The notes beneath the pieces are model-generated. The model searched no databases. It worked only from the letters and a program-made list of their open reading frames with translations, and had not been told where the DNA came from. 64,000 nucleotides of DNA, taken from the NCBI GenBank assembly GCA_001002285.1, contig LCLX01000003.1, forward strand, positions 2,560 through 66,559, written 5' to 3'. Below, piece after piece: positions 1-64,000 of the stretch (positions are counted from its first letter, which is position 1; the number at the start of each line of letters is the position of its first letter). The position numbers and the translations under genes are program-made. The DNA is from Microgenomates group bacterium GW2011_GWC1_46_15 (lineage in GTDB: Bacteria; Patescibacteriota; Microgenomatia; UBA1400; UBA12028).

Positions 1-1
1 C

Positions 2-2569
2 ACCCTTCAACCAAAAAATATTGGTGTCGACTTCTGGGTTTATCCTACCTACAACACCACCACCGGAGATTGGAAAGGTATTATCACTGGTCCCTACGGT
101 AATGGTTATAGCAATAGTTGGCGCGTTCTGGATTACAACAAAGGAATTATTTTCCAAGTCAATGTCGGAGACGCAGCTCCAATAGTTTGCACCACTAGTG
201 CTTCCACTGTCCCCAGAAACACATGGTCACACATCGCCGCTTCCTATGACCAACAAAATCTGCGCGTTTTTATCAACGGAGTTCAACAATGTTCCACGGC
301 CGAAACCAGAGCCATCAACTACACCACATCAAGCACAATGTATCTTGGATTTGCACAATTTTATTTTCAGGGGAAACTCGATGATATTAGATTCTACAAC
401 TACGCCCGCACGCAAAAACAAATCGTTGAGGATATGAACGCAGGACACCCCGTTGGTGGCTCCCCCGTTGGCTCCCAAGTAGGCTACTGGAAATTCGACG
501 AAGGATACGGGGCAACAACTTTTAACTCTGGCAATGGGACAGGTTTAAATGGCACTATTACTGGAGCCGCATGGAGTAATAATGGAAAATTTGGAAAATC
601 TTTAGCGTTTGTCAACGGTTCAAATACTATCGTTAGCGTAAACGATAATGATGCCCTCGATATAAGAACTGGGGGTATGACCTTATCGGCCTGGATTAAA
701 ACTTCGGCTACTGGGGTTATCCAAAATATTATTAGAAAAGATAACGGAGCTGGTTTGAGTGGGTATATTTTTAGGATCGAAACCGATAATCGCCTAAGAA
801 TTTCATACAGCGATGCAGATAGTTCTGCAACTTCTTATGCCGCTGCCGGAGCAGTCACCGATGGTGCTTGGCATTACGTCGCAGCAGTCTATGACAGAGA
901 CCTAGATATGCAGTATCTCTATGTGGATGGAAAACAGGTCGATTCCGATGATCCTAATATTTCGGGGGATGTCAACAACACCACAGCATTCAGAATTGGT
1001 ATGTCCTCTGCTACATCTGAAGCATTTTCTGGCCTTATTGATGAAGTAAAAGTTTACAACTCTGCGCTCACTGCCGACGAAATAAAGCTCGATATGAACC
1101 GCGGTTCGGTAATGGTTTTGGGAACTTTTTCTGATACTTCACAGCTCACTGGTGGTTCGGTTGCCTCTTCCTCTGCCCAAGCTGCCTACTGCATCCTCGG
1201 CGATACTGCGACTTGTTCTGCCCCTATTGGTGAATGGAACCTAGAAGAAAAGACTGGAACAACAGCGAATGACTCTTCGGGTAACGGAAATACAGGAACT
1301 CTCACCAATAATCCAACGTGGTCAACTGGTAAATTTGGATCAGGGATTAATTTCAGCAACAATTATGTAACCTCTCCAATTGCAAATGAAGCTAATTTTG
1401 ATTTCACTTCAGACTTTACTGTTTCTGGTTGGATCAATGTTGATCCCACAAACAGCACTAGCTATAGAGGAGTTCTTGGAAAATATAATAATGATTCCAC
1501 CGGTTGGGACCTTGGAGTACAAAGTGACGGTTTGCGTATGGACATAAGAGGATCATCAACTATAGACGCTGGCCCCTCAGGAACACTTGGAACAAATACC
1601 TGGAAACATTTCGGGATTGTAAACACAACAACATCCATAAAAATATACATCGATGGAGTGTTGGTAAATACAACCAATGGAACATGGACAAGTACAACAA
1701 ATAATAACGCTTTTACATTCGGCAACCGAGGTATATCTGGTACTACTGGTTTTATTGGTAAATTAGATAACATAAGAGTTTTCAACTATGCCCGCACACC
1801 AGCCCAAATCGCATGGGACTATAACCGCAGTGGACCTGTGGGATACTGGAAATTCGATGAATGCCAAGGGTCTACTCTCAATGATTCCTCAGGTAATGGG
1901 AACGCTGGCACTTGGAATGGCACAGGTGGTGGCACACAAACCGCCGTGGGCACGTGTACGACAGCAAGTACTGCCTGGGGTAATGGCGCAACCGGTAAAT
2001 TTAATAGCAGTCTCAACTTCGACGGCTCTGATGATTATGTACAGCTTGCACATACTGCCAGCCCAAATCCATCAACCCAACTTACGGTCTCTGCCTGGAT
2101 AAAAGTTGCTAGCCTTGCCAATGCAACAAATTACAACATCTTCGTCAAACAAACTTGGGCAAGTAAACTCGGATTCCGGCTTGGACTTGGGGGGTATGGT
2201 GCATGTGCTAGTCTTAATTGTCTGTTCTTGGGAGTTGGAGATGGTGTTACTCTCACTGAAACTACTACTTCGGGTGTTAATCTCACCGATACCGGCGCCT
2301 GGCACCATGTCGTGGGAACTTTTTCTTCCGGAGCGATTAAGCTTTATGTCGATGGAAATCAACGATATAATACAACATCTGCAGTGACTTCTATTGTGAA
2401 TGACGCTGTCGCGGGACGCATCGGTCGCCATTCCACTGGAGCAGAATATTTTCCCGGTCAGATTGACGATGTGCGGGTTTTCAACTACGCCCTCACCGCT
2501 ACTCAGGTCAAACAATTATATAACGGCGGATCGGGAGTGCAGTTTGCCCCATTAACAGGAAGCCCGTAA
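2..2569 (+). CDS. 5'-truncated secreted protein with >=4 tandem LamG / concanavalin A-like lectin domains
   Basis: Frame 2 is open from nt 2 (no stop), so the gene continues upstream of the window. Four repeats each end in G[KLQ][LI]D[DEN][IV][RK]V[FY]NYA[RL]T. Recurrent motifs: W-x-FDE-x-G, SGNGN-x-GT, GKFG-x-[AS]LNFDG-x-DDYV and a WIK hydrophobic strand, typical of LamG_3-type jelly rolls. Stop at 2567-2569. Confidence 0.7.
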   Translation, partial: TLQPKNIGVDFWVYPTYNTTTGDWKGIITGPYGNGYSNSWRVLDYNKGIIFQVNVGDAAPIVCTTSASTVPRNTWSHIAASYDQQNLRVFINGVQQCSTAETRAINYTTSSTMYLGFAQFYFQGKLDDIRFYNYARTQKQIVEDMNAGHPVGGSPVGSQVGYWKFDEGYGATTFNSGNGTGLNGTITGAAWSNNGKFGKSLAFVNGSNTIVSVNDNDALDIRTGGMTLSAWIKTSATGVIQNIIRKDNGAGLSGYIFRIETDNRLRISYSDADSSATSYAAAGAVTDGAWHYVAAVYDRDLDMQYLYVDGKQVDSDDPNISGDVNNTTAFRIGMSSATSEAFSGLIDEVKVYNSALTADEIKLDMNRGSVMVLGTFSDTSQLTGGSVASSSAQAAYCILGDTATCSAPIGEWNLEEKTGTTANDSSGNGNTGTLTNNPTWSTGKFGSGINFSNNYVTSPIANEANFDFTSDFTVSGWINVDPTNSTSYRGVLGKYNNDSTGWDLGVQSDGLRMDIRGSSTIDAGPSGTLGTNTWKHFGIVNTTTSIKIYIDGVLVNTTNGTWTSTTNNNAFTFGNRGISGTTGFIGKLDNIRVFNYARTPAQIAWDYNRSGPVGYWKFDECQGSTLNDSSGNGNAGTWNGTGGGTQTAVGTCTTASTAWGNGATGKFNSSLNFDGSDDYVQLAHTASPNPSTQLTVSAWIKVASLANATNYNIFVKQTWASKLGFRLGLGGYGACASLNCLFLGVGDGVTLTETTTSGVNLTDTGAWHHVVGTFSSGAIKLYVDGNQRYNTTSAVTSIVNDAVAGRIGRHSTGAEYFPGQIDDVRVFNYALTATQVKQLYNGGSGVQFAPLTGSP

Positions 2570-2906
2570 CATCCTTGCACAAAAAGTGAGAATCTCGTTT
2601 CGCGAACATACTTTCATTGTTGCTTAGTAAAACTTGTGGTTCCGCAGTGTTTATATAAACAAACTATATTGTCAGAAATCAATTCTATACATTTGGTCGC
2701 AATAGATTTTTGCTGAATCAGGAAGTATCCATTCCACAACGGGAAAGCATGGGGAAGTTCACATGGATGGCATAATATTCTTTCGGGACATACGAAAGAA
2801 CAGTTAAGTTTATATATACGGGGAATAGGAATCAAAAGAATAGTCAATATAATTAAGATGAATAAGTATTTTTTGTTCATTCTTTTCAGTTATTTATGTA
2901 TCTTTG

Positions 2907-2979
2907 TCGGGGTGCGCGGACTCGAACCGCGGGCCTCATCGTCCCGAACGATGCGCGCTACCAACTGCGCTACACCCCG
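2907..2979 (-). tRNA. tRNA-Pro (anticodon CGG)
   Basis: The reverse complement folds as a cloverleaf: acceptor CGGGGTG/CACCCCG with C1-G72 (typical of bacterial tRNA-Pro), D-arm GCGC-AGTTGGTA-GCGC, anticodon stem CATCG/CGATG with loop TTCGGGA (anticodon CGG), T-arm CGCGG-TTCGAGT-CCGCG. CCA is not encoded. Confidence 0.85.
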
Positions 2980-3038
2980 CCATATCGCGCATTTTACATA
3001 CTCCGTGCGCTCTCAATATTCTGCGCGCTGTTTCTTCG

Positions 3039-3509
3039 CTACTTCCCTAGTTCTTCTTTTGAGTAGACTAAACAATCAACGCCGCTTTCGTATGCAAAAA
3101 TTTCACCTTGTGCAAAAAGCAGGTTGCGTTCTTTTTTCGCATTTTCAACGCTGTCAGAAGCATGGATAAGGTTGTTGGACTGACTCATGGCAAAATCACC
3201 ACGGATTGAACCCGCTTCGGCTTCACGACCCTTTGTAAGGCCAACCAGTTTGCGGATCGTGTCAACCGCGTCCAACCCCTCCCACACCATCGCAATGATT
3301 GGTGTTTGCATCATGAATGCTTTGAGTCCGCTAAAAAATGGTTTTTCTTTGTGGTGCGCGTACCACTGGTCAAGTACGTCATGGCTCAACGTTGTCATTT
3401 TAAGCGCAACTAATTTTAATCCTTTGCGTTCAAATCGCGCGATGATTTCGCCGATTAGTCCGCGTTGTAGTCCATCTGGTTTTACGAGAACAACTGATTG
3501 TTGCATCAT
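3039..3509 (-). CDS. ndk: nucleoside diphosphate kinase
   Basis: 156 aa. Ndk family motifs visible: ...VLVKPDG..RGLIGEII.RFE.KG...NLIHASDS. Typical length. Confidence 0.9.
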   Translation of the reverse strand: MMQQSVVLVKPDGLQRGLIGEIIARFERKGLKLVALKMTTLSHDVLDQWYAHHKEKPFFSGLKAFMMQTPIIAMVWEGLDAVDTIRKLVGLTKGREAEAGSIRGDFAMSQSNNLIHASDSVENAKKERNLLFAQGEIFAYESGVDCLVYSKEELGK

Positions 3510-3651
3510 ATGTCACTCCTTTACGTATGTTTGTTATGCCTGTGGGTATTCTATCGCACAATACTGAAATTGTCAGGTGTCCTGTTTGATGCTGCACGAC
3601 CATCGTATAGAAAGCTTCGCCAATCGGTGAGGCTTTTTGTTTCTAAAGAGA

Positions 3652-3673
3652 GTCCCCGAAGGGGGCTTTTTTT
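3652..3673 (+). terminator. Rho-independent terminator-like hairpin (GTCCCC-GAAG-GGGGC followed by a T7 run) on the + strand
   Basis: GC stem-loop at 3652-3666 followed by TTTTTTT at 3667-3673. No convincing + strand CDS lies upstream; the overlapping ORF-track entry 3498..3716 is judged spurious. Confidence 0.45.
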
Positions 3674-3728
3674 ATACCAATTTTCCTTTCGTTTGGTGTT
3701 TGTACGATTTGAGTGAGAAAATAAAAAA

Positions 3729-3947
3729 ATGACAAAAGAAATACTCACGCAGAAAAAATTATTTGCATCGTACCTGTTTGATCTCAGCAAGATTGTCTTT
3801 ACAACATTCGTGATTGGTGGCATTATCAACTATAATAAGATTGGATTTTTATATATCCTTATTGGATTTCCAACATTCATCGGTTTGGCAATGTGGGCAA
3901 GATATGTAGTAAAAATGCGCATACAACAAAGAAAGGATGATATATGA
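3729..3947 (+). CDS. small hydrophobic (2-TM) protein, hypothetical
   Basis: 72 aa ORF with two hydrophobic stretches. Followed by a second small ORF (3944..4117, 57 aa) overlapping in ATGA fashion. No recognisable family. Confidence 0.3.
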   Translation: MTKEILTQKKLFASYLFDLSKIVFTTFVIGGIINYNKIGFLYILIGFPTFIGLAMWARYVVKMRIQQRKDDI

Positions 3948-4117
3948 CATTTACTGCAAAAGCATATGAACTTCTAAGTAATTCTGGCGTTCAGACAATG
4001 ATAGGTATTTATGTTAGCCTCATCATTCTCGCAAAATCGGACGACATTATTGATACATTTTCGCGGTGGAAACATGCGTTAATAAAAAGAAAAGATACGC
4101 GGAAAATTTCATCATAA
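3944..4117 (+). CDS. small hypothetical protein (57 aa), translationally coupled to the previous ORF
   Basis: ATG at 3944 overlaps the stop of 3729..3947 (ATGA). One hydrophobic helix. Below the ORF-track size cutoff. Confidence 0.2.
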   Translation: MTFTAKAYELLSNSGVQTMIGIYVSLIILAKSDDIIDTFSRWKHALIKRKDTRKISS

Positions 4118-4140
4118 AGTGTGGCGGCACAAAAAATAGC

Positions 4141-5511
4141 TTACCCCATCACTAGTTTTTCAAACTTTTCTTGTTCTTCAAATGGGCCGATCATGACAAA
4201 ATAGAGCCGTTTTTCATCAATGAGTTTTTTTGCGATTGCGCGCACGTCAGTCAGCTGAACTGCGCGGATTTTTTCCAACTCTTCTTCAACCGTTTCAGTT
4301 TTCCCCGTCAATAACTGTGTTGCACCATAGTGGCTCGCAACAGTTTTTGTGTCTTCCATATCCAAAATGGTCGAACCGGTCATGTAATCTTTTGCACGCT
4401 GCAACTCAATTTCAGTAATCACACGCGGTCCTTGTGTGTCCAACAAGTGGAAAAATTCTTCACGGACCACACGAATTGCCTCCTCCACCCGTGTCGGATC
4501 AACGCCAGCTGAAGCGCCAAACACGCCGGTGTCGTGATAATAATCGAGATCACTGCGGACGTAGTAACACAACCCGCGTTTTTCGCGGACCTCGGTAAAC
4601 AACCGCGAACTCATGTTGCCGCCAAAAATTGCGGCCAATACTTGCAACGCGTACCGTTGCGGATCGGTGCGCGTAATTCCGGGAACGGCCATAATAAAAT
4701 GCGCCTGATCGGTTTTCTTGTACTCAACTTTTACGCGTTCGCCGGTAAATAATGTTTTCGTGAATGTTTTCAGTGCCCGTTCACCGCCATTTTTCCGATT
4801 ACTCGTATCACTTTTTTTAGAAAACGCGCGCTCAATGTCGTGCACAATACTATCGCCACCCACAATAGTTGCGTCACCAGCAACCGTGAGCACAACGTTG
4901 CCCAATCCATACCACTCTTTCACGTATGCGACAAAATCCTCGCGGCTCAATCCGCGCACCGTTTCTTTTGTTCCAATGATGTCGCGGCCCAGTGGACTGC
5001 CGGCAAATAACACTTGTTCAAAAATATCGCCGATGTGCCGCATGGGCGTGTCGTTGTACATGTTGATTTCTTCAACAATCACGCCTTTTTCGCGTTCCAA
5101 ATCATCTTTACGGAGTGTTGGTGTAAGCAACATGTCCGAAACCACATCAACGGCCAACGGCATGTGCTCGCTCGCGGCTTTTACGTAGTATCCCGTGTAC
5201 TCTTTTGATGTAAACGCGTTGAACTCCGCGCCCACCGCGTCAACCGCCGCCGCTAAATCCTGCGCGGTCGGATATTTTTCCGTTCCTTTAAACACCATGT
5301 GTTCTAAAAAGTGCGAGATGCCACCCCACGCTGGTTTTTCATATCGCGAGCCGGTGTTCACCAATGCCAAAACCGTAACCGACTGCACGCCTTTCATGGG
5401 AATCCGCAAAAGTGTGAGTCCATTTGACAACATGTTTTTGAAATACAGAGAGGATGAGGAGTGTGATGAACCGCGTTTAGAAGTTTTTGCTACCGTTTTT
5501 ACTGCTGCCAT
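4141..5511 (-). CDS. M16 family (pitrilysin/insulinase-like) zinc peptidase
   Basis: 456 aa. Inverted zinc-binding motif HFLEH present near the N-terminus (...GISHFLEHMVFKGT...), followed by a second M16_C-like half. Confidence 0.85.
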   Translation of the reverse strand: MAAVKTVAKTSKRGSSHSSSSLYFKNMLSNGLTLLRIPMKGVQSVTVLALVNTGSRYEKPAWGGISHFLEHMVFKGTEKYPTAQDLAAAVDAVGAEFNAFTSKEYTGYYVKAASEHMPLAVDVVSDMLLTPTLRKDDLEREKGVIVEEINMYNDTPMRHIGDIFEQVLFAGSPLGRDIIGTKETVRGLSREDFVAYVKEWYGLGNVVLTVAGDATIVGGDSIVHDIERAFSKKSDTSNRKNGGERALKTFTKTLFTGERVKVEYKKTDQAHFIMAVPGITRTDPQRYALQVLAAIFGGNMSSRLFTEVREKRGLCYYVRSDLDYYHDTGVFGASAGVDPTRVEEAIRVVREEFFHLLDTQGPRVITEIELQRAKDYMTGSTILDMEDTKTVASHYGATQLLTGKTETVEEELEKIRAVQLTDVRAIAKKLIDEKRLYFVMIGPFEEQEKFEKLVMG

Positions 5512-5547
5512 GCGAAGGATTGTACCATGCCGTAGTACAATTGGCGC

Positions 5548-6795
5548 ATGCGATTCCGTTCAACAACACTTCAACTTATACTCTTTTGCGCCGTTCTCTT
5601 TCTCCTTCCCACCAACCTTTTTTTGAAGTTCGTGCTTCCCAGTTCATATGTAAGTGGAACGCTTGTTGACTACCTCATTCCAAAATTTTACCTTTCCGAT
5701 ATTCCAATCCTGCTTTTATTCATCACCTGGATATACGAAAAAAGAAACATGGTGTTTTCTTTCCGACAACTCCGCGCGCTTCTTCACCGGCACTCTTGCA
5801 TCGCGCTCATCTCGGCGTTTGCTCTTATTCACGTCTTCACCCATCTCGACACACCGTCGCTTCCCGCAACGGTGTGGTTTATCGCAAAGCTTGTTGAAGT
5901 GTGGCTTTTGGGAACATGGATCACCGAACACCCACCGCTCACTCGGAATAAGGCAGTTTTTTTCGTACTCATCGCGACGATTCTTTTCCAGTCTTCCCTT
6001 GCGCTCTATCAGTACCGCACACAACGGTCGTTTTTCGGCTATCTCTTTCTCGGAGAAGCAAGGCTTGACCATAACCCGATTGTTGCGAAAACAAAATACC
6101 CTGGGAGCGTACAGATCCTTCCGTATGGAACGACCCCGCACCCCAATGTGCTGGCCGGTGTCATTGTTGGTTACCTCGTTTTGCTTTGGGCGCTCTTTCC
6201 AAAAACACGCTGGACGGCTGTTGCAACTATTTTTGGGGGAATCATTGTTCTTCTCACCGAATCAACCACAGCGTTTGCCGCAGGTATACTTCCTGTTGCG
6301 CTTTTTCTCTACTGGAAATATGTTCCGTATGTTAAATCAAAACTCCCATCTCCTCTTTTCATCATTATTCTTTTTTCTATACTCGCCAGCGCACTTCTTT
6401 TCTTTTTCCCGCAAGACACATCGTTTCTCCGCAGAAAACAGCTCGAAATCATTGCGCTTCGTATGTTTCAGGCCCATCCGCTTTTTGGCGCCGGTCTCAA
6501 TCAGTTCACAACACAGGTAGAGTGGTTTGGATACGTAAGTTCAACAGTGCGTTTCCTTCAACCAACGCATAATGTGGCACTTTTGTGGCTTGCTGAAACC
6601 GGAATTTCCGGCATGTTGTTTATTGCTCTTTTCGTATACATCGCACATAAAAAATACTCACTGCGTTTGCCGGTTGCGATGTTTATACTTTTTTCCCTTG
6701 CCCCAATTTTTACTCTGGATCATTATCTGTATTCGCTTCAAGCAGGACAACTTTTATCCGCAATATTGATTGGAGTTTCGCTAAAGAAAAAGTGA
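5548..6795 (+). CDS. polytopic membrane protein, O-antigen ligase / Wzy_C-like family (possible O-oligosaccharyltransferase)
   Basis: 415 aa with about 10 predicted TM helices. It has a ...HPLFGAGLNQFTT... segment in a periplasmic loop, as seen in WaaL/PglL/Wzy_C proteins. Assignment is by architecture only. Confidence 0.5.
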   Translation: MRFRSTTLQLILFCAVLFLLPTNLFLKFVLPSSYVSGTLVDYLIPKFYLSDIPILLLFITWIYEKRNMVFSFRQLRALLHRHSCIALISAFALIHVFTHLDTPSLPATVWFIAKLVEVWLLGTWITEHPPLTRNKAVFFVLIATILFQSSLALYQYRTQRSFFGYLFLGEARLDHNPIVAKTKYPGSVQILPYGTTPHPNVLAGVIVGYLVLLWALFPKTRWTAVATIFGGIIVLLTESTTAFAAGILPVALFLYWKYVPYVKSKLPSPLFIIILFSILASALLFFFPQDTSFLRRKQLEIIALRMFQAHPLFGAGLNQFTTQVEWFGYVSSTVRFLQPTHNVALLWLAETGISGMLFIALFVYIAHKKYSLRLPVAMFILFSLAPIFTLDHYLYSLQAGQLLSAILIGVSLKKK

Positions 6796-6803
6796 AAAAG
6801 AAG

Positions 6804-8540
6804 TTACATTTTTTCCGGCGCGATAATGCCCAACACCTTCAAACCGTTCCGCAAAACAACCGCGGTTGCTTCTGTCAGTGATAATCGGTACGCTTCGTGC
6901 TCGCCGGAACCCACAATTTTCCTGCTGTTGTAGAATGTGTTGAACTCCTGCGCCAACGCAAAAAGATACGTGCAGATGTGGTGCGGTGCGTATTCCTCCG
7001 TGGACCGCGCAACAATTTCGGGGAACTGATCGAGCATATACTCAAGCGCTCCGGGCTTCCCCGCCTCCATCGTTTGTGTCGGCACACTTCCTGCGTTTTT
7101 CACACTCCCCGCTTTCGCGCCCTTCGCACCTCCCGCCTTTTTGAGCACTGACTTTGCCCGCGCGTACGTGTATTGAAGATACGGCCCCGAGTTTCCTTTC
7201 AGATTCACGACCTCATCCCAATCAAACAACACATCCTTAATCGTTTCCCGTTTGAGATCGTTGTACTTGAGCGCTCCAAGTCCAACCTCTTCCGCGGTTT
7301 TGGGGTTAAACGTGGACGCACGCTTGACCGCCTCGGCCAACACGTCCTCCAACCAAATCGTGTTTCCCTTGCGCGTACTCATCTTCCCTTCTTTGAATCG
7401 AATCATGCCGTGCGCAACGTGCTTCCGCTGTGCTTTTTTGCAGTACCCAACCATCTCTTCGGCCTCGTAGAGTTGGTGGAAGTACAGACTCTGTTCCGCG
7501 CCCACCTCATTGACAATCAAAATATCCTTCCCCCACTTCCCTATGCGGTACTTGTCGGTTGCAAAGTCGCGGGTCGCATACAGCGTTGCGCCGTCTTTTT
7601 TGCGGAGCATGAGCGGTGGATATTTGTCGCCCGGGTAGAAAATCAGCAATGCCCCCTGGCTCTCTTTTGCAATACCGGACTGTGTGAAATCCGCAATCAC
7701 CTCATCCATCTTGTCTTCAAAGAAACTTTCGCCCAGCATCATGTCAAATGAAACGCCCAGGCGCTTGTATATTGCGTTGAACTGCACCATGGACCAGTCA
7801 ATGCACTTCTTCCATAACCGCCGCGCTTCGGCATCGCCTTTTTCAAGTTTGGCAAACCACGCCCGCCCTTCATCCTCCAATGTTGGATCCTTTTCTGCTT
7901 CCGCGTGGAACTTCACGTACAACTCAACCAGCATGCGAACCGGCTGCTTGCTCCGTTCAATTGCGTTTTCGTCGCCCCATTTTTTCATCGCAACGATCTG
8001 TTTGCCGAACTGCGTACCCCAATCGCCTAAATGGTTATCACGGAGCACTGAGTAGCCGGAAAATGACATCATTCGCGCGATAGCGTCCCCAATGATCGTT
8101 GAGCGGAGATGGCCGATTGTGAAGGGTTTGGCGATGTTCGGCGAAGAAAACTCCACAATCACTGTCTTCCCCTTGCCCATGATCGAGTTTCCATACTTTT
8201 CGCCTTCTTTTCGTATTGTGGACAACATGTTTCCAAAGTATTTTTTTGAGAGATGAAAGTTAATAAACCCAGGACCAGCTATCTCAACTCTCTCAAGAAA
8301 ATCATATTTTTTATCTACAATGTGCTGAACAATTTTTGTCGCCAATTCGCGTGGTTTGGAATTCATTGCTTTGACGTTTGCCAATGCGGCATTTGTGGCA
8401 AAATCACCGTGTTCGCGGTTTGCGGGACGCTCTAAAACGACCATTGGATGGTCGGCACCCAACGTAGAAAGATACTTGGTGATGGTTGCGTGCAGCTGGT
8501 CACGCGCGGAAAGTAAAATCGGTACCGGTTTTGGGTTCAT
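6804..8540 (-). CDS. argS: arginyl-tRNA synthetase
   Basis: 578 aa. Class I HIGH-type region ...SSPNIAKPFTIGHLRSTIIGD... The C-terminal anticodon-binding (DALR) domain is present. Contains a K/A/G-rich low-complexity insertion (KKAGGAKGAKAGSVKNAGS). Confidence 0.93.
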   Translation of the reverse strand: MNPKPVPILLSARDQLHATITKYLSTLGADHPMVVLERPANREHGDFATNAALANVKAMNSKPRELATKIVQHIVDKKYDFLERVEIAGPGFINFHLSKKYFGNMLSTIRKEGEKYGNSIMGKGKTVIVEFSSPNIAKPFTIGHLRSTIIGDAIARMMSFSGYSVLRDNHLGDWGTQFGKQIVAMKKWGDENAIERSKQPVRMLVELYVKFHAEAEKDPTLEDEGRAWFAKLEKGDAEARRLWKKCIDWSMVQFNAIYKRLGVSFDMMLGESFFEDKMDEVIADFTQSGIAKESQGALLIFYPGDKYPPLMLRKKDGATLYATRDFATDKYRIGKWGKDILIVNEVGAEQSLYFHQLYEAEEMVGYCKKAQRKHVAHGMIRFKEGKMSTRKGNTIWLEDVLAEAVKRASTFNPKTAEEVGLGALKYNDLKRETIKDVLFDWDEVVNLKGNSGPYLQYTYARAKSVLKKAGGAKGAKAGSVKNAGSVPTQTMEAGKPGALEYMLDQFPEIVARSTEEYAPHHICTYLFALAQEFNTFYNSRKIVGSGEHEAYRLSLTEATAVVLRNGLKVLGIIAPEKM

Positions 8541-9460
8541 AGTGATATCTTATGATACCATCCATCAGTTTGCCATACCCGCATTCCGTCCGTTTCCAGT
8601 TCAACTTCTCCATCGCGGTCGGTGCGGAAAATTCGTATATTCATTGCAGAAAGGAGATCCAATACGCGTTTTGTTGGATGCCCATAGCTGTTTTTCTTTC
8701 CAACGCTGATGAATGCAAGTTTTGGCCGAGTTTTCTCGAGGAACTCTTGAGAAGTAGAGTGCGTTGAGCCGTGATGCCCTACTTTTAACACCGTCACTGG
8801 CGTCAATTTTCCAGAGAAAATGAGGATTTGCTCTTGGGAAATCTCGAGATCGCCGGTAAACAAGGCACTAAAATCCCCAAATTCCAGCTTAATGACAATG
8901 GAGCAAGCATTTGTACTACTATACGTGGCATTCTGCCGATATTCGTTTTTACTTGATGTATCAGCATTATCACAATTTTCGCGTTGTTTCTGCTGTTCCG
9001 GAAGTCGTGGCGGCCAGACAATCAAAAAACGTTCTTTTTCGTATTGGAACATATCTCCCTCACTCGCTGTGGTTTCGTGTATATGACGCTCTGCAATCAA
9101 CTGCGTGAGTTCCGAAAAGACTTTAGTTTTGCTCATCATCCCATTTGTTATGATTTGATCTACTTTGTACTCTTTTATTACTGGTATGATACCAGAAATG
9201 TGATCCGCGTCAGGATGTGTTGCCACAATCCACTCAATGGTATGGTCAAATAGTGGCATGTGCATGCGAAGACAACCCAAAACTTTGTCGTTTGGGCCTC
9301 CATCTATGAGCATTTGAGTATTCTTATAGGTTATGAGGAGAGCATCTCCCTGTCCCACATCGCACATAATGACACGCAACTGGTCTTTTCCACCCTGCTT
9401 GAGTAAAATTACTGCTAGTAATGCGAATGTTACCCATATAAATATGTATTTTTTGTTCAT
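8537..9460 (-). CDS. MBL-fold metallo-hydrolase, ComEC C-terminal (beta-lactamase-like) domain encoded as a separate gene
   Basis: 307 aa with its own N-terminal TM helix. Motifs: MCDVGQGDA..LIDGGP, HPDADHISG, VGHHGS...YGHP, typical of the ComEC/Rec2 MBL domain. The 4-nt overlap with the argS start suggests an operon. Confidence 0.7.
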   Translation of the reverse strand: MNKKYIFIWVTFALLAVILLKQGGKDQLRVIMCDVGQGDALLITYKNTQMLIDGGPNDKVLGCLRMHMPLFDHTIEWIVATHPDADHISGIIPVIKEYKVDQIITNGMMSKTKVFSELTQLIAERHIHETTASEGDMFQYEKERFLIVWPPRLPEQQKQRENCDNADTSSKNEYRQNATYSSTNACSIVIKLEFGDFSALFTGDLEISQEQILIFSGKLTPVTVLKVGHHGSTHSTSQEFLEKTRPKLAFISVGKKNSYGHPTKRVLDLLSAMNIRIFRTDRDGEVELETDGMRVWQTDGWYHKISL

Positions 9461-9531
9461 GTATCCCTGTTATATGTCTGTTAAGAGATATAAGCACTCT
9501 ATATTATTGAGTGCTAACTCTTCTTTTTTCT

Positions 9532-10833
9532 TCAAGAATTCCCGCTACGCGAGAGCAACTCTTTTCTTTCTATATATTTTTTCTTCCGAAGGCGTTCTGA
9601 GACGATAATTCCGCAGATTCCCGCACCCCACAGTCCTATAATAAGCCGTTCGTGTGGTGAAATAAAGAGGGATGCTAGGGGAAAACCGGCAAAAAATCGT
9701 ACACTTTGTATAAAAAAGTTAGTAGATAGATATGTTATTTGTATTGATAAATCGCTTAATAATGGAATTTTTGCGGACAAGAAAGAGAAGAATGAAACAC
9801 CCATGATGTATGGGACCGTCCACAATAAAAGCGGGTTTGCAAGGAGTCCTACCAGGCTAATTTGGCCAAAAGAGAGGACTAAAAATGGGAGCGTTCCCAT
9901 CATTGCGCAGAACGAAATAAGGCCTTGATCGCACAAAAAACGCATGGTTTTTGACGCGAATGTTTCCCGAATTTTCCTCTGGAGAATGGGCATGAGGAAC
10001 AAAATTCCTGCTGTCGCGCCAAAAGACAATTGGAAGCTCACGGAAAACAATAATAACGGATTAACTGCGAGAAAAATGAGTGAAGTGAGGACTAAAATCC
10101 ACCCTCCGTGGTACTCCCTACCTCTGGTAATCGCGAGTAACCCTACAAGCGCCATGATTGCCGCACGAAGTACGGAAACAGAAAAACCGGCGAGTGTTGT
10201 GTATAAAAGCGTGCCAATTCCGATCAACAAATACTTCATTTTTCCTTGTTTGATCAATATATATTGTAGGGATGACAAAATGACAGAAACGTTGTATCCT
10301 GAAGCTGAGACAACATGGAGAATGCCTGTTTTCCGGGCGGAATCAAGGAAGTCGGGGGAAAATGCCGTGTCAGAACCGATAAGCATGCCCGTTGCGAGGC
10401 TCGCGTGATTCGGGGGTAGGCGTGTCCTATAAAACTCGAGAAAGTTTCGCCTTATATTTGCTACTTTTTCGAGAAAATACCACACATAAAAGATACCCGA
10501 ATCCTCTCTCTTCTGTTTTATTACATAAGACTTTCCTATCAATCTAATTTTGCTATTCACCAAGTCTGTCAGAGTGTTGTGTGTTCTGCTAACGGTTCCA
10601 CGCACTATAATAGTATCCCCTATTTTAGCCTGGACTCCGCCTGGAAATCCTATAGTATAGAAAGACGAATGATATGCGAATTTTGATCTATTTTGATCTA
10701 TTTGAAAGAAGAACGTAAGAGTATGGGTCGTTTCTTCCAGATCATGCATCTGATCAGCTTGATTATATATACGCATGAAACGCAGGAATATGAAGGATGT
10801 TAACAATACTGTAAGAAGTACATATGGTGTCAT
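9532..10833 (-). CDS. comEC: ComEC/Rec2 competence membrane channel part (DUF4131 + Competence domain), lacking the MBL domain
   Basis: 433 aa polytopic membrane protein. Conserved ...SFQLSFGATAGILF... competence-domain signature. Stops 72 nt upstream of the separate MBL-domain gene. Confidence 0.75.
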   Translation of the reverse strand: MTPYVLLTVLLTSFIFLRFMRIYNQADQMHDLEETTHTLTFFFQIDQNRSKFAYHSSFYTIGFPGGVQAKIGDTIIVRGTVSRTHNTLTDLVNSKIRLIGKSYVIKQKREDSGIFYVWYFLEKVANIRRNFLEFYRTRLPPNHASLATGMLIGSDTAFSPDFLDSARKTGILHVVSASGYNVSVILSSLQYILIKQGKMKYLLIGIGTLLYTTLAGFSVSVLRAAIMALVGLLAITRGREYHGGWILVLTSLIFLAVNPLLLFSVSFQLSFGATAGILFLMPILQRKIRETFASKTMRFLCDQGLISFCAMMGTLPFLVLSFGQISLVGLLANPLLLWTVPYIMGVSFFSFLSAKIPLLSDLSIQITYLSTNFFIQSVRFFAGFPLASLFISPHERLIIGLWGAGICGIIVSERLRKKKYIERKELLSRSGNS

Positions 10834-10877
10834 ACTAGTACAATAATTTTCACGATATCGTTGGTCAGTGAAAATAT

Positions 10878-11582
10878 TTAGAACGTAATAGAGCTTTTTA
10901 CACTCTCAGCAAGTGATGATGAAAGCCCCGAACGTTCAAGAAACTCGCTAAACGTGGCATACGGCCGACCGCTGACAATTCCCTGCGCGCGAACCTCGCC
11001 AATTCCTTTGAGTTCGGTGAGTTGCGCAAGCGTCGCGGTGTTCACGTTAACGAGCGTACTTTGCGCACTGAGTTGTTTTTCGCTGGAAACACTCTCGCCG
11101 TCAGCTTCGATACCATCCTCTCCCTCGAATGGAATAAAAATGAGCATCTCATCACGAAGTTTTTGTGCCATGTTAACGTGTCGGTCAATCCATGCGCGGT
11201 TTGCCTGGCGGAGCACACCCCCTGCAGACGCAATCGCCTCCCCCACCCTGCTTTGTTCTTCCAAAGCATATGAGCCGGGAGACTTGACAGCGCCGGTGAC
11301 AGCAACAACCACATGTTTCCTGGGCTGCGCCGAGGGTGAGGCGGCCTGGTGATCTGAAATATCGGAAATGATTGGTTGAAACGCCACATTCTCATCCTGA
11401 TTTTTCGTTTGAAAAAGGAATAGTGTGCCGAGAACAAGCGATCCTGCACCCATCGCCAACGCGCCAATAGAAATCGCGTTGAGGCGGGAACTAAAAAATT
11501 GTTTGAGTTGAGCGAGTGCTTGAGACACTGCCGGCGGAACTTCGATCTGCATATACACCATCGTATGCGACCAATCGAACAA
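10878..11582 (-). CDS. comEA: ComEA-like DNA receptor (TM anchor + SLBB-like + tandem helix-hairpin-helix)
   Basis: 234 aa. N-terminal TM helix. C-terminal ...VNVNTATLAQLTELKGIGEVRAQGIV... HhH DNA-binding motif. Confidence 0.8.
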   Translation of the reverse strand: MFDWSHTMVYMQIEVPPAVSQALAQLKQFFSSRLNAISIGALAMGAGSLVLGTLFLFQTKNQDENVAFQPIISDISDHQAASPSAQPRKHVVVAVTGAVKSPGSYALEEQSRVGEAIASAGGVLRQANRAWIDRHVNMAQKLRDEMLIFIPFEGEDGIEADGESVSSEKQLSAQSTLVNVNTATLAQLTELKGIGEVRAQGIVSGRPYATFSEFLERSGLSSSLAESVKSSITF

Positions 11583-11644
11583 TCACCTTACGAAAACCAA
11601 ATTGGGGGTATGAAAAGGGTAGACCCGACCTTCCCTTTTCCGAC

Positions 11645-14146
11645 TTACTTTTCTTCGAGGACAAAGTTCACGAGTTTTCCGGGAACGACAACGGTATTCT
11701 TTACCGATCCCGCTTTAAGTAACTCCGCGACTTTTTCAAGCCCTTTGGCGGCCTCAGCGACACGCGTTTTATCCATTGCCTCGTTTGCATCTATTGTGAA
11801 TCTTCCGCGAAGCTTTCCATTTACTTGCACAATAATCTCCACTGTTTTTTCCACCAGGAGATTTTGCTGATATGTGGGCCATGACGACGTGTGGATAGAA
11901 GTAAATGATTTTTTACCTTTACTGCCACCGCCAATGAACTCTTGATAGATTTCTTCAGCCATAAACGGCATGAATGGCGCAAACAACTTGAGAAACTGTT
12001 CAGCATCTTTTTTCTCCATCGCTTCCCCATCTTCACTCCACACATTCGCGCACTCCATGAGCATGGCGATTGATGTGTTAAACCGGAACGCCGCCATGTC
12101 TTCTGTGCATTTTTTTATTGTTCGCTGAAGTTTGACTAATAAATTTTGTGTGGTTGGTTTTGTAGTATCAACTTTTGTGCGGACTTTTGTATGGAATAGC
12201 CGCCATATTTTTTGCTGCCACCGGTACATGCCGGAAATTCCCGCATCACGAAAGTCACCGCCTTGGTCGTATGGTCCAAGGAACATAAGATAGGTACGCA
12301 GCGCATCTGCGCTAAATTTTTCAATGTACTCGTCCGGGTTTACGACGTTGCCCTTTGACTTACTCATTTTTGCGCCGTCTTTAATGATGAGGCCGTGGCC
12401 AAACAAAAATGGGAACGGCTCATCAAAATCGAGATACTTCCAGTCCTTGAGCGCCATCGTAACAAACCGTGCATAGAGGAGGTGCAAGACCGCATGTTCG
12501 GCGCCACCAATATACGCGTTTACCGGTAGCCAGGTTTTGATACGGGCGGAATCAAACGGCTTGTCTTTCGTATGTACACTTGGGTATCGCAAAAAATACC
12601 AACTGGAATCGAGGAACGTATCAGATACATCGGTTTCGCGTTTTGCTTTTTTGCCACATTTGGGACATGGCGTGTAGAGCCAAGACTCTGGCGCACGTTC
12701 GAGCGGCGACTTGCCATCACCGGTTGGCTTGTAGTCTTTTACAAATGGCAACTCGATTGGAAGCTGATCTTCGGGAACCGGTTGCCAGCCACACTCGGCA
12801 CACTCCACCATTGGGATCGGCGGACCCCAATAGCGCTGGCGGGAAATCAGCCAATCGCGAAGGTGATATGTGGTGCGTTCACGTCCAAATTTTTTTCGGA
12901 TCATCCACTGTTTCATGTTTTCTTTGCCCTCACCCCAAGCAGAAAGTTTCGAAAACTCACCAGAGTTGATGAGAACTCCCTTGCCCTCAAACGCTTTTTC
13001 ACCGCGTGCTACCGCGGTGTTTATAGTGGCGTCGTCGTAGGATACAACCTGTTTAAGCGGCAAACTGTATTTTTTTGCAAACGCAAAGTCGCGAAGGTCA
13101 TGGCTTGGAACACCCATCACCGCGCCGGTCCCAACGTCTTTCAATACATAATCAGCAATCCAAATCGGAATTTTTTCGTTGGTTGCGGGATTGATTGCAT
13201 ATGCTCCGGTAAACACGCCGGTTTTGTCTTTTTCATCAATCTTGCGCTGTTGTTCCGTTTTATGCAGCGCTTTTTTGATGTACGCGCGCACCTCGGTTTT
13301 GTGCGTTTCATCGGCACATGATTCAACATGAGGATACTCGGGTGCTAACACAAGATATGTGATACCAAACATCGTTTCCCAAAACTTGGTCCAAACGGAA
13401 ATGATTTCTTTTTTCCCATCATGTGTTGTACCGTCTAGCTTGAAATCAATTTCCAGTCCTGTTTGCCTGCCGATCCACTGCCGTTGCGCGTTTTTGATTT
13501 TTTCTGGCCACTTAATTTTTTCGATGTTGGCCAAAAGTTGATCGGCGTACTTCGTGATGCGAAAAAACCATTGCTTTGCTTCTCTGCGCTCCACCGATGT
13601 TTTGCACCGTTCACACACTCCGTCTTCAACTTGCTCGTCGGCCAACACTGTTTTGCACGAAGGGCACCAGTTCACCAACGACGATGCCTTGTATGCCAAA
13701 CCGTTTTTAAACATCTGCACAAACAGCCATTGCGTCCATGTGTAGTACTCGGGATCGTATGTTTCGAGCCGCTCATCCCATGAAAAACCACTTCCAATTG
13801 CGCCAAGTTGACGGTAAAAATTTTCCTGTGATTTTTTTGCTTGTTCGACCGGATGCACGCCGATTTTGATCGCGTAGTTTTCCGAGTGAATACCAAACCC
13901 GTCTAAACCAATGGGTTCAAACACATCTTTGCCTTGCATGCGTTGGTAGCGTCCGTAAATATCCGCGCCGGAAAATGCGTACATATTGCCCACGTGCAGA
14001 CCTTCCGCGGAAGGATACGGGAACATCATGAGGTTATAGAATGGCGAGTTTGGATGATCGAGGTTGGGCTCATAGACGCGGTGCTTGCGCCAGGCTTCCG
14101 CCCACTGTTTTTCTGCTGAATGATGATCGTATGCACTTGCGTCCAT
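11645..14146 (-). CDS. leuS: leucyl-tRNA synthetase
   Basis: 833 aa. HIGH-type region (...PYPSAEGLHVGN...), KMSKS motif (KMSKSKGN), editing and zinc-binding CxxC segments. Confidence 0.95.
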   Translation of the reverse strand: MDASAYDHHSAEKQWAEAWRKHRVYEPNLDHPNSPFYNLMMFPYPSAEGLHVGNMYAFSGADIYGRYQRMQGKDVFEPIGLDGFGIHSENYAIKIGVHPVEQAKKSQENFYRQLGAIGSGFSWDERLETYDPEYYTWTQWLFVQMFKNGLAYKASSLVNWCPSCKTVLADEQVEDGVCERCKTSVERREAKQWFFRITKYADQLLANIEKIKWPEKIKNAQRQWIGRQTGLEIDFKLDGTTHDGKKEIISVWTKFWETMFGITYLVLAPEYPHVESCADETHKTEVRAYIKKALHKTEQQRKIDEKDKTGVFTGAYAINPATNEKIPIWIADYVLKDVGTGAVMGVPSHDLRDFAFAKKYSLPLKQVVSYDDATINTAVARGEKAFEGKGVLINSGEFSKLSAWGEGKENMKQWMIRKKFGRERTTYHLRDWLISRQRYWGPPIPMVECAECGWQPVPEDQLPIELPFVKDYKPTGDGKSPLERAPESWLYTPCPKCGKKAKRETDVSDTFLDSSWYFLRYPSVHTKDKPFDSARIKTWLPVNAYIGGAEHAVLHLLYARFVTMALKDWKYLDFDEPFPFLFGHGLIIKDGAKMSKSKGNVVNPDEYIEKFSADALRTYLMFLGPYDQGGDFRDAGISGMYRWQQKIWRLFHTKVRTKVDTTKPTTQNLLVKLQRTIKKCTEDMAAFRFNTSIAMLMECANVWSEDGEAMEKKDAEQFLKLFAPFMPFMAEEIYQEFIGGGSKGKKSFTSIHTSSWPTYQQNLLVEKTVEIIVQVNGKLRGRFTIDANEAMDKTRVAEAAKGLEKVAELLKAGSVKNTVVVPGKLVNFVLEEK

Positions 14147-14161
14147 ACGGAGTATTGTACT

Positions 14162-14315
14162 AAAGATCGGGACTTAAAGGAAACTAAAGCCACACAATGA
14201 TGTATCGGCCTTTATGCCAGTTATACATTAAATTTCCACTGGCGCCCTATATGGGTAGATCGGGACTTAGCCAAGAGCCAATTATGCTTACCCAAGTGGT
14301 AAGTCCCGAACTTAG
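14162..14315 (+). repeat. composite palindromic intergenic repeat, copy 1 (part A GATCGGGACTTAAAGGAAACTAA + about 70-nt hairpin part B)
   Basis: Part B is CCCTATATGGGTAGATCGGGACTTAGCCAAGAGCCAATTATGCTTACCCAAGTGGTAAGTCCCGAACTT, containing an inverted TCGGGACTTA/TAAGTCCCGA 10-bp stem. The same two-part element recurs at 22792-22955, 40726-40892 (inverted) and 54613-54775 (inverted). Confidence 0.8.
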
Positions 14316-14334
14316 TTCGTGCTACACTAGTTTT

Positions 14335-15060
14335 ATGTCAGTTTCTGCCCAAGTTCTCAGCGTTATTTCCGCAGGCATTCTTAGTTTTGTCTGGGTGCGC
14401 ACGCCCGCGCTTCATCCGTATTCTCTACAACTTGTAGCCACGCTTGTACTTCTTTATTTTTGGGTCAAGTATGCGGCAAAGAAAAAACTTCACCACATAC
14501 TTCCCAATGCGTTGAGTTTTGAAACAAGTATTTTAGCCGCAGCGCTTTTGCTTGTTATAGGCTACACTGGCGGGACCGCGTCGCTTTTTTTACCGCTCCT
14601 TCACTTTTTGCTTTTTCTTTCACTTTTTACACTCGATGCGGCATCGCTCATTACGCTCGGGCTTACTATTCCATTTTTTTTGTGGTCGGTTGAGGGCGGT
14701 GGACTGACAAGTGGAGGGATGGGTGGACCTTTAGGAAATGGATCGCTTAGTACGCATACCATTGCAACGCTTCTTTCTTTCCCCGCGCTTCTGCCATTAT
14801 TGCTGTTTGCAAAAACGCAATACCAAGAACGGCTCGCGGAAAAACATACATTGCGAGTACGCGGTGATCAAAAAATTGACATGACGATGTTTATCACAAC
14901 ATTTCTAAAACCAAAACTGTATACAATGTTTCAGCTGAGTTCCTATCCCGCAGAAAATAAAGAAAATATTCAAAAACAAATCCGTGTGATTTTGGAACAA
15001 ACAGAGTTGATGATCGGTGAGGTAAAAGATGATGGCGATGAAAAAATTCATGAAAAATAA
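14335..15060 (+). CDS. hypothetical polytopic membrane protein
   Basis: The ORF-track start (14197) lies inside the repeat element. The first in-frame ATG after the repeat is at 14335 (MSVSAQVLS...). About 6 TM helices. No recognisable family. Confidence 0.5.
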   Translation: MSVSAQVLSVISAGILSFVWVRTPALHPYSLQLVATLVLLYFWVKYAAKKKLHHILPNALSFETSILAAALLLVIGYTGGTASLFLPLLHFLLFLSLFTLDAASLITLGLTIPFFLWSVEGGGLTSGGMGGPLGNGSLSTHTIATLLSFPALLPLLLFAKTQYQERLAEKHTLRVRGDQKIDMTMFITTFLKPKLYTMFQLSSYPAENKENIQKQIRVILEQTELMIGEVKDDGDEKIHEK

Positions 15061-15790
15061 AAAATTCGCGACTGTTTTTCCTATAGCCGTAGCGCTTTTT
15101 TTTGGAGCTATGTTTTTAATGATCCCCAAAGCGCATGGATTTATGTCGTCTGCGGATTACATGATTCAGTTTGGCAATATCAACATGACTTCAGGAACTA
15201 AAACTGGTGGCCCATATAAAATAACGGACACGGTTGGGCAAACCGCTCCGGGAAGATATGGAACAACGGGATATTTAGTGCGGGCAGGGTTCCAGTACAT
15301 TTATACAATCGGCACATTTTCGTTTTCACTCTCGAACTACCGCATTGATTTTGGCCTCCTCAGTACGAACACGTTTGCGACCGCGACCACCGGCGTTACA
15401 GTTTCGGCAAAAGGGGCCGGCGGATACATCGTAACTGCATACGAAAATGCGCCACTAACAAAACTTGGGACGGCTGCAACTATTCCAAACACAACGTGTA
15501 ACTCTGGGAGTTGTACATATGGAACGGTCGGCGTGTGGACAGACGCGACAAAAAATGGATTTGGGTACACTCTTTCGGGCAACGATATTCCCGCAGCGTT
15601 TGTGGACACAACATACTTCAAACCGTTTGCAGATTTCTCACAAAATCAGCCAGGCCAAGTTATTATGAGTAACGCGGCCTCGGGGAAAAATAGATACGCG
15701 GTGGTTACGTACAAAATTTCGGTATCGGGCTCACAGGCCGCGGGCGATTATGAAAACCACATTGTATACATTGCAACGCCGGGGTATTAA
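15029..15790 (+). CDS. secreted beta-rich surface protein, paralog A1 (conserved C-terminal QAAGDYENHxVYxAT motif)
   Basis: 253 aa with a signal peptide. Shares GGY[IV]VTA[YH][EQ]N, TYGTxGxW...KGFGY[TS]L and a terminal SQAAGDYENHIVYIATPGY with the 492-aa protein at 16903. Confidence 0.6.
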   Translation: MMAMKKFMKNKKFATVFPIAVALFFGAMFLMIPKAHGFMSSADYMIQFGNINMTSGTKTGGPYKITDTVGQTAPGRYGTTGYLVRAGFQYIYTIGTFSFSLSNYRIDFGLLSTNTFATATTGVTVSAKGAGGYIVTAYENAPLTKLGTAATIPNTTCNSGSCTYGTVGVWTDATKNGFGYTLSGNDIPAAFVDTTYFKPFADFSQNQPGQVIMSNAASGKNRYAVVTYKISVSGSQAAGDYENHIVYIATPGY

Positions 15791-16805
15791 ACGTATGAAA
15801 CATCTACAAAAAATTCTTTGTGCAATAGTTCTCGCACTTTTTTTTGGATTTTTCTCATTCGCAACTCCATCTTTTTCATCCTTCTCTTCAATCGCTCACG
15901 CGCAAACACTGCCGGAAATTTCGCTGTCCATTTCCCCACCACACGCTGAGATACTCCTTCAGCCGGGAAAAAGTATTGTACAGGCGTTCAATATTAAAAA
16001 TACTGGAAGCGCGGATCTCGAAGTAACACCATTCCTCGCAGACTTTACGGTTGATAGTACTGGAACTCCAACCGTTCATATTGAAAAACCTTCAAGTTTT
16101 CTGTTTGCAACACTTCAAAACTTGGACAAAACGCTGGGTGTGCCGTTTGTGCTTTCTGCTGGAAAATCAGATCAACTTGTTTTGCGAATTCACATTCCGG
16201 AAACTTCGCAGGAGCGCGATTATTATCAAACGCTTGTCCTCCAAGCCAAGCCTTCTTCACTCACCATGCTTACTCAGACAACAAACTCGCAGTCGCTCGC
16301 AAACGTTGGTGTGCATATGCTGATTTCTATTTCAAAAACCGGCGCTGACTTGGGTGAACTCACTATCGAAAAACTCATCAAACCTTTTATACTTGATTCA
16401 TTCATGCCATTGCGTCTCCAGATTTTTGCAAAAAATACCGGAAAAACGTACACCAAAGCGCAGGGCGAGGTTACAATCCGCTCACTTATTACCAATAGAA
16501 TAGTTACAGTGTTTCCAATCCTACGGGAGAATGTATTGGCGGGCGGAGTGCGCGAACTTCATGCCGCAATAAAAGATCCCGACGATGAAAAAAGTTCGAT
16601 CGCAGACGTTTTTATATATCATCCACTCTTTTTATTTGGACCATATGAAATCCGTATTGACGTTCACGCGGAAAATCAGCAACCTTCTCCCGTTGTTTTC
16701 CATGTGTGGGCGTTGCCATTTACATTGTTTGCGGTTGGTGGAATGGGATACGCTATCTTGTTGTGGAAGAGAAAACGAGAGAGAAAATTTGAAGAAAATT
16801 TATAG
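15750..16805 (+). CDS. signal peptide + C-terminal TM-anchored surface protein, paralog B1 (DUF916-like fold by inference)
   Basis: 351 aa. N-terminal signal peptide, beta-sandwich-like N-domain (...ISPPHAEILLQPGKSIVQAFNIKNTGSADLEVTPFLADF...). C-terminal hydrophobic helix followed by KRKRERK. Paralog of 18434..19495. Confidence 0.55.
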   Translation: MKTTLYTLQRRGIKRMKHLQKILCAIVLALFFGFFSFATPSFSSFSSIAHAQTLPEISLSISPPHAEILLQPGKSIVQAFNIKNTGSADLEVTPFLADFTVDSTGTPTVHIEKPSSFLFATLQNLDKTLGVPFVLSAGKSDQLVLRIHIPETSQERDYYQTLVLQAKPSSLTMLTQTTNSQSLANVGVHMLISISKTGADLGELTIEKLIKPFILDSFMPLRLQIFAKNTGKTYTKAQGEVTIRSLITNRIVTVFPILRENVLAGGVRELHAAIKDPDDEKSSIADVFIYHPLFLFGPYEIRIDVHAENQQPSPVVFHVWALPFTLFAVGGMGYAILLWKRKRERKFEENL

Positions 16806-16853
16806 TAGTGTATGTACGCTCTCATGGAATGAGAATGTTCTCTAAGATGAGTA

Positions 16854-16883
16854 TTGACATTACGATGGGGGGGGGGTAAAAAT
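16854..16883 (+). promoter_or_regulatory. sigma70-like promoter (TTGACA -35, TAAAAT-like -10) whose 17-nt spacer contains a G10 homopolymer (16867-16876)
   Basis: TTGACA at 16854-16859, G10 at 16867-16876, TAAAAAT at 16877-16883, then ATG of gene 16903 about 20 nt downstream. Confidence 0.45.
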
Positions 16884-16902
16884 TGATAGTAGAGTTATAT
16901 AC

Positions 16903-18381
16903 ATGAATATACGTATTGCATCGCTGCCGAAGCTTCTTGTTGTTGGTCTTTTTTCTGTTGTGGTTTTTGTCTTTTCACCTAGTATGTTTCGGAACGAAGC
17001 GGCAAACCTCACGAGTGTTTCTGACATGCTTTCCAGTTCCCGCCTTTCGTTCTATGGTCTCATGTGGACTGGCAACACGGTTGGCGCAACGCTTATTACG
17101 ATCAACACGACCACTGCCCCATCAACAAGCTCCAGCCAACTCGCATCGCCTTCTGCAAGCACGGCGATAAAAATTGGTACACATCATAACTATACGCTTG
17201 ATAAAATCATGCAGAATGAAAACGAGGCGTTATTCAGTGTCACCTCTGGCCAAACACTGCAAACCGGTGACCAAACCGCAGGCGTTCCAATCATCGCCAC
17301 ACAGTCTGCATCACATACGGTGAAGTTTACAACAGCAACAGCTGTACCAAACGGCTCAATCCGCGTTTTGGTTCAGGCGACAACAAATGTGGGCTCGTCT
17401 AATGATGGCATTCCCGATGGAGACGGTTTTGACTTTAAAACAACGGCACCAACCGTGTCCTGTCCAACGGATGTAAGTTCAACAATGGACTTTGTCGCCG
17501 GCACTGCAAGCGCGGCAGCCGTAACAATCAACTCCGTGAAGTACCACGTGTTTGAGTGCCGATACTCGGGCGCGGGAAACGCTGCACAAAGCTTCCAGTC
17601 TAATCCCATTGTTGTTACTTCACTCATCAACCCCGCTCCAAAAAGCGGACACGCGGTGGGAACAGCAGATGCATACAAAGTAATTGTACAAAACATGGAC
17701 TCAACCTACACGATGGTTGATCAAACAACGGCACAAATCGGTGTCATTGAGTCGGTCCGTGTAAGCGCAACGGTTGCTCCGCAAATTACGTTTAAAATCG
17801 CGGGAATTCCCTCCGGAGCATTGGGAAACAACGCGTGCGGATCAAACACATCCGTAACAACAACGGCAACTACCGTTCCGTTTGGCGAAGTCGCAATCAG
17901 TTCGTTTAGTTATGCCGCCCAATCGCTTGAGGTTTCAACAAACGCCGTGGGCGGATATGTAGTTACGGCCCATCAAAATGACAATCTTGGAAAGGGTGGT
18001 AAAGCATGCGCGGACGGATCGTTCCCGGTAGACTGCATTGTAGACACCACGGGAAACGGCGCAAACATCACGTACGGAACAAAGGGGCGGTGGGACAGCA
18101 CAACATACAAAGGCTTTGGGTATTCGTTAAAGAAAATTACCAGTACCGGAACCGCGGCGTTCGAATACGGCGACACCGATGGAAACTGTGTTGGTGGAAC
18201 GTTCTGCGCAAAGCAGTTTGCCGATCTCGAAAACTCAGAACCCTCGCAAACCATTTTTTCCTCCTCAACCGTTGCGGACTCGGAGAATATTGACGTGTGT
18301 TACAAAATCGTGATCAGCAATACACAAGCTGCCGGAGATTACGAAAACCACGTTGTGTACACGGCAACCGCAACATTTTAG
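16903..18381 (+). CDS. secreted surface protein, paralog A2 (492 aa, same C-terminal AAGDYENHVVYTATATF motif)
   Basis: Signal peptide. Ser/Thr-rich N-terminal linker. Shares GGYVVTAHQN, ITYGTKGRWDSTTYKGFGYSL and the terminal motif with A1. Confidence 0.6.
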   Translation: MNIRIASLPKLLVVGLFSVVVFVFSPSMFRNEAANLTSVSDMLSSSRLSFYGLMWTGNTVGATLITINTTTAPSTSSSQLASPSASTAIKIGTHHNYTLDKIMQNENEALFSVTSGQTLQTGDQTAGVPIIATQSASHTVKFTTATAVPNGSIRVLVQATTNVGSSNDGIPDGDGFDFKTTAPTVSCPTDVSSTMDFVAGTASAAAVTINSVKYHVFECRYSGAGNAAQSFQSNPIVVTSLINPAPKSGHAVGTADAYKVIVQNMDSTYTMVDQTTAQIGVIESVRVSATVAPQITFKIAGIPSGALGNNACGSNTSVTTTATTVPFGEVAISSFSYAAQSLEVSTNAVGGYVVTAHQNDNLGKGGKACADGSFPVDCIVDTTGNGANITYGTKGRWDSTTYKGFGYSLKKITSTGTAAFEYGDTDGNCVGGTFCAKQFADLENSEPSQTIFSSSTVADSENIDVCYKIVISNTQAAGDYENHVVYTATATF

Positions 18382-18433
18382 GAACAACACTATATTGTAT
18401 TAAGATAAAGATAAGAAAATAGAAGAAAGTGTT

Positions 18434-19495
18434 ATGAAAAAAATCCTGCCCATCATCCTCCCGCTTTTGCTTGTCGTCTTTTTGATTGGATCGCGCCATT
18501 CATTTTCATTCGCCGCGGATAATACTCAACCGTCGCCAGAGATAAATCTGGCCGATTTTAACAGTGTTGTACTCATGGCTATTCCCCCACGCACCGAGAA
18601 TCTACACGCAAAACCTGGCGAAACAATCCAAACAACCGTGCGGCTCCGCAATGTTTCCCAGCAAACACAGCGCATCGTTACAGAAACTACCGATTACGTG
18701 ATCGGCGCAGATGGCAAAACGCCCGTGCCAATTACCCAACAAGAAGCCGCTCCGCTCCGGTGGAGTTTGGCATCGTGGATGACTGTTTCCCCCACACAAA
18801 CAACGCTCGCACCCAATCAAATCGGCCAGTTTGATGTTGTGATTCAAGTACCAAAAAACGCACTGCCCGGCGGGCATTACGCGGTCATTCTGCACACCGT
18901 TGCCAACGGACAAAACGGTGGGAAAAACGGACAACCCATCCAAACTCAGGGCACTTCCGCAGTCAGTCCCAAAGTTGGTACGCTTGTGTATGTAACAGTT
19001 GAAGGAGATATCCACGAAGAAGCGTTTATCCGTAGTTTCACCGCTCCAAGCTGGGTTGAGTTTGGACCGGTTCCTTTTACATACAAAGTGGAGAATCTCT
19101 CTGATGTTCATATCACACCACAAGCGTCAATCGTGGTAAAAAATCTATTTGGCGGAGTTGTAGACACGATTGCTGTTGAGCAACTCAACATTTTTCCGTA
19201 CTCCACGCGCGAGTTCACCACAACGTTGGATAAAATATGGGGGTTCGGACCGTACCGTGCATTCTTGACTGTTCCATATGGCACCAGTGGGAAAATGGTC
19301 CGCGCTTCACTCATGTTCTGGATGATTCCATATAAGCTGATTCTTGCCGCACTTGTTGTTCTGGCAGCTCTGCTTGCAATTGGAATCGCAGTACGCCGGC
19401 ACATTGAACACCGCAATAACCTCAGCACAAAACGCATTGAAGTGCTCGAAGAACGTATTAAGGAACTCGAAAACGAAAAACTCAGTGAAAAATAG
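18434..19495 (+). CDS. signal peptide + C-terminal TM-anchored surface protein, paralog B2
   Basis: 353 aa. Same architecture as B1: N-terminal beta-sandwich-like segment (...IPPRTENLHAKPGETIQTTVRLRNVSQQTQRIV...), C-terminal TM helix then a charged coiled tail. Confidence 0.55.
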   Translation: MKKILPIILPLLLVVFLIGSRHSFSFAADNTQPSPEINLADFNSVVLMAIPPRTENLHAKPGETIQTTVRLRNVSQQTQRIVTETTDYVIGADGKTPVPITQQEAAPLRWSLASWMTVSPTQTTLAPNQIGQFDVVIQVPKNALPGGHYAVILHTVANGQNGGKNGQPIQTQGTSAVSPKVGTLVYVTVEGDIHEEAFIRSFTAPSWVEFGPVPFTYKVENLSDVHITPQASIVVKNLFGGVVDTIAVEQLNIFPYSTREFTTTLDKIWGFGPYRAFLTVPYGTSGKMVRASLMFWMIPYKLILAALVVLAALLAIGIAVRRHIEHRNNLSTKRIEVLEERIKELENEKLSEK

Positions 19496-19522
19496 TTTGC
19501 GCGGCATCCTCCACAACCGTGT

Positions 19523-21601
19523 ATGATAAAACGTATGGCTCCTGCTCGATTCAGCCAGAGGGTTGTACTCGGAACAATTGTTGTGATTGTTTTGTTATTG
19601 CGCATGTGCGTATCGGGCGTGCGCGCCGGCATCAGTGATACCGGCGTTGCCAGCGACGAAACACTTTCTACAAACCCAAAAGCGCGGCAAACAAGCATCA
19701 CCGCTTCGGTCCGCGACCGCATTAATCCCACTACTCCCATTCTTGTTTCTCCGGAAAATAACAGTACAGTGGCGCAAAACATGTTTGGTTTTGTGTGGAA
19801 AGAAAGTACCGACGACTACGGCATCGCAAAGTATCAGTTGTATCTTGATGGCGTGTTACAGTTTGACAACATCAGCACAAGTAATCAGACCACCACACAG
19901 TTTACGCTTATCGTTTCTTCCGGCGTTCTCACGCTCACACCAAAAACAGCGCTCACTGATGGCGACCACACGTGGAAAATTACCGCGTTTGATGCGAATG
20001 GAAACACCGCCGACTCAGCAACGTGGAACTTTACGATTGATACCGTTGCGCCAGTTTTGATTGTGACTTCGATTGATGGACAAACGGTTTCTATTTCTGC
20101 CCAAGACACCTCAACTATTCCATCATCTACTATTATGTTGAGCCACAACGAACCCGAGGTGTTCGGAACGTCTGAAGCCAACGCGTCTATTACTCTTAGC
20201 ATTCGTTCTGGCTCAACGGTGATCGCAACGCTAGATACAACGGCAGATGGTGCTGGCGCGTGGTTCTTCACGCTTCCCGTTTTGCCAAGGGACACGCTCC
20301 TTTTACTTCAGGTTATTGCCAGAGATGCTGTGGGCAACATGAGCATGATTGATGGGATTCCTATGAAACTCCTCACTCCTTTTATTACACTCCCTGGACC
20401 ACTTCCGCCCATTCCGTTCATTCCTCCACAAGAAGCGGCTAAAGAAATTACACAACAGATTATTACATCGCTCTTTCCCCCTGCTACAGCAAAAGTTGTT
20501 ACCGAGGTGTTAGACACGATTACTCCCCTTGCAAACTCATTCCTTGGCCTTTTGCTCCCATTGGTACGGGTGTTGATTGGCCTTTCTTTGCTTGGCATTC
20601 CGTTTTTCACGCTTACGCCCGGGATTGTTGGTAGTGTTTTGCACGCCACGTATCTTTTGTTCCCATTTCTCCCATGGAGAAAAGGCGGCATTGTGTATGA
20701 CGAGGAAACACGCAAGGGAGTGCCGTTTGCTTTAGTGACGATATACTCGGTTGATCTTACTCAAGGAAAGCAGAATAGCGCTTCCCCCGCGCAATCTCAA
20801 AGCGTTATTGGTGTTGATCCTGATTTCCCTGGAAAACTGCGCCAATTCAAACAGGTTGTGAGCGATGGCGATGGGGTTTATCCGGAGGTTTTGTTGCCTA
20901 AAGGCGTCTATGTGCTCGCAGTGAGTCATGCTGATTACGCGTACGCACGCTCACTTGAGAAAGTCTCTGGCCTCAGTGGTAGCCCCGACATTAAAATTCG
21001 AGAGAAAGAAGCCGATGATACGGTTTGGAGCGGCGAACGCATTATTGTTTCTCAAGACAAAACTCTTCTGCGCGCGATGCTTCCTATGGTTCATATACAA
21101 AAGGCTCAAACTGTTGTTGGTGTTCTTGAACCTCCAAAACCAGGCATGTTGGGCTTGCGGTACACCATTGCCAAGCTTCCAAACTCGGTTGTTTTTACGT
21201 TTACCATCCTTATGATATTTCCACTTCTCCTTTCGCCCACTGTCTGGAATGCGCTCGTGATGGCAGTGTATCTTGTGGTAAGTAGCCGACGGTTTGCCCG
21301 AGGACACCGAACACCAAACCTGGTTGGAACCGTACTGGAAGAGAACAAGGCTTCTCCCGCAGCATTTGCCCTCGTTTCTGTTGTACAGAACACTCCAGCA
21401 GCGACTAGACCATCCAGGATGGGGACTGTTGTTGAGATTTGCCACACCGATGCGTTCGGAACATTCCAAACCCGTGTACGGCCGGGGTCGTATATGGTAA
21501 CAGCAATTGGTGCCCATGGGACAAACTCCGAAGTTATCGCCACCGAAGTTGTGCGGTCTGAGGGACGTGCGGTGGCTCTTGTCCTCCACCCATCTATGTA
21601 A
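19523..21601 (+). CDS. large membrane/surface protein (signal peptide, extracellular beta domains, internal 3-4 TM block, C-terminal domains)
   Basis: 692 aa. N-terminal signal/TM. The middle hydrophobic cluster (aa about 300-390) lies between predicted extracellular domains. The segment ...DGDGVYPEVLLPKGVYVLAVSHADY... resembles a carboxypeptidase-regulatory-like beta-sandwich. Last gene of the surface cluster. Confidence 0.5.
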   Translation: MIKRMAPARFSQRVVLGTIVVIVLLLRMCVSGVRAGISDTGVASDETLSTNPKARQTSITASVRDRINPTTPILVSPENNSTVAQNMFGFVWKESTDDYGIAKYQLYLDGVLQFDNISTSNQTTTQFTLIVSSGVLTLTPKTALTDGDHTWKITAFDANGNTADSATWNFTIDTVAPVLIVTSIDGQTVSISAQDTSTIPSSTIMLSHNEPEVFGTSEANASITLSIRSGSTVIATLDTTADGAGAWFFTLPVLPRDTLLLLQVIARDAVGNMSMIDGIPMKLLTPFITLPGPLPPIPFIPPQEAAKEITQQIITSLFPPATAKVVTEVLDTITPLANSFLGLLLPLVRVLIGLSLLGIPFFTLTPGIVGSVLHATYLLFPFLPWRKGGIVYDEETRKGVPFALVTIYSVDLTQGKQNSASPAQSQSVIGVDPDFPGKLRQFKQVVSDGDGVYPEVLLPKGVYVLAVSHADYAYARSLEKVSGLSGSPDIKIREKEADDTVWSGERIIVSQDKTLLRAMLPMVHIQKAQTVVGVLEPPKPGMLGLRYTIAKLPNSVVFTFTILMIFPLLLSPTVWNALVMAVYLVVSSRRFARGHRTPNLVGTVLEENKASPAAFALVSVVQNTPAATRPSRMGTVVEICHTDAFGTFQTRVRPGSYMVTAIGAHGTNSEVIATEVVRSEGRAVALVLHPSM

Positions 21602-21933
21602 CAAGCCGTTTTACGTCGATTGTGCGCGGTCGTTCATTCATACCTGATATTCCTCAAGTACCCCGCCGTTATTGGTCAGTATTACCGTATTCACGCATTA
21701 TTATTGCATTGTTATTTAAATACTTAAACATATCAATGAATATCAAATGCCTCCCATTTCTCGCAGATTTTTCGTGAATATCATCAGCTGAGGCAAATTT
21801 TTTTCATACATTGTTTCGTGTTTCCGCAGTGTTCTCCGGGATTATTGAGGGTGGGAACGAATACAATCTTTATATATCAATCTATATCACAAAAAATATG
21901 TACGGGGTAGATACGAACAAAAAGCGTAACCGC

Positions 21934-22788
21934 CTACTTTTCTTCCCGAGTGGCCAGGCTTGCACTAAGCGCGATATAGGTTGACCAGCACTTTTCTGCC
22001 TGGAAATCATCCGGAAGAAGCTGCGCGGGAAGACCGGGATCGGACTTTACCATCTGGTAGATATGTGTTGAGAGTAAAGAAAACTGGTGTTTTATGCTAT
22101 CGTTCAACTCGTTTTGCCGTTCAACCCCATGTAGCAGACTTACTGCTCGAGTGCGGAGTTTCGCATACTGTTTGGATAAAAAGTCCATATTCCAGCTCTG
22201 CCGGACAAACTCTTTCTCATCTCCAAAAAGAAACCTGCGTGTTTCCAGCCCAATCAACAACTTTAACTTCTTCGCCTTGGCCAATGTCGAGATCATGCGA
22301 TCATCTATCGGAAATGGCGTTGCGTACACACCCCGAGTGAGGGACATAAATCCCCAAGTGCTCAATGTTCCCCGCAAAGCACGGTACTCCTGAGAAAGAA
22401 TTGTTTTCTTTTCCTTGTCTAGATAACCATGGCCAAACTCGCGTACCCCGCGAAAGATGAGTACTCGCCAGCGCTCATCCCATTTTTTCTTCAGAAAGAC
22501 TGAGCGCGGGAACTGCGCAAGGACTGCTTCACGGCCAACAGAGGTGAGGCGCATGTGCGTACCCCCGCCGCGCTGAACCGTCGAAATTAGGCTTTCGCGC
22601 TGGAGCGTGGCAACAGCGCCACGGAGTGTTGATTGTGGAACATTTGGCAAGCGCCAAGAAAGCTGGGCATAGGTAAGGTATGGAAATACTGTGGAAGAAA
22701 AAACATCTGCTTCCTCTTGTTTTTTCGCAGTCGTGGCAAGGAAAAAAAGAACAAGATCGCGGGTTGAAGACATAGGATGATCATACAC
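21934..22788 (-). CDS. winged-helix transcriptional regulator-like protein (PaaX-like?), hypothetical
   Basis: 284 aa. The N-terminal wHTH-like segment and C-terminal helical domain resemble PaaX-family regulators. Weak assignment by pattern only. Confidence 0.3.
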   Translation of the reverse strand: MYDHPMSSTRDLVLFFLATTAKKQEEADVFSSTVFPYLTYAQLSWRLPNVPQSTLRGAVATLQRESLISTVQRGGGTHMRLTSVGREAVLAQFPRSVFLKKKWDERWRVLIFRGVREFGHGYLDKEKKTILSQEYRALRGTLSTWGFMSLTRGVYATPFPIDDRMISTLAKAKKLKLLIGLETRRFLFGDEKEFVRQSWNMDFLSKQYAKLRTRAVSLLHGVERQNELNDSIKHQFSLLSTHIYQMVKSDPGLPAQLLPDDFQAEKCWSTYIALSASLATREEK

Positions 22789-22791
22789 GAG

Positions 22792-22955
22792 AAAGATCGG
22801 GACTTAAAGGAAACTAAGGGTTGGGATTGATATACAAATCCCTTTTATACATTTTGGCAAGTTATACACACGATTTAGCGAACCCCCTATATGGGTAGAT
22901 CGGGACTTAGCCAAGAGCCGATTATGCTTACTCAAGTGACGAGTCCCGAACTTGT
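22792..22955 (+). repeat. composite palindromic intergenic repeat, copy 2
   Basis: GATCGGGACTTAAAGGAAACTAAGG ... CCCTATATGGGTAGATCGGGACTTAGCCAAGAGCCGATTATGCTTACTCAAGTGACGAGTCCCGAACTT. About 90% identical to copy 1 in parts A and B. Directly abuts the start codon of the minus-strand gene at 22788. Confidence 0.8.
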
Positions 22956-23273
22956 TATTCCCGCATCTTTTCACACAGAAACGATTCGGGTATTTCGTGG
23001 AGATACTCAACACATACTGCTTTTTCTTCGCACATTGCATAAGACATGTGGATATTTCTCAAGTGATTTTTATCTGTTTATAAATAAGGAAATGAAGAAC
23101 AAGAAAAACAAACAATACACAATGTGTTCAAAAAAGGTTGAAAACTCGAGATATCGCCCGCACTGCCTCCCTAGTTTTGATACATTCTGATACTTATATA
23201 TATCAGTGAAAAAAGAATTGTGAAATATAGATACCACAATCATCCGGATACTATATATGCCTGGAAATTTCCC

Positions 23274-23307
23274 CTTGACTGCGGTATCTGGAACTCCATA
23301 CAGTGAC
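23274..23307 (+). promoter_or_regulatory. candidate sigma70 promoter for the giant gene (TTGACT, 18 nt spacer, TACAGT)
   Basis: Sequence match only. An RBS-like GAGGAAAA lies 8-15 nt upstream of the ATG at 23391. Confidence 0.25.
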
Positions 23308-23390
23308 AACTATGACACACCAAAAAATCAACAGTATGACAAAAACACGCGCGTCTAATGTTATCTAATGCTTGAGGAAAATTAAAAACA

Positions 23391-26300
23391 ATGAGTCCTG
23401 CCGACATCAACTACTCACGACCTCAATTTTCCGTTCCGGAGCACGTTATCGCGCGTATTGAAGCGGTGCTTAAACAGTTTGCAGAATTTTTATTTGCTCA
23501 ACAGCTTTCAAAAAAATCAGTGACAAATTATCTTTCAGATGTTCGCGTGTTTTTAGAACACCGTTTGGCAAACAATCAGGCGTTTCAGGAACGCGCGGCA
23601 GAAAAAGACCTCAAGCAGTGGCTTTCTTCCCTTGAGCAGGATATTACAGCCTACAGGGCAGAACTCCTCGAGGAAGCCACCCCTCTCTCGACAATTAATC
23701 GGTACATGGCCTCATTCCGACAATTTGGCGCATTCCTTACTGCTGTCCACCAGATCAGCGCCTTCGGTCATTCTTCTGGCGAGTATCTTAAAAACATTTC
23801 ATTTTCCCCCGAGTCACACCTACATTCCTTGAGTGACCGACTGCTTCAGCAGTTCAAGTTGGCGCTCACCCATCGTGGTTGCTCAGACTCTACAATCAAG
23901 AATTATTGTGCTGATATGCACCAATACATGCAATGGCTAGGAGAAAAACCGGTTTTCCCAGATCAGATCAAACGGGGTGTTGCGGAATATTTGGGATTTT
24001 TGCGGAAAAAAGGTGCGTCGCGCGCAACAAAAGCACGTGCTCTCACCAGTTTAAAGCAGTTTTATCGATGGGCAAACGAGTCCCAGTACATCAAAAAGAA
24101 TCCTTTTGCATCAAAAATGGCAGAGGTTGGGACTTTCGTTAAAACTGCGTTTACTCCACTTGCCTTTTTTGAGAGGTTCCGAAAAGCGCCTCAGCAAACA
24201 CCTCAAGAAAAAGTTTCAGAAGAATCCTCTCGAAGACTCTCTCCAATCACCCAAGCCTACGACCGGTACACCCGTTGGCCGGTGAGTTCATATCTTCATC
24301 TGGCCATCTTAATCCTTTTTGTTACGTTGCTTGGTGTGTTCGGCTATCAACAGCTCTTTTTAAACGCCGAGAAAAAACTTGCGTTCCCCACCGCCCTCAC
24401 CCGCCCCAACCGCACTCTGTCTTTCCAGGGTCGTTTAACAGACAGCACAGGCCAAACACCAATCACAACTGCAACAAACTTTACATTCAAGCTTTTTGAC
24501 GCACTTACCGTTGGAAATCAGCTCTGGAACTCGGGAACCTGTAGCATCACGCCGGATCAGGACGGCGTATTTTCGACATTGCTCGGAAGCAGCTGTGGTG
24601 CGGAAATCGACAGTGGCGTGTTCAGCGAAAACCCCAACGTATACCTCGAGGTTACGGTGGTCGCGGAGACACTCACCCCAAGGCAACAAATCGCGACGGT
24701 TGGCTACGCATTAAATGCAGAAACACTTCAAGGCTACCCTGCCTCTGCCAGCGCAGTAGAAAACACGGTGCTCATCATGAACAACTCTGGTCAAGTGCTC
24801 TTGGGGAACGCTTCACCTGTGCTCCGTTCAAACTCCGGCACGTTTACAGTCCAGGGCAACGCGCTTACGCTCTCCACAAACACGGGAACGGCTGGCAACA
24901 TTTCGATTGCGCCCGATGGAGTGGGCCAGCTCAATCTCCTCGGTGGAACCACAACGCAGGATTTTATCAGTGTAACGAACGCAAACCTCACAACGGGAAA
25001 ACTGATAAACGGCACGGTCGGAAATAACAATACTGGATACAAATTTTTATCATTTACCGGGGGGTCTGTCCCATCTGAAAAGTTCTATGTGGGGGCACTT
25101 GGAAACGTGTATGCAGGCAACTCAATTTTTGCTCCGGTGGCTACAATCAGTGCAACAAATACCAGCGCTACACCGCTCATAATCAACGGAACTGGAGGAC
25201 AAATTTTCTCAATTGCGAATAGTGGAAACATGACTGGAGCAGGAACGCTTACAGGACTTACGGGATTAACATCGAGCGGCACAATCACATTCTCGGGGTT
25301 AAACACAGCGGGCGCAGTAGTGTACACGAACGGCTCGGGCGTACTGGGAGATACAGCACAAGGTGTGAGTGGGTACGTTCTCACCTCTGGTGGAGCGGGC
25401 ACGCCAACATGGCAAGATCCAGCGACACTTACCGGGGCAAACTATTGGCAGTTGAACAGCCAAGTGTTGGCACCAGGAAATACAACACTTGATCTTGCAG
25501 TTGGCGGAAACTCAACAGCGGCCGCACTGTTCCGCGTGTCCGGCACGCCAACAACTTCAGGCAATGGCGCGGTGTTGTCGTCTACCACACTCACAACCGG
25601 AAACCTCCTCAGTCTTTCATCAACCGCAACATCACTCACTTCCGGTAAGTTACTTTCACTCGACTGGTCGCCGGGAAGCGCGATCACAGCAACCGGTGAC
25701 TTGTTTAACATCAACATCGGCTCAAATGGAACCGTGGGAAATTTGCTGAACATCACGGATAACGGGTCGTCTCTTTTTTCCGTTTCAGAAACCGCGGTGA
25801 CGAGTAATTTACCAACGTCGTTTACCTCATCGGGTGATGTTTTAATCGCGTATGATCTGATTTTTACTAATCCAACCGCATCGTACATAAAATCTTCGGC
25901 ACCACTGTATTTGCAGGCTGGTGAAATGTTTAACTCCAGCGATCTCACGCTCCGCACGTTCAACAAAGGCAACGTGATTATAGACTCCGAGGTACTTGTT
26001 GCAAACTACGCCGCCACTGTTGCATCCCAGTTGGTTGTTGGAACAACAACTGCACCCGCGAACATTGGCGGGCTGTATCTCACAAACGCCACAACATATG
26101 GAAAAGCGTTGGCAATATTGAACCAAACCGAGTCGCAGGATATTTTTACCGCGTCGGCATCTTCGGTAGCAAAGTTCACAATTGCAAACAACGGCAACCT
26201 CACAGCAACAGGGACAATCACCGGACTGACCGGCATTACTTCAAGCGGAACGATTACGTTTAGCGGGCTTAACACCGCGGGCGCAGTGGCATACACAAAC

Positions 26301-29300
26301 GGCTCGGGTGTGCTGGGGGTGACGGCACAGGGCGTAAGCGGATATTTGCTGACCTCTGCCGGAGCAAGCACACCAACATGGACTGATCCTGTAACGGTTG
26401 GTACCAACTACTGGCAGTTAAACAACAAGGTGTTGGCACCGGGCAACACGACGTATGATTTGGCAATTGGCGGAAACTCGACGGCGGCGGCAAAGTTCCA
26501 GGTGTTTGGCGAAAGTGGGAATGCGACATCCACCGGTACGCTCACGTTTAACGGGGCAGCATTGGCTAACAATGTCATTGCGGCACGGCGCAATGTTGGA
26601 CTGCAGATTGGCGACACGTATACCGGAAACATTATTATTGATTCAAACAATTGGTTGAAACTCAATACAACAAACAACCAAGCGATTACCACAGGTACGG
26701 GTCTTATCACGTTGGCCGGCAATGTAGACGCAATCAACGGGTTGGACGTGACCACCGCGAACTTAACCGTGGGCGGTGCAAACTTTAGCGTTGCACCAGG
26801 AACCGGAAACATTACGACTGCCGGCGACCTGGCGCTCAACGGCGGCGATCTCACCTCTATCGCGACCACGTTTAACTTTGACATCGGCAACACTGGAGTG
26901 CTGAACTTCCGCGATGGGACAAACACGCTGTTTTCCATTACCGACGGTGGAACACAAGGCAACGCCAGTTCTTCGGGAAACCTTACTCTTGGCGGACAGT
27001 TCCAACTGGGACGATTCGCAACCGCACCTACGGGACTTGGAACAGGCGCGCTCTACTACGACACCACATCCAGTAACATCTTCTTTTACAACGGAAGTAC
27101 TTGGACAGCGGTAGGTTCGGGAAGTGGCGCAAGCTGGTGGAATCAGGCTACCGGCGCCCTGTATCCACTCAACTCCACCGTTGATATGTTGATTGGCGGA
27201 CAGGCAACAACAAGCGCAAAGTTTGCGTTCATCAACGTTAACAGTGGAAATCCAACGGCAAGTATTTCCGGGAACCTCGCGATTGCCGCTCCCGCAGGGG
27301 CAGATCCGGCAACAACATACGATGTTTTAAACGGCGGGACATATAACCTTCGCACATCCGTTGGTGGAGACTTGGGATTAACATCCAGATTGTTTATTAC
27401 AAACGGCGGAAATGTCGGAATCGGGACTGTCAATCCAACGTCATTTAAACTTCAAGTGGCTGGCGATACCGGTCCAAATGCGGATGCATCGTATGATCTT
27501 GGTTCAACTGCGCTCCAGTGGAAAAATATCTATCTCTCTGGTTCATTATGTTTCGACATGGCGGACTGCGCGACAAGTTGGGCAACCGTTGGAACAAACT
27601 ATTGGCAGTTGGACAATCTTGTACTTTCACCGGGGAATAGTACGCTCGATATCGCGGTGGGCGGGAGTGCGACAAGTTCGGCAAAGTTCCAGGTGTTTGG
27701 GGTTAGTGGAAACGCAACAACAACAGGAACGCTTACGTTTAATGGTGCAACGCTCGCCAATAATGTGATCGCGGCACGACGCAATGTGGGATTACAAATT
27801 GGGGGAGGAACAGAAACAGGAGACATTCTTCTTGACTCGAACACATTCCTCCGGTTAAACACAATCAATAACCAAGCGATCACCACGGGAACCGGGCAGA
27901 TGACCCTCGCCGGCAATGTGGACGCAATCAACGGGTTGGACGTGACCACCGCGAACTTAACCGTAGGCGGCGCAAACTTCAGTGTTGCACCGGCAACCGG
28001 CAACATTATTACTGCTGGTGATCTTGCACTCAACGGCGGCGATCTCACCTCTATCGCGACCACGTTTAATTTTGATATTGGGAATACCGGGGTGCTCAAC
28101 TTCCGCGATGGGACAAATACGCTTTTTGCGATCAACGATTACGGCACGCAAGGGTACGCAACATCGTCTGGTGACCTCGGCCTTGGCGGCCAGTTTCAAC
28201 TTGGGCGATTCTTTACAAACCCCACCACGATCGGCAAAGGAAGCCTTGTATACAACACCGCAACCGACTCTGTGTATTACTCTGATGGTTCAACATGGAA
28301 CCAATTTGCGAGTTACGCGGCCGCAACGGTGTGGACCGATGGTGGAACATACCTCTACCCAACAAACCGTGAGTCCGCGCGTATCTATGATGCTGGCGGC
28401 ACCGATTACATTGACATCGCACACGACGGCACAAATGTAGTTATTACAACCGCAAATACCACAAAAATCACGATTGACGCTGCGGTAGATCTGGCAAGTA
28501 CACTCAATGTTGGCGGCAACACGATTACATCTCCGGGAGATCTTTCGCTCAATGCAAGCGGAACAAAAGTCATTGTGTCGCCGGACTTACAGGTGAACGG
28601 TGGTGATATTCTCGGTGCCAGTGGTGAAACACGCATCACGCTTGTGGATGCGCTCAATCTCACAAACTTTAGCGGGAGCGTAGACATTAACGGAAGCTAC
28701 GCGGGTAACGACGGCTTTTTGACCGCCAACCGCACCGCAACGATCAGTTCGCTTATTGCAACCGACACCCCCCTTACGCTCCGCGACAACAACGCGATGA
28801 ATCTGCTCACCGTTGCAAACAGCGGGCTTATTACCGTGCGCACCGCAACGATTAGTTCACAGGCGGTGAATAGTCTGGATACGGTGGCATTCACGCTGAA
28901 TGCTGCGAACTCGCTCACAACCCAGGGAGCAAAACTTCTCTCTGTTCAAAACGCGACCATTGAGAAGTTCTATGTGGACAAAGACGGAAACATCTACGCG
29001 GCCGGAACAATTTTGGCGGGCAACGGCATGGGCATGCTCATGCAGAATAAAAGCGGTGGCACAGTGGCACAAAAAGCGATTGTGATCGTGGACACGTCAA
29101 ACAACTCCGCGTTCACGACTACCACAACGCCGTACAGCAAAGGGATGTACGGCATTATTACCGGCGTTGGGCTTGGAACAATAAACGATGCAAATAGTGA
29201 TGGAAACTGTGACGCCAATGATATCTGTATGGTGGCCGTGGGCGGCGAGGTGAATGTAACAATCAAAAATACGACAACGGTTGCCAAAGGCGACTATGTG

Positions 29301-32300
29301 TACACGAGCGACACCGCGGGGTCTGCGGTTACGTCCGCAAAATTATTTGACGGCATGCTGGGCGTGGTCACGAACACTTCTACCTCCGGCTCCGGCTACG
29401 TCAAGTTCATCTTTAAACCACAAACGCAGGTTACGGCCGCGGCCAGTATTGACAAGGGCAGCAAGTACAACGAGTACAAGCTCTATGCCGACGACTACAC
29501 CGGTGTGGGCGAAGGCACCAGTCCCAACGACAACCTCAATACCAAAGGCATGTACTTTGACAATCTGCTGGACACCACCAAAACGGACAGCGCCAACACC
29601 ACGGTTTCTGCTCCCACGCAAGTGAGTGCCACCACCGGCAATCCCACCCCCGCCGCCCCATTCCGCGCCGGCCTCATCGGCGGCCAAACCATGTCCGCGG
29701 CTACCACCGACAACGCCGGGAACACGTATCTCGGAAGCTCCACCGTCAACAAGACCGTGTACTACGACCGCACGCGCGACTCCTCCGCCCAAGTCCAAGT
29801 CGAACTCGGCATCGATCCCAACTGGTACAACGGCGTCACCCTGGCCGTCGCCACCACCAGCGCGTCATTCTCACAAAACTCCACGATCTGGACACCCAAC
29901 CCCAACCTCTCTAGCACCTACAACGGCTCGCTTCTCCAGGCGAGCGGAACGTACGCGAGCAACGCCAAAACTATCTACGTCACCATCAAGTCTCCCACCA
30001 CGTTTGATTGGACAAACTATAACGGAAATTCAGCTACGGGAGTAACCGTCACCCCAGGGACTAGTCAGTCCCTGGCTGGAACGGGCGTCTCGGTCAAATT
30101 TACGGATGCCAAATACAACACCGGAGATGTCTTCAAAATCGCCTCCTGGTTCGTGGAACCCTCCGGCTCAACCAGAGGCACCAAACAGCAGTTCCCCGAA
30201 CGAGCGATCATCGTAGCCAGCAATACAAATGTTGACATTATCGATGCAGACACGCAGAAACTTTGGATGGATTTTAGTAGCGGCGGGACATGGCTGACGT
30301 CAAATAATTTACTCGCCGCATCTGGCTCTAACGTCGTTTCATCTGTTTCTGTGTTGAACGGAAAAATGCATGCAGGATTAAACGCGAATAACCAGAGATT
30401 GGTAAAAATCGATTTTTCCACTGATAGCGGTGGATCATATCAGACTACAGGATGGCGTGATTACCTGGGAAATATAGCCGAGCGTAACGGTGGAATGGGA
30501 GTAAGCGGATTAAATGGAACTGTTAGTATAGTAAATAACAACGTCAACGACGTAGCGGCCAACGTCATCCCCAACGCTCCCACCCAAACCACGACCGTCA
30601 GCGGCTGGGGATATTTTAGCTTGAGTTCTGCCAGCGAAACCGTCAATCTGCCCTATAAATTCAACACTAATCCGAACATCGTCATCACCTCCGCCGGTCA
30701 CTCCGGCACCACCACGCCGGTCAATCTGGCCAGCTGTACCACCGCCAGCGCCAAAACTGTCGTCACCGATAACACCACGACAACCAGTTTTACCGCCCGC
30801 GAAAGCGCTTTGGACGCGACCAACTATCAGTGCTATTCCTGGACCGCCACCGGCCAGGTCAGCCCGAGACAATTTGTCGGTGCCGCCACCGACGCAGGAG
30901 TGACCGTCGTCAACGAAACCGACGCCACGGCCTACTCCTATTCCGATGCCACCAATGACGCCTATCAAAATGTAGCCCTTACGTCCAAAGGTACGCTCTA
31001 CGGCCTGAACTCGACGGAAAATCAGCTGGAAAAATGGACTTCCATACCCGCCGATACTGCCGCCAGAACGAATGGCACGCCGGACAACGTCTGGGCAAAT
31101 GCCGGCAACGACTCCTTCACCAAGCTTCTCATCCACGCGGATGGCACAAACGGCGCAACCACGTTTACTGACAGTTCGCCGAATGCCCGCACGCTGACAA
31201 CAAACGCAAACGCACAAATATCTACTGCTCAAAAGAAATTCGGTCCCTCTTCCATACTTTTAGACGGCACCGGCGATTACGTATCCGCCGCCGACAGCGA
31301 AGACTGGAATATTGGCAATGGAGATTTCACTATTGATCTTTGGGTTAACTTTTCAGTTTTACAAAATACTATGTTCGTCGAACAAACAACGGACGTAAAT
31401 AACTATCTTCAGCTTTACTGGACTACGTCAAATATCATCTACATGGCCATAAGAAATGCAGGAGCAGACAACATTAGCTTCAACGGAAGCTGGACACCGT
31501 CAACAGGCACATGGTACCACGTTGCGTTTGTCCGATATGGTACTCGGGCGAACATCTACATTAATGGGATATCCGTCGCCACCAAAACCAACATTAGTGC
31601 CGGAGCGGCAAACTACACCTCTGCGTTGGCCGTCGGCTGCTCTCCGTTCAACGGTTGTGGATATGATCTTAATGGCTACATGGATGAATTCCGTTTTACC
31701 AAAGGGCATGCCCGCTGGACCGATAACTTTACCGTCCCCACGAACCCGTACGCGAAAAATGTTGCGATTGCCCCGCTCCCGCCAACCATCCAATCTTCTC
31801 CCAGCAATCTTTCTGTAACCGAAGGAACCTCTGCTGTAGACGGAACCAGCGATACGCTGTACATCGGAACCAATCAGGGGGTCGCTGTCATTCAGGATAA
31901 ATCCACCGTCAGCAGCCGCAACGATAACGGCGACGAACAAAGCGGCTCCGCCAAATACTACACCAAAGACTATGTTTCTGAAGAACTTATGGGTAACGTC
32001 GTCGGCATGTGGCCGCTCACTTCCGGTTACGGGTCGGGGCTGTCCGACGCATCATCAAATCAAAGCGGAAGCGCGTTATTGAACGGGACCACCGCACCTA
32101 CGTACACTGCCTCCGGCGTCCGCGGACAGGCTGCCACGCTGGGCGCCTCTGCCGCAACGGCAACAACGAGCGCAGGACTCGTAAACCAAAACATCAACAC
32201 CATCAAAACCGTTTCCGCCTGGATTTACCCCACCACGCTCACCACTACCAACGGCACGCGGGAGATGGCGGTCTCCGCCGACGCCAACTCCGCCTCGGTT

Positions 32301-35300
32301 GTTTCCTGGGGCATCGGCACCAAAGGCGACGGCACCAACGCCAACCTCACCTGCTTCGCTGGCAACACCGGCCCGACCGCGACAGACTTGGGCACCGGCA
32401 TCCCGGCCGTGGTCAACACCTGGTATCACGTCGTTTTGACCTCCGATGGGTCAAGCGCGCTCAAGTGTTTTGTCAATGGGACACTTTATAACTCAACGAC
32501 TCTTTCCGGCACAGCCCAGACCCCCACCCGTTTCCAAATCGGCGCCACCCAGGCCACGACGGCGTTTAATGCGCTACGGGGCCGCGTGGACGAGGTGATG
32601 GTCACCGCGACACAACTTTCCGCTTCCCAAGTTAAGCGTATCTACGAGGTCGGCTACCGGGCGCTCCAGTCCCACGCGACCACCCTCGGCGGCGGAGGCG
32701 CGGATGCCAACCAGCAGTTGGGCTACATTTCGACAGGTACTAATACAGTTGGCGCGGTTGCTCCGGATTACAATAACCAGTTCATGTACGTGGGCCTCAA
32801 CTCGACGACGCTGGGCGGGCTGTCTAAGATTGACTTAAATAGTGATACGAATATCAAAACATACAATTCTTCTGCCAACGTCCCCACCGGCGGGCCGCTC
32901 CTTATTGACGAGGACACCACGTCCCTGGCCGTCGGTTATACGTTGGAAGCGGTCGGCTCGGCGGCCTCCGGCGTCAAGACCATGGGGGTGGACAATAACG
33001 CCACGGCCACGTCCGGCAACTTCATCAGCAAAACCTACACCACCAGCGAGTCCTTCAGCCAGGCCTATATCTGGTCGCAATATGTGACGGACTCCTCCGA
33101 TGCGTCCAATACGGTCACCGTGTGGGCTTCCAACGACGCTGGATCAAACTATTACCAATGCAGTAACACCAATACCAACACTGGCCAGTCGCCCACCGAG
33201 TACGAGTACTTCTGCCAATTCAATACGCCCGGCTCGTCGCTCAAACTCAAGTACGTGTTCGCCCGCGGCTCCACCAAAACCAACACCTACCTCACCCGCT
33301 ACGGCGTGGCCTGGATCGGCAGCGACGTCGTGGGCGGCGCCCCCGGCGGGAATGGCCTGTACACGAACAATGGAACCGCGGTCGCCAACGGCAGTTACCT
33401 GGAAGTCGCGCATAACCAAAACACAAGTGATCTTTTGACCGAAGGCTGGATTTACGACGGAGCCAAGTGGATCGAGATAGATGACCAAGCCAAGACCGAC
33501 CACAACACCCAGGATCCTACTCTCCTCTCCTGGTACAAGATGGAGGAAGCCTCCGGGGACTTGGACAACGCCCAAGGCACGGCTGCCCGGGACTTGATTG
33601 ACTTGAACGGCCCCACCTACCAGGCCGCCGGCCGCGTCAACAAAGCCATTACCCTGGACGGCACCAACGACTACTTCTGCACCGGCTCGGGCACCACCTG
33701 CGCCTCACCGTCAAACTTTACTACAGACACGAATCGTACGCTCAATACCAATCTTATTTCGTACTGGAAACTTGATGAAACTTCCGGCAGTCGCACGGAT
33801 TCGGTCGGAAGTAATACGCTCACTGACAACAACACCGTCACCAGCAATCCCGGAAAAGTCGGCAACGCCGGGCAGTTCATCGCAGCCAACACTGAGTATT
33901 TGAGCATCACAGACAATGCGGCTTTGAGTACGGGGGATATTGATTTCACTTTTTCAGCATGGGTGTATATGGATTCGCTTTCTACAGACACGCAAGTTCT
34001 TGGCAAGTGGTCTGCATCAGCAGGACAGTACGAGTATCTTTTGGAGCGCGGCAGTGCAAACAAATTCCGGTTTTATGTAAGCAGTGATGGCTCTACCTAT
34101 ACTTCCGTTCAAGCTGCTACATTTGGCGCAATGTCAGCAAATACGTGGTATTTTGTGGTTGCCTATCATGATAGCGTCAACAATACCATCGGCATTAGTG
34201 TCAATAATGGCGCATTTGATACCGTTGCCCACACAACAGGCGTAAGAGATGGTACGGCACAGTTTGACATTGGTGCGTTGGCTGCGGGTTCATTTCCATT
34301 CAACGGTCGCATTGACGAAGTTGGTTTTTGGAAAAAAGTGCTTTCCACCCAAGAAATAACTGATCTATATAACTCCGGCAACGGGAATAGATTCCAAGGC
34401 ATGAACTTTATCGCTTCCGACTCCTTCACCCTGGGCGGCTGGTTCAAGCACGCCACCATCGCCACCAATCCGGATTACATGGTGGCAAAGACGGATGGTG
34501 GAACAGCAGATGACACAAATACAAAACTTCTTCTCCACGCAGATGGTGCAGATACCAGTACTACTTTTACCGATGATTCCTCGTCCCCTCACACCATGAC
34601 CGCCGTCGGCAACGCCCAAATAGATACCGCCCAAAGCAAATTCGGCGGAGCGAGTGGATTATTTGATGGAACCGGAGACTATGTTACAAGCCCAGATCAT
34701 GCGGATTGGGATTTTGCGTCAGGGGATTTTACGATTGATTTCCGGATAAGGTTTAACGTTGTTAATACGGCATATCTTGTTACCCATGGGGCAAGTATGG
34801 CGGGAGGGGATGGGTGGTTTGTTAGATATAACGCGAATAATCTTGAGTTTGCGTATAACAGCACAACGATAACAAAGGCTTGGACGCCTTCAAGCGCTAC
34901 GTGGTACCACGTTGCTGTTGTACGAAGCGGAACAAATTTGTATATGTTCATTGACGGTACGCAAATTGGAACAACAGGATCAATTTCAGGTACTATTACA
35001 GATAATGCAAATCTCTTAGTAGTTGGCGAGCGAGATTCGGGTCCCGGTGCTCCCTTAAATGGCTGGTTAGATGAAGTTCGTATTAGTAAGGGGAGCGCCC
35101 GTTGGACAGCAAACTTCACTTCGCCAACATTATCCTATGGAACCAGTGGCCCCGGCTACAAACTCCTCATGGAATCCGATGGTGATCTGACATTTGGCAT
35201 TGACGATGACAGCATAAGCTTCCCCGAAGACTCTGCCACCTCGACCGTGGCCACGTATGACGACAATGCCTGGCACCATGTGGCCGCGGTCAAGAATGGG

Positions 35301-38300
35301 ACAACTAATATCAAGCTGTATGTGGACGGTGAGGAGGTAGCCAGTGATACGAGTATTTCTGCCACCGAGACGCTGGCTAATGCCGGAGCTTTCTATTTAG
35401 GTATCGACGGTGACGCCACCAGCAACCCCTGGGCCGGGCAACTGGATGAGACGTTTGTCTATAGTCGGGCGTTGACTGCCGGAGAGATCGGGGAACTGTA
35501 CCGGAGCAGCAAACGCTTTGCCATCGAGCAAGCCGATGCCAATACGGTCCGGCTCTACAACTACTCCGGCGCGGCGCAGAATTTGCGACTGGACGTCATC
35601 ACCGGCGGACTGGGCCGGAACGCCGGCACGGTGTCGCTCCACCCGGATGCCGCAGACGTGGATGCGCAAGCCAACGGCAATGCCATTTGGGTGAACAAGA
35701 CCGGCGACTGGGGCAATCTCATCAAGCTCCAGGGCGACGGATTGGACAAGTTCGGGGTGGACTGGCAAGGCCACGCTACGGTAGCCGGAACACTTACGAT
35801 CGGGTCTTCATCCTTAAAGCTCTCGGATTTCGGAAGCTATTCTACTATTCAATCTGCCGGAAACCTTGCGCTCCAGGCATCCTCGGGCAATGTGGGCATC
35901 GGCACATTAACTCCCAGTAAAAACTTGGATGTGGCCGGCGCCATCGCGTTCCGCAACAAATTCAACTACCAACAGACCATTACCCTCACCAACGGCGGCG
36001 GTACGCTTACAAATTACGATGTTCTGGTTCAGGTGGATACAGCCTCCCTCATTTCCGCCGGTAAAATGCAGTCGGACTGCGATGACATCCGCTTCAGCGA
36101 CAGCGACTCGCAAACGCCGCTCACCTACTGGATCGAGCAGGGCTGTAACACCGCTGATACACAGATTTGGGCCCGCGTCCCTTCGATTCCCAACGGCTCT
36201 AAAGACATCTATATGGTCTACGGAAATAGCAGTGTATCTTCTGCCAGCCAATCCTGGAGTGGAAATTTTATCTCCATGTTCAACGCCTCTGTCCCAGCCG
36301 GTTGGACGCAAGTTTCCGCCCTGGACAATAAATTCCCCCGCGGCAACACTAGCTATGGCGGTACGGAAGGGGCGGATACTCATACGGTCGCCATCAGCGG
36401 CACAAGTTCCCAATCCGGTGGAAAGGTAACTTGGAACAGTTGTGCAAATTCCGTTGCCTACCAATATCACACTCATACATACAGTGCCACCAGTGGTTCT
36501 GCCAACAATATTCCTCCTTATGTTAATATCGTCTTCGGCAGCAAAAATGCACCGGGACTGATTCCCACCAGCGGTATCGTTTTCTACAACAGCTCGCTGG
36601 TGTCCGGCTGGAGCAACGTCACTGTCCTAAATACCAATTTCACCCGGGGTAGTACTACGTATGGAGGTACTGGTGGCACCTCTGCTGCTCACAACCACAC
36701 CATACCCGCCATGACCACGAGTGGACCCAGTGCTACTGTTTCTACCTGCCAGTACGACATCGGAGCTACCAGTGGCGGTCAAACCCACTCAACCAGTTCC
36801 ACTACCACAGCCAACAATGCTGATACATCCCTACCTCCATACGAAGACTTTATTCCAGCTACCCCCGACCAAGCACGTGCGTATGAACAGGGCGCACTCG
36901 TCGCTTTTGATGCTACTCCTCCGTTGGGTTGGACCAGAAAAAGCAGCTTAGACAGTGGCTTCCCCCGCGGAAACAGTACCGCCGGTGGTACCGGCGGCGG
37001 CGCGACCCACACTCATACATATTCTATTGTCACTAGCGCAGCTACTAATGATACCTCGGGTGAAAATGCTGTTGGCACCGGCACCTCCAACGATGGCCAC
37101 GCCCACACGCTCAGCGGTTCACCATCCGGCACTAATGTCCCCGCCTACATGGATGTCCTTTACTACACCAAAAACACCATGTCTGTTACTATCGGCTATA
37201 GCAGCGAACAGGTCGGTTCCAGCAGCCCCATCCAAATTCTCTATGACGATACCACGACCAATCTGGGCGTGGGTCAGATTACACCTCTCTGGAAGCTCCA
37301 CGTAACCGATACCCAAGCTGCGACTGCTTCTGCGATGATTGAAAACCTTTCTGGTGTAGGATCCAACAACCCCACCGCCCTGGTCCTGCGTCTGGGAAGC
37401 GACGCCACCAACCCTGATACCGGCGACCGGTTTATCAACTTCATGAGGGGCGACTCGACGATCATCGGCAAAATTCAAGGCAATGGGTCAGGAGGAATCT
37501 CATATACTACCGCAGGCGTGGACTTTGCCGAGTATTTCCGCAAAGAAGATCCCCATGAGGAGCTTCTTCCTGGTGACGTGCTCTGCCAGGGGCCTAGCGG
37601 CGGGGTGACCAGGTGTACTGCTTCCGCTACCGGACCTATGGGCGTTATCTCAAATAAAGCAGGTTTTGTGGGCGGATCAGACCATGAAGGTGATCCCGGC
37701 TACGTCATTGTCGGATTGATCGGACAGCTTCCGGTCAAAATTGACCCGGCCTCCTCAGCAATTGCCGTGGGCGACTTCCTCACTTCTTCAACGAAACCCG
37801 GCCTGGCCATGAAAGCCACCCGCGCGGGGTACGTCGTCGCCAAAGCGCTGGAGGCATGGCAACAGTGTCCTGGAGCGACCGCAGGGAGCGATATCTCACA
37901 AAATTCAGGGGATTCTATCGGCCCTTCGGGCCTCCAGAATGACACTTGTGATAAACCCACGATTGAGGCCTTTGTCCATCTGGGCTACTTTGCCGGCGAG
38001 CTAACCGCGGATGGGTTTTTGAATCCAGACTATGTCGCGCAAGGTGCCGTATCAGTTTCTGCACAACAAGTGCTTGCCGATGCTATCGCCTCTCCAAGCG
38101 GATCGATCGCAGACATCGGCCAAACCGCAAAAGACCAGTTCGGGGGCTTGAGCTCTGCAAACCTTGATCTCTTCAAAGCACTGTGGGCAAACGTCCAACT
38201 CCTCACATCCAAACTTATCAAGACAGAAAAACTTGAGTCCCCGCTTGCCGAGATTCAACACCTTGACGCAAACATCATTCATACCGCAACGCTTTCTGCT

Positions 38301-39524
38301 CAGTTCATCCGTTCCAACGCGACTGACTCCGCGCTCACCCTCCGCTTGGACCCCGACATCTTCACGATTCTTGGAACACAGCCAGACACCGCAACCCCAT
38401 CCACACTCATGAGTATTGATGCACGCGGTAACGCGACCTTCACTGGCCAGCTCACTACCGACACATTTACCGCGCAATCCGCACGTGTTCAAACACTCGA
38501 AGCAGTGAACGCCTCACTTGGTGACGCAACCATCGCTGGTACACTGCGCGCGGGAAATATTGAGGCCAACACGATCTCCGGCCTTGACGACCGCGTCTCG
38601 CTTGCCGTCCGCACCGCCGTGGATACTGCAACCGCCAGCGGCTACTTCGCATCAGCCTCACTCCCGCAGGACCTCAGCACACTCATCGCTACGCTCTTGC
38701 CCGCCAATAACCTGGATATTGAAACCGTCTTGACTCAGCTCAATACCCAAACCAACAAAAACATTACACTTGCTGAAGTCTTGGCGCCAAAGGCGATTAT
38801 TGCTTCAGACTTCCTCTCAGTCCAAGGTTTAGCGGACTTCTCCTACGCTCAGTTCGCAACCGGCCTCAGTGTACACAACTCCCTCGCACTCACCGGAAAC
38901 AGCATCAGTATCGATCCACTCCAAAATGATACTTTATATATCCAACCATCAGGAAATGGAACACTCAACTTCCTCGCCGGAGTGCTTACTATAGATAGTA
39001 TCGGTGGGGTAAGTGTAAACGGTGATCTGTATGTTTCTGGATCAATCTATACAAATACAATCAGAACTACATCACTTTCACTTGGCGCTTCTCCATTCGC
39101 AACAGATTCGGCGACCCCAAACACCCTTTCCGGCTTTGGTAAACTACTCGCACTCTATGACGAAACCGGAAATGTTGTTGGCTCGGTAGACGCATCCGGT
39201 TCTGCAACGTTTCATCAGCTCACGACAGGCCAGCTTGTTATTGCGTCACCGTTTACCACAACCAGCTCTGGCCAACTCGCCGGGATATCAACAAGCAACG
39301 CCAGCGCAGGCACCGCAGTTTTGCCAGCCGGACAAACTGAACTCATCATTGCCAACACCACGCTTGACGACCGCACACTTGTCTACTTGACTCCGCAGTC
39401 CGATACGCGTAACCAAGTGTTGTACGTGAAAACTAAAATCTCCGGCGAAGGATTTACCGTTGCCGTACTCCAACCTGTACCGCAGGACATCACATTTACG
39501 TACTGGTTGATTAAAACACAGTAA
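23391..39524 (+). CDS. giant (5377 aa) membrane-anchored surface fibre protein
   Basis: Single uninterrupted 16.1 kb ORF. N-terminus: tandem phage-integrase N-terminal SAM-like (core-binding) domains, predicted cytoplasmic. One TM helix (aa about 298-322). Then a huge extracellular region: Gly/Thr/Asn-rich beta repeats, LamG-like x5 (LLIHADG...DGTGDYV...W-x-FTIDxW...GxxDExR), a DUF2341-like segment, phage tail-collar-like x3, and a Peptidase_G2-like GVDFAEYF autochaperone motif. Domain calls are by motif recognition only. Confidence 0.8.
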   Translation: MSPADINYSRPQFSVPEHVIARIEAVLKQFAEFLFAQQLSKKSVTNYLSDVRVFLEHRLANNQAFQERAAEKDLKQWLSSLEQDITAYRAELLEEATPLSTINRYMASFRQFGAFLTAVHQISAFGHSSGEYLKNISFSPESHLHSLSDRLLQQFKLALTHRGCSDSTIKNYCADMHQYMQWLGEKPVFPDQIKRGVAEYLGFLRKKGASRATKARALTSLKQFYRWANESQYIKKNPFASKMAEVGTFVKTAFTPLAFFERFRKAPQQTPQEKVSEESSRRLSPITQAYDRYTRWPVSSYLHLAILILFVTLLGVFGYQQLFLNAEKKLAFPTALTRPNRTLSFQGRLTDSTGQTPITTATNFTFKLFDALTVGNQLWNSGTCSITPDQDGVFSTLLGSSCGAEIDSGVFSENPNVYLEVTVVAETLTPRQQIATVGYALNAETLQGYPASASAVENTVLIMNNSGQVLLGNASPVLRSNSGTFTVQGNALTLSTNTGTAGNISIAPDGVGQLNLLGGTTTQDFISVTNANLTTGKLINGTVGNNNTGYKFLSFTGGSVPSEKFYVGALGNVYAGNSIFAPVATISATNTSATPLIINGTGGQIFSIANSGNMTGAGTLTGLTGLTSSGTITFSGLNTAGAVVYTNGSGVLGDTAQGVSGYVLTSGGAGTPTWQDPATLTGANYWQLNSQVLAPGNTTLDLAVGGNSTAAALFRVSGTPTTSGNGAVLSSTTLTTGNLLSLSSTATSLTSGKLLSLDWSPGSAITATGDLFNINIGSNGTVGNLLNITDNGSSLFSVSETAVTSNLPTSFTSSGDVLIAYDLIFTNPTASYIKSSAPLYLQAGEMFNSSDLTLRTFNKGNVIIDSEVLVANYAATVASQLVVGTTTAPANIGGLYLTNATTYGKALAILNQTESQDIFTASASSVAKFTIANNGNLTATGTITGLTGITSSGTITFSGLNTAGAVAYTNGSGVLGVTAQGVSGYLLTSAGASTPTWTDPVTVGTNYWQLNNKVLAPGNTTYDLAIGGNSTAAAKFQVFGESGNATSTGTLTFNGAALANNVIAARRNVGLQIGDTYTGNIIIDSNNWLKLNTTNNQAITTGTGLITLAGNVDAINGLDVTTANLTVGGANFSVAPGTGNITTAGDLALNGGDLTSIATTFNFDIGNTGVLNFRDGTNTLFSITDGGTQGNASSSGNLTLGGQFQLGRFATAPTGLGTGALYYDTTSSNIFFYNGSTWTAVGSGSGASWWNQATGALYPLNSTVDMLIGGQATTSAKFAFINVNSGNPTASISGNLAIAAPAGADPATTYDVLNGGTYNLRTSVGGDLGLTSRLFITNGGNVGIGTVNPTSFKLQVAGDTGPNADASYDLGSTALQWKNIYLSGSLCFDMADCATSWATVGTNYWQLDNLVLSPGNSTLDIAVGGSATSSAKFQVFGVSGNATTTGTLTFNGATLANNVIAARRNVGLQIGGGTETGDILLDSNTFLRLNTINNQAITTGTGQMTLAGNVDAINGLDVTTANLTVGGANFSVAPATGNIITAGDLALNGGDLTSIATTFNFDIGNTGVLNFRDGTNTLFAINDYGTQGYATSSGDLGLGGQFQLGRFFTNPTTIGKGSLVYNTATDSVYYSDGSTWNQFASYAAATVWTDGGTYLYPTNRESARIYDAGGTDYIDIAHDGTNVVITTANTTKITIDAAVDLASTLNVGGNTITSPGDLSLNASGTKVIVSPDLQVNGGDILGASGETRITLVDALNLTNFSGSVDINGSYAGNDGFLTANRTATISSLIATDTPLTLRDNNAMNLLTVANSGLITVRTATISSQAVNSLDTVAFTLNAANSLTTQGAKLLSVQNATIEKFYVDKDGNIYAAGTILAGNGMGMLMQNKSGGTVAQKAIVIVDTSNNSAFTTTTTPYSKGMYGIITGVGLGTINDANSDGNCDANDICMVAVGGEVNVTIKNTTTVAKGDYVYTSDTAGSAVTSAKLFDGMLGVVTNTSTSGSGYVKFIFKPQTQVTAAASIDKGSKYNEYKLYADDYTGVGEGTSPNDNLNTKGMYFDNLLDTTKTDSANTTVSAPTQVSATTGNPTPAAPFRAGLIGGQTMSAATTDNAGNTYLGSSTVNKTVYYDRTRDSSAQVQVELGIDPNWYNGVTLAVATTSASFSQNSTIWTPNPNLSSTYNGSLLQASGTYASNAKTIYVTIKSPTTFDWTNYNGNSATGVTVTPGTSQSLAGTGVSVKFTDAKYNTGDVFKIASWFVEPSGSTRGTKQQFPERAIIVASNTNVDIIDADTQKLWMDFSSGGTWLTSNNLLAASGSNVVSSVSVLNGKMHAGLNANNQRLVKIDFSTDSGGSYQTTGWRDYLGNIAERNGGMGVSGLNGTVSIVNNNVNDVAANVIPNAPTQTTTVSGWGYFSLSSASETVNLPYKFNTNPNIVITSAGHSGTTTPVNLASCTTASAKTVVTDNTTTTSFTARESALDATNYQCYSWTATGQVSPRQFVGAATDAGVTVVNETDATAYSYSDATNDAYQNVALTSKGTLYGLNSTENQLEKWTSIPADTAARTNGTPDNVWANAGNDSFTKLLIHADGTNGATTFTDSSPNARTLTTNANAQISTAQKKFGPSSILLDGTGDYVSAADSEDWNIGNGDFTIDLWVNFSVLQNTMFVEQTTDVNNYLQLYWTTSNIIYMAIRNAGADNISFNGSWTPSTGTWYHVAFVRYGTRANIYINGISVATKTNISAGAANYTSALAVGCSPFNGCGYDLNGYMDEFRFTKGHARWTDNFTVPTNPYAKNVAIAPLPPTIQSSPSNLSVTEGTSAVDGTSDTLYIGTNQGVAVIQDKSTVSSRNDNGDEQSGSAKYYTKDYVSEELMGNVVGMWPLTSGYGSGLSDASSNQSGSALLNGTTAPTYTASGVRGQAATLGASAATATTSAGLVNQNINTIKTVSAWIYPTTLTTTNGTREMAVSADANSASVVSWGIGTKGDGTNANLTCFAGNTGPTATDLGTGIPAVVNTWYHVVLTSDGSSALKCFVNGTLYNSTTLSGTAQTPTRFQIGATQATTAFNALRGRVDEVMVTATQLSASQVKRIYEVGYRALQSHATTLGGGGADANQQLGYISTGTNTVGAVAPDYNNQFMYVGLNSTTLGGLSKIDLNSDTNIKTYNSSANVPTGGPLLIDEDTTSLAVGYTLEAVGSAASGVKTMGVDNNATATSGNFISKTYTTSESFSQAYIWSQYVTDSSDASNTVTVWASNDAGSNYYQCSNTNTNTGQSPTEYEYFCQFNTPGSSLKLKYVFARGSTKTNTYLTRYGVAWIGSDVVGGAPGGNGLYTNNGTAVANGSYLEVAHNQNTSDLLTEGWIYDGAKWIEIDDQAKTDHNTQDPTLLSWYKMEEASGDLDNAQGTAARDLIDLNGPTYQAAGRVNKAITLDGTNDYFCTGSGTTCASPSNFTTDTNRTLNTNLISYWKLDETSGSRTDSVGSNTLTDNNTVTSNPGKVGNAGQFIAANTEYLSITDNAALSTGDIDFTFSAWVYMDSLSTDTQVLGKWSASAGQYEYLLERGSANKFRFYVSSDGSTYTSVQAATFGAMSANTWYFVVAYHDSVNNTIGISVNNGAFDTVAHTTGVRDGTAQFDIGALAAGSFPFNGRIDEVGFWKKVLSTQEITDLYNSGNGNRFQGMNFIASDSFTLGGWFKHATIATNPDYMVAKTDGGTADDTNTKLLLHADGADTSTTFTDDSSSPHTMTAVGNAQIDTAQSKFGGASGLFDGTGDYVTSPDHADWDFASGDFTIDFRIRFNVVNTAYLVTHGASMAGGDGWFVRYNANNLEFAYNSTTITKAWTPSSATWYHVAVVRSGTNLYMFIDGTQIGTTGSISGTITDNANLLVVGERDSGPGAPLNGWLDEVRISKGSARWTANFTSPTLSYGTSGPGYKLLMESDGDLTFGIDDDSISFPEDSATSTVATYDDNAWHHVAAVKNGTTNIKLYVDGEEVASDTSISATETLANAGAFYLGIDGDATSNPWAGQLDETFVYSRALTAGEIGELYRSSKRFAIEQADANTVRLYNYSGAAQNLRLDVITGGLGRNAGTVSLHPDAADVDAQANGNAIWVNKTGDWGNLIKLQGDGLDKFGVDWQGHATVAGTLTIGSSSLKLSDFGSYSTIQSAGNLALQASSGNVGIGTLTPSKNLDVAGAIAFRNKFNYQQTITLTNGGGTLTNYDVLVQVDTASLISAGKMQSDCDDIRFSDSDSQTPLTYWIEQGCNTADTQIWARVPSIPNGSKDIYMVYGNSSVSSASQSWSGNFISMFNASVPAGWTQVSALDNKFPRGNTSYGGTEGADTHTVAISGTSSQSGGKVTWNSCANSVAYQYHTHTYSATSGSANNIPPYVNIVFGSKNAPGLIPTSGIVFYNSSLVSGWSNVTVLNTNFTRGSTTYGGTGGTSAAHNHTIPAMTTSGPSATVSTCQYDIGATSGGQTHSTSSTTTANNADTSLPPYEDFIPATPDQARAYEQGALVAFDATPPLGWTRKSSLDSGFPRGNSTAGGTGGGATHTHTYSIVTSAATNDTSGENAVGTGTSNDGHAHTLSGSPSGTNVPAYMDVLYYTKNTMSVTIGYSSEQVGSSSPIQILYDDTTTNLGVGQITPLWKLHVTDTQAATASAMIENLSGVGSNNPTALVLRLGSDATNPDTGDRFINFMRGDSTIIGKIQGNGSGGISYTTAGVDFAEYFRKEDPHEELLPGDVLCQGPSGGVTRCTASATGPMGVISNKAGFVGGSDHEGDPGYVIVGLIGQLPVKIDPASSAIAVGDFLTSSTKPGLAMKATRAGYVVAKALEAWQQCPGATAGSDISQNSGDSIGPSGLQNDTCDKPTIEAFVHLGYFAGELTADGFLNPDYVAQGAVSVSAQQVLADAIASPSGSIADIGQTAKDQFGGLSSANLDLFKALWANVQLLTSKLIKTEKLESPLAEIQHLDANIIHTATLSAQFIRSNATDSALTLRLDPDIFTILGTQPDTATPSTLMSIDARGNATFTGQLTTDTFTAQSARVQTLEAVNASLGDATIAGTLRAGNIEANTISGLDDRVSLAVRTAVDTATASGYFASASLPQDLSTLIATLLPANNLDIETVLTQLNTQTNKNITLAEVLAPKAIIASDFLSVQGLADFSYAQFATGLSVHNSLALTGNSISIDPLQNDTLYIQPSGNGTLNFLAGVLTIDSIGGVSVNGDLYVSGSIYTNTIRTTSLSLGASPFATDSATPNTLSGFGKLLALYDETGNVVGSVDASGSATFHQLTTGQLVIASPFTTTSSGQLAGISTSNASAGTAVLPAGQTELIIANTTLDDRTLVYLTPQSDTRNQVLYVKTKISGEGFTVAVLQPVPQDITFTYWLIKTQ

Positions 39525-39526
39525 AT

Positions 39527-40096
39527 TTACGCTGACTTCTTCCACTGTTTCTTCAACCGGGAAAATTGATGCACATTCATATTTAATTCCGGGAGATCCG
39601 TCTGAGAAAAAGCAAGATCGAAGACTTTTTGCGGAACTTTCAATTGATCTAACTGCGGAAGCTGCAAAAGACTTACAATGTCCACGAGATCCTTCCGTCC
39701 TTTTGCAGTCCCAACTCGGCCGGAATACGCCGTATACTTCAGCACAAGTAAATCCTCTATTGCCGGAACAGAAAACCCCTCAATGTGCTGTGCGCGCGTC
39801 AACACATCTTCTGCGGGAATACCTAAATTCGAATAATGCGGAACGTATATATCCACTTGTACTTCTTCCTGCGTAATTTCGTATTTTTTCAACCGGTCAT
39901 TTTTAAAAAGCTGATAATCCGTCCGAAGCTTTTCCAGCACATCAAACTCAACGATCATGTCAATGTCTTTTGATTTCAACTGATGTGTGTACAGCCACAC
40001 CGCCCATCCGCCGACGAGTGTAAAACGATACTGCCGGGCGAGCGTCTGCAAAAATTCCCAGCTTTTTTGAGTGACCTGATCACGATAATATGGCAT
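39527..40096 (-). CDS. nucleotidyltransferase-fold protein (minimal NTase, GG...D-x-D-like), hypothetical
   Basis: 189 aa. ...FTLVGGWAVWLY...SKDIDMIVEF... resembles the G[GS]-x(9-13)-D-x-D core of Pol-beta-superfamily NTases. Start overlaps the upstream HTH gene by 17 nt. Confidence 0.4.
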   Translation of the reverse strand: MPYYRDQVTQKSWEFLQTLARQYRFTLVGGWAVWLYTHQLKSKDIDMIVEFDVLEKLRTDYQLFKNDRLKKYEITQEEVQVDIYVPHYSNLGIPAEDVLTRAQHIEGFSVPAIEDLLVLKYTAYSGRVGTAKGRKDLVDIVSLLQLPQLDQLKVPQKVFDLAFSQTDLPELNMNVHQFSRLKKQWKKSA

Positions 40097-40709
40097 CGAT
40101 CTTTCCTTTCACAAACGTTACCGCGTCTTTCGCATACCAATCCGGGAGATTCCAAAGATCAACAAACATGTGTCCCAGCGTCACCTGAGATCTGTATGTG
40201 TAGAGCCGTTCATCTGCTAAAAGAACAAAAAGATTCAGCGGACCGTTCGTGCGGTGTCCCTCAAACCGTTGACCAACGACAGAAGGATCGCGGTGGTAGC
40301 AGTACACTTTATCATAATCTGTCGGCGGCTCACCAAACCGTTCACGCAGTGCGGTGTATGCCGTCGGCAGTGTTTGATCCGGCAACAACCCCTCTATTTC
40401 CGTGACCGGTAAGTTTACACTCATCTGCAGAGTCGGCTGAAGTCTGTGATGATTTGCCCAATGGTACAGAATTTTTTCCGCATCTATGACCTCTGAATGG
40501 CGCTTCCCTATCCGCACCGCCCCCATGCGACGAAGTGGTTGGATTGCGAGATGAATCGTGGATGAAGACAGGTGGAGTTCTTGGGCTAATTCCTGTTGAC
40601 CGAACGAGAAGTTCTTTTTCTCCAACGCTTCATACAGAAGGTGATTCCACACATATTCGATTTTTTTCATATATTTTATGCCTATATTCGATGATATACG
40701 AATATACAA
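40080..40709 (-). CDS. HTH (winged-helix) domain protein, probably co-transcribed with the NTase-like gene
   Basis: 209 aa (the true start may be the internal MKKIEYVWNHLL...). N-terminal wHTH-like segment (...FGQQELAQELHLSSSTIHLAIQPLRRMGAV...). Architecture is reminiscent of AbiEi-type antitoxin/regulator partners of NTase toxins. Confidence 0.4.
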   Translation of the reverse strand: MYIRISSNIGIKYMKKIEYVWNHLLYEALEKKNFSFGQQELAQELHLSSSTIHLAIQPLRRMGAVRIGKRHSEVIDAEKILYHWANHHRLQPTLQMSVNLPVTEIEGLLPDQTLPTAYTALRERFGEPPTDYDKVYCYHRDPSVVGQRFEGHRTNGPLNLFVLLADERLYTYRSQVTLGHMFVDLWNLPDWYAKDAVTFVKGKIDAILS

Positions 40710-40725
40710 TGGGTGTCAATGGCAA

Positions 40726-40892
40726 GTTCGGGACTTACTACTTGGCTTGGGCAGAACAACCCTTGGCTAAGGCCCGACCTACCCATAAAAGTAGAAAGAA
40801 GTTGATAAATAGTACTATTTCCTCAATTAACGGGAAGTCCCAATCTTTGGCAGTTTCAAAAGGGTAGACCCGACCTACCTATTTCATACCCC
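40726..40892 (-). repeat. composite palindromic intergenic repeat, copy 3 (inverted orientation, more diverged) plus a GGGGTATGAAA/AGGGTAGACCCGACC-related tail
   Basis: GTTCGGGACTTACTACTTGGCTTGGGCAGAACAACCCTTGGCTAAGGCCCGACCTACCCATAAAAG = reverse complement of the part-B variant. GGGAAGTCCCAATCTTT is an A variant. The tail AAAGGGTAGACCCGACCTACCTATTTCATACCCC matches the fragment at 11597-11630 (GGGGTATGAAAAGGGTAGACCCGACC). Confidence 0.65.
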
Positions 40893-40913
40893 AGTTTTAT
40901 TTTCGTTCGGTGT

Positions 40914-41183
40914 TTGTTCGATCAGTGGTTCACAATACTGTGTATGCCAAAACATGTGCAGCGACAGAATCGTTTTTATTCTCCTCATGCAGGATGGGAA
41001 CAGGTCGCGGATATTTTAAGCGATATAGGTCAAGTATTTTTTGCAACGTATGTTTTGACAAATAGTCTCAAAGGCGATAATCTCTTAATTGTAGAGATTG
41101 GTCTATTTGTATGCTCAGCGTGCTGGATAACTAGCATCGCTATTAAAAGTAAAATGAAAGGAAAAATATATGCTCAATTTTAG
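40914..41183 (+). CDS. small membrane protein, hypothetical (followed by two further <45-aa hydrophobic ORFs at about 41171-41285 and 41283-41414)
   Basis: 89 aa with two TM helices. The downstream mini-ORFs are each a single TM helix with a charged tail. No family assignment. Confidence 0.25.
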   Translation: MFDQWFTILCMPKHVQRQNRFYSPHAGWEQVADILSDIGQVFFATYVLTNSLKGDNLLIVEIGLFVCSACWITSIAIKSKMKGKIYAQF

Positions 41184-41410
41184 TGAAGAACACCTTGCGT
41201 TTGTTACCATGCTTGGCTCTTTTATTGCACTTTTTGGAAGTCTTTTAACAGTATTCCTTTCATATTCTCAGGGAGATTACTCATGACTGTTGAACAAATG
41301 ACAAATATCGCAGCTATAAATGTAACGCTTTCTATGCTCATTCTCGCATTTGTCATCTTCTTTCCTACGTTTCGCCAATACATGAAAAATCGCAAACACC
41401 ATGCGAAGAA

Positions 41411-42424
41411 ATGATCTTGACACCCCTACCAGATATTGAGTACTATAGATGTATGCCCAGTTCCCTGTTTGAACAGCCCATCATTGCTCAACCGGCGCAA
41501 GTGGTACAACAAGCACAAAGTGCGCACCAACTCCCCGTTTCTATTGCAGGCGCCACGCACGTAAAAACAGCCGCACATTTTTCTCTTAAACTCATTGCGC
41601 TCTATACTGCGCTTTTCTTCACCCCTATCGCCGGCGCGTTTGCCCTCAACACATACTCGTCTTCGTTTAAGGCGCCAACACTCCTCTCTCCCGTGAGCCA
41701 ACAGGCGCAAGACACAAGCGTAGCGGATATCACGCAGGCTTCGACAAACTCACTGGCGGATGCACAGAACACACAGTCCAACGACCTTAACTATGAGCTT
41801 TCGCTCGCCAACGGTTTTCTTCAAAAAGCAGTTGACCTCTCAAACGCGACAACCGATCAAACGCCGCAAGACAAAGAAACTATTGTCGGATATTTAAACC
41901 AAGCGCTCGAGGCAGCAAACCGCGCCATGAGTTTGGCACCGGACGACGCCCGCGGATACTCGAGTAGAGGCCGCGTGTACCAAGCAATTTCAGCGATAAA
42001 GCCTGAAGTAAAACCGCTTGCGGACAGTGATTTTGCCAAAGCACAACAGTTGGGTGCACAAAATCCAACGTCTGCACCGGAAACACAAAACCCAACCGAG
42101 TACTTGCCAACACAACAGGCATCAGAAAACTATGCGCTGAACAGCATCATCGCCGGACCACAGGAACAATTGTCAACAACCGTCACCGGTCAATCGGACG
42201 CCAACGCGCAAAAGGGACATGTTGCCCTTGAAGCAGGAAAAACCGATGTCGTTGTGTCGTATCCTCAGGTAAAAGACACAACCCAACTCTACGTCACCAC
42301 GGACAAAAATCCCGATGGCGTGACGCTCTATGTGAAAAATAAGGAAGCTGGAACTGGATTTACCATTGGCGCGACCGCGCCTCCATCTGCCCCGCTGGAC
42401 ATTACCTGGTGGGAAATTCAGTAA
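41411..42424 (+). CDS. membrane-anchored protein with TPR-like middle and a C-terminal domain shared with the giant protein
   Basis: 337 aa (start may be the internal MPSSLFEQ...). TM helix (LKLIALYTALFFTPIAGAFAL). The C-terminal about 70 aa (..GHVALEAGKTDVVVSY...LYVKNKEAGTGFTIG...PLDITWWEIQ) align with the last about 70 aa of the giant ORF (..AVLPAGQTELIIAN...LYVKTKISGEGFTVAVLQPVPQDITFTYWLIKTQ). Confidence 0.55.
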   Translation: MILTPLPDIEYYRCMPSSLFEQPIIAQPAQVVQQAQSAHQLPVSIAGATHVKTAAHFSLKLIALYTALFFTPIAGAFALNTYSSSFKAPTLLSPVSQQAQDTSVADITQASTNSLADAQNTQSNDLNYELSLANGFLQKAVDLSNATTDQTPQDKETIVGYLNQALEAANRAMSLAPDDARGYSSRGRVYQAISAIKPEVKPLADSDFAKAQQLGAQNPTSAPETQNPTEYLPTQQASENYALNSIIAGPQEQLSTTVTGQSDANAQKGHVALEAGKTDVVVSYPQVKDTTQLYVTTDKNPDGVTLYVKNKEAGTGFTIGATAPPSAPLDITWWEIQ

Positions 42425-42462
42425 TGTGATAGTGTTTGATAATGTGGTAGTGTAAAGGCGAT

Positions 42463-44595
42463 ATGTATATAACAACCGCGAAAGATATCAGCGTTTTTGG
42501 CCGAAAAGTGGCGTTGATAGCATTTTATGGCGCAGTGTTAGTCGCACCATTATTATTTCTCCCCACGACAACTGATTTTTTTGATTTTAACAAGCGGATC
42601 TTTTTGGCAGTAACCGCGATCATTTTGCTTGCAGTGTGGGGAATTTTGGCGATTGCAAAAAATACCGTGCGCATTACGGTTTCTCCACTCCTTGTCCCAA
42701 TGCTGGCATACGCAGGAACAGTACTTGTGTCTACTTTTATTGCCACACCCTACCCTATCGAGGTTTTGTGGGGCCGTGGAATGCTTGTCATCGCGCTCAC
42801 ACTCGTTTTTATCTTAGCAACAACAATCATTCATGCAAAAACAGCATTGTATGTACGCTTGTTAAACATCGCCGGCGTTGTGTTGAGTGTTGTTTCACTC
42901 GCGCAAGCCACAGGATATGGAGTAACGCGCCTTTTCAACCTCATTCCCGGAATGAATATGCCAAACTCGGTGTTGTTTAACTTGGCTGGTTCGCCACTGA
43001 TTTGTATTACATTCCTTCTCCCACTCATGCTCATTCAATGGATCTCGTTTTCGCAACACGCACAGGTGACGCAAGCAGAAAAAAGGAGAAAAATATTTGA
43101 AGGTGTTGTTGCCGCACTATTGACCGCAGGCGTTGTGATCAATGGGTACTTTATGCTCCCCGGTAAACTCGCCAACCCTGTTTTGCCACCATTTCAAACC
43201 AGTTGGTCCATCGCTATTGATGTGTTGAAAAAACCAAAAAGCGCATTCTTTGGATTCGGCCCCGAGTCATATGGTGAAGCGTTTACGCAGTTCCGCCCGG
43301 TCGCGCAAAATATGATACCAGATCTTTGGACAATGCGGTTTTCATTTGGGCGCGTTGAACCACTCCATATTGTTACAACACTCGGTTTGTTGGGACTGGC
43401 AGCTTGGGTATTCCTTATGATTTCTATCATCCGTTTCGCGTTGCCACTCCGCGCGTCAACGTGGAAGTTGTCAGTATTGCTCCTCATTCTCATTGCCGAA
43501 CAAATTGTTCTCCCCGCAAACATCCTTGTTCTTGCGTTGATGTACTTCACACTCAGTATATTTGTGTTGGTAAAGAAAGCAGAAAAAGATCAGCGGATTT
43601 CTGAGCTCTTGCTCCACGTGTTTGCCGTACGATTGGTTGCACCAGAAACGGTTGAACGGATCAGTACAGAAAAAACATCAAAAATCTTCGCGCTGATTAT
43701 TGCGACCGTCGCGTTTGCGCTTGTCGGTGTTGCGGGATTTGGCGTGTTCCGCGTGTATGCCGGCGAGTACTATATGGTGCGGTCGTTGTTTGCTGCTCAA
43801 CGCAACGACGGCGTCCAAACGTATGAGTTCCAGAGAAAAGCGCTCGCACATAATCCATTTTCAGACTCGTACCATCGCACGTTTGCTTCAACAAACCTGC
43901 TTATTGCAAACGCAGTCGCGTCTAAACCAAGTCCAACAGAACAAGATAAGGCAAACATTCCGCAACTGCTCCAGCAGGCTATCCGCGAGGCAAAACTCAC
44001 CACAACGCTCGAACCAAGAAGGACTGCAAACTGGGAGGCGCTTGCGAACATCTACAAACAACTCATTCTTGTCGCACAGGGTTCTGATCAATGGGCTATT
44101 GCTGCACTTGTCCGCGCCATTCAGACTAATCCAACCGATCCCACAGAGCGGTTTGAACTTGGCAGCGTGTATATGTCGACTCAGAACTATGAACAGGCAG
44201 TCCGTTTGTTCCAACAGGCCGTTGATCTCAAACCAGACTGGGCAAACGCGCACTATAACCTAGCAAACGCGTATAAACAAAAAGGTGATGTAACTCTCGC
44301 ACTCGACGAGTTGAGAATAATTAAGAATATGTTGCCCGCCGGTAGCACGGACGTTCAAAAACTCGACCAAGATATTGCCGCCATGGAACAAGAGATCGTG
44401 AAGAGTAAGAGGGCTGGAACAACGACGGCACCGTCATCTGCTCCTTCAACAACGAAGAAATCAACGCTTCCTGAGGGACAGATCAAGCTCCCCGCAGACC
44501 TTGGCCTCCCTCAAGAAAATCCTCCAACAACGGTTCCTGCGACACCCGAGACACCTGCTCCATCAGCAACTCCGGCGCCTTCTCCAGCACCGTAA
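42463..44595 (+). CDS. polytopic membrane protein with C-terminal TPR repeats and Pro/Ala/Thr-rich tail (Wzy_C/O-antigen-ligase-like + TPR architecture)
   Basis: 710 aa. At least 10 TM helices in the N-terminal 420 aa. C-terminal TPR-like repeats (...AVRLFQQAVDLKPDWANAHYNLANAYKQKGD...). Terminal PATPETPAPSATPAPSPAP. Lies immediately upstream of three pilin genes, on the opposite strand. Confidence 0.45.
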   Translation: MYITTAKDISVFGRKVALIAFYGAVLVAPLLFLPTTTDFFDFNKRIFLAVTAIILLAVWGILAIAKNTVRITVSPLLVPMLAYAGTVLVSTFIATPYPIEVLWGRGMLVIALTLVFILATTIIHAKTALYVRLLNIAGVVLSVVSLAQATGYGVTRLFNLIPGMNMPNSVLFNLAGSPLICITFLLPLMLIQWISFSQHAQVTQAEKRRKIFEGVVAALLTAGVVINGYFMLPGKLANPVLPPFQTSWSIAIDVLKKPKSAFFGFGPESYGEAFTQFRPVAQNMIPDLWTMRFSFGRVEPLHIVTTLGLLGLAAWVFLMISIIRFALPLRASTWKLSVLLLILIAEQIVLPANILVLALMYFTLSIFVLVKKAEKDQRISELLLHVFAVRLVAPETVERISTEKTSKIFALIIATVAFALVGVAGFGVFRVYAGEYYMVRSLFAAQRNDGVQTYEFQRKALAHNPFSDSYHRTFASTNLLIANAVASKPSPTEQDKANIPQLLQQAIREAKLTTTLEPRRTANWEALANIYKQLILVAQGSDQWAIAALVRAIQTNPTDPTERFELGSVYMSTQNYEQAVRLFQQAVDLKPDWANAHYNLANAYKQKGDVTLALDELRIIKNMLPAGSTDVQKLDQDIAAMEQEIVKSKRAGTTTAPSSAPSTTKKSTLPEGQIKLPADLGLPQENPPTTVPATPETPAPSATPAPSPAP

Positions 44596-44620
44596 GTCTA
44601 ACTCAATAAGGAAAAAATTT

Positions 44621-45169
44621 CTAATCTGAACACACGACATACACGCCGGTTTGTGGACTCGCAATACCACATTTACTTTGACTCACTGCAGAGTCCGGAT
44701 CTGAGATATTTTCTAGTATCGTTGTGAGTTGAAATGCGTTACTCGTAGAGTCCAGCGCATTCCCCTGCTGATATGTATAGTAGTTGGCAGCATCATTGAC
44801 CGGATCTTTCGGAACTTCATTCATGTAGACTGTTGAGCCATTGATAAATGTTTCGCCCCAACTACAGTCCGTGAAGCTTGTAGAAGTGCCGCACCCTTTC
44901 AACGTCGTTCCTACCCCACCCGCTTGCACACCACCAGTATCCGGATACCGCTGAAAGTCGTTATACCAGAGGCGAAGCGCGTTTTTGATCTGCATAAGGT
45001 CGCTTTTGCGCTTGGTATCGCGCGCGCGCTCGCGCGCGCCTGTAAAGTTACTGAACAACAACGCCGACAGTACGCCAATAATCGCGATGACAATCAATAA
45101 CTCAACCAATGTAAATCCGCAACGGCTGGTTTGTCCACCACTCTGCCATGTATTTTTCACCCAATTCAT
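44621..45169 (-). CDS. type IV pilin-like protein (prepilin N-terminal methylation/cleavage motif)
   Basis: 182 aa. ...CGFTLVELLIVIAIIGVLSALLF... class-III signal with conserved Glu5. Confidence 0.8.
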   Translation of the reverse strand: MNWVKNTWQSGGQTSRCGFTLVELLIVIAIIGVLSALLFSNFTGARERARDTKRKSDLMQIKNALRLWYNDFQRYPDTGGVQAGGVGTTLKGCGTSTSFTDCSWGETFINGSTVYMNEVPKDPVNDAANYYTYQQGNALDSTSNAFQLTTILENISDPDSAVSQSKCGIASPQTGVYVVCSD

Positions 45170-45675
45170 TGGAACACCTCCGTCATTGTTGTATTTGGGC
45201 TTCCAACTCCATAGTTACACGTCTTTGTCCCGCACAACTTCCCCAAGTATGACGCAATGTGTTCATCGCGCGTGTTTTCCAGATATCCAAACAGATGATA
45301 TTTTTTACTTCCCGTGTTTGTTTCATACAAAAACTGAATTGTTGGTTGTTTATCATCACTTGGCAACTGATTCATGTACACCGTATTGTTTGCATCCGCG
45401 AACACACCGCCCCATGTGTATCCCTGTAGTCCTCCATCTGCCGCCGCGGGTGGATATGTCCCCTTGTCGTTGTAGTACGTCTCAAGCGCCCGCTGAAGTT
45501 GTGCCATATCATTCTTGCGCTGAGCATCACGCGCTTTAAGTTTTGCCGTTGTAAAATTTCCCGCAATGATCGTGCTTAAAATACCAATGATCACGATCAC
45601 GATCATCATTTCGATAAGAGTAAAGCCTGTGTGGTGCGCGCGTCTTACTATCATTATTGTCCTCCCTGAGAACAC
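45166..45675 (-). CDS. type IV pilin-like protein
   Basis: 169 aa. ...HTGFTLIEMMIVIVIIGILSTII... prepilin signal. Confidence 0.8.
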   Translation of the reverse strand: MFSGRTIMIVRRAHHTGFTLIEMMIVIVIIGILSTIIAGNFTTAKLKARDAQRKNDMAQLQRALETYYNDKGTYPPAAADGGLQGYTWGGVFADANNTVYMNQLPSDDKQPTIQFLYETNTGSKKYHLFGYLENTRDEHIASYLGKLCGTKTCNYGVGSPNTTMTEVFQ

Positions 45676-46355
45676 GAGATGTCCGGATTACATAACGTTC
45701 CATTTGTGTTGCACCGGTACGTTGTCCCCGGACAACACACGCTGCACAGCCCAGCATAGCAAGACTTCCCTCCTGCAAGCGAACACGTTCCCGGAACTGC
45801 CGAACCAACTGGTGATCCGGCGTTCGTGTTCCCGCTGCTGATTCCATAATTATAGTCCGCCGTCCCATCTCCATTTGTGTCTGGACCGCACCCATTATTG
45901 CATCCTATTTTTTCAATGTCAGAATCCGAACCATCTTTTAACACCGTATACATACGGAATGTGTTGCAGTCGTCACGGACATACATATACGCAGTTAAAG
46001 AGGTGGGGTCACAGAGTATTTTTGCCAAATATGGCTGAAGTGTGTCTGCGCCGCACGTCGCAACTAAAGAGGGGTCTGGATAGCACTTGTTATCGTCATA
46101 ATAGTGCTCCAGCCCGATTTTATACGCCGCCAAATCACTTTTTCTGCGTGCGTCACTCGCCTTGATCCGATATTTTTGCACATTAATGAGAGAAAGAAGA
46201 AGGAGAATGGCAATAATAGTGAGCACAATGAGCATTTCGGGAAGTGTCATGCCGCGGGAAAATTTGAAATTGTGAAAAGAAAATGGTGTATGGCGATGTG
46301 ATGCACGAGCCTTGGTGGGCATAGTTCTATGGTAGCACATTCTCAAGCGAGTCAA
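45654..46355 (-). CDS. type IV pilin-like protein with Cys-rich C-terminal domain
   Basis: 233 aa. ...SRGMTLPEMLIVLTIIAILLLLSL... prepilin signal. Nine or more Cys in the C-terminal half (disulfide-rich head). Confidence 0.75.
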   Translation of the reverse strand: MTRLRMCYHRTMPTKARASHRHTPFSFHNFKFSRGMTLPEMLIVLTIIAILLLLSLINVQKYRIKASDARRKSDLAAYKIGLEHYYDDNKCYPDPSLVATCGADTLQPYLAKILCDPTSLTAYMYVRDDCNTFRMYTVLKDGSDSDIEKIGCNNGCGPDTNGDGTADYNYGISSGNTNAGSPVGSAVPGTCSLAGGKSCYAGLCSVCCPGTTYRCNTNGTLCNPDISCSQGGQ

Positions 46356-46498
46356 AGAATTTTTCGAAGCGCTCAGGGTGAAGAATTTTCTTTAGTGAGA
46401 TCGATTTCTTTTCGAGGAACTCGGGGCGTAGGGTCCCCTGGAGACAAGAAAAGAAACTGATCGAACTTGGTGTTATGACCCACCAGATGCTTCGAACT

Positions 46499-46574
46499 TG
46501 GTGGACCCGATCGGACTCGAACCGACCACCTCTGCAATGCGAATGCAGCGCTCTACCAGATGAGCTACGGGCCC
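46499..46574 (-). tRNA. tRNA-Ala (anticodon CGC), CCA encoded
   Basis: Reverse complement is GGGCCCGTAGCTCATCTGGTAGAGCGCTGCATTCGCATTGCAGAGGTGGTCGGTTCGAGTCCGATCGGGTCCACCA. G3:U70 Ala identity pair. Anticodon loop TTCGCAT. Confidence 0.88.
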
Positions 46575-46611
46575 GTATACCTTGCATTATTGTACACTGG
46601 GCATACAAATC

Positions 46612-46881
46612 TTATTTTTCATAAACCTGATTATGAGAACCAATGTCATATAAAAACAATATTCCGTCTGAAATTCTATACACGACGCGGATATCTCCCG
46701 TAACAGAGAATGCATTATATTGGCTTTTTTCTCCAATAAGTCGATGATTTCTCAGAAGTTGATGTTTGGGATTCTCAATGCACAACGCCAGCCTTTGCCG
46801 AAATTGAATCTCTAAGTTTTTATATGGTGCAATGCGTTTTTGATAGTGTTTTTTGAATTCTTTAAGATAATGAATGTCCAT
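46612..46881 (-). CDS. RelE/ParE-superfamily toxin (YafQ-like mRNA interferase)
   Basis: 89 aa. ...LKEFKKHYQKR...NPKHQLLRNHRLIGEKSQYNAFSVTGDIRVVYRISDGILFLYDIGSHNQVY, typical of YafQ/RelE toxins. Overlaps the upstream antitoxin gene by 20 nt. Confidence 0.7.
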   Translation of the reverse strand: MDIHYLKEFKKHYQKRIAPYKNLEIQFRQRLALCIENPKHQLLRNHRLIGEKSQYNAFSVTGDIRVVYRISDGILFLYDIGSHNQVYEK

Positions 46882-47161
46882 GAAGTTGCTCCATTAGGGC
46901 ATCCACGGAGCCAGCAGAAAAAACGCGAGTTTTCTTTTTAAACGCATGCGTCATGCGCTGATATCGTTTTTCCGCCTTTGGAGACAGCTTGACTGTTTCC
47001 TGGATAGAAATTGTTATTTGTTTCGATGCAAGTTTTGTTAACAATACGCGAACAACTTCCTGCAATGAGGAAAATCCCATATCTTCCGCAACTTGAGTTG
47101 CGGTTGATTTGAGTGTTGAGCTGAGCGGGATTTGTAAAATTGTTCTTCCATCCATAATCAT
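46862..47161 (-). CDS. DinJ/RelB-like antitoxin
   Basis: 99 aa, small, immediately upstream of and overlapping the toxin gene. N-terminal ribbon-helix-helix-like segment. Confidence 0.55.
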   Translation of the reverse strand: MIMDGRTILQIPLSSTLKSTATQVAEDMGFSSLQEVVRVLLTKLASKQITISIQETVKLSPKAEKRYQRMTHAFKKKTRVFSAGSVDALMEQLHGHSLS

Positions 47162-47196
47162 ACAATTGTAATGATTTGGTATGAATTGTCAAGTAG

Positions 47197-47267
47197 TGGA
47201 CCCGAGGGGAATCGAACCCCTCCTATCTGACTGCCAGCCAGATGTTCTACCACTAAACTACGGGCCC
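47197..47267 (-). tRNA. tRNA-Ala (anticodon GGC)
   Basis: Reverse complement is GGGCCCGTAGTTTAGTGGTAGAACATCTGGCTGGCAGTCAGATAGGAGGGGTTCGATTCCCCTCGGGTCCA. G3:U70. Anticodon loop CTGGCAG. CCA not encoded. Confidence 0.85.
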
Positions 47268-47314
47268 TCTTTGAGCAACCTTATTATAAATGATCTGGGC
47301 TAAAGACTCCAACG

Positions 47315-48301
47315 TTATATGGTGAAAAGCTTGTCTCGCAACGCTTCAACCCCATTATGAATCGCCGCCGAAATGAAGAGCGCGCGCGGGAAGATTTTTT
47401 TCATTTCTTTTTTGACTGCCGTGTCATATACGTCGCACTTATTGATACACACAAGGCTCTTTTTCTTAAGCATGTCCGGCAAAAATTCCTTCAATTCTTT
47501 CTTTAACACTGCGAGTTGTTCGCGTAGTGATTGCGCTTTTTCTTTTGCCGACGCATCGGTATCAAAAAGAACGCTATCATCAAGCGCGAGGACGAATAAT
47601 AGGATCGAACACCGTTCAATGTGCTTCAAAAATTCATGCCCCAAACCCTTCCCCTGCGCCGCTCCTTCAATGAGGCCTGGAATGTCGGCAAGAATCAACG
47701 AGCTTGTCTTATCTTTTGAAAACAACACACCAAGATTGGGCGATAATGTGGTAAATGGATAGTTCGCAATTTCCGGTGTTGCACGTGTTAATACAGAAAG
47801 CAGTGTGCTTTTCCCCGCATTGGGAAAACCAACAAATCCAACGTTTGCCAGTAACTTTAACTCAAGATGAAGCTCAAACTTCTCTCCAACTCCTCCGGGT
47901 TCTGCATACCGCGGCGTTTGATTCACACTGCTTTTAAACGCCTCATTCCCCCGCCCGCCTTTGCCACCACGGGCAACACGCAACCGTTCTCCATCCTTCA
48001 CAATCTCGCCAACTCCTTCAATCACCGTACCAAGTGGAACGGCAACATCAGTATCATCACCATTTCTCCCATGCATTTTATTCCCGCCACCATGACCACC
48101 GAGTTCGGCACGAAAAATTTTAGAACCACGGAAGTGCTGAAGCGTGTTCAAATCTTTATTGCCAACCAAGTACACCGAACCACCGTGACCTCCATCGCCG
48201 CCATCGGGACCGCCTTTGGACATAAACTTGAGATGCAAAAAGGAAACGGCTCCGCCTCCCCCGTCTCCAGCTCGAACAACAATGCGGACATCATCAACCA
48301 T
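47315..48301 (-). CDS. obg: GTPase Obg/CgtA
   Basis: 328 aa. N-terminal Gly-rich Obg fold (...AGDGGGGAVSFLHLKFMSKGGPDGGDGGHGGSV...), G-domain motifs GFPNAGKST and DIPGLIEGA. Confidence 0.92.
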   Translation of the reverse strand: MVDDVRIVVRAGDGGGGAVSFLHLKFMSKGGPDGGDGGHGGSVYLVGNKDLNTLQHFRGSKIFRAELGGHGGGNKMHGRNGDDTDVAVPLGTVIEGVGEIVKDGERLRVARGGKGGRGNEAFKSSVNQTPRYAEPGGVGEKFELHLELKLLANVGFVGFPNAGKSTLLSVLTRATPEIANYPFTTLSPNLGVLFSKDKTSSLILADIPGLIEGAAQGKGLGHEFLKHIERCSILLFVLALDDSVLFDTDASAKEKAQSLREQLAVLKKELKEFLPDMLKKKSLVCINKCDVYDTAVKKEMKKIFPRALFISAAIHNGVEALRDKLFTI

Positions 48302-48307
48302 AAAAAC

Positions 48308-49429
48308 CTACTTTAAGTATGATAACGGACTTTCATGAACTCCGCCGCGCCGGATCTCAAAATGGAGATGTGTCCCTGTGCTGCGGCCAGTGCTTCCCAT
48401 TTGGCCAATAATATCTCCACGGCGTACCGTCTGTCCCACCTGCACTTGAATCAGCGCAAGATGGGCATATAACGTAGAGTATCCATTTCCATGATCAATG
48501 ATAATGCGGTTTCCGTACCCAGCGTTGTCTATCCAGCCCGCGACAATCACTTTTCCTGAATCGGCGGCAAGAACATTTCCACCACTGCGGTTTGCGATAT
48601 CCGTACCCTTGTGATAAAACCTGAAATCCTGCGTAATACGGCCAGAAGCCGGCCACACAAACGAACCCGTTGGTGACACGGAACCTGCGTTGGGAGTAAG
48701 GACACTTGCAACCGATGATGGCGGCAAAAGATCACCCGCAGGCATCATACCATCTGGAATCACAAGGTCTTGGCCAACAGAGAGCGCAAATGTTTCGTCG
48801 TTAGTAAACGTGTTGAATGGATAGTCAACAACACCCTGGGCTTGTGTGTCTTCTAGCCCATACAGTTTGGCGATGGTATAGATCGTCTCCCCCTTCTTTA
48901 CCTTGTGCAAAACACCATCAACTGGCAAAATTTTGAGTTGTTGACCGGGTTTAATGAGTGGTTTTTTCTCGTTGAGTTTATTCAGCCACAAAATGGTTGT
49001 TGGTTTGAGGTTATACAGCCTCGCGATAGACTCCACGGTCTCACCATTTTTCACTTCGTGCGTAATGACCTCACCGCCACGGTACTGCACCACTTCTCTC
49101 CCCTGCACCGTTGTCATTGCTTGACTCGAATCTGTTGCGGAAGACAATACTCCAGAGGGTAATTCGTCTGGAACCCGGTCGCCGGCGTTCACTTTTTGGA
49201 GAATCAACGGACCAAGTGTAATACCGACAAACGCGATAACGGTCATGACAATGTGCAAAAATGGCCGAGTGTACTTTCCGCGGCGCTTGTAGAGAAGATC
49301 AACAATCACGTCTTTGAGTTTTTCAAACTGTGCAAAAAAAGAGTACAGCCGGGTGCGCACGTACCGCATAAAAAACACTGAAAACGTGCGGAGTTCTTGC
49401 ATAAATGAGTGTTTTTCATACACGGACAT
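48308..49429 (-). CDS. LysM-domain M23 family metallopeptidase (peptidoglycan DD-endopeptidase-like)
   Basis: 373 aa. N-terminal TM. Two LysM-like repeats (GETVESIARLYNL..., KGETIYTIAKLYG...). C-terminal M23 motifs HKGTDIA and GSTGRSTGTHLHFEI. Confidence 0.85.
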   Translation of the reverse strand: MSVYEKHSFMQELRTFSVFFMRYVRTRLYSFFAQFEKLKDVIVDLLYKRRGKYTRPFLHIVMTVIAFVGITLGPLILQKVNAGDRVPDELPSGVLSSATDSSQAMTTVQGREVVQYRGGEVITHEVKNGETVESIARLYNLKPTTILWLNKLNEKKPLIKPGQQLKILPVDGVLHKVKKGETIYTIAKLYGLEDTQAQGVVDYPFNTFTNDETFALSVGQDLVIPDGMMPAGDLLPPSSVASVLTPNAGSVSPTGSFVWPASGRITQDFRFYHKGTDIANRSGGNVLAADSGKVIVAGWIDNAGYGNRIIIDHGNGYSTLYAHLALIQVQVGQTVRRGDIIGQMGSTGRSTGTHLHFEIRRGGVHESPLSYLK

Positions 49430-49499
49430 AGTAGGGTGTTATTGTACACTGCCCAGAGGAAAAAGTCCTCCCCTCAATCGAAGAAGACGTTCTGAGAGA

Positions 49500-51065
49500 C
49501 TATCCCTCTTTTAGGCTCGCCAAAAACTCTTTATTAGACTTCGTTCTCTTCAACCGGTCCAACAAGAGTGATGTCCGCTCGTCTTTGCCCAGGATATCAA
49601 TCATGCGGTGCATGACGATGATACTTTGGTAATCTGTCTGGCTGAACAAGAGATCTTCGCGACGTGTTCCCGAACGCTGAACGTCAATCGATGGGAAGAT
49701 GCGGCGGTCTGCAAGCGCGCGGTCGAGCACCAACTCCATGTTACCCGTTCCCTTGAACTCCTCATAAATGAGGTCGTCCATGCGTGAACCGGTATCAACA
49801 AGCGCCGTGCCAATGATGGTAAGCGATCCATGGCCTTCAAAGTTGCGCGCCGCGCCAAAGAACCGTTTGGGTGGATACAGCGCCGCTGGATCAAATCCAC
49901 CTGAGAGCGTACGCCCAGAGGTTGGGATTGCCAAGTTATACGCGCGGGCAAGCCGAGTGATCGAGTCCAACAGAATGACAACGTGCTGGCCATCTTCAAC
50001 CAACCGCTTTGCGCGCTCAAGCGCCAACTCCGCAACCCGCGTCTGCTCTTCTGCAGGCTCGTCAAAGTTGCTTGCAGCAACTTCGCCTCGCCCACCCGTA
50101 ATTCCCTCAATATGTCTGCGGATATCTGTCACTTCTTCCGGACGCTCACCGATCAACACCGCCATAATGTGCGAGTCGGGATAGTTTTTCGCGACGCCGG
50201 TTGAAATTTCCTTCATCACCGTTGTTTTTCCAGCCTTTGGTGGAGAAACAATCATGCCACGCTGTCCTTTTCCGATTGGCGCAACCAAGTCAATTAAGCG
50301 GGTAGACAATGTTTCTGCTCCCGTTTCCAGCGTGAACCGTTCATCTGGGTACACGGGTGTAAGATCATCAAAACGGATACGCTTCTCGACCTCTTCAACT
50401 GGCTTTCCATTCACTTTTTCTACCTTCAACAAACCCCAAAAACGCTCGTTTTCTTTTGGAATACGCGCGGGACCTTCCACAACATCGCCGGGGCGGAGAT
50501 AAAAGCGACGGATTTGTGACGAGCTAATGTACACATCACGGTTTGATGGTGAAAAACGCGGCCGCAATAACCCATGGCCATCTGGTGACGTGTCTAAAAT
50601 ACCATTTACTGTTTCTGTTGGAACATCACTATCCTGCATATTCATATCATCATTCATTCCCATGTCGTCATTACGGTTACCCGCTGGCATGTATCTCCCA
50701 CGGCTTCCACCAGCACTTCCCATACGACCACGCGTGTCATTACGCATATCTCCTCCTCGATTTCCCCGGTCATCGTTACGATCCCGTGATACCCAAGGAC
50801 GACGGGCTGCGCCTAGATTGCCGCCGCCCATACCTCCACCATTCATACTTCCACCCATTGCGCCGCCACTCACATTACTGCCGACTAACGGCCGGATTGG
50901 CGTTGGCAACTCAGATTCCGCAGCAGACACCGGAATCACCGGCACACTGCGCACTGATTTTGCTTTTTGCTTTTCTGTTTGAGCTTTTTCTTCTTCGGCC
51001 GGAGGACGGCCAACGAGCGAGGCAACATCAACAACATCGTCTGATGTTTTTTTTGTGACTGGCAT
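49500..51065 (-). CDS. rho: transcription termination factor Rho with a G/N/D/M/R-rich low-complexity N-terminal insertion
   Basis: 521 aa. RNA-binding OB domain and RecA-like ATPase with Walker A (GKTTVMKEI). About 90-aa disordered insert (GGAMGGSMNGGGMGGGN...NDDMGMNDDMNMQD) after the N-terminal helices. Confidence 0.9.
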   Translation of the reverse strand: MPVTKKTSDDVVDVASLVGRPPAEEEKAQTEKQKAKSVRSVPVIPVSAAESELPTPIRPLVGSNVSGGAMGGSMNGGGMGGGNLGAARRPWVSRDRNDDRGNRGGDMRNDTRGRMGSAGGSRGRYMPAGNRNDDMGMNDDMNMQDSDVPTETVNGILDTSPDGHGLLRPRFSPSNRDVYISSSQIRRFYLRPGDVVEGPARIPKENERFWGLLKVEKVNGKPVEEVEKRIRFDDLTPVYPDERFTLETGAETLSTRLIDLVAPIGKGQRGMIVSPPKAGKTTVMKEISTGVAKNYPDSHIMAVLIGERPEEVTDIRRHIEGITGGRGEVAASNFDEPAEEQTRVAELALERAKRLVEDGQHVVILLDSITRLARAYNLAIPTSGRTLSGGFDPAALYPPKRFFGAARNFEGHGSLTIIGTALVDTGSRMDDLIYEEFKGTGNMELVLDRALADRRIFPSIDVQRSGTRREDLLFSQTDYQSIIVMHRMIDILGKDERTSLLLDRLKRTKSNKEFLASLKEG

Positions 51066-51655
51066 ACAAAAACTCCTTTTATTATTTTTTACTGTATACG
51101 TGGCGTACTGTTATGGGTGAAACATTGAAAAATAGTCATGCGTTGCTGGTATCTATATATCTCTATGCTTTACGGGGAACTGCTCTACACCTGCATTGTG
51201 CCATCTGTCTGGTCATTCGTCAAGCACAAATCACGTTCTTTGTACTTTATATGCGCCTCTGCGATGCGTGTTTTTGCGATCGGATTCCTACGGAAGTTCG
51301 GATGCCTGCCCAACCTCCGAACCTCCATACGAATCCGATAGCTGGTACACTCGCACGCCGTCCTTCTCAAATCGCAGTATGTGTGTTGACAATTGTCGTG
51401 GCACTTGCTACTGTGTTACTTAAGTTTGTTTCGAAAGAAACAGATGGTCCTAAAAAAGCATTGCTATTCGTGGCTCAATTCCAGCGATAGTGATGCTTTT
51501 TTATTGGCTGATCAGATTATAATCGTGTTCCGCCCCTTGTCAAGCCTATAACAAACATTACACTAATTAATGGATACCCTATAACAAACAATGTCATACA
51601 TTTTACTCAAGAAAAATGAAAGATTTCCGCATAAAAAATGTGCGTGTGGATAACT

Positions 51656-53005
51656 TTATTTTAGCGTGTTGACCAGTTCGCGGATTCTTCGCACCTGTTT
51701 TCCGCTGATCACACGCGTGTATCCCAACCGCCGTGCCTCTTTCGCGCGTTTCTCCCCCATCCCAACACTGCGCACTTCGCCCAGTAAGCCGATTTCACCC
51801 ACATACGCCGCGTCTTTCGGAAGTGGAATATTTTTACATGAGGAAGCAATCGCCATCGCAATCGCTAAATCAGCACCAGGCTCGTTGACGACAAATCCAC
51901 CAGCTACATTTACAAAAATATCCTGTGTACCAAGCGGTAGTCCGCAATGTTTCTGCAATACTGCTGCTAGTAACTGAATACGTGGTAGCGCGATTCCACG
52001 GCCTACTCTGCGCGGCATCGCAAGTTGCGACGGCACCACCAACGCTTGAATTTCAACCAGCACCGGCCGCGTTCCTTCCAATACCGGAACAATCGCCGAT
52101 CCCGGCACATCACGGCTGGATTCCTGCAAAAACACCGCGCTTGGATTTTTTACTTCGCGCAATCCTGTTTCTACCGTTTCAAACACTCCAACTTCATCAG
52201 TCGCGCCAAATCTGTTTTTGACCGAGCGCAAAAGGCGGAAAAATCCTGACCGCTCACCGCTCAGCTCCAATACCGTGTCCACAATGTGTTCAAGTACCTT
52301 TGGTCCGGCAATCACGCCGTCTTTTGTGACGTGCCCAACCAAAAACACCGGAATATTCATGGATTTCGCGATGCGCGTGAACCGCTGCGTACATTCCTTG
52401 AGCTGACCAACCGATCCCGCGGTTCCCGTGAGATCAGACGTCTGCATGCTTTGAATGCTGTCAACAATTACCATGCCCGGTTTTTTTGATTGAATCACCC
52501 CAATGCACGCGTCCGCGTCAATTGACGTCACAAACTCCAACCGTTTTGCCACCGCCTGCGGAAGCGCCGTTCCGCTCATGCGCTTGATCCGGAGCGCAAT
52601 TTGTTCTGGACTTTCCTCTCCGCAGATGTACATAATCTCATACTCTTTAGACGTATCTTTCAGCAAATTAATGACTATTTGAGTAAGAAGTGTGGACTTC
52701 CCGATCCCCGGCTCACCCCCGATGAGGTTCACCGAACCTAACACGATACCGCCACCCACAACGCGGTCAAACTCTTCCATTCCACTGGGTATTCGAACAA
52801 ATAAGCGGTCGAGGTGTTTGAGTTCGCTTAACGTGACCGCCTGCGCGGGGCGCGAAGACCCTATGGTGTATTTTGTTGAGAATGAGGTTGGCGCGATCGT
52901 TTCCACCAGCGTGTTCCACGATCCGCAGTTTGGACACTGGCCAATCCACTTGGGTGATTGAAACTCACACGTCTGGCAAATATAGAGCGTAGAAGACTTC
53001 GGCAT
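51656..53005 (-). CDS. radA: DNA repair protein RadA/Sms
   Basis: 449 aa. N-terminal C4 zinc finger (CQTCEFQSPKWIGQCPNCGSW), Walker A GGEPGIGKST, KNRFG motif, C-terminal Lon-protease-like domain. Confidence 0.92.
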   Translation of the reverse strand: MPKSSTLYICQTCEFQSPKWIGQCPNCGSWNTLVETIAPTSFSTKYTIGSSRPAQAVTLSELKHLDRLFVRIPSGMEEFDRVVGGGIVLGSVNLIGGEPGIGKSTLLTQIVINLLKDTSKEYEIMYICGEESPEQIALRIKRMSGTALPQAVAKRLEFVTSIDADACIGVIQSKKPGMVIVDSIQSMQTSDLTGTAGSVGQLKECTQRFTRIAKSMNIPVFLVGHVTKDGVIAGPKVLEHIVDTVLELSGERSGFFRLLRSVKNRFGATDEVGVFETVETGLREVKNPSAVFLQESSRDVPGSAIVPVLEGTRPVLVEIQALVVPSQLAMPRRVGRGIALPRIQLLAAVLQKHCGLPLGTQDIFVNVAGGFVVNEPGADLAIAMAIASSCKNIPLPKDAAYVGEIGLLGEVRSVGMGEKRAKEARRLGYTRVISGKQVRRIRELVNTLK

Positions 53006-53068
53006 TGTGAAGGTATTCTAGCACCCGCTCAAAAAAGGAACATATTGACAATGCTGGCACAACTTGAA

Positions 53069-53230
53069 CGACACGTTTTTATCCATTGTTGCCGGTCATT
53101 CCCTGCACCGCCTCAAGATATGCGCGCATTTCTTTTTCAACTTTTTCCCAATCGCCGCCTGCTTCCCGGATCGCTTTAAACAGCAAATCCATATCAATAA
53201 GCAGCTGGTCGTCTGTTACGATCATGCGTT
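53069..53230 (-). CDS. small hypothetical protein (53 aa) with strong RBS
   Basis: MSKQRMIVTDDQLLIDMDLLFKAIREAGGDWEKVEKEMRAYLEAVQGMTGNNG. AGGAG about 6 nt upstream of the ATG. Lies between rpsA and radA on the same strand. Below the ORF-track cutoff. Confidence 0.4.
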
Positions 53231-53270
53231 GTTTTGACATATATCTCCTTTTGTCTTGTATGTATGCGTT

Positions 53271-54533
53271 CTACTTGTAGTCTATCGGAACTTCAGTCAA
53301 CATCAAGCCGAGCCGCATACGGCGTGCTTCTGGCTCAACTTTTTCGACTGTTACATCAAGTTTTTCGCCGACTTTTGGTTCCTTGCCAGCTGGAATTTTG
53401 CTGATGTGAATCAACCCGTCTACTCCAGGCTCCAAGTTCACAAACACACCAAACGGCGCAATACGTGAAACTTTGCCCGAAATCGTCATCCCATCTTGGT
53501 ACCGGTCTGCGATCGTGACCCACGGATCATCACCGAGGCGCTTAATCGACAAGTTCATCTTGCCGGTTTCTTTGTCCACCGACAGAACTTTCACTTTGAG
53601 TTTATCGCCAACTTTGTACAGCTGATTAGGATTCTCCACTTTTTCCCACGAAATTTCACTGATATGGACGAGTCCTTCAATATTCCCAAGCCCCTTTTTG
53701 TCTTCGGGCTTTGCTCCCGCAATCGGAACTTCAACCGTTACGAACACGCCAAACGGCATCACGCCGGAAACAGTTCCGTTATATACTTCGCCCTCAACAA
53801 TCGAGGTGAGAACTTCACCTTTTTGCGCGATCACTTGGGCTTCGGAAACATACCGCTCAGAAAAAATTAAGCGATTTTTCTCTTTATCAACCTCAATGAC
53901 GCGGACTTTGATTGGTGTATCAATCAGTGATTCAAGTTTGCCAATGTATTGTTTCCCAAACTGGCTTGTTGGAATAAATCCGCGGACACCATCAACACCC
54001 GCAATCATACCCCCCTTGTTCATCTCCATACCGCGCACTATCACCACTTCTTCCGTCTTCATCGCCTGCTCAAACTGATCCCATTTCTGGTTCATCATCG
54101 CGCGTTTGAATGAAAGCAAAATTTGGCCTCGGTCATTTTCCGCGCTCACCACATACACAGAAACTTTGTCCCCCGTGTGGAGCGTCGCAATAAAATCCTG
54201 CGCCGCTTCGTACTCTTTATCAACAATAAGACCTTCGGTTTTCCCCGCGATATCGACAAGCACCATTTTCTTTGTCACATCGGTCACAATTCCTTCGACA
54301 ACATCACCATGTTTTGGAACATTGAGCGATACCCCGTCGAGTGCGAGAAGCTCGTCCATAGAGGTTGGTGTTGAACCAACCGCCATGGTTTTTGACGCAG
54401 CTTTTGTTGCAACTTTCATTACAACCTTTGCCGCAACTTTCGCCGCACCAGAACTCACTGACTCAGCCGGACTTTTCGCTTTCCCCTTTCCTGAAGATTT
54501 CACACCAGAAGCGTTATCTGAAACTGTAGACAT
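53271..54533 (-). CDS. rpsA: 30S ribosomal protein S1-like (four S1 RNA-binding domains) with K/A-rich N-terminal tail
   Basis: 420 aa. Repeated S1-domain signatures (...GDVVEGIVTDVTKKMVLVDIAGKTEGLI..., ...GEVYNGTVSGVMPFGVFVTV..., ...GMTISGKVSRIAPFGVFVNL...). Confidence 0.8.
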   Translation of the reverse strand: MSTVSDNASGVKSSGKGKAKSPAESVSSGAAKVAAKVVMKVATKAASKTMAVGSTPTSMDELLALDGVSLNVPKHGDVVEGIVTDVTKKMVLVDIAGKTEGLIVDKEYEAAQDFIATLHTGDKVSVYVVSAENDRGQILLSFKRAMMNQKWDQFEQAMKTEEVVIVRGMEMNKGGMIAGVDGVRGFIPTSQFGKQYIGKLESLIDTPIKVRVIEVDKEKNRLIFSERYVSEAQVIAQKGEVLTSIVEGEVYNGTVSGVMPFGVFVTVEVPIAGAKPEDKKGLGNIEGLVHISEISWEKVENPNQLYKVGDKLKVKVLSVDKETGKMNLSIKRLGDDPWVTIADRYQDGMTISGKVSRIAPFGVFVNLEPGVDGLIHISKIPAGKEPKVGEKLDVTVEKVEPEARRMRLGLMLTEVPIDYK

Positions 54534-54612
54534 ATCGAATAATCCCCTTTCATAAGAATAGGGGGATTGTACCAGATGTAGGAAGAGATGACAATGCTGG
54601 AACTGATGAAGA

Positions 54613-54775
54613 GTTCGGGACTCGTCACTTGGGTAGACACAAACGACTCTTGGCTAAGTCCCGATCTACCCATATAGGGCATACATTAGATTACACATAT
54701 AACTCACGAAAACAAACTAAAAAGTCCTATATGTCAGCCCCTTGATAAGGTTTTCTGTAAGTCCCGATCTTAATC
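54613..54775 (-). repeat. composite palindromic intergenic repeat, copy 4 (inverted orientation) between rpsA start and 5S rRNA
   Basis: GTTCGGGACTCGTCACTTGGGTAGACACAAACGACTCTTGGCTAAGTCCCGATCTACCCATATAGGGC is the reverse complement of a part-B variant. GTAAGTCCCGATCTT is the reverse complement of part A. Confidence 0.8.
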
Positions 54776-54789
54776 CAAATACAAAAATC

Positions 54790-54908
54790 CCGGCCTTGAC
54801 CTATTTTCACACCAGCTCGTGCTGGCATTATCGTAGGCGCTGATGCGTTTGACGACTCTGTTCGGAATGGGAAGAGGTCGGACCACATCGCTCTAAAGAC
54901 CGGGAAGA
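54790..54908 (-). rRNA. rrf: 5S rRNA
   Basis: Reverse complement contains ...GATGTGGTCCGACCTCTTCCCATTCCGAACAGAGTCGTCAAACGCATCAGCGCCTACGATAAT..., matching the conserved 5S core (CCCATGCCGAACTCAGAAGTGAAACGCCGTAGCGCCGATGGTAGT). Ends are approximate. Confidence 0.6.
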
Positions 54909-55131
54909 TTGACGAATGTAAAGAGTTCCAATCAAACGCGTATATCAGACGTATGTCTGCGCGTTTGGTTTCGCTCCTTCACAATCGTGAAGAGAATGAA
55001 AGGTATACACGTAATGTATGTTCAATCGACCGATTAGTACAGCTAGGCTTAATCCTTCACAGGACGTACACCGGCTGCCTATCAACCTCGTAATCTCCGA
55101 GGGGTCTATTGGGATGTCTCATCTTAGGAAC

Positions 55132-55164
<33 letters not shown>

Positions 55165-55267
55165 AACAGGAATGTGGCTACCCTGCATTGCGCTTGACAG
55201 CGACAACAGGCACACCAGGGATTCCCTCACTTCGGTCCTCTCGTCATCTGATCTTCTGTTACCAGAA

Positions 55268-55535
55268 GGATAGACTATACCTTCACCTTTTCGCATTTCT
55301 GCGAGGAAGGTGCTTGCCGTGTTATGGATATATAATCCATCTTCATTCCACCTATTTTGGCGGAAATCCAGTCGTTACGGGGATGATTCCAAACTCGATA
55401 AGAGTTTTTTGTCATCTTCCCTCGGTATTGTCCTCTATAGCCATGGGACCATAGCTTAAAATATAGAGGATTTCACCGATTTGAGCAAGTGTATCACCCC
55501 TGCATTTCTGCAAGGCGTAGCAATTGTTTACTAGA
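55268..55535 (-). mobile_element. small ORF-less group I intron near the 23S 3' domain (about E. coli 2630-2640)
   Basis: R-like CCCCGTAACGACTGG and S element GGTGAAGGTATAGTCTATCC. Flanked by exon sequence ...GCGCTGGATGTTTGAAGGA upstream and ...GATGACGAGAGGACCGAAGTGAGG downstream. Boundaries are approximate. Confidence 0.4.
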
Positions 55536-55576
55536 AGCAAAATCCTTCAAACATCCAGCGCTGACAGTGGATAGAG

Positions 55577-55905
55577 GCCGACAATATGTTACAAAGGTAC
55601 GGTTTTACGTACACTCTTTATCACTAAAGAGATCCGACTATATCTTCATCCCCGAAAAGGGATATTTGACGTATAGTCTGTGAGGATTTCCTTCGCTTTC
55701 GCTTAGGATCTTTCCTGCTGATTGTCTTGCGTCAACAATTGACTGGTTTACTATTTTCACTTGCATGCAGATGCGAAACAAGTAAGTAAACATTAACGAG
55801 GGTTTCCAGCATTTAGTCAAATTTATAGTGGTTAAACCACTGTTACATTTTTGAGTCCTACCTATCTTCAAACGTCTATCTGTAACTTAGACAGCAAGGC
55901 CTTAT
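55577..55905 (-). mobile_element. small ORF-less group I intron inserted right after ...ACGTCGTGAGACAGT (I-CreI/I-CeuI-type homing-site region, about E. coli L2593-2610)
   Basis: R element CACAGACTATACGTCAAAT and S element GGATGAAGATATAGTCGGATC. Two short P9-like hairpins follow (CTCTTTAGTGATAAAGAG, GTACGTAAAACCGTAC). The exon resumes TGTCGGCCTCTATCC. Confidence 0.5.
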
Positions 55906-55910
55906 GCTCT

Positions 55911-55944
<34 letters not shown>

Positions 55945-56009
55945 ACGCTTTAATGGGCGAACAGACCAACCCTTGGGAGCTTCTTCACCCCCAGGATGCG
56001 TTGCATATG

Positions 56010-56886
56010 ATTTCATGTATTTCTACAGATATAGACTATATCTTCACCCTTCTTCGAAGGGGCTCGGCATATTATAGGAAGTAAAATTTGTCATGATTAT
56101 GACAACTATCCTATCTCGTTCTTTCGAACTCAGTCGTTACGGGGTCAAAGGAAGTTTATATTTCATACATTCAACCATATGCGGTCGAATGATGTTCGCA
56201 AACATACGTAAATCTCGAGATGGAATATGCAATCGAGCAAATCCACCAGCAAAATGTACTGCTGTGTGCAAACTGAAATTCTCAAATAGTGTTTGTTGAA
56301 GTACTTCATGTTCTTTTTGTGTAAAAGACGATGAACATATATACGCACCAGATTTATCCGTACGCAGATATCCATCATCCATATACCACACTGCTAGAAC
56401 AAGAGGCGATTGCAAAAGGACCTGAATATGTTCAGGTATACGTTTTTTCCCGTTATGATAAAAATCCATATAGTGTTGATCGAAAATATTTAAACTTAGT
56501 GTTGAAAACCTCCAACGTTTTGTTTGTTTTCCATTTCGACCAGCATGCCATAATATATATGGCTGCTTTTGTACATACATATTGAATTCTTTATAAAACC
56601 AGAAAACATATTTCTCTTGTTTTTCGCCACGCTCGATTCTTAATCGAACATGTTTTCCATTCTTTTCTAAACACCCATCACCTAATATTTTTCCAACAAG
56701 CATAGCGTGTTGTTTCGGTGATAAACTTCCTCGACTTCCCACGGTATTGCCATGTTTCATAGTTCATTTCAGCGTATCATAGATACCCGAAGAAAAGAAG
56801 AAGATGAAACGAAGGGTTCACCGTTATTAGCCAAGTGTTTTGTTTCAAAAATTACTCTTTGAATGACCCAGACCCTTTCGGGTTAA
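56010..56886 (-). mobile_element. group I intron with LAGLIDADG homing endonuclease ORF, inserted after micro-exon GATGTCGGCT (about E. coli L2455-2460)
   Basis: The 5' region TAACCCGAAAGGGTCTGGGTCATTC parallels the start of the degenerate copy. R-like CCCCGTAACGACTG and S element GGGTGAAGATATAGTC (reverse complement of about 56027-56042). The exon resumes ...CATCCTGGGGGTGAAGAAGCTCCCAAGG. Confidence 0.55.
56137..56760 (-). CDS. intron-encoded LAGLIDADG homing endonuclease (double-motif)
   Basis: 207 aa. Motifs ...LVGKILGDGCLEK... and ...LAVWYMDDGYL.... Start MKHGNTVGSRG is duplicated (truncated) in the adjacent degenerate intron. Confidence 0.8.
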   Translation of the reverse strand: MKHGNTVGSRGSLSPKQHAMLVGKILGDGCLEKNGKHVRLRIERGEKQEKYVFWFYKEFNMYVQKQPYILWHAGRNGKQTKRWRFSTLSLNIFDQHYMDFYHNGKKRIPEHIQVLLQSPLVLAVWYMDDGYLRTDKSGAYICSSSFTQKEHEVLQQTLFENFSLHTAVHFAGGFARLHIPSRDLRMFANIIRPHMVECMKYKLPLTP

Positions 56887-56896
56887 GCCGACATCG

Positions 56897-57240
56897 CAAA
56901 CAACCTAAAAACTTTCGTTTATAGCCTGACTATACCTTCATCCGCTAAGGGCGGATGTGGGCGTGTTATGGAATATGTAATATAGAGATATACTCCATCC
57001 AGAATTCTTCATTCTGAGTCGATACGGGGTCAAGATACTTTTGTAAAAGTATCCGACTTCCCACGGTGTTGCCATGTTTCATCATATTTCTACGGTATCA
57101 TAAAGACCCGAAGAAAAGTAGAAGATGAAACGAAGGGTTCACCGTTATGAGCCCAAATTCTCTGTTTTGTGCTTGAGTAATCACACACAGAACAGAAACA
57201 GCACCATCCTATTGCTAGAATGGGACCCCGATGTTAATTG
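56897..57240 (-). mobile_element. degenerate ORF-less group I intron copy (deletion derivative of the neighbouring intron) inserted after ...GGTTTGCTACCTC (about E. coli L2449)
   Basis: Contains a 110-nt duplicate of the 5' part of the downstream intron, including a truncated HE start (ATGAAACATGGCAACACCGTGGGAAGTCG = MKHGNTVGS...). It then jumps to an S element GGATGAAGGTATAGTC. A micro-exon GATGTCGGCT follows. Confidence 0.5.
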
Positions 57241-57861
57241 AGGTAGCAAACCGCGCCGTCGCTAGGGACGCTTAGGCGCGATGACTCTGTTATCCCCAGA
57301 GTAGCTTTTATCCGTTAAGCCCGGTACCTTCCACAAAGTACACGAGGATCACTATGACCTGCTTTCGCACCTGCTCGGCCTGTTTGCCTCACAGTCAAGC
57401 ATCCTTATGCCGTTGCACTTCCAGCCCGATTTCCATCCGGGCCAAGGATACCATTGCGCGCTTGCGGTACTCTTTAGCAAGCAACCTCCCCAGTTAAACT
57501 ACCCGCCAGACAGTGTTCCCTTCGCCGTTTGCAGGCGAATTGGGTGAGATATTTTATACGAAACGAGCGGTATTACACTGTTGTATGTACCTTGCGGCAC
57601 ACACTCCCGCCTATCCTAGACAATCCCGAATAAAACATCAGTGCCAAGCTATAGTAAAGCTTCATGGGGTCTTTTTGTCCTACTGCCAGTAGGCCGCATC
57701 TTCACAGCCATTTCAATTTCGCCGAGTAATGGTTCGAGACAGTTGGAGACTCGTTGTTCCTTTCATGCGCGTCGCCAATTAAGCGACAAGGTATTTCGCT
57801 GATTTGATTGACTTATCAATCTTTTTTGTTATAGCTCGTGTTGAGCTAGCGCGGTCATTTC

Positions 57862-58930
57862 TGCCGCTCTCTCATGGTCGCCCATGAGATCAGACTATCC
57901 CTTCACCAAAGAGGTTTGTTGTCATTTATGTACAACGGTAATTCTTTGGCGTTACGCGTATAGTCGTTGAGGATCCGATTCAATCGATCACGTTTGATAC
58001 GATTCTTTTGTAATTGAAAAGGAAAGTCTTCAGAAAATATCCGAAGCAATCGAACAACGTCCGATCGTTTTCCAGTTTCGTATACAAAAAGTTTCTCGTC
58101 TTTACGTTCATATACAAATCCGACTTTGAAGAAGAATCGAAATAATGTAATTATCCCATAATCCTTCATTCCTACTGTAAAGTAGGGTTGATATGTATTG
58201 TTACGTTTTTTCAAACCAACAGAGCCTTCTGCGTCAAATATTCCACATAAGAAGAATCCAAGTTCTTGTCTCGAATATCTTCTTTCATGAAAAGTCATTT
58301 GAGTGACAGAAAGTCCTTCTTTTTTTAATAATTTCAAATTTGCTCGAATATGTTCAATTTCTTCAACCTCACTCATATTTCTACGAGTGCTTTTTCCTTT
58401 TGCAGATAAAATATTCATTGCTTGTTGAAGCAATGAAATTTTAGCGTTTGCAATATCTCCTGCAATAATTGGGTATTGTGAAAAGAAAGAAAGCGCTAAA
58501 GCAACTTTTTTCTTTCCACGCATACTTAAGTTATATCCTCCATGAATGGGTGAAATAACTCCCCTACTATTACATAAACGTGCATTCACTTTTGCTAAAA
58601 GATAAAGGTCTTCATTAGAAACTGTGAGATCTGGACTATATGAAAATCCAGACCCATATGGTCTTGACTGTTTGATAACAGAACAAGACATTTCTCCGGC
58701 GCAAAATCCTGAAATATAAAAATTATCGACTTTACTCGTTTCCTGCTGGTTTTCTGCAGGTATGGCATTGTCAGTTGAAGAAATATTGGGCATCACTTTT
58801 ATAATACCCAAATATTTACCGAATATCAACTAGCCATCCTTCTAAAACACTAAAGATACCATCTTTGTGTTACAGATTTTCCAGCATACAGCGCAATTTT
58901 ACTATGGCAACGTTTTGATACCATAGAACA
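57862..58930 (-). mobile_element. group I intron with LAGLIDADG homing endonuclease ORF, inserted after the ...GTAACTATAAC helix-69 sequence (about E. coli L1917-1920)
   Basis: The 5' exon ends at ...GAAGCCCCGGTGAACGGCAGCAGTAACTATAAC (reverse complement of about 58931-58965). Group I S-element-like GGTGAAGGGATAGTC (reverse complement of 57891-57907) and R-like ACGACTATACGC are present. The 3' boundary is uncertain because the universal GGTCCTAAGGTAGC block is not evident. Confidence 0.55.
57903..58829 (-). CDS. intron-encoded LAGLIDADG homing endonuclease (double-motif)
   Basis: 308 aa. Motifs ...YISGFCAGEMSCS... and ...LCGIFDAEGSVGL.... Located entirely within the 23S insertion. Confidence 0.75.
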   Translation of the reverse strand: MIFGKYLGIIKVMPNISSTDNAIPAENQQETSKVDNFYISGFCAGEMSCSVIKQSRPYGSGFSYSPDLTVSNEDLYLLAKVNARLCNSRGVISPIHGGYNLSMRGKKKVALALSFFSQYPIIAGDIANAKISLLQQAMNILSAKGKSTRRNMSEVEEIEHIRANLKLLKKEGLSVTQMTFHERRYSRQELGFFLCGIFDAEGSVGLKKRNNTYQPYFTVGMKDYGIITLFRFFFKVGFVYERKDEKLFVYETGKRSDVVRLLRIFSEDFPFQLQKNRIKRDRLNRILNDYTRNAKELPLYINDNKPLW

Positions 58931-61103
58931 GTTATAGTTACTGCTGCCGTTCACCGGGGCTTCAATTGAAAGCAGTACCCTTGCGGGTACCACTCTCGCA
59001 GTTAACCTTCCGGCACTGGGCAGGTTTCAGCCCGTATACGTCCTCTTTCGAGTTTGCACGGACCTGTGTTTTTGTTAAACAGTCAGTCTCCAGTCTTTCG
59101 CTGCGCCTCTCCTTGCGGAGAGAAGGGCATATACCAAGGGTACGCCCAGCTGTTTTGCCGAATTCCTTAAACCATTGTCTCTCGTTCTCCTTAGCCTTCT
59201 CGGCCAGTTCACCTGTGTCGGTTATCGGTACGATTTAATAACACTCTGCTTGCGAAGCTTTTCTAGGAACCTGAAGTCCTGCGTCTTGCCCGTTCCTTGC
59301 GGAACAGACTCCACATCACAATTCGATTAAACATATCTGCGGGTTTGCCAACAGACATTATCTCGTTGCTTGTGCGGCTCTATCTTCGACAGAGCGCACG
59401 CAGTATCCAAATCCGTCCCTCCCCAAGTCATAACGATTGTTATCAAGGACCAGAATATCAACTGGTTATCCATCAGCTACGCCATTCGGCCTCGCCTAAG
59501 GGTCGCCTTACCCGCACACGACAAACGTGGGTGCGGAAACCTTGAACATTCGGAGATGAAGATTCTCACTTCATGTACGCTACTCATACCGGCATTCGCA
59601 CTTCCGGTCGCTCCAGCAGATCGATTTCTCGCCGCCTTCACAGCACCCGGAACGCTCCCCTACCACTCACATAATTTCTTACGAAAATATATAAATCTTT
59701 GTCTTCGGTATATTCCTTAAGCCTCGATACGTTTTCGACGCCCTGATCCTCGGCTAGTGAGCTGTTACGCTTTCTTTCAAGGATGGCTGCTTCTGAGCCG
59801 ACCTCCTAGGTGTTTGGGGACCAAGACTATCTTTCCCACTGAGGAATATTTAGAGACCTTAGACGAAAGTCTGGGATGTTTCCCTCTCGCCTGGCGAACT
59901 TAGCTCCGCCATACTGAGTCCCATGCACGAACTGACGGTATTCGGAGTTTGGTTAAATTTTTGATCTTGCGACCAAAAAATTCATCCAGTACTCTACCCC
60001 CATCAGCCTAATCATGAGCCTATACCTAAATATATTTCGGGGAGAACCAGCTATCTCCAGGTTCGATAGGCATATAACCTCTACCCACAATTCATCCGAC
60101 AGACTTGCAACTCTGAACGGTTCGGTCCTCCCGCACGTTTTACCGTACGTTCAACCTGATCATGGGTAGCTCACCTGGTTTCGGGTCTATAGTGTGTTCC
60201 TTGGCGCCCTATTCAGGCTCGCTTTCACTGCGCGTCCGCCGTTTCAACGGCTTACACTTGGAACAGACCATAACTCGCCGGTTCATTCTTCAATAGGCAC
60301 GACATCATCCTTGCGGACTCTGTCTGCTTGTTAGCAGATAGTTTCAGTTTCTATTTCACGGGGTCTTCGACCCTTCTTTTCACCTTTCCCTCACGGTACT
60401 CGTTCGCTATCGGTCAACACATGTATTTAGCCTTGGAGCGTGGTCGCCCCAGATTCTTCCCGGAGTTTGCCGTCTCCGAAAGTACTTAGGAAATCCCTAT
60501 GGTGCATCTGTTTTTCATATACACGACTGTCACGTTCTTTGGTCGCTCATTCCATAGCGTTCTATTCAACAGATACAATCCAATATTGGGCTCCTGCAAC
60601 CCCCATCTTACGATGGGTTTAGGCTGTTCCCTTTTCGCTCGTCGCTTACTCAGGGAATCTCTTTCGATGTCTTTTCCAGCGCGTACTTAGATATTTCAGT
60701 TCTGCGCGTACCCTTCCGTGACAAAAGCCACGGATGACCCAGAATAACCTGGGCCGGGTTTCCCCATTCGGACACCACCGGATCAAAGCTTCTTGACAGC
60801 TCCCCGGCGAGTTTCGCCGTCTAGTGCGTCCTTCTTCGGCATGTGTTGCCAAGGCATCCACTATCTGCATGAGTTCACATACATTACTGTATACTCTTGC
60901 GTTTTCAAAATTTTTGAAAATACAACCTACTGTTATTTTTTACAATAACAGCGTTGCAGCATTGATGAACGCATACAAAAGTATGCGCCCTTCCGCAGTG
61001 TTCTTCCCTTACGGGATGAAACGCGGTTTGCCGCAACATTCATTCTCTTCACTTGTTAAGGAGCGAATCCGTTGATCGGAGAAGAGTCTAAGCGTTTAAC
61101 GGC

Positions 61104-61334
61104 TTAGGCGCTTCTTGAATCAGAATGTCTTTTCTTGCTTTCCTCAGTGTTTACGTATGCCGACACTCTTTGCCAAAGGTCGTAAAGCTGTGCGGGCTGA
61201 TGATTTACCGCTGTATTCGCTTCTTGTCTCTTCGCCTCAAGCCAATCATGCAATTGAGGAAGAGTAAACTGTCTAAAGTCAATTCCTTCTTCAATAACGA
61301 TAATTTTGCTACTATCGACCTTTTCTCCCGACAT
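61104..61334 (-). CDS. small hypothetical protein (76 aa) in the tRNA-Ala/23S spacer
   Basis: Non-repetitive acidic/helical sequence. AGGAAG RBS-like sequence about 8 nt upstream of the ATG. Location inside an rRNA operon spacer makes it uncertain. Confidence 0.25.
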   Translation of the reverse strand: MSGEKVDSSKIIVIEEGIDFRQFTLPQLHDWLEAKRQEANTAVNHQPAQLYDLWQRVSAYVNTEESKKRHSDSRSA

Positions 61335-61352
61335 ACGTTGTTAACTTCCTAG

Positions 61353-61425
61353 TGGACCCAAGCGGGCTCGAACCGCTCACCTCATCATTGCAAATGATGC
61401 GCTCTACCAGATGAGCTATGGGCCC
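61353..61425 (-). tRNA. tRNA-Ala (anticodon UGC), upstream of 23S on the same strand, no 16S between or nearby
   Basis: Reverse complement is GGGCCCATAGCTCATCTGGTAGAGCGCATCATTTGCAATGATGAGGTGAGCGGTTCGAGCCCGCTTGGGTCCA. G3:U70. Anticodon loop TTTGCAA. Confidence 0.88.
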
Positions 61426-61649
61426 GGGTTCGCTGGCTCCTTTCCACTTGCTATGCTTTCGTAAAGAACAAAAAACTCCCATTTCGGGAGTCATCCTGCA
61501 TACAAGCGCCAACGTAAGGAGATCAGTGCATCGAGCTCCTTTCACATCCTGGACATGTTGTGGCGCGAGTAAACAAGAACACTCTCCTTTACGTTATCTG
61601 CATCCTGCAGAGTCAGCAGTATATGATACTCGGCAGAAAAATGCAAGTC

Positions 61650-62255
61650 CTAATACCTCTGGCCAGCTGGCTTTGGAACAAACGGCTTCATCTGAGCAAT
61701 ATCTTCGGGCTTGTGTTTAAAGAGGTACAAGATCTTATCGAGATAATTCCCCAAATCTTTGTAGTAGTACACGTGTTCCAGATCAAGATCGTCATTCGTG
61801 TACACGTTTTCGCGCGTTTGTTCGTGCGTGTGCACATATGTAGAACCGGCATGAACAACCACTGTTCCAATCATCAACATTTTCCACAATGCGTTGCGCG
61901 GAAATGTTTTGATTTTCACTGCGTCATCCCAGTTGAGCGCGCGCGAGTTTGTTGCAAACGGGGTTGCCGCTTCAAACCGCACAATCCGGCGGTCGGTAAT
62001 ATACGCTCTGCTTTTTTTGAACATCAGCACACTCGCCCATGTTCCAAACACCGCGATTAACGATCCAAGAAAAAGACCGATAAACGGTAAACCTTTCATC
62101 ACGCTTGTCAAAAATAAAAAGCTTAAAAATATCGCGAGCGACAAAAGATAGATTTTTGCTAATCCCGTATAAAGCGCATAGATATGCGGCTCAACAATGT
62201 AAAGCACGCGCTCGTCTGTTTGCTGTCCGGGAAAATAATGGCTTTCCATAGGCAT
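61650..62255 (-). CDS. hypothetical membrane protein (2 TM + cytoplasmic beta-rich domain, bacterial PH-like?)
   Basis: 201 aa. Two adjacent TM helices followed by a ...YITDRRIVRFE... segment reminiscent of bPH_2/YdbT-type domains. Weak. Confidence 0.35.
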   Translation of the reverse strand: MPMESHYFPGQQTDERVLYIVEPHIYALYTGLAKIYLLSLAIFLSFLFLTSVMKGLPFIGLFLGSLIAVFGTWASVLMFKKSRAYITDRRIVRFEAATPFATNSRALNWDDAVKIKTFPRNALWKMLMIGTVVVHAGSTYVHTHEQTRENVYTNDDLDLEHVYYYKDLGNYLDKILYLFKHKPEDIAQMKPFVPKPAGQRY

Positions 62256-62272
62256 AGTGTATCATATAGTGT

Positions 62273-62794
62273 ATGGCAACCAGATATGCTCTCGTCGTTA
62301 TCATCCCAGATGAAATCCGCACCTCATTAGATGAAGCATACTTTAAAGTTTCTGGAAAACATCTCACGATAGCACACGCGCACATCACGATTCTTCCGCC
62401 GTTTTTTCTTGCACATATTGATGAGGTTGAACTCACACAAAAACTCGCATCGCTGCATATTCAACCATTCACCGCACACAATGAAACGTTTGGCGTGTTT
62501 CATCAGCAATCTGATATTGTGTATGTTTCTATTGAACCATTCGATGCATTTTCTGTGATATACGAACAGGCGCTTACTCTGTTGGAAGGGGTTATTACGT
62601 TTGATGTGGAACCATACGCGGATAAAAATCTGCCCCCGCTGCTTCCCCATCTTTCACTTGATTATCATGCAGAAAACGCGAAAGATAGTGTAGAAAAACT
62701 GAATGGGTACCATGTATCGCTCACATTTTCTGTTCAATCACTCGTCATATTGAAAGAAGTTGATGGCGTGTGGAGTCCTGTCACAACGATGTAG
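62273..62794 (+). CDS. 2H phosphoesterase superfamily protein (LigT / 2'-5' RNA ligase-like)
   Basis: 173 aa with two H-x-[TS]-x motifs (HLTIAH..., HLSLDY) at the spacing typical of LigT-like 2H enzymes. Confidence 0.5.
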   Translation: MATRYALVVIIPDEIRTSLDEAYFKVSGKHLTIAHAHITILPPFFLAHIDEVELTQKLASLHIQPFTAHNETFGVFHQQSDIVYVSIEPFDAFSVIYEQALTLLEGVITFDVEPYADKNLPPLLPHLSLDYHAENAKDSVEKLNGYHVSLTFSVQSLVILKEVDGVWSPVTTM

Positions 62795-62839
62795 TTTGAA
62801 ACAACTGTGGGCTCTTTACGAAAAAATACGGACTGATTT

Positions 62840-63679
62840 TCAAAGGTAGCGCGGCGAGTGCCCCCACCCACTCGCCGCGCCATCTTCACGCTCGGCTTTC
62901 GGCCTTGAATTTTTGTATATTCGAGTTGATCTTGGCAATCCTATGGCTAAAGAATATACCTTAGCTTTTGTGTTTGACACAATATCGTCAGGATGTTCCA
63001 GATACCATTTTACCCTACTAACATGAGTCCTGGGAGCTATATAGGATAACTGTGATCCCTCGTTTCTTCGTTCAGCCTCCTGCCGAATACCTTTCGCTAT
63101 TAATAATCTACGAGCATCTTCCATGTCAATTATAAATTTTTCAAATTTTTTTCTCTCGAGATCAAATGCCCCAATTCTAAGCACCTCTTGTATATTCATC
63201 CCTACTCCATTAAGCATGCTACAAAATGCCAAAAAACTTCCAAACTTGCCGGGGTCAACACTTATAAGTAATGGGCTTAGAGCAAATCTTAAACCTCCAT
63301 GGTAAATAGAATACATTGGGCCATTAGCAATGTCTGATACTGCAATTTCTCGTCCATATTTAGTAGCTAGTCCACTTACCTTGTTAAAAAACGAATTTAG
63401 GCCTTTTGCCTCTCCAGCATCTTTTGCCAATTTCCCCCAAATGGGGTTGTTATACACACTAGATTCCAATTCATAAGGAAAATATTCAACAAACACTAAT
63501 GAACTCTTTTGTATTTCACCCTCAATAGCTTGCCATGGATCTACTTCAGGCATTAGTTCTGGTTGATGATCACAGGAAACAAGGCTGATGGTCACTCCGT
63601 TTATATTTAGCCTTTCGATTTGAAGAGCATTTGGATCATTTACTAATTCTTGAATTTGGACGCCTGCTGATAATTCCAT
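62840..63679 (-). CDS. hypothetical protein (possible TraB/TIKI-like fold) encoded inside an inverted-repeat-flanked segment
   Basis: 279 aa, no confident family. The last about 18 codons are read from the left terminal inverted repeat, so the true stop may be earlier or the frame fortuitous. Confidence 0.35.
   Translation of the reverse strand: MELSAGVQIQELVNDPNALQIERLNINGVTISLVSCDHQPELMPEVDPWQAIEGEIQKSSLVFVEYFPYELESSVYNNPIWGKLAKDAGEAKGLNSFFNKVSGLATKYGREIAVSDIANGPMYSIYHGGLRFALSPLLISVDPGKFGSFLAFCSMLNGVGMNIQEVLRIGAFDLERKKFEKFIIDMEDARRLLIAKGIRQEAERRNEGSQLSYIAPRTHVSRVKWYLEHPDDIVSNTKAKVYSLAIGLPRSTRIYKNSRPKAEREDGAASGWGHSPRYL
62850..62904. repeat. 55-bp terminal inverted repeat (left copy) containing an 11-bp-stem GC hairpin. 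Its perfect partner is at 63945..window end
   Basis: CGCGGCGAGTGCCCCCACCCACTCGCCGCGCCATCTTCACGCTCGGCTTTCGGCC. Reverse complement found exactly at 63945-64000 (GGCCGAAAGCCGAGCGTGAAGATGGCGCGGCGAGTGGGTGGGGGCACTCGCCGCG). Confidence 0.85.
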
Positions 63680-63944
63680 AAGATTTAGAAATTCAGATTT
63701 TCTTTCTAAATTATACTGTATTCAAAGTTTCATTTCTCCCTTGTTTCATAATTTAAGTTTTGATATAGTTCTTGTTGGAACCAACATTTAGGAATTGCTT
63801 TTTTGATGGCGCAATCGGACAACGAGAAGCAATTCTTAGTTGGTTCCACCGGTTGCGCCTTTAAAGTTCTAAGATCGCTCTTTTAAAATTTTTACGTTTT
63901 TCTTTGTTCCGCCTTTGGCGGAATGTCCGAACCGACTTTTTGCG

Positions 63945-64000
63945 AGGCCGAAAGCCGAGCGTGAAGATGGCGCGGCGAGTGGGTGGGGGCACTCGCCGCG
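63945..64000. repeat. 55-bp terminal inverted repeat (right copy, may extend beyond the window)
   Basis: Exact reverse complement of 62850-62904. Confidence 0.85.

Follow-up and report, generated by a model that had tools for sequence, protein, structure and literature searches.

Palindromic intergenic repeats of a Microgenomates genome as probable non-autonomous elements of a RAYT-family transposase

What is a palindromic repeat of about 160 bp that stands in front of several genes in a reduced CPR genome, and how could it have come to be there? The window, that is, the whole 64-kb stretch of DNA that was analysed, contains four full copies of such a repeat (c1 to c4) and two mini-hairpin fragments.

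Layout of the repeats and their palindromic core

The initial annotation had described four copies sharing an upstream part A and a downstream part B. Alignment and an element HMM both recovered the same copies, layout and coordinates, with c3 placed here at 40724-40849. Run over the window, the whole-element HMM found exactly c1 to c4 (E 1e-29 to 3e-49) and one further weak match, at the mini hairpin (40866-40882). The repeats and their neighbouring features are as follows.

11602-11640, + strand: solo mini-hairpin fragment (fragment from 11597), GGGTAGACCCGACCTTCCC with flank GGGGTATGAAA, between the leuS stop codon and comEA
14162-14315, + strand: c1, full element; A box 14163-14184; nhmmer E 1.1e-44
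14253-14269 and 14300-14313, + strand: part B of c1, GTAG plus 5' arm, and 3' inverted arm
14146, - strand, and 14335, + strand: neighbours of c1, ATG of leuS and ATG of a 241-aa gene
22792-22955, + strand: c2, full element; A box 22793-22814; nhmmer E 3.5e-49; abuts the start of a PaaX-like gene (- strand), with the promoter-like site of a 5377-aa gene about 320 nt downstream
22823-22842, + strand: terminator-like hairpin of c2, followed by a T run
22893-22909 and 22941-22953, + strand: part B of c2, GTAG plus 5' arm, and 3' arm
40691-40719, - strand: promoter-like site TTGACA-17-TATCAT (11/12), facing an HTH/AbiEii-like gene pair
40724-40849, - strand: c3, variant and degenerate copy; nhmmer E 1.3e-29
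about 40835-40847, - strand: A box of c3 (AAGATTGGGACTT)
40760-40784 and 40725-40736, - strand: arms of c3, the 5' arm of the AGGTCGGGCC subtype, and the 3' arm
40863-40879, - strand: mini-hairpin fragment GGTAG[GTCGGGT]CTACC (fragment 40859-40892), directly upstream of c3 in element orientation
54566-54594, - strand: promoter-like site TTGTCA-17-TACAAT (10/12, TG before the second hexamer), facing rpsA
54612-54775, - strand: c4, full element; A box 54750-54771; nhmmer E 2.6e-47
54647-54671 and 54612-54623, - strand: part B of c4, GTAG plus 5' arm, and 3' arm

Each full copy adjoins the start of a minus-strand gene, as had been noted before. Copy c1 occupies nearly all of the 188-bp divergent gap between leuS and the + strand 241-aa gene, and so also faces a + strand gene. 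Copy c4 starts 12 nt past the 3' end of the 5S rRNA (54788) and lies between it and the rpsA promoter-like site. The most divergent layout is that of c3: its A box is degenerate (AAGATTGGGACTTCCCG), its spacer is shortened and its 5' arm belongs to a variant type (AGGTCGGGCC). In the fragments at 11597-11640 and 40859-40892, the parts do come in the opposite order, as first described. Beyond c1 to c4, we found a secE copy and a partial mreB copy near the transposase gene discussed below. In all, about 110 kb of sampled sequence yielded seven loci in addition to that of the transposase. Irregular spacing confirms that the repeats are not a CRISPR array. A 99-aa ORF with its start codon inside c2 lacks conservation, its version in the sister lineage being 75 aa; the elements are therefore without coding capacity, in keeping with the initial annotation. 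The repeats explain spurious ORF calls, namely 'proteins' of 99, 75 and 60 aa that begin with MGRSGLSQE and N-terminal extensions of real genes, and they may add to contig breaks in these MAGs. A giant ORF of the sister lineage contains a core-like pair, which we record as a curiosity only.

A 13-nt mini-palindrome, AAG[WTCGGGA]CTT, forms the core and occurs three times per element: in the left A box, as a second direct copy preceded by GTAG, and as an inverted copy at the right end. It is strongly enriched in the window. The 13-mer AGATCGGGACTTA (up to 2 mismatches) had 10 matches where 1.01 were expected, a count reached in none of 100 shuffles, and TCGGGACTT (up to 1 mismatch) had 27 matches against 12.4 expected. 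Core subtypes AGATCGGGAC and AGGTCGGGCC coexist. The elements are about 155-165 bp long and end in imperfect 14-bp terminal inverted repeats.

The right arm is able to pair with either direct copy of the core. A second helix, GGGTAG/CTACCC, crosses the first one, and its hairpin presents a TCGGG loop. Both helices are about 92% paired, as opposed to at most 53% when the partners are slid; for the 5' arm against the 3' arm, 91% of cells are paired and at most 53% in slid registers. In part B, the GTAG stands 1 nt 5' of a stem of 8-10 bp with a 31-nt loop. The 10-bp stem proposed earlier is perfect in c1 only: in c2 and c4 it comprises 8 bp and an additional G-T wobble, and in c3 it is interrupted by a mismatch. 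Folded as single-stranded DNA, the A box and the 3' arm close the whole element, and the GGGTAG/CTACCC hairpin is nested within. In the mini hairpins (ATGGGTAGG[TCGGG]CCTACCCAT at locus L024, and 40863-40879 in the window), GTAG and CTAC lie inside the stem.

Such helices could belong to a structured RNA family, be it of small RNAs or of 5' leaders acting in cis; a small structured RNA family had been among the first candidates. Part B would then be an H-type pseudoknot with P1 GGGUAG/CUACCC and P2 UCGGGACUU/AAGUCCCGA. Its folding beats that of shuffled sequence (z -1.95 to -3.4), and this reading would also fit the well-paired helices, in which all variation is G-C/G-U or U-A/U-G and favours the A-to-B strand, and the fact that all copies point at a downstream gene. 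However, Rfam 15 gave no element match, either over the whole window at gathering score or for c4 and its flanks at E ≤ 1. No compensatory changes were found among the helix pairs of the copies, where no pair is altered on both sides, and P2 of c3 carries an uncompensated A-to-C change. The best promoter-like sites (those of c3, c4 and the secE copy) come after part B, which would place B outside the leaders. Loop and spacer drift at a neutral rate, and an RNA-gene model leaves unexplained the three sites that bracket the transposase ORF. A structured RNA is therefore very unlikely.

A RAYT locus built like the elements

The MAGs of the window (Candidatus Pacebacteria, Microgenomates/CPR) encode one Y1/HUH transposase, in a gene that adjoins rplL. 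Window and transposase belong to the same MAGs because their accessions fall in the same assembly series: LeuS of the window is HAV15644, KKT98002 and KKU23232, the transposase is HAV15623, KKT98663 and KKU24266, and the S1 protein of the window (HAV15487) belongs to the same series as the transposase and NusG (HAV15617). The transposase (L007:6011-6547, and the intact 189-aa form P0121) matches Pfam Y1_Tnp with 30.2 bits (gathering score 23) and carries the HUH motif (NHFHLL) and the Tyr motif (RYIHRNP). Its sole NCBIfam match, NF047646, is the REP-associated tyrosine transposase (E 1e-11, 44 bits, against a curated cutoff of 80). The same model was the sole NCBIfam match for all 26 aligned CPR homologues, and no IS200-type NCBIfam model matched the transposase or these homologues. 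A PDB sequence search, with the transposase alone or with a 26-sequence profile, gave no match. The AlphaFold model (mean pLDDT 90.5) had as its best PDB match 4ER8, the complex of E. coli TnpA-REP with a REP hairpin (E 7e-8, TM 0.70), and IS608 and ISDra2 TnpA followed more weakly (E ≥ 4e-5). We conclude that the transposase belongs to the RAYT family (REP-associated, Y1/HUH).

Each transposase-bearing contig examined contains one locus, directly after rplL. The order rplL-transposase was found in every contig examined, with an HTH_17 gene next wherever the 3' flank is intact, and the synteny rplL-RAYT-HTH_17 is retained in the species with transposase identities of 67% and 52%. Among these contigs, none of which is a complete genome, the gene thus appears to be single-copy and vertically inherited.

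The transposase locus reads, in order, rplL stop, A box TAAGATCGGGACTTA, terminator hairpins, GTTATTTG, a hairpin, ATG and ORF. The hairpin preceding the ATG is GTATATGGATAG[ATCGGGA]CTACCCATATAC, and the inverted core AAGTCCCGATCTT lies inside the last codons of the ORF; locus L022 has TAGATCGGGACT 5' of the transposase ATG and, again, AAGTCCCGATCTT within the last codons. The three core sites around the gene have the same order and orientation as in the elements, which bears out the initial suggestion that the three arms resemble a recombination module. Element positions 3-118 align to the region upstream of the transposase gene (nhmmer E 1.4e-11). After deletion of the ORF in silico, the locus and part B are collinear in each of the five copies (5/5), except for a 22-nt insert in the elements. 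The position of the ORF is exactly that of the 31-nt loop of the elements, and these therefore resemble ORF-deleted copies of the transposase locus. The link extends to the surroundings of c3. The 3' flank of the RAYT gene is homologous to the right flank of this copy, ATTGACACC, and the mini hairpin at 40863-40879 is built like the one preceding the RAYT start codon. Remnants of a duplicated gene leader were considered and rejected: the copies have unrelated flanks, and it is the transposase locus with which they share homology.

Related species retain this arrangement with altered cores. AGGTCGGGCC flanks the gene on both sides in L024 (transposase 67% identical), AAGGCCGGGACTTCCC occupies all three sites in L025 (52%), and in L026 (41%) both flanks carry inverted palindromes of 29 nt that contain GTAG and an ATCGGGA core. 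Across three species, the cores have changed in concert, and together with the transposase.

Could the repeats instead be MITEs of a DDE-type insertion sequence, for example of the IS1595 family, with 14-bp terminal inverted repeats (AAGATCGGGACTTA, TAAGTCCCGAACTT)? Their imperfect 14-bp termini and their length of about 155-165 bp would fit, and an IS1595-family gene lies directly beside the RAYT in L012. However, the IS1595 sequence in L012 (beyond position 10000) has no core-like match with up to 2 mismatches, and the insertion sequence is missing from the intact loci L022 and L028-L030, which keep the inverted core. The boundaries of the copies showed neither a target-site duplication nor a target motif. 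Since the cores also co-vary with the Y1 transposase across species, a DDE-type origin is hardly credible.

Taken together, we consider it probable that the repeats are non-autonomous REPIN/TIRtron-like elements of the single RAYT encoded just after rplL in the same genome. They would be low-copy, old and RAYT-dependent, with a geometry other than that of canonical REPs. The general idea of a REP-like or MITE-like repeat was thus well placed, given that a RAYT-type Y1 transposase of the same genome is bracketed by the same three cores. Absent from the first reading were the link to a transposase, the additional helix, the constant gene-ward orientation and the non-canonical REP geometry.

If it works as E. 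coli TnpA-REP and IS608 TnpA do, the RAYT would bind the hairpins of the elements in single-stranded DNA beside the GTAG foot and would nick near the bound hairpin. In the past, the RAYT may have copied the unit into intergenic DNA in this way. We infer from the same comparison that the RAYT could bind and cleave the elements and mobilise them in trans. The connection between enzyme locus and element is unusually legible here, the element being the locus minus its ORF, and bears on the origin of REPINs from RAYT loci.

Conservation, gene-ward placement and possible host roles

Copies c2, c3, c4 and the secE copy are common to lineages about 90% identical and are therefore old. No filled/empty-site polymorphism was found between two lineages at this distance. 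The sole structural change between lineages is a 97-bp internal indel at c3, between direct repeats; the mini hairpin at 40863-40879 forms one boundary of this segment, which is absent from the sister lineage (L010). Between lineages about 91% identical, the whole secE copy is 88.6% identical, which equals the background; both of its arms are free of substitutions, and its A box has a single one. Because the arms are unchanged while the remainder is at background divergence, the comparison indicates that selection acts on the cores. It also led us to reject general purifying selection on the whole element, as the secE copy is at background divergence outside the cores. Copies c2 and c4 are 99.4% identical (163/164) between lineages whose flanking genes are 87-95% identical, and c4 sits in a near-invariant rRNA region.

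Searches beyond the window returned few further copies. A strict B-core pattern, which misses known variants, found four stretches in a metagenome collection, namely the orthologues of c2, c3 and c4 and one new stretch, with one match on a 201-kb contig. An exact 25-nt B-core pattern had 0 matches in the genome contigs, and a scan of viral contigs for the element likewise had 0. A LeuS search of the genome contigs gave one unrelated proteobacterial match (23% identity). For the ORF at 62840-63679, towards the right end of the window, no protein record was found. A protein search with the part B peptide (MGRSGLSQE..., joined with the reverse-frame peptide, 40 aa) found only the orthologues of c2 and c4.

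All seven loci (7/7) lie in 5' intergenic regions, and the direction from A to B points at the downstream gene on the same strand. GC skew indicates a single replichore over the whole window, and at 7/7 loci the orientation of the element tracks the downstream gene, not the direction of replication. Purely single-strand, fork-coupled insertion would not predict this orientation, and selection or function may therefore be involved as well.

For c3, c4 and the secE copy, the promoter-like sites of the neighbour genes lie downstream of the element, 5-33 nt past its right end (TTGACA-17-TATCAT, TTGTCA-17-TACAAT and TTGAGT-17-TACAAT). The site at c3 begins 5 nt past the element, with its first hexamer inside the homology to the RAYT 3' flank, and that of rpsA begins 18 nt past c4. 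A promoter between A and B, with the GTTATAYR motif as -10, was rejected, as no consistent -35 hexamer was found and promoter prediction found no promoter-like site within c1 or c2. This motif is homologous to a conserved TTGTAAG-type sequence upstream of the transposase gene. Terminator-type hairpins are present in the c2 spacer and in the transposase locus.

These observations bear on whether the repeat is a host cis-regulatory DNA cassette, promoter-proximal and kept by selection whatever its origin. Such a cassette may act as an insulator or terminator, contribute a -35 or UP sequence, or provide operators for the RAYT or its HTH_17 neighbour. The gene-ward placement at all seven loci of a single replichore, the promoter-like sites next to the right end, the -35-like hexamer stretch beside c3 that is homologous to the RAYT 3' flank, the terminator-type hairpins and the near identity of c2 and c4 all fit this reading. 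By eye, -10-like hexamers of leuS (TACAAT) and of the PaaX-like gene (TATGAT) also lie 5-7 nt from the A box, which would then cover the -35 and spacer region of both genes. Against it, the background rate of the secE copy outside its cores argues that constraint on the whole element is not general, c4 is embedded in near-invariant rRNA surroundings, and c1 and c2 have no predicted promoter-like site within them. The downstream genes are unrelated in function (S1, a giant surface-type protein, an HTH/NTase pair, secE-nusG and mreB). The sample, at seven loci, is moreover small, and a compact genome may tolerate insertions in 5' gaps only. We regard a cassette of this kind as unlikely.

A related proposal joins host use to a RAYT origin: ORF-less copies of the locus would have been domesticated as portable intergenic cassettes that combine a terminator or insulator, protein-binding cores and promoter-proximal sequence, with the RAYT retained. 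They would stand in one fixed orientation before housekeeping and surface-protein operons, and the single RAYT with its conserved HTH_17 partner may be kept for binding or maintaining the sites. We hold this to be improbable; if true, it would be a host-serving REPIN-RAYT partnership, the first described in the phylum. The strict 5'-intergenic and gene-ward placement would, if confirmed genome-wide, define a testable promoter-tied repeat family in a minimal genome.

Likeness to known repeat systems

RAYT/REPIN systems have been studied mainly in Proteobacteria, and none of the papers listed by our literature search connects RAYTs or REPINs with CPR/Patescibacteria. With regard to taxonomic reach, thousands of CPR proteins nevertheless resemble the transposase (6441 matches at E ≤ 1e-5).

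In overall form, the repeats recall the Correia elements, MITEs of Neisseria that are about 150 bp long, intergenic, bounded by terminal inverted repeats, adjacent to promoters and able to form long hairpins. Their repeats, however, measure 26 bp and they show a TA target duplication, neither of which is seen here, and they are not known to have a Y1 transposase partner.

The IS200/IS605 family and its miniature derivatives (PATEs) share with our system the Y1 HUH fold, subterminal hairpins as likely recognition elements, the lack of a target-site duplication and short ORF-less derivatives. However, the gene described here is single-copy at a fixed syntenic site, whereas tnpA is multi-copy, and its flanking cores are inverted, whereas the left-end and right-end hairpins of IS608 are direct. 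The NCBIfam match is to the RAYT model only, and the fold is less similar to IS608 and ISDra2 TnpA than to 4ER8.

Closer parallels exist with REPIN-RAYT systems or REPtrons, such as E. coli TnpA-REP with its REP/BIME repeats and the REPINs of Pseudomonas (Bertels & Rainey 2011, PMC3116915; Ton-Hoang/Messing 2012, PMC3479197). Here too, a single-copy, vertically inherited Y1/HUH transposase, syntenic in three species, is flanked by short palindromic cores that also occur scattered between genes. Pairing of inverted cores gives a hairpin, as in REPINs, with GTAG directly 5' of the arm; the coexisting core subtypes (AGATCGGGAC and AGGTCGGGCC) resemble the Y and Z REPs of E. coli; and the best structural match of the transposase is 4ER8. 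In a canonical REP, GT[AG]G stands 0-2 nt 5' of a stem of 7-20 bp that is fully paired and closed by a loop of 2-5 nt, or else of a bulged long hairpin (PMC6006769). The repeats depart from this geometry, the dispersed copies having a 31-nt loop and the mini hairpins carrying GTAG within the stem, so that the latter resemble the 'double foot' REP type and not the canonical form. The core is just 13 nt long, its stem measuring 3-4 bp and its loop 7 nt, and in the hairpin that joins arm to arm the loop is 31 nt. About 100 nt farther upstream there is another direct core, the third, with a terminator-like hairpin after it, and the element in its entirety is collinear with the transposase locus once the ORF is removed. 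About seven copies are known here, as against tens to hundreds. REPs are mostly found downstream of coding regions, between convergently or unidirectionally transcribed genes (PMC3733652), whereas the copies described here lie in 5' regions, and in a CPR host.

TIRtrons or TIRYTs (Di Nocera et al. 2013, PMC3733652) differ in other respects. The GTAG beside the arm, the presence of three sites, not two, and dispersed copies that carry the entire upstream region of the gene set our elements apart, and the GGGGWSAS motif of some published TIRs (PMC3733652) is absent from them. As in TIRtrons, however, a RAYT-like gene is accompanied by terminal inverted repeats that are not canonical REPs, and one of these repeats extends over the gene's 3' end ('3'ov'), here in the last codons. 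TIRtron repeats form moderately abundant families, some of them partly self-complementary (PMC3733652), and at least seven dispersed loci were found here. Judged by sequence, the features that define TIRtrons/TIRYTs, that is, a flanked RAYT-like gene, an overlap with the gene end and a moderately abundant repeat family, appear to be present together at this locus.

Layout and occurrence of the repeat family

The four repeat copies in the window align across about 155-165 nt, and both direct reading and the alignment bore out the four copies and the A/B layout first described for them. In its own orientation, an element begins with the A box (AAGATCGGGACTTAAAGGAAAC), the left direct core, which an AT-rich spacer of 33-70 nt separates from part B. 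Part B consists of (C)CCTATATGGGTAGATCGGGACTTAGCCAAGAG, a variable stretch and then CTACCCAAGTG..AGTCCCGAACTY. The cores are mini-palindromes of 13 nt, AAG[WTCGGGA]CTT. The 10-bp stem proposed for part B is perfect in c1 and imperfect in the other copies, and c3 is a degenerate variant.

The repeats are far commoner than chance. With up to two mismatches, AGATCGGGACTTA had 10 matches in the window against 1.0 expected, a number reached in none of 100 shuffles, while TCGGGACTT with at most one mismatch had 27 against 12.4 expected. A full-element HMM returned exactly c1-c4 from the 64-kb window (E 1e-29 to 3e-49), besides a weak match on a mini hairpin at 40866-40882. The two related fragments reported in the initial annotation proved real in a repeat search. 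Its statement that the repeats lack coding capacity also holds, as the ORF that opens at an ATG within part B lacks conservation. Spurious ORFs and N-terminal extensions called from this ATG (22891-23190; 14197/14251-15060), with peptides beginning MGRSGLSQE, yield 'proteins' of 99, 75 and 60 aa and lengthen a 241-aa gene to 269 or 287 aa.

The LeuS protein of the window is identical to that of Candidatus Pacebacteria/Microgenomates group MAGs GCA_001002295.1, GCA_003525295.1 and GCA_003484165.1 from Rifle-type groundwater metagenomes; the next-nearest LeuS is only 69% identical. A species-representative genome collection, scanned for further copies, gave none that were useful. Scanning metagenomes with a strict 23-nt B-core pattern returned four stretches, three of which come from a sister lineage (genes 87-95% identical) and are orthologous to c2, c3 and c4. 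The fourth, L007, adds a copy ahead of secE-nusG; sequence surrounding it revealed two partial copies, one preceding a Y1 transposase gene and the other, with two cores, upstream of mreB. Seven known loci and the transposase locus thus lie in roughly 110 kb of genome; at least one known variant escapes the strict pattern, so the total may be higher, though the copy number does not look like one of the order of hundreds.

Elements of the family, the gene ahead of each (A-to-B direction) and promoter-like sites just beyond the right end
c1, 14162-14315, +: 241-aa gene
c2, 22792-22955, +: 5377-aa gene, about 440 nt away
c3, 40724-40849, -: HTH/AbiEii-like pair; TTGACA-17-TATCAT
c4, 54612-54775, -: rpsA; TTGTCA-17-TACAAT with TG
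secE copy, outside the window: secE; TTGAGT-17-TACAAT
Two-core variant AGTTCGGGACTTA - 53 nt - AAGATCGGGACTTCCC, L028:10328-10405, -, outside the window: mreB, within the 115-bp divergent gap ahead of it, ending 12 nt from the ATG
Partial copy, outside the window: transposase

The transposase locus and its relation to the elements

The intact transposase has 189 aa (P0121; loci L022 and L028-L030). Its score against Pfam Y1_Tnp is above the gathering score, and its single NCBIfam match is the REP-associated tyrosine transposase family NF047646, which is also the sole match for all 26 aligned CPR homologues, with every score below the strict cutoff of that model. The protein carries HUH (NHFHLL) and tyrosine (RYIHRNP) motifs. 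Its AlphaFold model (mean pLDDT 90.5) best matches 4ER8, the E. coli REP-associated transposase with a REP hairpin (E 7e-8, TM 0.70, rmsd 3.2 A), followed by IS608, ISDra2 and IS200 TnpA (E >= 4e-5). At least one CPR homologue already bears the JGI label 'RayT', and accession series assign the gene and the window genes to the same assemblies.

In the L007/L012 strain, a 178-aa protein is encoded directly after rplL, and an IS1595-family gene takes the place of the transposase C-terminal end. Some strains carry a DDE transposase gene of this family as an insertion at the 3' end of the REP-associated transposase (RAYT) gene (L012:10525-11205; L007:6535 onward), shortening the protein from 189 to 178 aa and removing the stretch with the inverted core of intact loci. 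Most contigs stop at this point.

Order of features at the transposase locus
1: rplL stop codon, then 7 nt
2: A box TAAGATCGGGACTTA
3: one or two intrinsic-terminator hairpins
4: ...GTAAGTTATTTGTAAG...
5: hairpin GTATATGGATAG[ATCGGGA]CTACCCATATAC
6: ATG and ORF
7: ...CCAAAAGTGCAAGTCCCGATCTTCTTCCCTATTGA, an inverted core within the last codons

The locus has the same three sites as the dispersed elements, in matching order and orientation, with the ORF occupying the place of their 31-nt loop. In an nhmmer search, element positions 3-118 align to the region upstream of the transposase (E 1.4e-11). Fusing the 5' hairpin to the final 45 nt of the locus gives a product that is collinear with part B in all five full copies, which differ from this ORF-less locus by a 22-nt insert. 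From the nhmmer alignment and the in silico collinearity, we conclude that the elements appear to be ORF-less versions of the transposase locus.

Among the candidates initially put forward, a REP-like or MITE-like repeat gains support from the presence in the same genome of a RAYT whose gene is bracketed by the dispersed cores. We consider it likely that the elements are REPIN/TIRtron-like non-autonomous partners of this RAYT that arose as ORF-less copies of its locus, and that they are old and vertically inherited. By its family and fold, and by the E. coli and IS608 precedents, the RAYT would bind the element sites, nick DNA there and mobilise the elements. That they are instead MITEs of a DDE-type transposase is extremely unlikely: the target-site duplications that the initial annotation proposed looking for were not found beside the copies, and the neighbouring IS1595 sequence present in L012 lacks ends matching the elements.

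The cores change in concert from species to species. The related species at L024, whose transposase is 67% identical and keeps the rplL synteny, has ATGGGTAGG[TCGGG]CCTACCCAT as its 5' hairpin and GGCCCGACCTT at the 3' end, and AGATCGGGAC is changed to AGGTCGGGCC on both sides of the gene. Copy c3 and the mini hairpin of the window have this same second core subtype, so two subtypes coexist. At L025 (52% identical), AAGGCCGGGACTTCCC is found at all three sites, and two upstream cores form GGGAAG[GCCGGGA]CTTCCC hairpins. On a 1.1-Mb Microgenomates contig (L026; 41% identical), the gene lies between inverted palindromes of 29 nt that contain GTAG and an ATCGGGA core. One syntenic gene accompanied through speciation by its flanking repeats matches the signature published for RAYTs and their REPs or TIRs (PMC5581495, PMC3733652, PMC6006769).

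In three species, the next gene after the transposase is a MerR/HTH_17 gene. This excisionase-like gene (103-108 aa) is always 3' of an intact RAYT (L022:2814-3131; L025:883-1194; L028:8028-8354), with a conserved CTATTGACA motif between the two in the three species. Its product may be a partner DNA-binding protein.

Position, folding and constraint

The 5' intergenic placement noted initially holds for every locus, and each copy, read from A to B, has a same-strand gene ahead of it. GC skew is negative throughout the window, which is therefore one replichore, and within it c1 and c2 lie on the plus strand and c3 and c4 on the minus strand. Element orientation thus follows genes rather than the replication fork, although with seven loci this is suggestive only. 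Since promoter-like sites stand just after the right end of c3, c4 and the secE copy, part B is probably upstream of these promoters and outside their leaders. To the left, -10-like hexamers read by eye lie 5-7 nt from the A box of c1 (TACAAT, for leuS) and c2 (TATGAT, for a PaaX-like gene); a two-hexamer promoter scan called no promoters left of these copies. That the elements now serve mainly as promoter-proximal regulatory cassettes is compatible with an origin as ORF-less RAYT locus copies, and we regard it as unlikely.

Folded as single-stranded DNA, the A box and the 3' arm close the whole element, with a GGGTAG/CTACCC hairpin nested within; alternatively, the 5' arm of part B pairs with the 3' arm. 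The GGGTAG/CTACCC helix crosses the arm helix, and both registers are about 92% paired, compared with at most 53% when partners are slid. Pairs vary only between G-C and G-T or T-A and T-G on the A-to-B strand; this would agree with a functional role for that strand, and it fits DNA and RNA alike. The initial suggestion of a structured RNA family is quite improbable: there is no Rfam match, no pair in the copies compared has both sides altered, as compensatory change would require, and the promoter positions speak against it.

Compared between lineages of about 91% identity, the secE copy as a whole reaches 88.6%, no different from background; its two arms have no substitutions and its A box has one. 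Selection or gene conversion therefore acts on the cores. Copies c2 and c4 are identical at 163 of 164 positions between lineages, with flanking genes 87-95% identical; since c4 is situated in a near-invariant rRNA region, we draw no general conclusion from these two copies. A 97-bp segment of c3 (40787-40883; mini hairpin, A box and spacer), bounded by direct repeats AT(A/G)GGTAGGTCGGG, is missing from the sister lineage (L010:1100-1145), reflecting either a deletion or an insertion between two cores.

In the rRNA region, between the Rfam-called 23S rRNA 3' end (57168) and the 5S rRNA (54904), the minus strand carries a group I intron (55614-55898, called by Rfam) and, at 56137-56760, a LAGLIDADG_2 ORF. 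Copies of a 59-nt direct repeat at 56774-56832 and 57095-57153, 93% identical to each other, bracket this zone (55614-57168). The 23S match, at 3716 nt, exceeds its 2925-nt model, and a LAGLIDADG_1-type ORF (57903-58829) falls within it. Upstream of the tRNA at 61353-61425, the window yielded no 16S rRNA. At the right end, a perfect 56-nt GC-rich inverted repeat (62850-62905 and 63945-64000), unlike its surroundings in composition, could be a foreign element or arise from misassembly; an ORF at 62840-63679 is absent from the gene index.

The 5377-aa ORF ahead of c2 (23391-39524, +) has Phage_int_SAM-type matches, which come first among the Pfam matches listed, and Laminin_G_3/DUF2341 domains. 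Internal repeats at 25206-28157 are ~1.0-1.2 kb apart and 66-83% identical. The sister-lineage ORF has an inverted core-like pair, AGGTCGGGAC ... GGCCCGACCTACCCAT (L008:5551-5684), of which the window counterpart (~24127-24250) keeps only a decayed half, AGGTTGGGAC; the repeat may have inserted into the gene here long ago.

Comparison with known REP systems

Among the results listed by our literature search, no paper combined RAYT or REPIN terms with CPR taxa. The family is real; mobile-element and CPR specialists would find it of moderate interest, and it is useful in annotation. Like REPIN-RAYT systems and TIRtrons, it has a RAYT in the same genome, a single syntenic locus, a gene flanked by inverted copies of a dispersed repeat, and inverted repeats able to form a hairpin. 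The elements depart from canonical REP geometry (PMC6006769), because the loop is 31 nt long or GTAG falls within the stem. Lineages about 90% identical share orthologous copies and showed no filled and empty sites that would speak for movement. They further differ from described systems in their CPR host, in a three-site build with an embedded terminator-like hairpin, in collinearity with the whole transposase locus, and in lying in 5' regions, whereas REPs are mostly downstream of coding regions (PMC3733652). The family is thus a variant of a known system, not a new class of element.

Follow-up and report, generated by a model that had tools for sequence, protein, structure and literature searches.

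Slipped-strand promoter switches are textbook features of host-adapted pathogens (Neisseria, Haemophilus, Treponema and Mycoplasma). A first-pass annotation of the DNA analyzed here, a stretch of 64,000 bases referred to below as the window, placed a candidate switch of this kind in an organism that public records describe as an uncultured groundwater bacterium of the Microgenomates ("Pacebacteria", Patescibacteria). The candidate is a run of ten G residues (G10) just upstream of A2, a gene for a conserved protein. We therefore asked whether this run lies in a genuine promoter, whether comparable runs recur at the same place in relatives and whether their length varies. Overall, after comparing the locus with its orthologs, we regard the site as a probable promoter-spacer contingency tract of the porA/fetA/tp0126 type.

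The predicted A2 promoter and its gene cluster

The letters and coordinates of TTGACA, TTACGAT, G10 and TAAAAAT upstream of A2 are exactly as originally described. The site and the genes that frame it are listed below in window coordinates.

16854..16859, + strand: -35 hexamer TTGACA, a perfect consensus, 43 nt to the ATG (same distance in the sister lineage)
16860..16876, + strand: promoter spacer, TTACGAT (16860-16866) followed by G10; 17 nt to TAAAAA, 18 nt to AAAAAT
16867..16876, + strand: G10 homopolymer, a putative slippage-prone tract; analogous tracts occur at the A2 promoter of loci L076, L174, L077/L131, L083 and L171
16877..16883, + strand: -10 region TAAAAAT, read as TAAAAA at 17 nt or AAAAAT at 18 nt
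16884..16902, + strand: short leader with no clear Shine-Dalgarno sequence; a transcription start at about 16889-16891 and a 5′ UTR of about 12-14 nt are predicted from the -10 position
16903..18381, + strand: A2, 492 aa, protein conserved in Microgenomates; N-terminal hydrophobic helix, then Ig-like beta-sandwich domains
15029..15790, + strand: A1, 253 aa; paralogous to the C-terminal domain of A2 over its own last ~150 aa; its start overlaps the preceding gene
14197..21601, + strand: syntenic six-gene cluster of secreted/unknown proteins (287, 253, 351, 492, 353 and 692 aa)

One mark of a promoter-spacer tract is a homopolymer, at least about 8 nt long, that separates the two promoter hexamers, and G10 provides it here; TAAAAAT ends 19 nt before the A2 ATG at 16903. 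No other G/C run in the 64,000 bases reaches 7, and the next longest are two G6 and two C6 runs. From base composition, about 0.1 runs of ten G or C would be expected by chance in 64 kb, and shorter G/C runs are depleted in the window. Four runs of eight T were also found, at 14674-14681, 15096-15103, 15838-15845 and 51047-51054. The first three lie inside genes 1-3 of the A2 cluster (2.6 kb); Phe-rich membrane segments may be their simple cause, and no frameshift variants were seen at these cluster runs among the assemblies.

In a consensus scan of 14-24 kb, the G10 site was the top promoter-like match (10/12, read as TTGACA-18-AAAAAT). The same interval contained 13 promoter-like sites against 14 expected, which is not above chance, and the scan is no proof by itself. 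As a -10 element, the region is weak or ambiguous: TAAAAA has no final T, and AAAAAT has no first T. The scan read an 18-nt spacer because TAAAAA, at 17 nt, is without the conserved final T. The 17-nt spacer originally claimed is thus correct for the TAAAAA reading but shares its place with a second reading of 18 nt. Of the 35 TTGACA sites in the whole window, 11 lie between genes, several of them with good -10 boxes.

We collected 160 further A2 loci, placing start codons by tblastn without composition filters, and obtained 128 distinct upstream regions. An exact TTGACA lies within 150 nt upstream of 56 of the 128 distinct orthologs, compared with 3 of 128 coding controls of the same size. 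The best -35/-10 pairs have spacers of about 16-18 nt, mostly 17 or 18, and their -10 hexamers mostly follow nAnnnT (e.g., TAAAGT, TACATT and CATAAT) and usually end 6-20 nt before the ATG. Because TTGACA and a -10-like box near the ATG recur across the family, A2 genes appear to have their own sigma-70-type promoter, and the stretch at 16854-16883 is very likely the local version of it, judging from these sequence comparisons. The consensus-like promoter of the first-pass annotation is in this way borne out as a predicted sigma-70-type promoter. The promoter presumably fires. No terminator is listed between the upstream operon and A2 (16805-16903), so read-through from that operon could mask or soften any change in its output. 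As a separate observation, a mere 6-12 nt separate the end of the predicted -10 hexamer from the ATG in many of the 128 orthologs (L012-L184), which suggests that A2-family mRNAs in Microgenomates may be leaderless or near-leaderless.

The identical A2 protein is encoded in 10 independent public assemblies, including GCA_001002295.1, GCA_003524785.1, JGI 3300025015 and ANAN16 scaffolds, and at least 642 homologs of 470-520 aa, with many invariant residues, were found across Microgenomates. In the AlphaFold model of A2 (mean pLDDT 83), an N-terminal helix at residues 10-28 is followed by all-beta domains. Pfam returned no family match on A2, and fold searches gave weak, generic matches to Ig, FN3, cohesin, pilin, adhesin and MSCRAMM-like folds. 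Across the six proteins of the cluster, the sole clear Pfam assignment was Big_13 on the 692-aa protein; sub-threshold hints were Peptidase_M73 on the 351-aa protein and WxLIP_PGBD on the 353-aa protein. The description of A2 as a secreted surface protein agrees with its hydrophobic N-terminal helix and Ig-like domains, but the fold matches are too generic and weak to sharpen it. A secreted or cell-surface location is plausible from the model.

A2 is the fourth gene of the cluster and the sole one with a gap of 97 nt ahead of it. It had been noted that no comparable homopolymer precedes A1, and this is true. However, because the A1 start overlaps the preceding gene, A1 has no intergenic promoter region in which such a tract could lie. 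The two proteins are 37% identical over 167 aa, confined to the C-terminal part. The suggestion that A1 and A2 are differentially switchable paralogs is accordingly weak, as A1 is an internal operon gene that has one domain in common with A2.

The gene order is LeuRS (-), the six-gene cluster (+), a PaaX-like regulator (-) and a gene for a giant protein of 5377 aa, and this order is kept in relatives whose A2 is ~70% identical. Several features of the neighborhood were recorded in passing. In one assembly, GCA_003525295.1 (L004), ~200 nt are missing where the 3′ end of the 353-aa gene adjoins the Big_13 gene (window ~19303-19504), and the encoded products have 334 and 665 aa; the cause is a genuine deletion in a variant or a collapsed assembly. 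Modules resembling toxin-antitoxin systems, namely AbiEii or a Pol-beta nucleotidyltransferase with an NTase_sub_bind or HepT-like partner, adjoin A2 orthologs in L185-L194 (1-1366), L205 (778-1450) and L198/L210 (about 4050-4437), and the A2 flanks appear to be an insertion hot-spot. The 5377-aa protein (23391-39524) carries Laminin_G_3 and DUF2341 in public annotation, shares repeated segments with a 743-aa protein at 338-2569 and has its last ~95 aa in common with the C-terminus of a 337-aa protein (41411-42424).

The window also holds a repeated element of ~69 nt in three copies, at 14245-14313 (+), 22885-22953 (+) and about 54611-54679 (-). The copies have a core identity of 93% or more, and each lies in a 5′ intergenic region, oriented with its gene. 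The genes behind them are the first gene of the A2 cluster, the giant protein gene and the gene for a four-domain S1 protein (rpsA-like, 53271-54533). Within the element, an inverted repeat reads CGGGACT(TA)...(TA)AGTCCCG, and AGTTATA is conserved as a block ~25 nt upstream; the element has no Rfam match and a fold z-score of about -1.9. A role as a shared 5′ leader or operator is possible.

Homopolymers at the A2 promoter in relatives

The closest relatives form a sister lineage in which A2 is 93% identical and the DNA of the locus 91% identical, with 50 gaps. Its promoter reads TTGACA-TTGAGT-G9-ATACGCT, in which the flanks of the tract are changed and the distance from TTGACA to the ATG is 43 nt, as in the window. 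With this distance and a G tract found amid changed flanks, the tract has survived the divergence of its surroundings, at another length. Relatives with ~70% identical A2 keep TTGACA and have no tract.

Farther away, homopolymers recur at the A2 promoter in differing bases and positions. L076 has a G9 tract in the spacer (TTGACA-AAAAGAT-G9-TAAAAC), and L174 has G8 directly after the -35 box (TTGACA-G8-AGGAACATG-AAATAT), while its relative L175 has no tract (TTGACT-16-AAATAT). In L171, L172 and L205, of which L171 and L205 represent the Collierbacteria ortholog, the spacer contains A13 (TTGACA-TTC-A13-C-TAAAGT). Another arrangement places a C tract directly against the -35 box of TTG(T/C)AT-17-TACACT, with C8 in L077 and L129, C9 in L131 and C6 in L056 and L124; L083 similarly reads C9-TTGACT-17-TATTGT. 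For the C-tract lineages we also considered a -35 box farther upstream, which would bring the tract into the spacer; this was a loose fit for L077 and L083 and failed for L056, and we retained the arrangement with the tract against the -35 box. Altogether, at least five lineages bear G/C runs in the spacer or abutting the -35 box and one further lineage bears A13 in the spacer, whereas most A2 orthologs are without any tract.

Over-representation against background, a second mark of such tracts, was found as well. On non-redundant loci, seven G/C runs of 8 or more fall in 12.8 kb (the 100 nt upstream of A2 orthologs), compared with six in the other 830 kb. Five of these six are coding, three of them in locus L147, and the other intergenic DNA of the 128 loci (44 kb) contains one. 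With the window and its sister lineage left out of the p values against ascertainment bias, four independent lineages remain, and the binomial p is ~1e-5 when all sequence serves as background and ~0.01 when other intergenic DNA does, the latter being based on small numbers. For A/T runs of 11 or more, the single case in the intergenic DNA of these loci is at an A2 promoter. Comparative support for selection on mutability at the A2 promoter is unusually good. The three runs in L147, a distant relative, are C8 runs in coding sequences of the cluster (at 2085, 4278 and 6085). One of them is inside the A2 ortholog, where it encodes D-P-P-Q, and they could be frameshift-type contingency tracts.

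The first-pass annotation had held that uniform support for a single tract length across many samples would speak against phase variation. Such uniformity was in part observed, at the level of consensus assemblies, which hide minority tract lengths: all 11 copies of the window lineage (the window and 10 assemblies) read G10, and all eight assemblies of the sister lineage, with four A2 alleles, read G9. Two sub-strains of the window lineage, separated over 7.5 kb by 11 SNPs without a gap, both have G10. This constancy is unlike the isolate-to-isolate scatter that is typical of classical contingency loci.

One-base differences were found in other lineages. Over 7,491 nt, L077 and L131 share 99.9% identity, with C8 versus C9 as the sole indel. 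Nine of the 10 assemblies that encode the identical protein P0126 have C8 and one has C9, the latter (L193) at a low coverage of 3.6, and contigs with the P0127 allele have C9 or C8. The P0139 assemblies have G8 in nine cases and G7 in one. Some of these variant lengths come from low-coverage contigs such as L193, in which homopolymer error is possible. The proposal of a phase-variable tract thus draws support from the recurrence of homopolymers in independent lineages and from one-base differences in two of them, but it is not matched by variation in the window lineage itself.

Larger changes occur in the G8 lineage. L210 and L211 have an A2 at least 90% identical to that of L195, and within the 100 nt ahead of the ortholog at 1501 their DNA equals that of L195 through TTGACA. 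Beyond this point, L195 reads G8-AGGAACATG-AAATAT and L210/L211 read AACCTATTAAAACATTG-GATCAT with no tract, and the spacer, -10 box and leader are unrelated. Identity through TTGACA followed by a different core indicates fast turnover of the promoter core, which, from the alignment, seems to have been exchanged as a cassette between these strains. A scan of metagenome_contigs for TTGACATTACGAT-N(3-22)-TAAAAATTGATAG gave no match; this result carries no weight, since the JGI contig with the exact sequence (L006) was also unmatched.

Slippage, a fixed element or chance

With moderate confidence, we propose that G10 is a slippage-prone homopolymer in the spacer of A2's dedicated sigma-70-type promoter and that it tunes A2 transcription. 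Replication slippage would add one G to the tract or remove one. Each such change would alter the distance and the rotational phasing between TTGACA and TAAAAAT, and the altered spacing would change the A2 transcript output from this promoter. It had been assumed that a change of one G would move the spacing away from the optimum. However, spacers of 17 and 18 nt are both usual in the A2 family, so G9 and G10 are both probably expressing states, and tracts below G9 or above G10 are probably weak. Loss or gain of a G may thus tune rather than shut off the promoter, and the tract is more likely a rheostat than an on/off switch. We infer that tract length changes within the window population, that it affects A2 expression and that this is adaptive, for instance through variation of a surface protein used for host attachment or as a phage receptor.

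The most serious competitor is a static promoter element, in which a tract of fixed length tunes promoter strength, DNA shape or the binding of a regulator, and slippage is incidental and selected against. Constant length in each lineage (G10 in 11 copies and G9 in 8) and the retention of the tract across the split of the window and sister lineages are what such an element would produce, and a candidate binder is at hand in the PaaX-like regulator, whose gene keeps its place next to the cluster in every relative examined. However, what recurs is the homopolymer as such, in differing bases, strands and positions, which is a poor fit to a specific binding site. Near-identical strains differ by one base in their tracts, and most orthologs, including those with ~70% identity, work without a tract. 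Therefore, we consider a static element unlikely, though not negligible.

The tract might also be a neutral accident, a chance expansion in tolerant non-coding DNA with no effect on A2 expression. Homopolymers are better tolerated in intergenic than in coding DNA, most orthologs are tract-free, and tracts come and go among close relatives. Tolerance of intergenic DNA would nevertheless have to explain why G/C runs of 8 or more number seven in the 12.8 kb upstream of A2 and a single one in the 44 kb of other intergenic DNA. Moreover, the tracts always lie within or against the hexamers, where a spacing-dependent promoter makes length non-neutral, and the tract of the window and its sister persisted while the flanks diverged. 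Neutrality thus appears improbable.

Finally, a sequencing or assembly artifact, or a tract that belongs to a terminator, a riboswitch or a coding sequence, is scarcely credible: homopolymers are error-prone in sequencing and the region folds slightly better than shuffled sequence (z = -1.97), but G10 is repeated in 10 independent assemblies from differing samples, assemblers and archives, 16500-17200 has no Rfam match except one chance match (E = 0.15), the interval 16805-16903 has no terminator-like site, and the upstream ORF stops at 16805 with no in-frame start near the tract. A known cis-regulatory RNA or intrinsic terminator was likewise rejected as a candidate, with no match to a curated RNA family, no terminator-like site and no unusual fold predicted. 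So was a ribosome-binding or coding feature of an alternative start, as the sole nearby start, TTG at 16884, meets a stop after 7 codons.

Of these readings, a slippage-prone tract in a spacing-sensitive promoter is the best supported. A bolder proposal, which we advance tentatively as a real possibility short of a favored one, is that A2 is a major host-contact or phage-receptor surface protein whose promoter has repeatedly and independently gained hypermutable homopolymers (G in the spacer, C at the -35 box and A13 in the spacer). In the literature searched, we found no paper linking phase variation with Patescibacteria or the Candidate Phyla Radiation. Most likely, the site adds a putative member to a familiar class of switch, in a phylum for which that literature has no earlier report. 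If the bolder proposal is true, the Candidate Phyla Radiation would have its first described simple-sequence contingency locus, and ultra-small free-living or episymbiotic groundwater bacteria would use pathogen-style stochastic expression switching. If the tract varies, the A2 cluster would be an environment-facing structure under fluctuating selection, for instance from phage, host cell attachment or grazing. For these organisms, which cannot be cultured and whose surface biology is hardly charted, the convergent homopolymers at one promoter in several Microgenomates lineages provide a concrete hypothesis within reach of existing metagenomic reads.

Comparison with known promoter tracts

The arrangements seen at A2 promoters can be compared with those of known systems. 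In Mycoplasma hyorhinis, a bacterium with a reduced genome, a poly-A run lies in the promoter spacer of the vlp surface lipoprotein genes. It is comparable to the A13 of the relative represented by L171/L205, although the base differs from the G10 of the window and the gene family is another one. The C6-C9 tracts that abut the -35 box in L077/L131/L056 and L083 resemble the poly-C tracts of Neisseria meningitidis opc and Bordetella fim, which lie at or upstream of the -35 box; that of opc encompasses it (PMC7864442). The opc/fim arrangement is unlike that of the window, whose tract sits inside the spacer.

The window is closer to porA (poly-G) and fetA (poly-C) of Neisseria and to tp0126 (poly-G) of Treponema pallidum, whose tracts separate the -35 box from the -10 box and whose expression depends on a spacer near 17 nt (PMC5320596, PMC7864442). 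In N. meningitidis porA and Neisseria fetA/frpB, a G/C tract of ~9-14 nt occupies the promoter spacer of a surface-protein gene and by its length sets the spacing and hence a graded transcription (PMC5320596, PMC7864442). A2, with its putative surface protein, resembles them in the position of the tract. However, the porA and fetA/frpB tracts demonstrably differ in length from isolate to isolate and inside cultures, with an effect on expression, whereas the length is constant in the assemblies of the window lineage. Moreover, A2 is unrelated to porins or TonB receptors, and its host is an uncultured environmental Patescibacterium, in contrast to the host-adapted Neisseria.

Another parallel in lifestyle and layout is T. 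pallidum tp0126, which encodes an OmpW-like protein in an unculturable bacterium with a small genome and has a poly-G tract in the spacer, with the best transcription at 17 nt (PMC7864442). The T. pallidum system has been proven by 5′-RACE, fragment analysis and GFP reporters, whereas the A2 tract is known from its sequence, and the gene families differ. At tprL of T. pallidum, the majority length of ~9 G is stable, and minority lengths are detectable only by fragment-length analysis (PMC7864442). By this precedent, a constant consensus length such as the G10 of the window lineage is compatible with variation of the tract.

Follow-up and report, generated by a model that had tools for sequence, protein, structure and literature searches.

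Sequence evidence for occasional gene conversion between old in-frame repeats in the gene of a giant, probably surface-exposed Patescibacteria protein

The repeats inside a giant gene of the window, the stretch of 64,000 nucleotides of DNA analysed here, are most probably explained by occasional gene conversion between the two copies of a fibre-like module of ~260 aa, which was partially duplicated in frame long ago. The duplication is older than the divergence from the closest lineage sampled, and homologous recombination, presumably of the RecA type, would now and then copy the sequence of one unit into the other in a non-reciprocal manner. Where conversion has homogenised the repeat, as in the sister lineage, a good substrate for the loss or gain of units by unequal recombination would arise, and with it a trap for short-read assemblers. 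The repeats of the window lineage would be too diverged for frequent crossover, and their two-unit arrangement is stable across assemblies.

The giant gene (Table 1) is called with an identical 5377-aa product in independent assemblies and holds, besides its recognisable domains, fibre-like repeat modules and a conserved C-terminal region. A single hydrophobic helix (about aa 300-322) lies past the N-terminal domain and, together with the Laminin_G_3 and DUF2341 domains, suggests a membrane-anchored protein at the cell surface, with a likely role as a surface fibre or adhesin. Modelling of one unit with AF2 (aa 1002-1399, 17-row alignment) gave mostly coil with a pLDDT of 63 and a pTM of 0.34, a sequence search of the PDB returned no significant match (E 0.12), and neither the repeat region nor the C-terminus of the protein matched anything in PHROGs. 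The host organism belongs to the Patescibacteria (CPR), is uncultured, and comes from groundwater; proteins identical to those encoded next to the gene are listed under 'Microgenomates group bacterium GW2011_GWB1_45_17' or 'Candidatus Pacebacteria'.

The repeats that a first-pass annotation had called long and near-identical are real and in frame, sitting as homologous units within one uninterrupted ORF at offsets of 1191, 1194 and 969 nt, all multiples of three. High DNA identity between the repeat B units, however, is not found in the window genome: blastn aligns 26393-27017 with 27584-28211 at 75.7% over 634 nt (E 4e-125), and the protein-level repeat is 69% identical over 783 codon-aligned nucleotides, the protein self-comparison having been done by blastp on chunks of the giant protein. 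A repeat search finds 83% identity to the partner copy over 300 nt at 26664-26963, and the roughly 90% given earlier for about 200 bp agrees well with 88.2% over the 186 nt of 26715-26900 in the +1194 register. Exact runs between the B copies comprise only 44, 41, 22 and 20 nt; both strings quoted earlier as identical stretches of 40-46 bp do have exactly two occurrences each, spaced by 1194 nt (a 44-mer at 26727 and 27921, a 38-mer at 26838 and 28032), the second belonging to a run that is really 41 nt long. The picture of a complete 1.19-kb tandem unit does not hold, as homology is confined to the initial 0.63-0.78 kb of each period of 1191/1194 nt (397/398 codons), and the ~135 aa of spacer module U2 that follow copy 1 are not matched by anything downstream of copy 2. 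From 27017 to 27176, moreover, copy 1 resembles its partner at the protein level only (~45% aa). U2 is a module widespread in Patescibacteria ('...INVNSGNPTASISGNL...NVGIGT...'). The upstream partial copy is present as repeat A, offset by 969 nt (323 codons) and matching at 71.9% over 334 nt by blastn and ~80% in amino acids, but without any exact match longer than 11 nt. Tandem Repeats Finder is silent at a period of ~1.19 kb, which is uninformative here as its longest period is 500.

Table 1. Features of the giant gene and its repeats, in window coordinates
Feature	Position	Strand	Remarks
Giant ORF (5377 aa)	23391..39524	+	two N-terminal Phage_int_SAM domains, several Laminin_G_3, DUF2341
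Repeat A copy 1	25206..25539	+	aa 606-716; A segment and 'NYWQL' N motif
Repeat A copy 2	26175..26505	+	aa 929-1039; 3' end overlaps start of repeat B copy 1
Repeat B copy 1	26393..27176	+	aa 1002-1262; DNA-level similarity ends at 27017
Spacer module U2	27177..27583	+	aa 1263-1398; completes the 1191-nt period
Repeat B copy 2	27584..28370	+	aa 1399-1660; DNA-level similarity ends at 28211
Gene-conversion tract, copy-1 side	26717..26770	+	includes exact 44-mer 26727-26770
Gene-conversion tract, copy-2 side, probable recipient	27911..27964	+	includes exact 44-mer 27921-27964
Second exact stretch, 41 nt	26835..26875	+	partner 28029-28069
1191-nt period (397 codons) missing from contig L005	26390..27580	+	single 1191-nt gap in global alignment

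Copy 1 and copy 2 of repeat B in the window differ with a pS of 0.67 and a pN of 0.21 (overall pS is about 0.7, synonymous sites being saturated outside the ~55-nt patch treated below), which exceeds the pS of 0.34-0.55 and pN of 0.02-0.07 between orthologous segments of the window and the sister lineage and therefore makes the duplication older than the lineage split, although with pS near saturation the ages are ordinal only. Mismatches between the B copies fall at codon position 3 in 42 of 52 cases, and the copies thus owe their likeness chiefly to purifying selection that acts on the protein in the sense frame.

The ~55-nt patch reads as a short gene-conversion tract, since the copies are identical there yet the orthologue differs at 14 of 54 sites. 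All 14 are sites at which copy 1 equals copy 2, against a single orthology-type site (26726), whereas orthology-type sites dominate in the flanks. Copy 2 differs from its orthologue at 14 of 54 positions within the tract versus 65 of 665 elsewhere (Fisher p = 0.001), pS within the tract drops to 0.19, and the run of 14 identical codons between the B copies has a permutation p of 0.004. The orthologue encodes the same amino acids in the tract bar one I/T change, its 14 differences being mostly silent. Copy 2 is the probable recipient, as judged against a single outgroup whose own copy 1 has been overwritten. The 41-nt stretch, with three sites at which the copies agree and the orthologue differs and none of the orthology type, is probably a second conversion tract in the window lineage. 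The repeat A pair gives no conversion signal, orthology-type sites numbering 33 versus 6 of the concerted type in comparison with sister contig L005.

The sister lineage, at ~88% nucleotide identity to the window, has the same two units, and repeat B copy 2 is orthologous to its counterpart there at 88-97%. The two units of contig L028 are identical over 591 bp, with one mismatch over 630 bp; the assembler could in principle have exaggerated this perfection, but the points at which contigs L029 and L030 end are separate evidence for an identity of no less than 141 nucleotides. Both L028 units are copy-2-like up to about window position 26990 and beyond it each reverts to its own orthologue, a pattern that is the hallmark of a conversion of ~630 bp from copy 2 to copy 1. 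The two-unit order is confirmed by L032, from another sample. Other contigs of this lineage break in the repeat, L029 and L030 exactly 141 nt (one k-mer) and L031 400 nt into it, all three being k141 contigs. Contig L005 lacks exactly one period, the in-frame loss of a module that the first-pass annotation had anticipated, with its junction at the start of the repeat, between 'TWTDP' and 'ATVGTNYWQL'. The contig is in frame and contains no Ns, its switch lies inside the 591-bp exact repeat, and its downstream part differs by 1.8% from L028, so that it represents another strain. A reading as a natural one-unit deletion is weakened by the two near-identical units that L028 and L032 resolve in this lineage and by the breaks at the repeat in L029-L031, and the loss is probably an assembly collapse rather than a real deletion. 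The suspicion of assembly trouble is borne out in the sister lineage, and signs of it in the window population are a gap of 20 Ns in L026, just downstream of copy 1 (window 27086-27287), and the termination of L020 within repeat B copy 2.

Seven assemblies of the window population (L017-L021, L026 and L027) match the window at 99.6-100% identity and share its two-unit arrangement, with no SNP inside the repeats; several of these 'independent' assemblies may draw on overlapping Rifle groundwater read sets, and as consensus assemblies they could let low-frequency length variants escape detection. With one arrangement and no repeat differences in seven assemblies, fast length switching in the window population is not supported. 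Length variants of ~1.19 kb, which the first-pass annotation had proposed to seek in population data, are absent among these seven, and its suggestion of a mechanism of length or antigenic variation finds no evidence for a rapid switch. A profile search from the two window copies, run over genomes and metagenome contigs, returned no near-identical match to the window.

Active length or antigenic variation, in which frequent unequal recombination maintains co-existing alleles with or without modules of ~397 aa and L005 is a genuine one-unit allele, is accordingly an unlikely reading. The clean in-frame absence of one period from a different strain speaks in its favour, as do the excellent recombination substrate of the sister repeat and the variation of module number and order among family members. 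On the other side stand the two units found in all assemblies of the window population and in both resolved sister scaffolds (L028, L032), and a 591-bp exact repeat is expected to collapse or break short-read assembly, as it does in three contigs. No exact stretch in the window exceeds 44 nt, and at 76% identity the copies there are a poor recombination substrate; the earlier proposal of recombination between them is nonetheless upheld in the form of the conversion tracts, ~55 nt in the window lineage and ~630 nt in the sister lineage.

Recombination could also be dispensed with, the 44- and 41-nt identities then reflecting protein conservation with codon preference, or constraint from an embedded RNA or antisense ORF. 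In keeping with this, the peptide 'AGNVDAINGLDVTTANLTVGGANFSVAP' is highly conserved and occurs also in the unrelated match P0008, codon-aligned antisense ORFs are present in both B copies, and the permutation p of the codon run is not extreme. Protein or codon constraint, however, does not explain why silent sites differ in the orthologue and are identical between the paralogues, and the same units are unambiguously homogenised over 630 bp in the sister lineage, which makes such an account very improbable. Hardly worth entertaining is a template/variable repeat pair of a diversity-generating retroelement (DGR), or a silent-cassette system. DGRs occur widely in CPR genomes, with large surface proteins as their targets, but the mismatches here are not restricted to adenines, of which copy 1 has 9 and copy 2 has 6 among the 52 mismatched sites. 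All twelve substitution types together with the third-position bias rule out a DGR target (TR/VR). Both copies lie in frame within one ORF, and the 64-kb window has no further copies elsewhere: in a search for silent cassettes of the pilE/pilS kind, tblastn of all module segments matched only the giant ORF. Simple-sequence phase variation is ruled out too, Tandem Repeats Finder giving only marginal 2-3-copy tracts of 7-13 nt in 20000-34000.

The preferred explanation, an old duplication with occasional gene conversion, amounts to an ordinary instance of concerted evolution among the intragenic repeats of a surface protein. In every lineage that can be cleanly compared, the closest relatives of the N-B modules lie in the same genome, and other family members carry near-identical in-frame repeats of their own (L011, 100% over ~665 bp; L004, 99.6% over 228 bp; L014, 86% over ~900 bp). 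Homologues retrieved with the unit were mostly partial proteins from contigs of 1-3 kb; neither the window protein nor the L005 protein was among them, so the search is uninformative on copy number.

Intragenic repeats are familiar from surface proteins such as streptococcal alpha C/Rib and staphylococcal SasG/Aap. Repeat arrays within genes for cell-surface proteins are also described for yeast FLO1/FLO11 and Candida ALS (review PMC3899988), which the giant gene resembles in its in-frame modules, its probably surface-exposed product, the likely action of unequal crossover and gene conversion with frame-keeping gain or loss and, in the sister lineage, units that are near-identical as DNA. Unlike those arrays, it has just two units. 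Each is accompanied by a long spacer without homology, and the units are very long (~0.8 kb homologous, 1.19 kb period) and 76% identical in the window. As to copy-number polymorphism, none of the seven assemblies of the window population varies, and one sister contig, L005, has one unit fewer, perhaps through collapse. Concerted evolution within giant structural genes is described for spider silk spidroins (PMC3563967), whose repeats are more alike within a gene than orthologous repeats are between species, with intragenic conversion or unequal crossover as the explanation; across the present gene family, too, repeats within a genome are most alike. Compared with the spidroins, the giant protein is bacterial, apparently membrane-anchored and of mixed modules (LamG, DUF2341), and its homogenisation is patchy and lineage-specific. 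West-Roberts et al. (bioRxiv 10.1101/2023.11.21.568195) describe giant Omnitrophota genes whose repeats lead to 'unresolvable assembly fragmentation', and the present gene is like them in probably encoding an adhesive extracellular protein and in having contigs that end one k-mer into the repeat, while it differs in belonging to Patescibacteria, in domain content and in size (5.4 kaa against 30 kaa or more).

Family contigs that end in the module or lack it may be assembly products, among them L005, L029, L030, L031, the N-gap of L026 and many database fragments of 1-3 kb, and module counts from short-read MAGs should therefore not be taken as biology. It is conceivable, at rather long odds, that the N-B modules of the giant fibre form a recombination-driven evolvability region in these episymbiotic, competence-gene-bearing CPR bacteria, with L005 as a true one-unit allele; homogenisation in the sister lineage, L011 and L004 would then create long perfect repeats that lead to real in-frame gains, losses and swaps of modules in natural populations, and these would adjust how long the fibre is or which hosts it suits. 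Sequence exchange between repeats is in itself expected and familiar behaviour that raises no new question. What the gene offers is a documented case of gene conversion between repeats of one gene, which encodes a giant, probably surface-exposed protein in an uncultivated CPR bacterium, and a lineage split allows relative dates to be put on the events.

Similarity between the repeat copies of the giant gene goes far beyond chance and follows an in-frame period, but it is not the long near-identical DNA described in the first-pass annotation, since the B pair aligns at 75.7% over 634 nt and the A pair at 71.9% over 334 nt (self-blastn of the gene), the latter with a longest exact shared stretch of 11 nt. 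The best 300 nt of the B repeats reach 83% identity, and the core put at about 90% comes to 88% over its 186 nt. Both strings quoted as perfectly identical occur exactly twice, 1194 nt apart, the second within an exact run of 41 nt. At the protein level, aa 1002-1262 and aa 1399-1660 share about 72-82% identity in B, and aa 606-734 match aa 929-1063 in A. The B period of 1191/1194 nt (397/398 codons) keeps the frame as proposed; the tandem unit of about 1.19 kb is not full-length, however, homology being confined to its initial 0.63 kb as DNA and 0.78 kb as protein and the U2 spacer module, 135 aa following copy 1, having no counterpart following copy 2. The predicted model of the repeat unit is poor (pLDDT 63); sequence searches matched no solved structure and no phage family. 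Antisense ORFs of 176-184 aa in the codon-aligned frame within the repeat copies, two of them lying in both B copies, are probably shadow ORFs arising from amino-acid composition.

Positions of the features in the window
Feature	Position	Strand	Remark
ComEC (Competence domain) and ComEA-like (SLBB/HHH_3) genes	9532-11582	-	12 kb upstream of giant gene
Dispersed repeat, ~73 nt	14245-14317	+	
Dispersed repeat, ~73 nt	22885-22956	+	just upstream of giant gene
Dispersed repeat, ~73 nt	54645-54679	-	adjoins 5S rRNA
Unannotated ORF, 353 aa	18434-19495		
Giant ORF	23391-39524	+	16,134 nt, 5377 aa
Two SAM-like domains, then one TM helix	23391-24400		aa 1-330
A pair	25206-25539 / 26175-26505		
B pair	26393-27017 / 27584-28211		
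Second exact run, copy 1	26835-26875		
Short gene-conversion tract	26717-26770		
Antisense ORFs	25442-25972, 26408-26962, 27599-28135	-	
rRNA operon	54788-60883		
Group I intron match	55614-55898		between 5S and 23S genes

Contigs were retrieved by exact look-up of a neighbouring protein in JGI, ENA, NCBI and Logan, identical proteins carrying the source names 'Microgenomates group bacterium GW2011_GWB1_45_17' or 'Candidatus Pacebacteria'. All seven assemblies from the window's own population (L017-L021, L026 and L027; 99.6-100% identity) have two units, with no SNPs inside the repeats, although some may share read sets. Because these seven agree, the two-unit structure is real and not an artefact, and their consensus sequences do not hint at length polymorphism. 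L020 stops within copy 2, at window position 28276, and in L026 20 Ns (16490-16509 of that contig) replace window 27086-27287; these are technical irregularities, the only ones among the seven. In L017, all nine differences from the window in 22 kb fall within 82 nt of the unannotated 353-aa ORF (18658-18739), a cluster that looks like local recombination import or strain mixture.

Six further contigs (L005 and L028-L032) represent a sister lineage that shares about 86-90% identity with the window. L028 resolves two units with a period of 1194, which are perfectly identical over 591 bp and carry one mismatch over 630 bp. Both are copy-2-like as far as about window position 26990, past which each unit is again orthologous to its own window copy (unit 1 to copy 1, unit 2 to copy 2), the clear mark of a gene-conversion tract of about 630 bp running from copy 2 to copy 1. 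The same order (A2, unit 1, U2, unit 2) is found in L032, from a different sample. The expectation that such repeats would trouble assembly was borne out in this lineage: L029 and L030 (MEGAHIT k141) end exactly 141 nt inside the repeat, and L031 ends 400 nt into it, where the copies of its strain start differing. A switch between units generating length or antigenic variation, as the first-pass annotation proposed, has L005 as its sole support. This contig equals L028 minus exactly one period (window 26390-27580, 1191 nt, is absent) and carries the copy-2 allele at the only site separating the two copies; since the repeat exceeds short-read length, collapse seems more likely than a real deletion, and the nine resolved contigs, uniform in having two units, speak against such a switch.

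The alternative of constraint alone, with recombination absent, is contradicted by the silent sites. Between the B copies, pS is 0.67 and pN 0.21 overall (Nei-Gojobori counts), close to saturation at silent sites, and pS drops to 0.19 within 26724-26783. When copy 1, copy 2 and the orthologous sister copy are compared, the tract at 26717-26770 holds 14 sites where both copies agree against the orthologue and one orthology-type site (26726); on either side of it, most informative sites group copy 2 with the orthologue and set copy 1 apart. The encoded amino acids are alike in all three sequences (one I/T change in the orthologue), and therefore protein constraint does not explain the identity of the copies. 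Copy 2 differs from the orthologue at 14/54 sites in the tract and 65/665 elsewhere (Fisher p = 0.001), with 14 identical codons in a row (permutation p 0.004), and the simplest reading is that, once the lineages had split, a short tract was transferred from copy 1 to copy 2. A weaker form of this concerted pattern is seen in the 41-nt stretch; no conversion signal was found in the A pair (33 orthology-type against 6 concerted-type sites). Purifying selection acts on the sense frame, since 42 of the 52 mismatches in the 300-nt core fall at codon position 3. This distribution, with no adenine specificity, rules out a DGR pair; simple-sequence and cassette mechanisms were each rejected on their defining test, the former within 20000-34000 and the latter within the 64-kb window. 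Orthologous segments of the window and its sister lineage have pS of 0.34-0.55 and pN of 0.02-0.07, values that, set against the paralogue pS, make the duplication older than the split, a dating that silent-site saturation keeps ordinal. Slow concerted evolution is the best-supported account: the two units of an old in-frame duplication would now and then be homogenised by homologous recombination, large homogenisation could lead to loss or gain of a unit, and such repeats confound assemblers.

The window belongs to a cellular genome, as LeuRS and ComEC/ComEA among the neighbours of the giant gene attest, together with tRNA genes and an insertion-bearing rRNA operon. The ComEC/ComEA genes are consistent with a capacity for DNA uptake. 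At 3716 nt, the 23S match is longer than its 2925-nt model, hence insertions, and a separate group I intron match is present; both features are typical of CPR genomes. The 35-nt core of the dispersed repeat occurs three times with at most one mismatch (0 expected by chance); a hairpin is possible (z about -2.5, minus strand), with no Rfam match at the gathering threshold. Pfam places two Phage_int_SAM domains at the N-terminus of the giant protein, and also finds several Laminin_G_3 domains, DUF2341 and a weak Peptidase_G2-like match. The one hydrophobic helix, at about aa 300-322 behind the N-terminal domain, suggests a membrane-anchored protein that exposes over 5000 residues to the exterior. 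The SAM-like domains are of the integrase, core-binding type, so that a surface fibre would carry a DNA-binding-type domain at its cytoplasmic end, which is puzzling; related giant genes of Patescibacteria (loci L001-L015) keep this N-terminal architecture.

Module homologues are nearly all Patescibacteria proteins, most partial and on 1-3 kb contigs. In loci of other Patescibacteria the N-terminal domain and TM helix recur, as does the conserved S2 region; behind them come the same module types, in varying number and order. The N-B modules are mutual nearest relatives within a genome in all lineages permitting a clean comparison, and several loci have near-identical in-frame repeats of their own: L011 (4619-5283 vs 5732-6396, 100% over about 665 bp, period 1113), L004 (7801-8028 vs 10669-10896, 99.6% over 228 bp, period 2868), L014 (86% over about 900 bp) and L003 (85% over about 580 bp). 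Those of L011 and L004 are much cleaner than the window's. From this kinship and these repeats, recurrent intragenic duplication or conversion is typical of the family. The window repeats belong to an already known kind of recombining intragenic repeats, behaving like those of many microbial surface proteins (PMC3899988) and of giant structural genes (PMC3563967); the window differs in having just two long units, separated by a spacer and strongly diverged. Contig breaks at these repeats echo a report that giant genes of bacteria are fragmented by their repeats (bioRxiv 10.1101/2023.11.21.568195). Where public MAG assemblies of this organism have N-gaps inside the giant gene, it is annotated as two ORFs, of 1231 and 4078 aa in L026 and of 2670 and 2693 aa in L027 (N-gap at 21770-21771). 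The chief value of the window repeats lies in a clean example of this kind and in the assembly caveat that they carry.

Follow-up and report, generated by a model that had tools for sequence, protein, structure and literature searches.

The window analysed here is a stretch of 64,000 nucleotides from Microgenomates group bacterium GW2011_GWC1_46_15 that carries genes for 23S rRNA (with a LAGLIDADG ORF), 5S rRNA and tRNA-Ala, as well as a group I intron. Its last 1.15 kb was described in an initial annotation, made from this DNA alone, as a single-gene segment enclosed by perfect 55-bp inverted repeats. A repeat search of the window places the two arms at positions 62850–62905 and 63945–64000, where they form a 56-nt inverted repeat (IR) with 100% complementarity. 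Both arm halves are confined to these two places in the 64 kb, and 0 matches are expected from shuffled sequences, which bears out the view that a perfect repeat of this length is unlikely by chance. Each arm carries the GC hairpin that had been noted within it, with an 11-bp stem and an 8-nt loop (62850–62879 and 63971–64000). Between the arms lie, as described, one gene on the minus strand (62840..63679, 279 aa) and a leader of about 260 bp, which is AT-rich and measures 262 nt.

Neither the hairpin nor the inner part nor the outer segment of the repeat recurs in the window beyond the two arms, and a dispersed REP-like repeat was rejected on these grounds. An exact search with the 56-mer outside the window matched a Candidatus Yonathbacteria UBA12043 contig. 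In L002, a 147-kb contig from the same organism, the IR that bounds the gene is perfect over 103 nt (5636–5738 and 6862–6964), so the true left arm in the window spans 62806–62905. Thus, the repeat is as perfect as first reported, but its length of 55 nt becomes 56 nt in the window and 103 nt in full, the 56 nt being the inner portion of a longer pair that we call B and B′. The suspicion that the right copy might continue past the last letter of the window was well founded, as L002 reveals 44 more nucleotides there.

The distal arm B′ (62806..62905) consists of an outer hexamer TGTGGG (62806–62811), a very conserved 'ext' segment (62812–62849), the hairpin (62850..62879, with stem strands 62850–62860 and 62869–62879 and the loop CCCCCACC) and an inner part (62880–62905). 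The hexamer is the reverse complement of CCCACA, a core in common with the 3′ end of tRNA-Ile. The recombinase-proximal arm B (63942..64000, hairpin 63971–64000) is cut by the window end; it finishes 44 nt farther on at a central TGTGGG core, which is followed by another arm, A′, and then by a gene for a large serine recombinase (LSR). No strand is assigned to the arms or the hairpin.

When reverse-complemented, the window matches L002 at 100% identity apart from the absence of L002 positions 6776–6864, an 89-nt stretch that is kept in nine of nine other assemblies of the locus. The junction, at 62905..62906 (no strand), marks where the enclosed gene has lost its final 16 codons, stop codon and 3′ flank, and the arm its innermost 3 nt. 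In its intact form the gene encodes 274 aa and stops 36 nt before the arm. Its ORF therefore runs into the repeat in the window because of a deletion found only there, giving the 279-aa form with its C terminus fused into the arm. The initial annotation had derived the final 18 or so codons from the left repeat; this is true of the window, but the fusion is due to the deletion.

At least 20 contigs, from Rifle groundwater and other samples, carry the gene for the intact 274-aa protein. This protein has no Pfam or NCBIfam match, and its AF2 model (pLDDT 72) has no PDB fold match at E<0.001. Homologues with 43–80% identity occur in other genomes without any IR. With neither Pfam, NCBIfam nor PDB-fold support, and with such homologues elsewhere, the enclosed gene was rejected as a transposase.

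Gene order in L002 reveals what the window truncates. A 16S gene and tRNA-Ile are followed by an IR pair of about 95 nt (A and A′, 97% identical) around a gene for a 507-aa LSR, by the B/B′ pair with the leader and the 274-aa gene, and then by a reverse-strand 2′-5′ RNA ligase gene, a 201-aa gene, tRNA-Ala and 23S. Specifically, the element reads tRNA-Ile, CCCACA, arm A, the LSR gene (reverse strand), arm A′, TGTGGG, arm B, the leader, the 274-aa gene, arm B′, CCCACA and host flank. It occupies about 2.97 kb at the 3′ end of tRNA-Ile in the 16S–23S spacer of a Candidatus Yonathbacteria genome, from an uncultured bacterium of groundwater. The RNA ligase-family gene (PF13563; 62273..62794, plus strand in the window) belongs to the target site outside the element, and its stop lies 11 nt from the element end.

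Relatives that have an empty site give this insertion exact boundaries. In two loci whose RNA ligase orthologues are 93% and 81% identical (L139 and L140), the ligase stop is followed by 11 nt, TGTGGG and the 3′ end of tRNA-Ile, and at the same position the window has the stop, 11 nt, TGTGGG and arm B′. At the other end of the element, tRNA-Ile runs to CCCACA directly before arm A. Each empty site thus has a single CCCACA hexamer, whereas two directly oriented copies bracket the 2.97-kb element, and a third, inverted copy common to both arms sits at the A′/B junction. The hexamers that flank the 1.15-kb segment itself (TGTGGG and CCCACA) are inverted and form part of the repeat. The search for a target-site duplication that had been proposed hence yields a direct CCCACA repeat around the whole element, but none around the 1.15-kb segment alone. 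The empty attB reads tRNA-Ile...GTGACCCACAGGTGTTCC, and the predicted circle junction reads B′...AAAGAGCCCACAAAAATGGAG in direct context. These comparisons establish that the IR arms terminate the cargo module of an integrative element that encodes an LSR, and that the distal arm doubles as the end of the element.

The LSR gene lies just beyond the window end, inside its own IR of about 95 nt, and its ORF ends inside arm A. The protein has the Resolvase (PF00239, residues 5–149), Recombinase (PF07508, 173–260) and Zn-ribbon (PF13408, 272–328) domains, and its N terminus reads YCRKSTDE, with the catalytic-type serine present. Its similarity to SprA, XisF and CcrB is distant, with weak matches, and homologues with 80–89% identity are encoded in genomes labelled Collier-, Woese-, Microgenomates- and Parcubacteria.

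A scan of metagenomes with 22 nt of the hairpin uncovered at least 119 related loci, and the element family is thus large and resides at several tRNA genes across bacteria of the candidate phyla radiation (CPR). Among the matches listed, 43 cassette IR pairs have arms of about 100–125 nt and inner lengths of 986–3367 nt, 32 IR pairs enclose a recombinase module, and the target tRNAs are those for Ile (most), Ser, Val, Ala and Lys. Two of the LSR homologues belong to elements adjoining tRNA-Val (L016) and tRNA-Lys (L018), which carry different cargo but retain the backbone at 82–84% nucleotide identity over the leader, B′, A, the LSR gene and A′ up to the tRNA, and the 102-nt perfect cassette IR of L016 surrounds two unrelated genes. 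IMG/VR viral contigs contain no match to the hairpin pattern, and a phage origin was set aside for this reason. Our literature search found no description of this element family.

The arms are built from three parts: an outer segment of about 45 nt that ends in the core and is highly conserved, the GC hairpin and an inner segment of about 25 nt. The outer end of B′, ...TTTTTTCGTAAAGAG[TC]CCAC, is conserved in roughly 150 arms among the matches listed, nearly all of which carry the fuller form ...CAGTCCG[AT]ATTTTTTCGTAAAGAG[TC]CCAC. After this end (...GAG[TC]CCAC) comes arm A at the central junction or an unrelated, variable flank at the distal junction, and the junctions with the tRNA read ...CCAC followed by A[GA]WWWTGG. 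In a subfamily that targets tRNA-Ser, CCGC replaces CCAC both at the tRNA end and at the B′ end. Because the change appears at both ends, the core follows its target in the manner of attP and attB cores.

The two arms of an element resemble each other far more than they resemble the arms of other elements, with mean identities of 98.9% within an element and 83.6% across elements, and an arm's closest match is its own partner in 30 of 32 elements (both among the matches listed). These figures indicate that the arms evolve in concert rather than descending from one shared ancient duplication. A recent hairpin-mediated duplication, one of the origins first suggested for the repeat, is likewise rejected as a one-off event, given that the IR architecture recurs in 43 loci among the matches listed and that the arms evolve in concert. 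A history taken from the remnant L012, in which the distal arm is ancestral and the proximal arm a local duplicate, was dropped, as both arms belong to the backbone in many elements.

Homology between loci also breaks at these places, as stretches with at least 95% identity terminate at cores or inside arms. In two pairs of loci (L044/L115 and L111/L137), the same cassette is followed by arm A in one locus and by a different flank in the other, and one cassette is found at two sites in L079 and L089. Conversely, L070, L110 and L105 share a recombinase module that lies beside tRNA-Ala in one locus and beside another cassette in another. Other loci have lost either the recombinase or the central junction through hairpin-to-hairpin deletions, as L052 and L066 show against L032 and L100 against L051, and L012, which carries the 274-aa gene, is a remnant that lacks the recombinase. 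Multi-cassette arrays are present in L050, L081 and L027.

Cargo differs in almost every non-redundant element and is usually one gene that reads away from the recombinase-proximal arm. Among the matches listed, 58 cassette ORFs fall into 41 clusters and more than 30 unrelated genes occupy the same frame. Most cargo proteins have no Pfam match, the exceptions being a TPR protein, a SAM methyltransferase, serine hydrolases and an IS630-type transposase, and many look membrane-anchored or secreted.

In contrast to the cargo it precedes, the leader (63680..63941, minus strand) is backbone that is common to elements with unrelated genes. Its BLAST matches comprise about 45 loci at 70–88% identity among the matches listed, and L002 and L016 are 83% identical in nucleotide sequence over leader, arms and recombinase, whereas their cargo differs. 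An alignment of 29 distinct sequences places a structured motif of about 85 nt within the leader (63777..63859, listed on the minus strand as the candidate strand). Stem P1 pairs GGCGCAA.CGG with CCG.TTGCGCC. A second, bipartite helix of 16–17 bp (P2/P3) is formed by a 5′ strand within the P1 loop and a 3′ strand that follows an A6 linker, and so crosses the first in a pseudoknot topology and competes with a local hairpin.

Several measures favour this fold. Across the 29 sequences, 92.7% of cells are paired, compared with 76.6% in shuffles, and 21 of 26 pairs have changed on both sides. The covariation score is 0.411 versus 0.143, with 0 of 500 shuffles scoring as high, and slid controls collapse. 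For P1, 25 of 29 sequences have better duplex energies with their own partner strand than with a foreign one, and for P2/P3 the same holds for 23 of 29. With regard to strand, P1 contains an invariant C.A in the cargo sense that would be a G.U on the opposite strand, and P3 has about 15 G.U cells in the cargo sense. Rfam holds no family for the leader at the gathering threshold or at E≤1, returning only spurious miRNA-hairpin matches. The leader motif is a candidate new structured RNA.

With moderate confidence, we interpret the arms as the ends at which a cassette that can be inverted or exchanged would recombine, the recombinase chemistry being inferred. The LSR would act at the CCAC(A) cores, of which the outer two, in direct orientation, would serve as attL and attR when the whole element integrates or excises, and the central junction, B′-core-A, would be an inverted copy of the attP that excision recreates. 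Since that junction would be an inverted attP copy, each module would be bounded by inverted sites and could flip without altering the junctions. Recombination in both arms might replace the cassette in either orientation, and recombination between the arms, by inversion or gene conversion, may keep them identical. The outward-facing hairpins probably also insulate transcription. Against this interpretation, the reactions that it needs differ from those known for LSRs, and RecA-type recombination between 100-nt repeats alone could account for flips and concerted evolution.

A bolder version of this model, which we offer tentatively as one possibility, holds that CPR bacteria carry a serine-recombinase counterpart of the integron that has not been described before: a tRNA-targeted mobile platform whose adjacent LSR would flip or exchange single-gene cassettes either way, each cassette lying between identical inverted att-type arms and behind a conserved pseudoknotted RNA leader. 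Characterised LSRs use sites of roughly 40–50 bp and recombine attP with attB, or attL with attR when a directionality factor is present. We know of no precedent for an LSR that inverts DNA by recombining an attP-like site with one resembling attL or attR.

Inversion was looked for by comparing assemblies. Against the recombination model, all ten assemblies of the window locus have the cassette in the same orientation, with 0 of 10 inverted. An all-against-all search uncovered one flipped pair among about nine multiply assembled elements of the matches listed: L085 and L128, from two different metagenomes, carry the same 1838-nt cassette at 100% identity in reversed orientation, with the recombinase flank and arm in common. 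Because L085 ends inside the second arm, this flip may be a mis-traversal of the 102-nt IR by the assembler. Thus the suggestion of an invertible segment gains limited support from a sibling assembled in both orientations, and none from the window locus itself. Other candidate flips (L079 versus L089, and L104) proved to be cassette relocations or decayed arms with no clean inversion. Among the loci examined, no recombinase module is flipped relative to the tRNA, with its 5′ end facing the tRNA, and no junction of an excised circle was found. Two candidate circles, L091 and L105, show no circular permutation on self-comparison and instead have the recombinase between two different cassettes.

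These orientation data also bear on a programmed phase-variation switch, in which inversion would toggle the cargo, or the recombinase by way of a leader promoter, in the manner of Hin, Gin, Pin or fimS. Such a switch would be in keeping with the perfect IRs at the cassette, with the sibling element that was assembled in both orientations and with the membrane-anchored or secreted look of many cargo proteins, and the recombinase ORF, because it ends inside arm A, would stay intact either way. However, about 35 loci among the matches listed share the orientation in which the leader adjoins the recombinase-proximal arm, and one is flipped; the ten assemblies of the window locus contain no flip. 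The cassette also has its own leader, so cargo expression need not change on inversion, and the 507-aa recombinase is large, not a small invertase. We consider a programmed switch rather unlikely, if still worth keeping in mind.

A role for the arms mainly as outward-facing terminators or insulators, which would shield the tRNA/rRNA operon and the recombinase from cargo transcription and owe their IR symmetry and their identity to gene conversion instead of site-specific recombination, is suggested by the hairpins. An outgoing transcript meets the GC hairpin and then a U-rich tail (CUACCUUUGAAAAUC...UAUUUUUUCG), and this tail exists in the outward direction only. Compensatory changes within one arm maintain the stem: a G:C to T:A exchange is seen in L009, a strain variant of the window locus, and also across the family. 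Furthermore, L012, which lacks the LSR, has homologous hairpin-plus-tail units downstream of genes, and the element sits inside an rRNA operon. Against this, scoring does not class the hairpins as canonical intrinsic terminators, because T occupies only 4 of the 8 positions that follow the stem. The most conserved part of the arms is the 45-nt outer segment with its tRNA-matching core, which termination leaves unexplained, and homology breakpoints fall exactly at the cores. As the principal function of the arms, termination therefore appears unlikely; as a second function, it is compatible with recombination at the arms.

Three further readings fare much worse than recombination of a cassette by the LSR. 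The 1.15-kb segment has the outward appearance of an autonomous IS- or MITE-like transposon, as first proposed, because long perfect terminal IRs flank a single ORF of no assigned function that could be a novel transposase. Mobility was correctly anticipated, but the enclosed gene is cargo and the enzyme is the LSR past the window end. Indeed, the gene is swapped for unrelated genes in siblings (41 clusters among the matches listed) and has homologues without IRs, no direct target duplication surrounds the cassette alone, and what the empty site lacks is the full 2.97-kb element with its LSR gene. A MITE is further at odds with just two arm copies in 64 kb. An autonomous transposon is accordingly very improbable.

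We give similarly little credence to the idea that the IR forms a long double-stranded stem in pre-rRNA, from which RNase III would excise the inserted gene. The locus does lie between tRNA-Ile and tRNA-Ala of an rRNA operon, with its cargo co-directional with the rRNAs, but most family members among the matches listed reside outside rRNA operons, and the compensatory changes within one arm of L009, which keep the local hairpin, would break pairing between the arms. Finally, an assembly artefact such as a contig-end fold-back or palindromic mis-join, brought to mind by the right arm touching the window end and by the window-only 89-nt deletion next to the left arm, itself a possible assembly error, is almost inconceivable given that independent assemblies from different assemblers and samples (L002, L004, L005, L006 and L001/L008) read through both arms into unique sequence and that 43 other loci among the matches listed have the same architecture.

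Serine-integrase mobile elements are known; what sets this one apart is the unusual double-IR layout of the cassette and a structured leader that is apparently new. The element resembles LSR integrative elements (phiC31, Bxb1 and SPbeta SprA; CcrAB of SCCmec; XisF of the Anabaena fdxN element) in its enzyme of about 500 aa with Resolvase, Recombinase and Zn-ribbon domains, in its precise site that is empty in relatives and in the short direct core in common with the target. Unlike them, it has two adjacent IR pairs of about 100 nt that are perfect or near-perfect and an internal inverted copy of the predicted attP, and it is tiny, with one hypervariable cargo gene in a conserved frame. To our knowledge, none of these features is known for those LSR elements, nor did the literature that we searched contain an example.

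Serine invertases such as Hin/hix, Gin/gix, Cin, Pin and PinQ also place a serine-family recombinase next to an IR-bounded segment, and one sibling here was assembled in both orientations. However, these enzymes have about 190 aa (180–200 aa) and a C-terminal HTH, whereas the present one is a 507-aa LSR, and they act with an enhancer on sites of about 26 bp that cross over at the centre, whereas the repeats here are 100–125 nt long with the core at the outer arm edge and the whole unit is mobile.

Integron cassettes (IntI/attI/attC) come close in other respects, including diverse single-ORF cargo next to a site-specific recombinase, conserved palindromic hairpins at the boundaries and multi-cassette arrays. 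The integron recombinase is of the tyrosine type rather than the serine type, and integrons have one attC per cassette in direct orientation, whereas each cassette here has two inverted arms. Each also has its own conserved structured leader, and the platform is mobile and targets tRNA genes, again unlike integrons.

The nearest analogue in lifestyle is the tycheposons of Prochlorococcus, small cargo elements that insert at the 3′ side of specific tRNA genes, stack and decay (bioRxiv 10.1101/2020.12.28.424599). Both are tRNA-targeted carriers of cargo, and the remnants L012, L052 and L100 are comparable to decayed tycheposons. Tycheposons differ in relying mostly on tyrosine recombinases and partial-tRNA direct repeats, and no IR-bounded modules have been described for them.

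The CPR (Patescibacteria) accounts for a large share of bacterial diversity and is characterised by tiny genomes and few described mobile elements. The family reported here is compact and abundant in groundwater metagenomes, and carries one highly variable gene per cassette to the 3′ ends of tRNA genes. Its double-IR layout and inverted predicted attP are at odds with textbook rules for large serine integrases, and could reveal new reactivity in LSRs, enzymes on which genome engineering relies heavily. If the counterpart-of-the-integron model is correct, the LSR performs inversion between attP-like and attL- or attR-like sites as well as cassette exchange, unlike any characterised LSR.

The predicted circle would carry two composite inverted junctions of about 200 nt, A′-core-B and B′-core-A, with the recombinase in one of the segments between them. 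An excised circle with two unique segments between inverted junctions would call to mind the yeast 2-micron plasmid, in which FLP acts at FRT sites within 599-bp IRs, although this likeness is geometric only, as FLP is a tyrosine recombinase and no circle was observed here. The sequences of attB, attL, attR and the predicted attP are now exact, which makes direct biochemical tests possible.

The stretch between arm B and the cargo gene carries a conserved, structured leader motif of about 85 nt (window 63777–63859, minus strand, which is the cargo sense). Covariation among the sequences of alignment A2, the alignment of this motif, is very strong, with double-sided changes in 21 of the 26 pairs, and the topology is that of a pseudoknot. 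An A6–7 linker is present, P1 contains an invariant C·A (equivalent to G·U on the opposite strand) and a TATAyC box follows 8 nt downstream of the motif. Rfam returned no match to the leader motif at window 63777–63859.

Cargo genes that are unrelated to one another have this leader motif upstream. The cargo proteins of L064, L087, L121, L134, L076, L079 and L101 have in common an N-terminal segment of the form 'MENQINxGDQNxQQxGQNP' followed by a transmembrane helix, and beyond these two features they are unrelated. The segment and helix hint that surface proteins encoded by the cassettes may share a signal for export or anchoring.

Alternative structures are also predicted in the inverted repeat around the recombinase gene, in arms A and A′ (4009–4056 and 5575–5622 of L002, a 147-kb contig from the same organism). 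Two mutually exclusive hairpins are predicted in arm A, with the strand GCGCTCGCCGCG common to both: it pairs either with CGGCGAG upstream to form a 7-bp stem (hairpin 1) or with CGCGGCGAGCGC downstream to form a 12-bp stem (hairpin 2). As predicted from sequence, this pair is an attenuator-like arrangement. Arm A also encodes the last roughly 30 codons of the recombinase. Several sibling elements carry, within this gene, an insertion of around 1.3 kb or 0.55 kb that interrupts it and may be an intron, an intein or an IS; recombinase matches are split in L070, L105 and L110 (inner length 2685), and the gene is interrupted in L062 and L076 (inner length 2000).

Arrays of several cassettes (near position 10222 of L050, and also in L027 and L081) show an arm's outer core (…GAGTCCAC) fused to the hairpin loop of the arm that follows, and the junction reads CCCCCAC|C CACTCGC from core to loop. 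Because the loop itself holds CCAC, this pattern suggests that the arm hairpin loop is a candidate secondary crossover site in these arrays.

The window lacks 89 nt (L002 6776–6864) at position 62905/62906 that are present in nine of nine other assemblies of the locus. This deletion lies right against the repeat arm on its inner side and cuts off the end of the cargo gene. Microhomology at the deletion amounts to just 1 nt, and the deletion may be a true variant or an assembly error.

Two protein genes between tRNA-Ile and tRNA-Ala are native to the 16S–23S spacer of this lineage (window 61650–62794; L002 3922–8418), one encoding a 2′-5′ RNA ligase-family protein on the reverse strand and the other a 201-aa predicted membrane protein. 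The same arrangement is found in L139 and L140, relatives without the element.

The flanking 23S rRNA gene (window 57168–60883) exceeds the model by about 790 nt and contains a 308-aa LAGLIDADG-type open reading frame (57903–58829). A separate group I intron match (55614–55898) lies beyond the stretch that the 23S model covers, with the 23S match on one side of it and the 5S gene on the other. Past the window end, the 16S gene (L002 415–3720) holds another LAGLIDADG open reading frame (1290–2132) and a group II intron D1-D4-like match (3107–3193). Because the Rfam match to 16S stops at 2833 but the anti-Shine–Dalgarno end, GGATCACCTCCTTTCTA, lies near 3705, a second 16S insertion of about 870 nt, containing the group II match, is implied.
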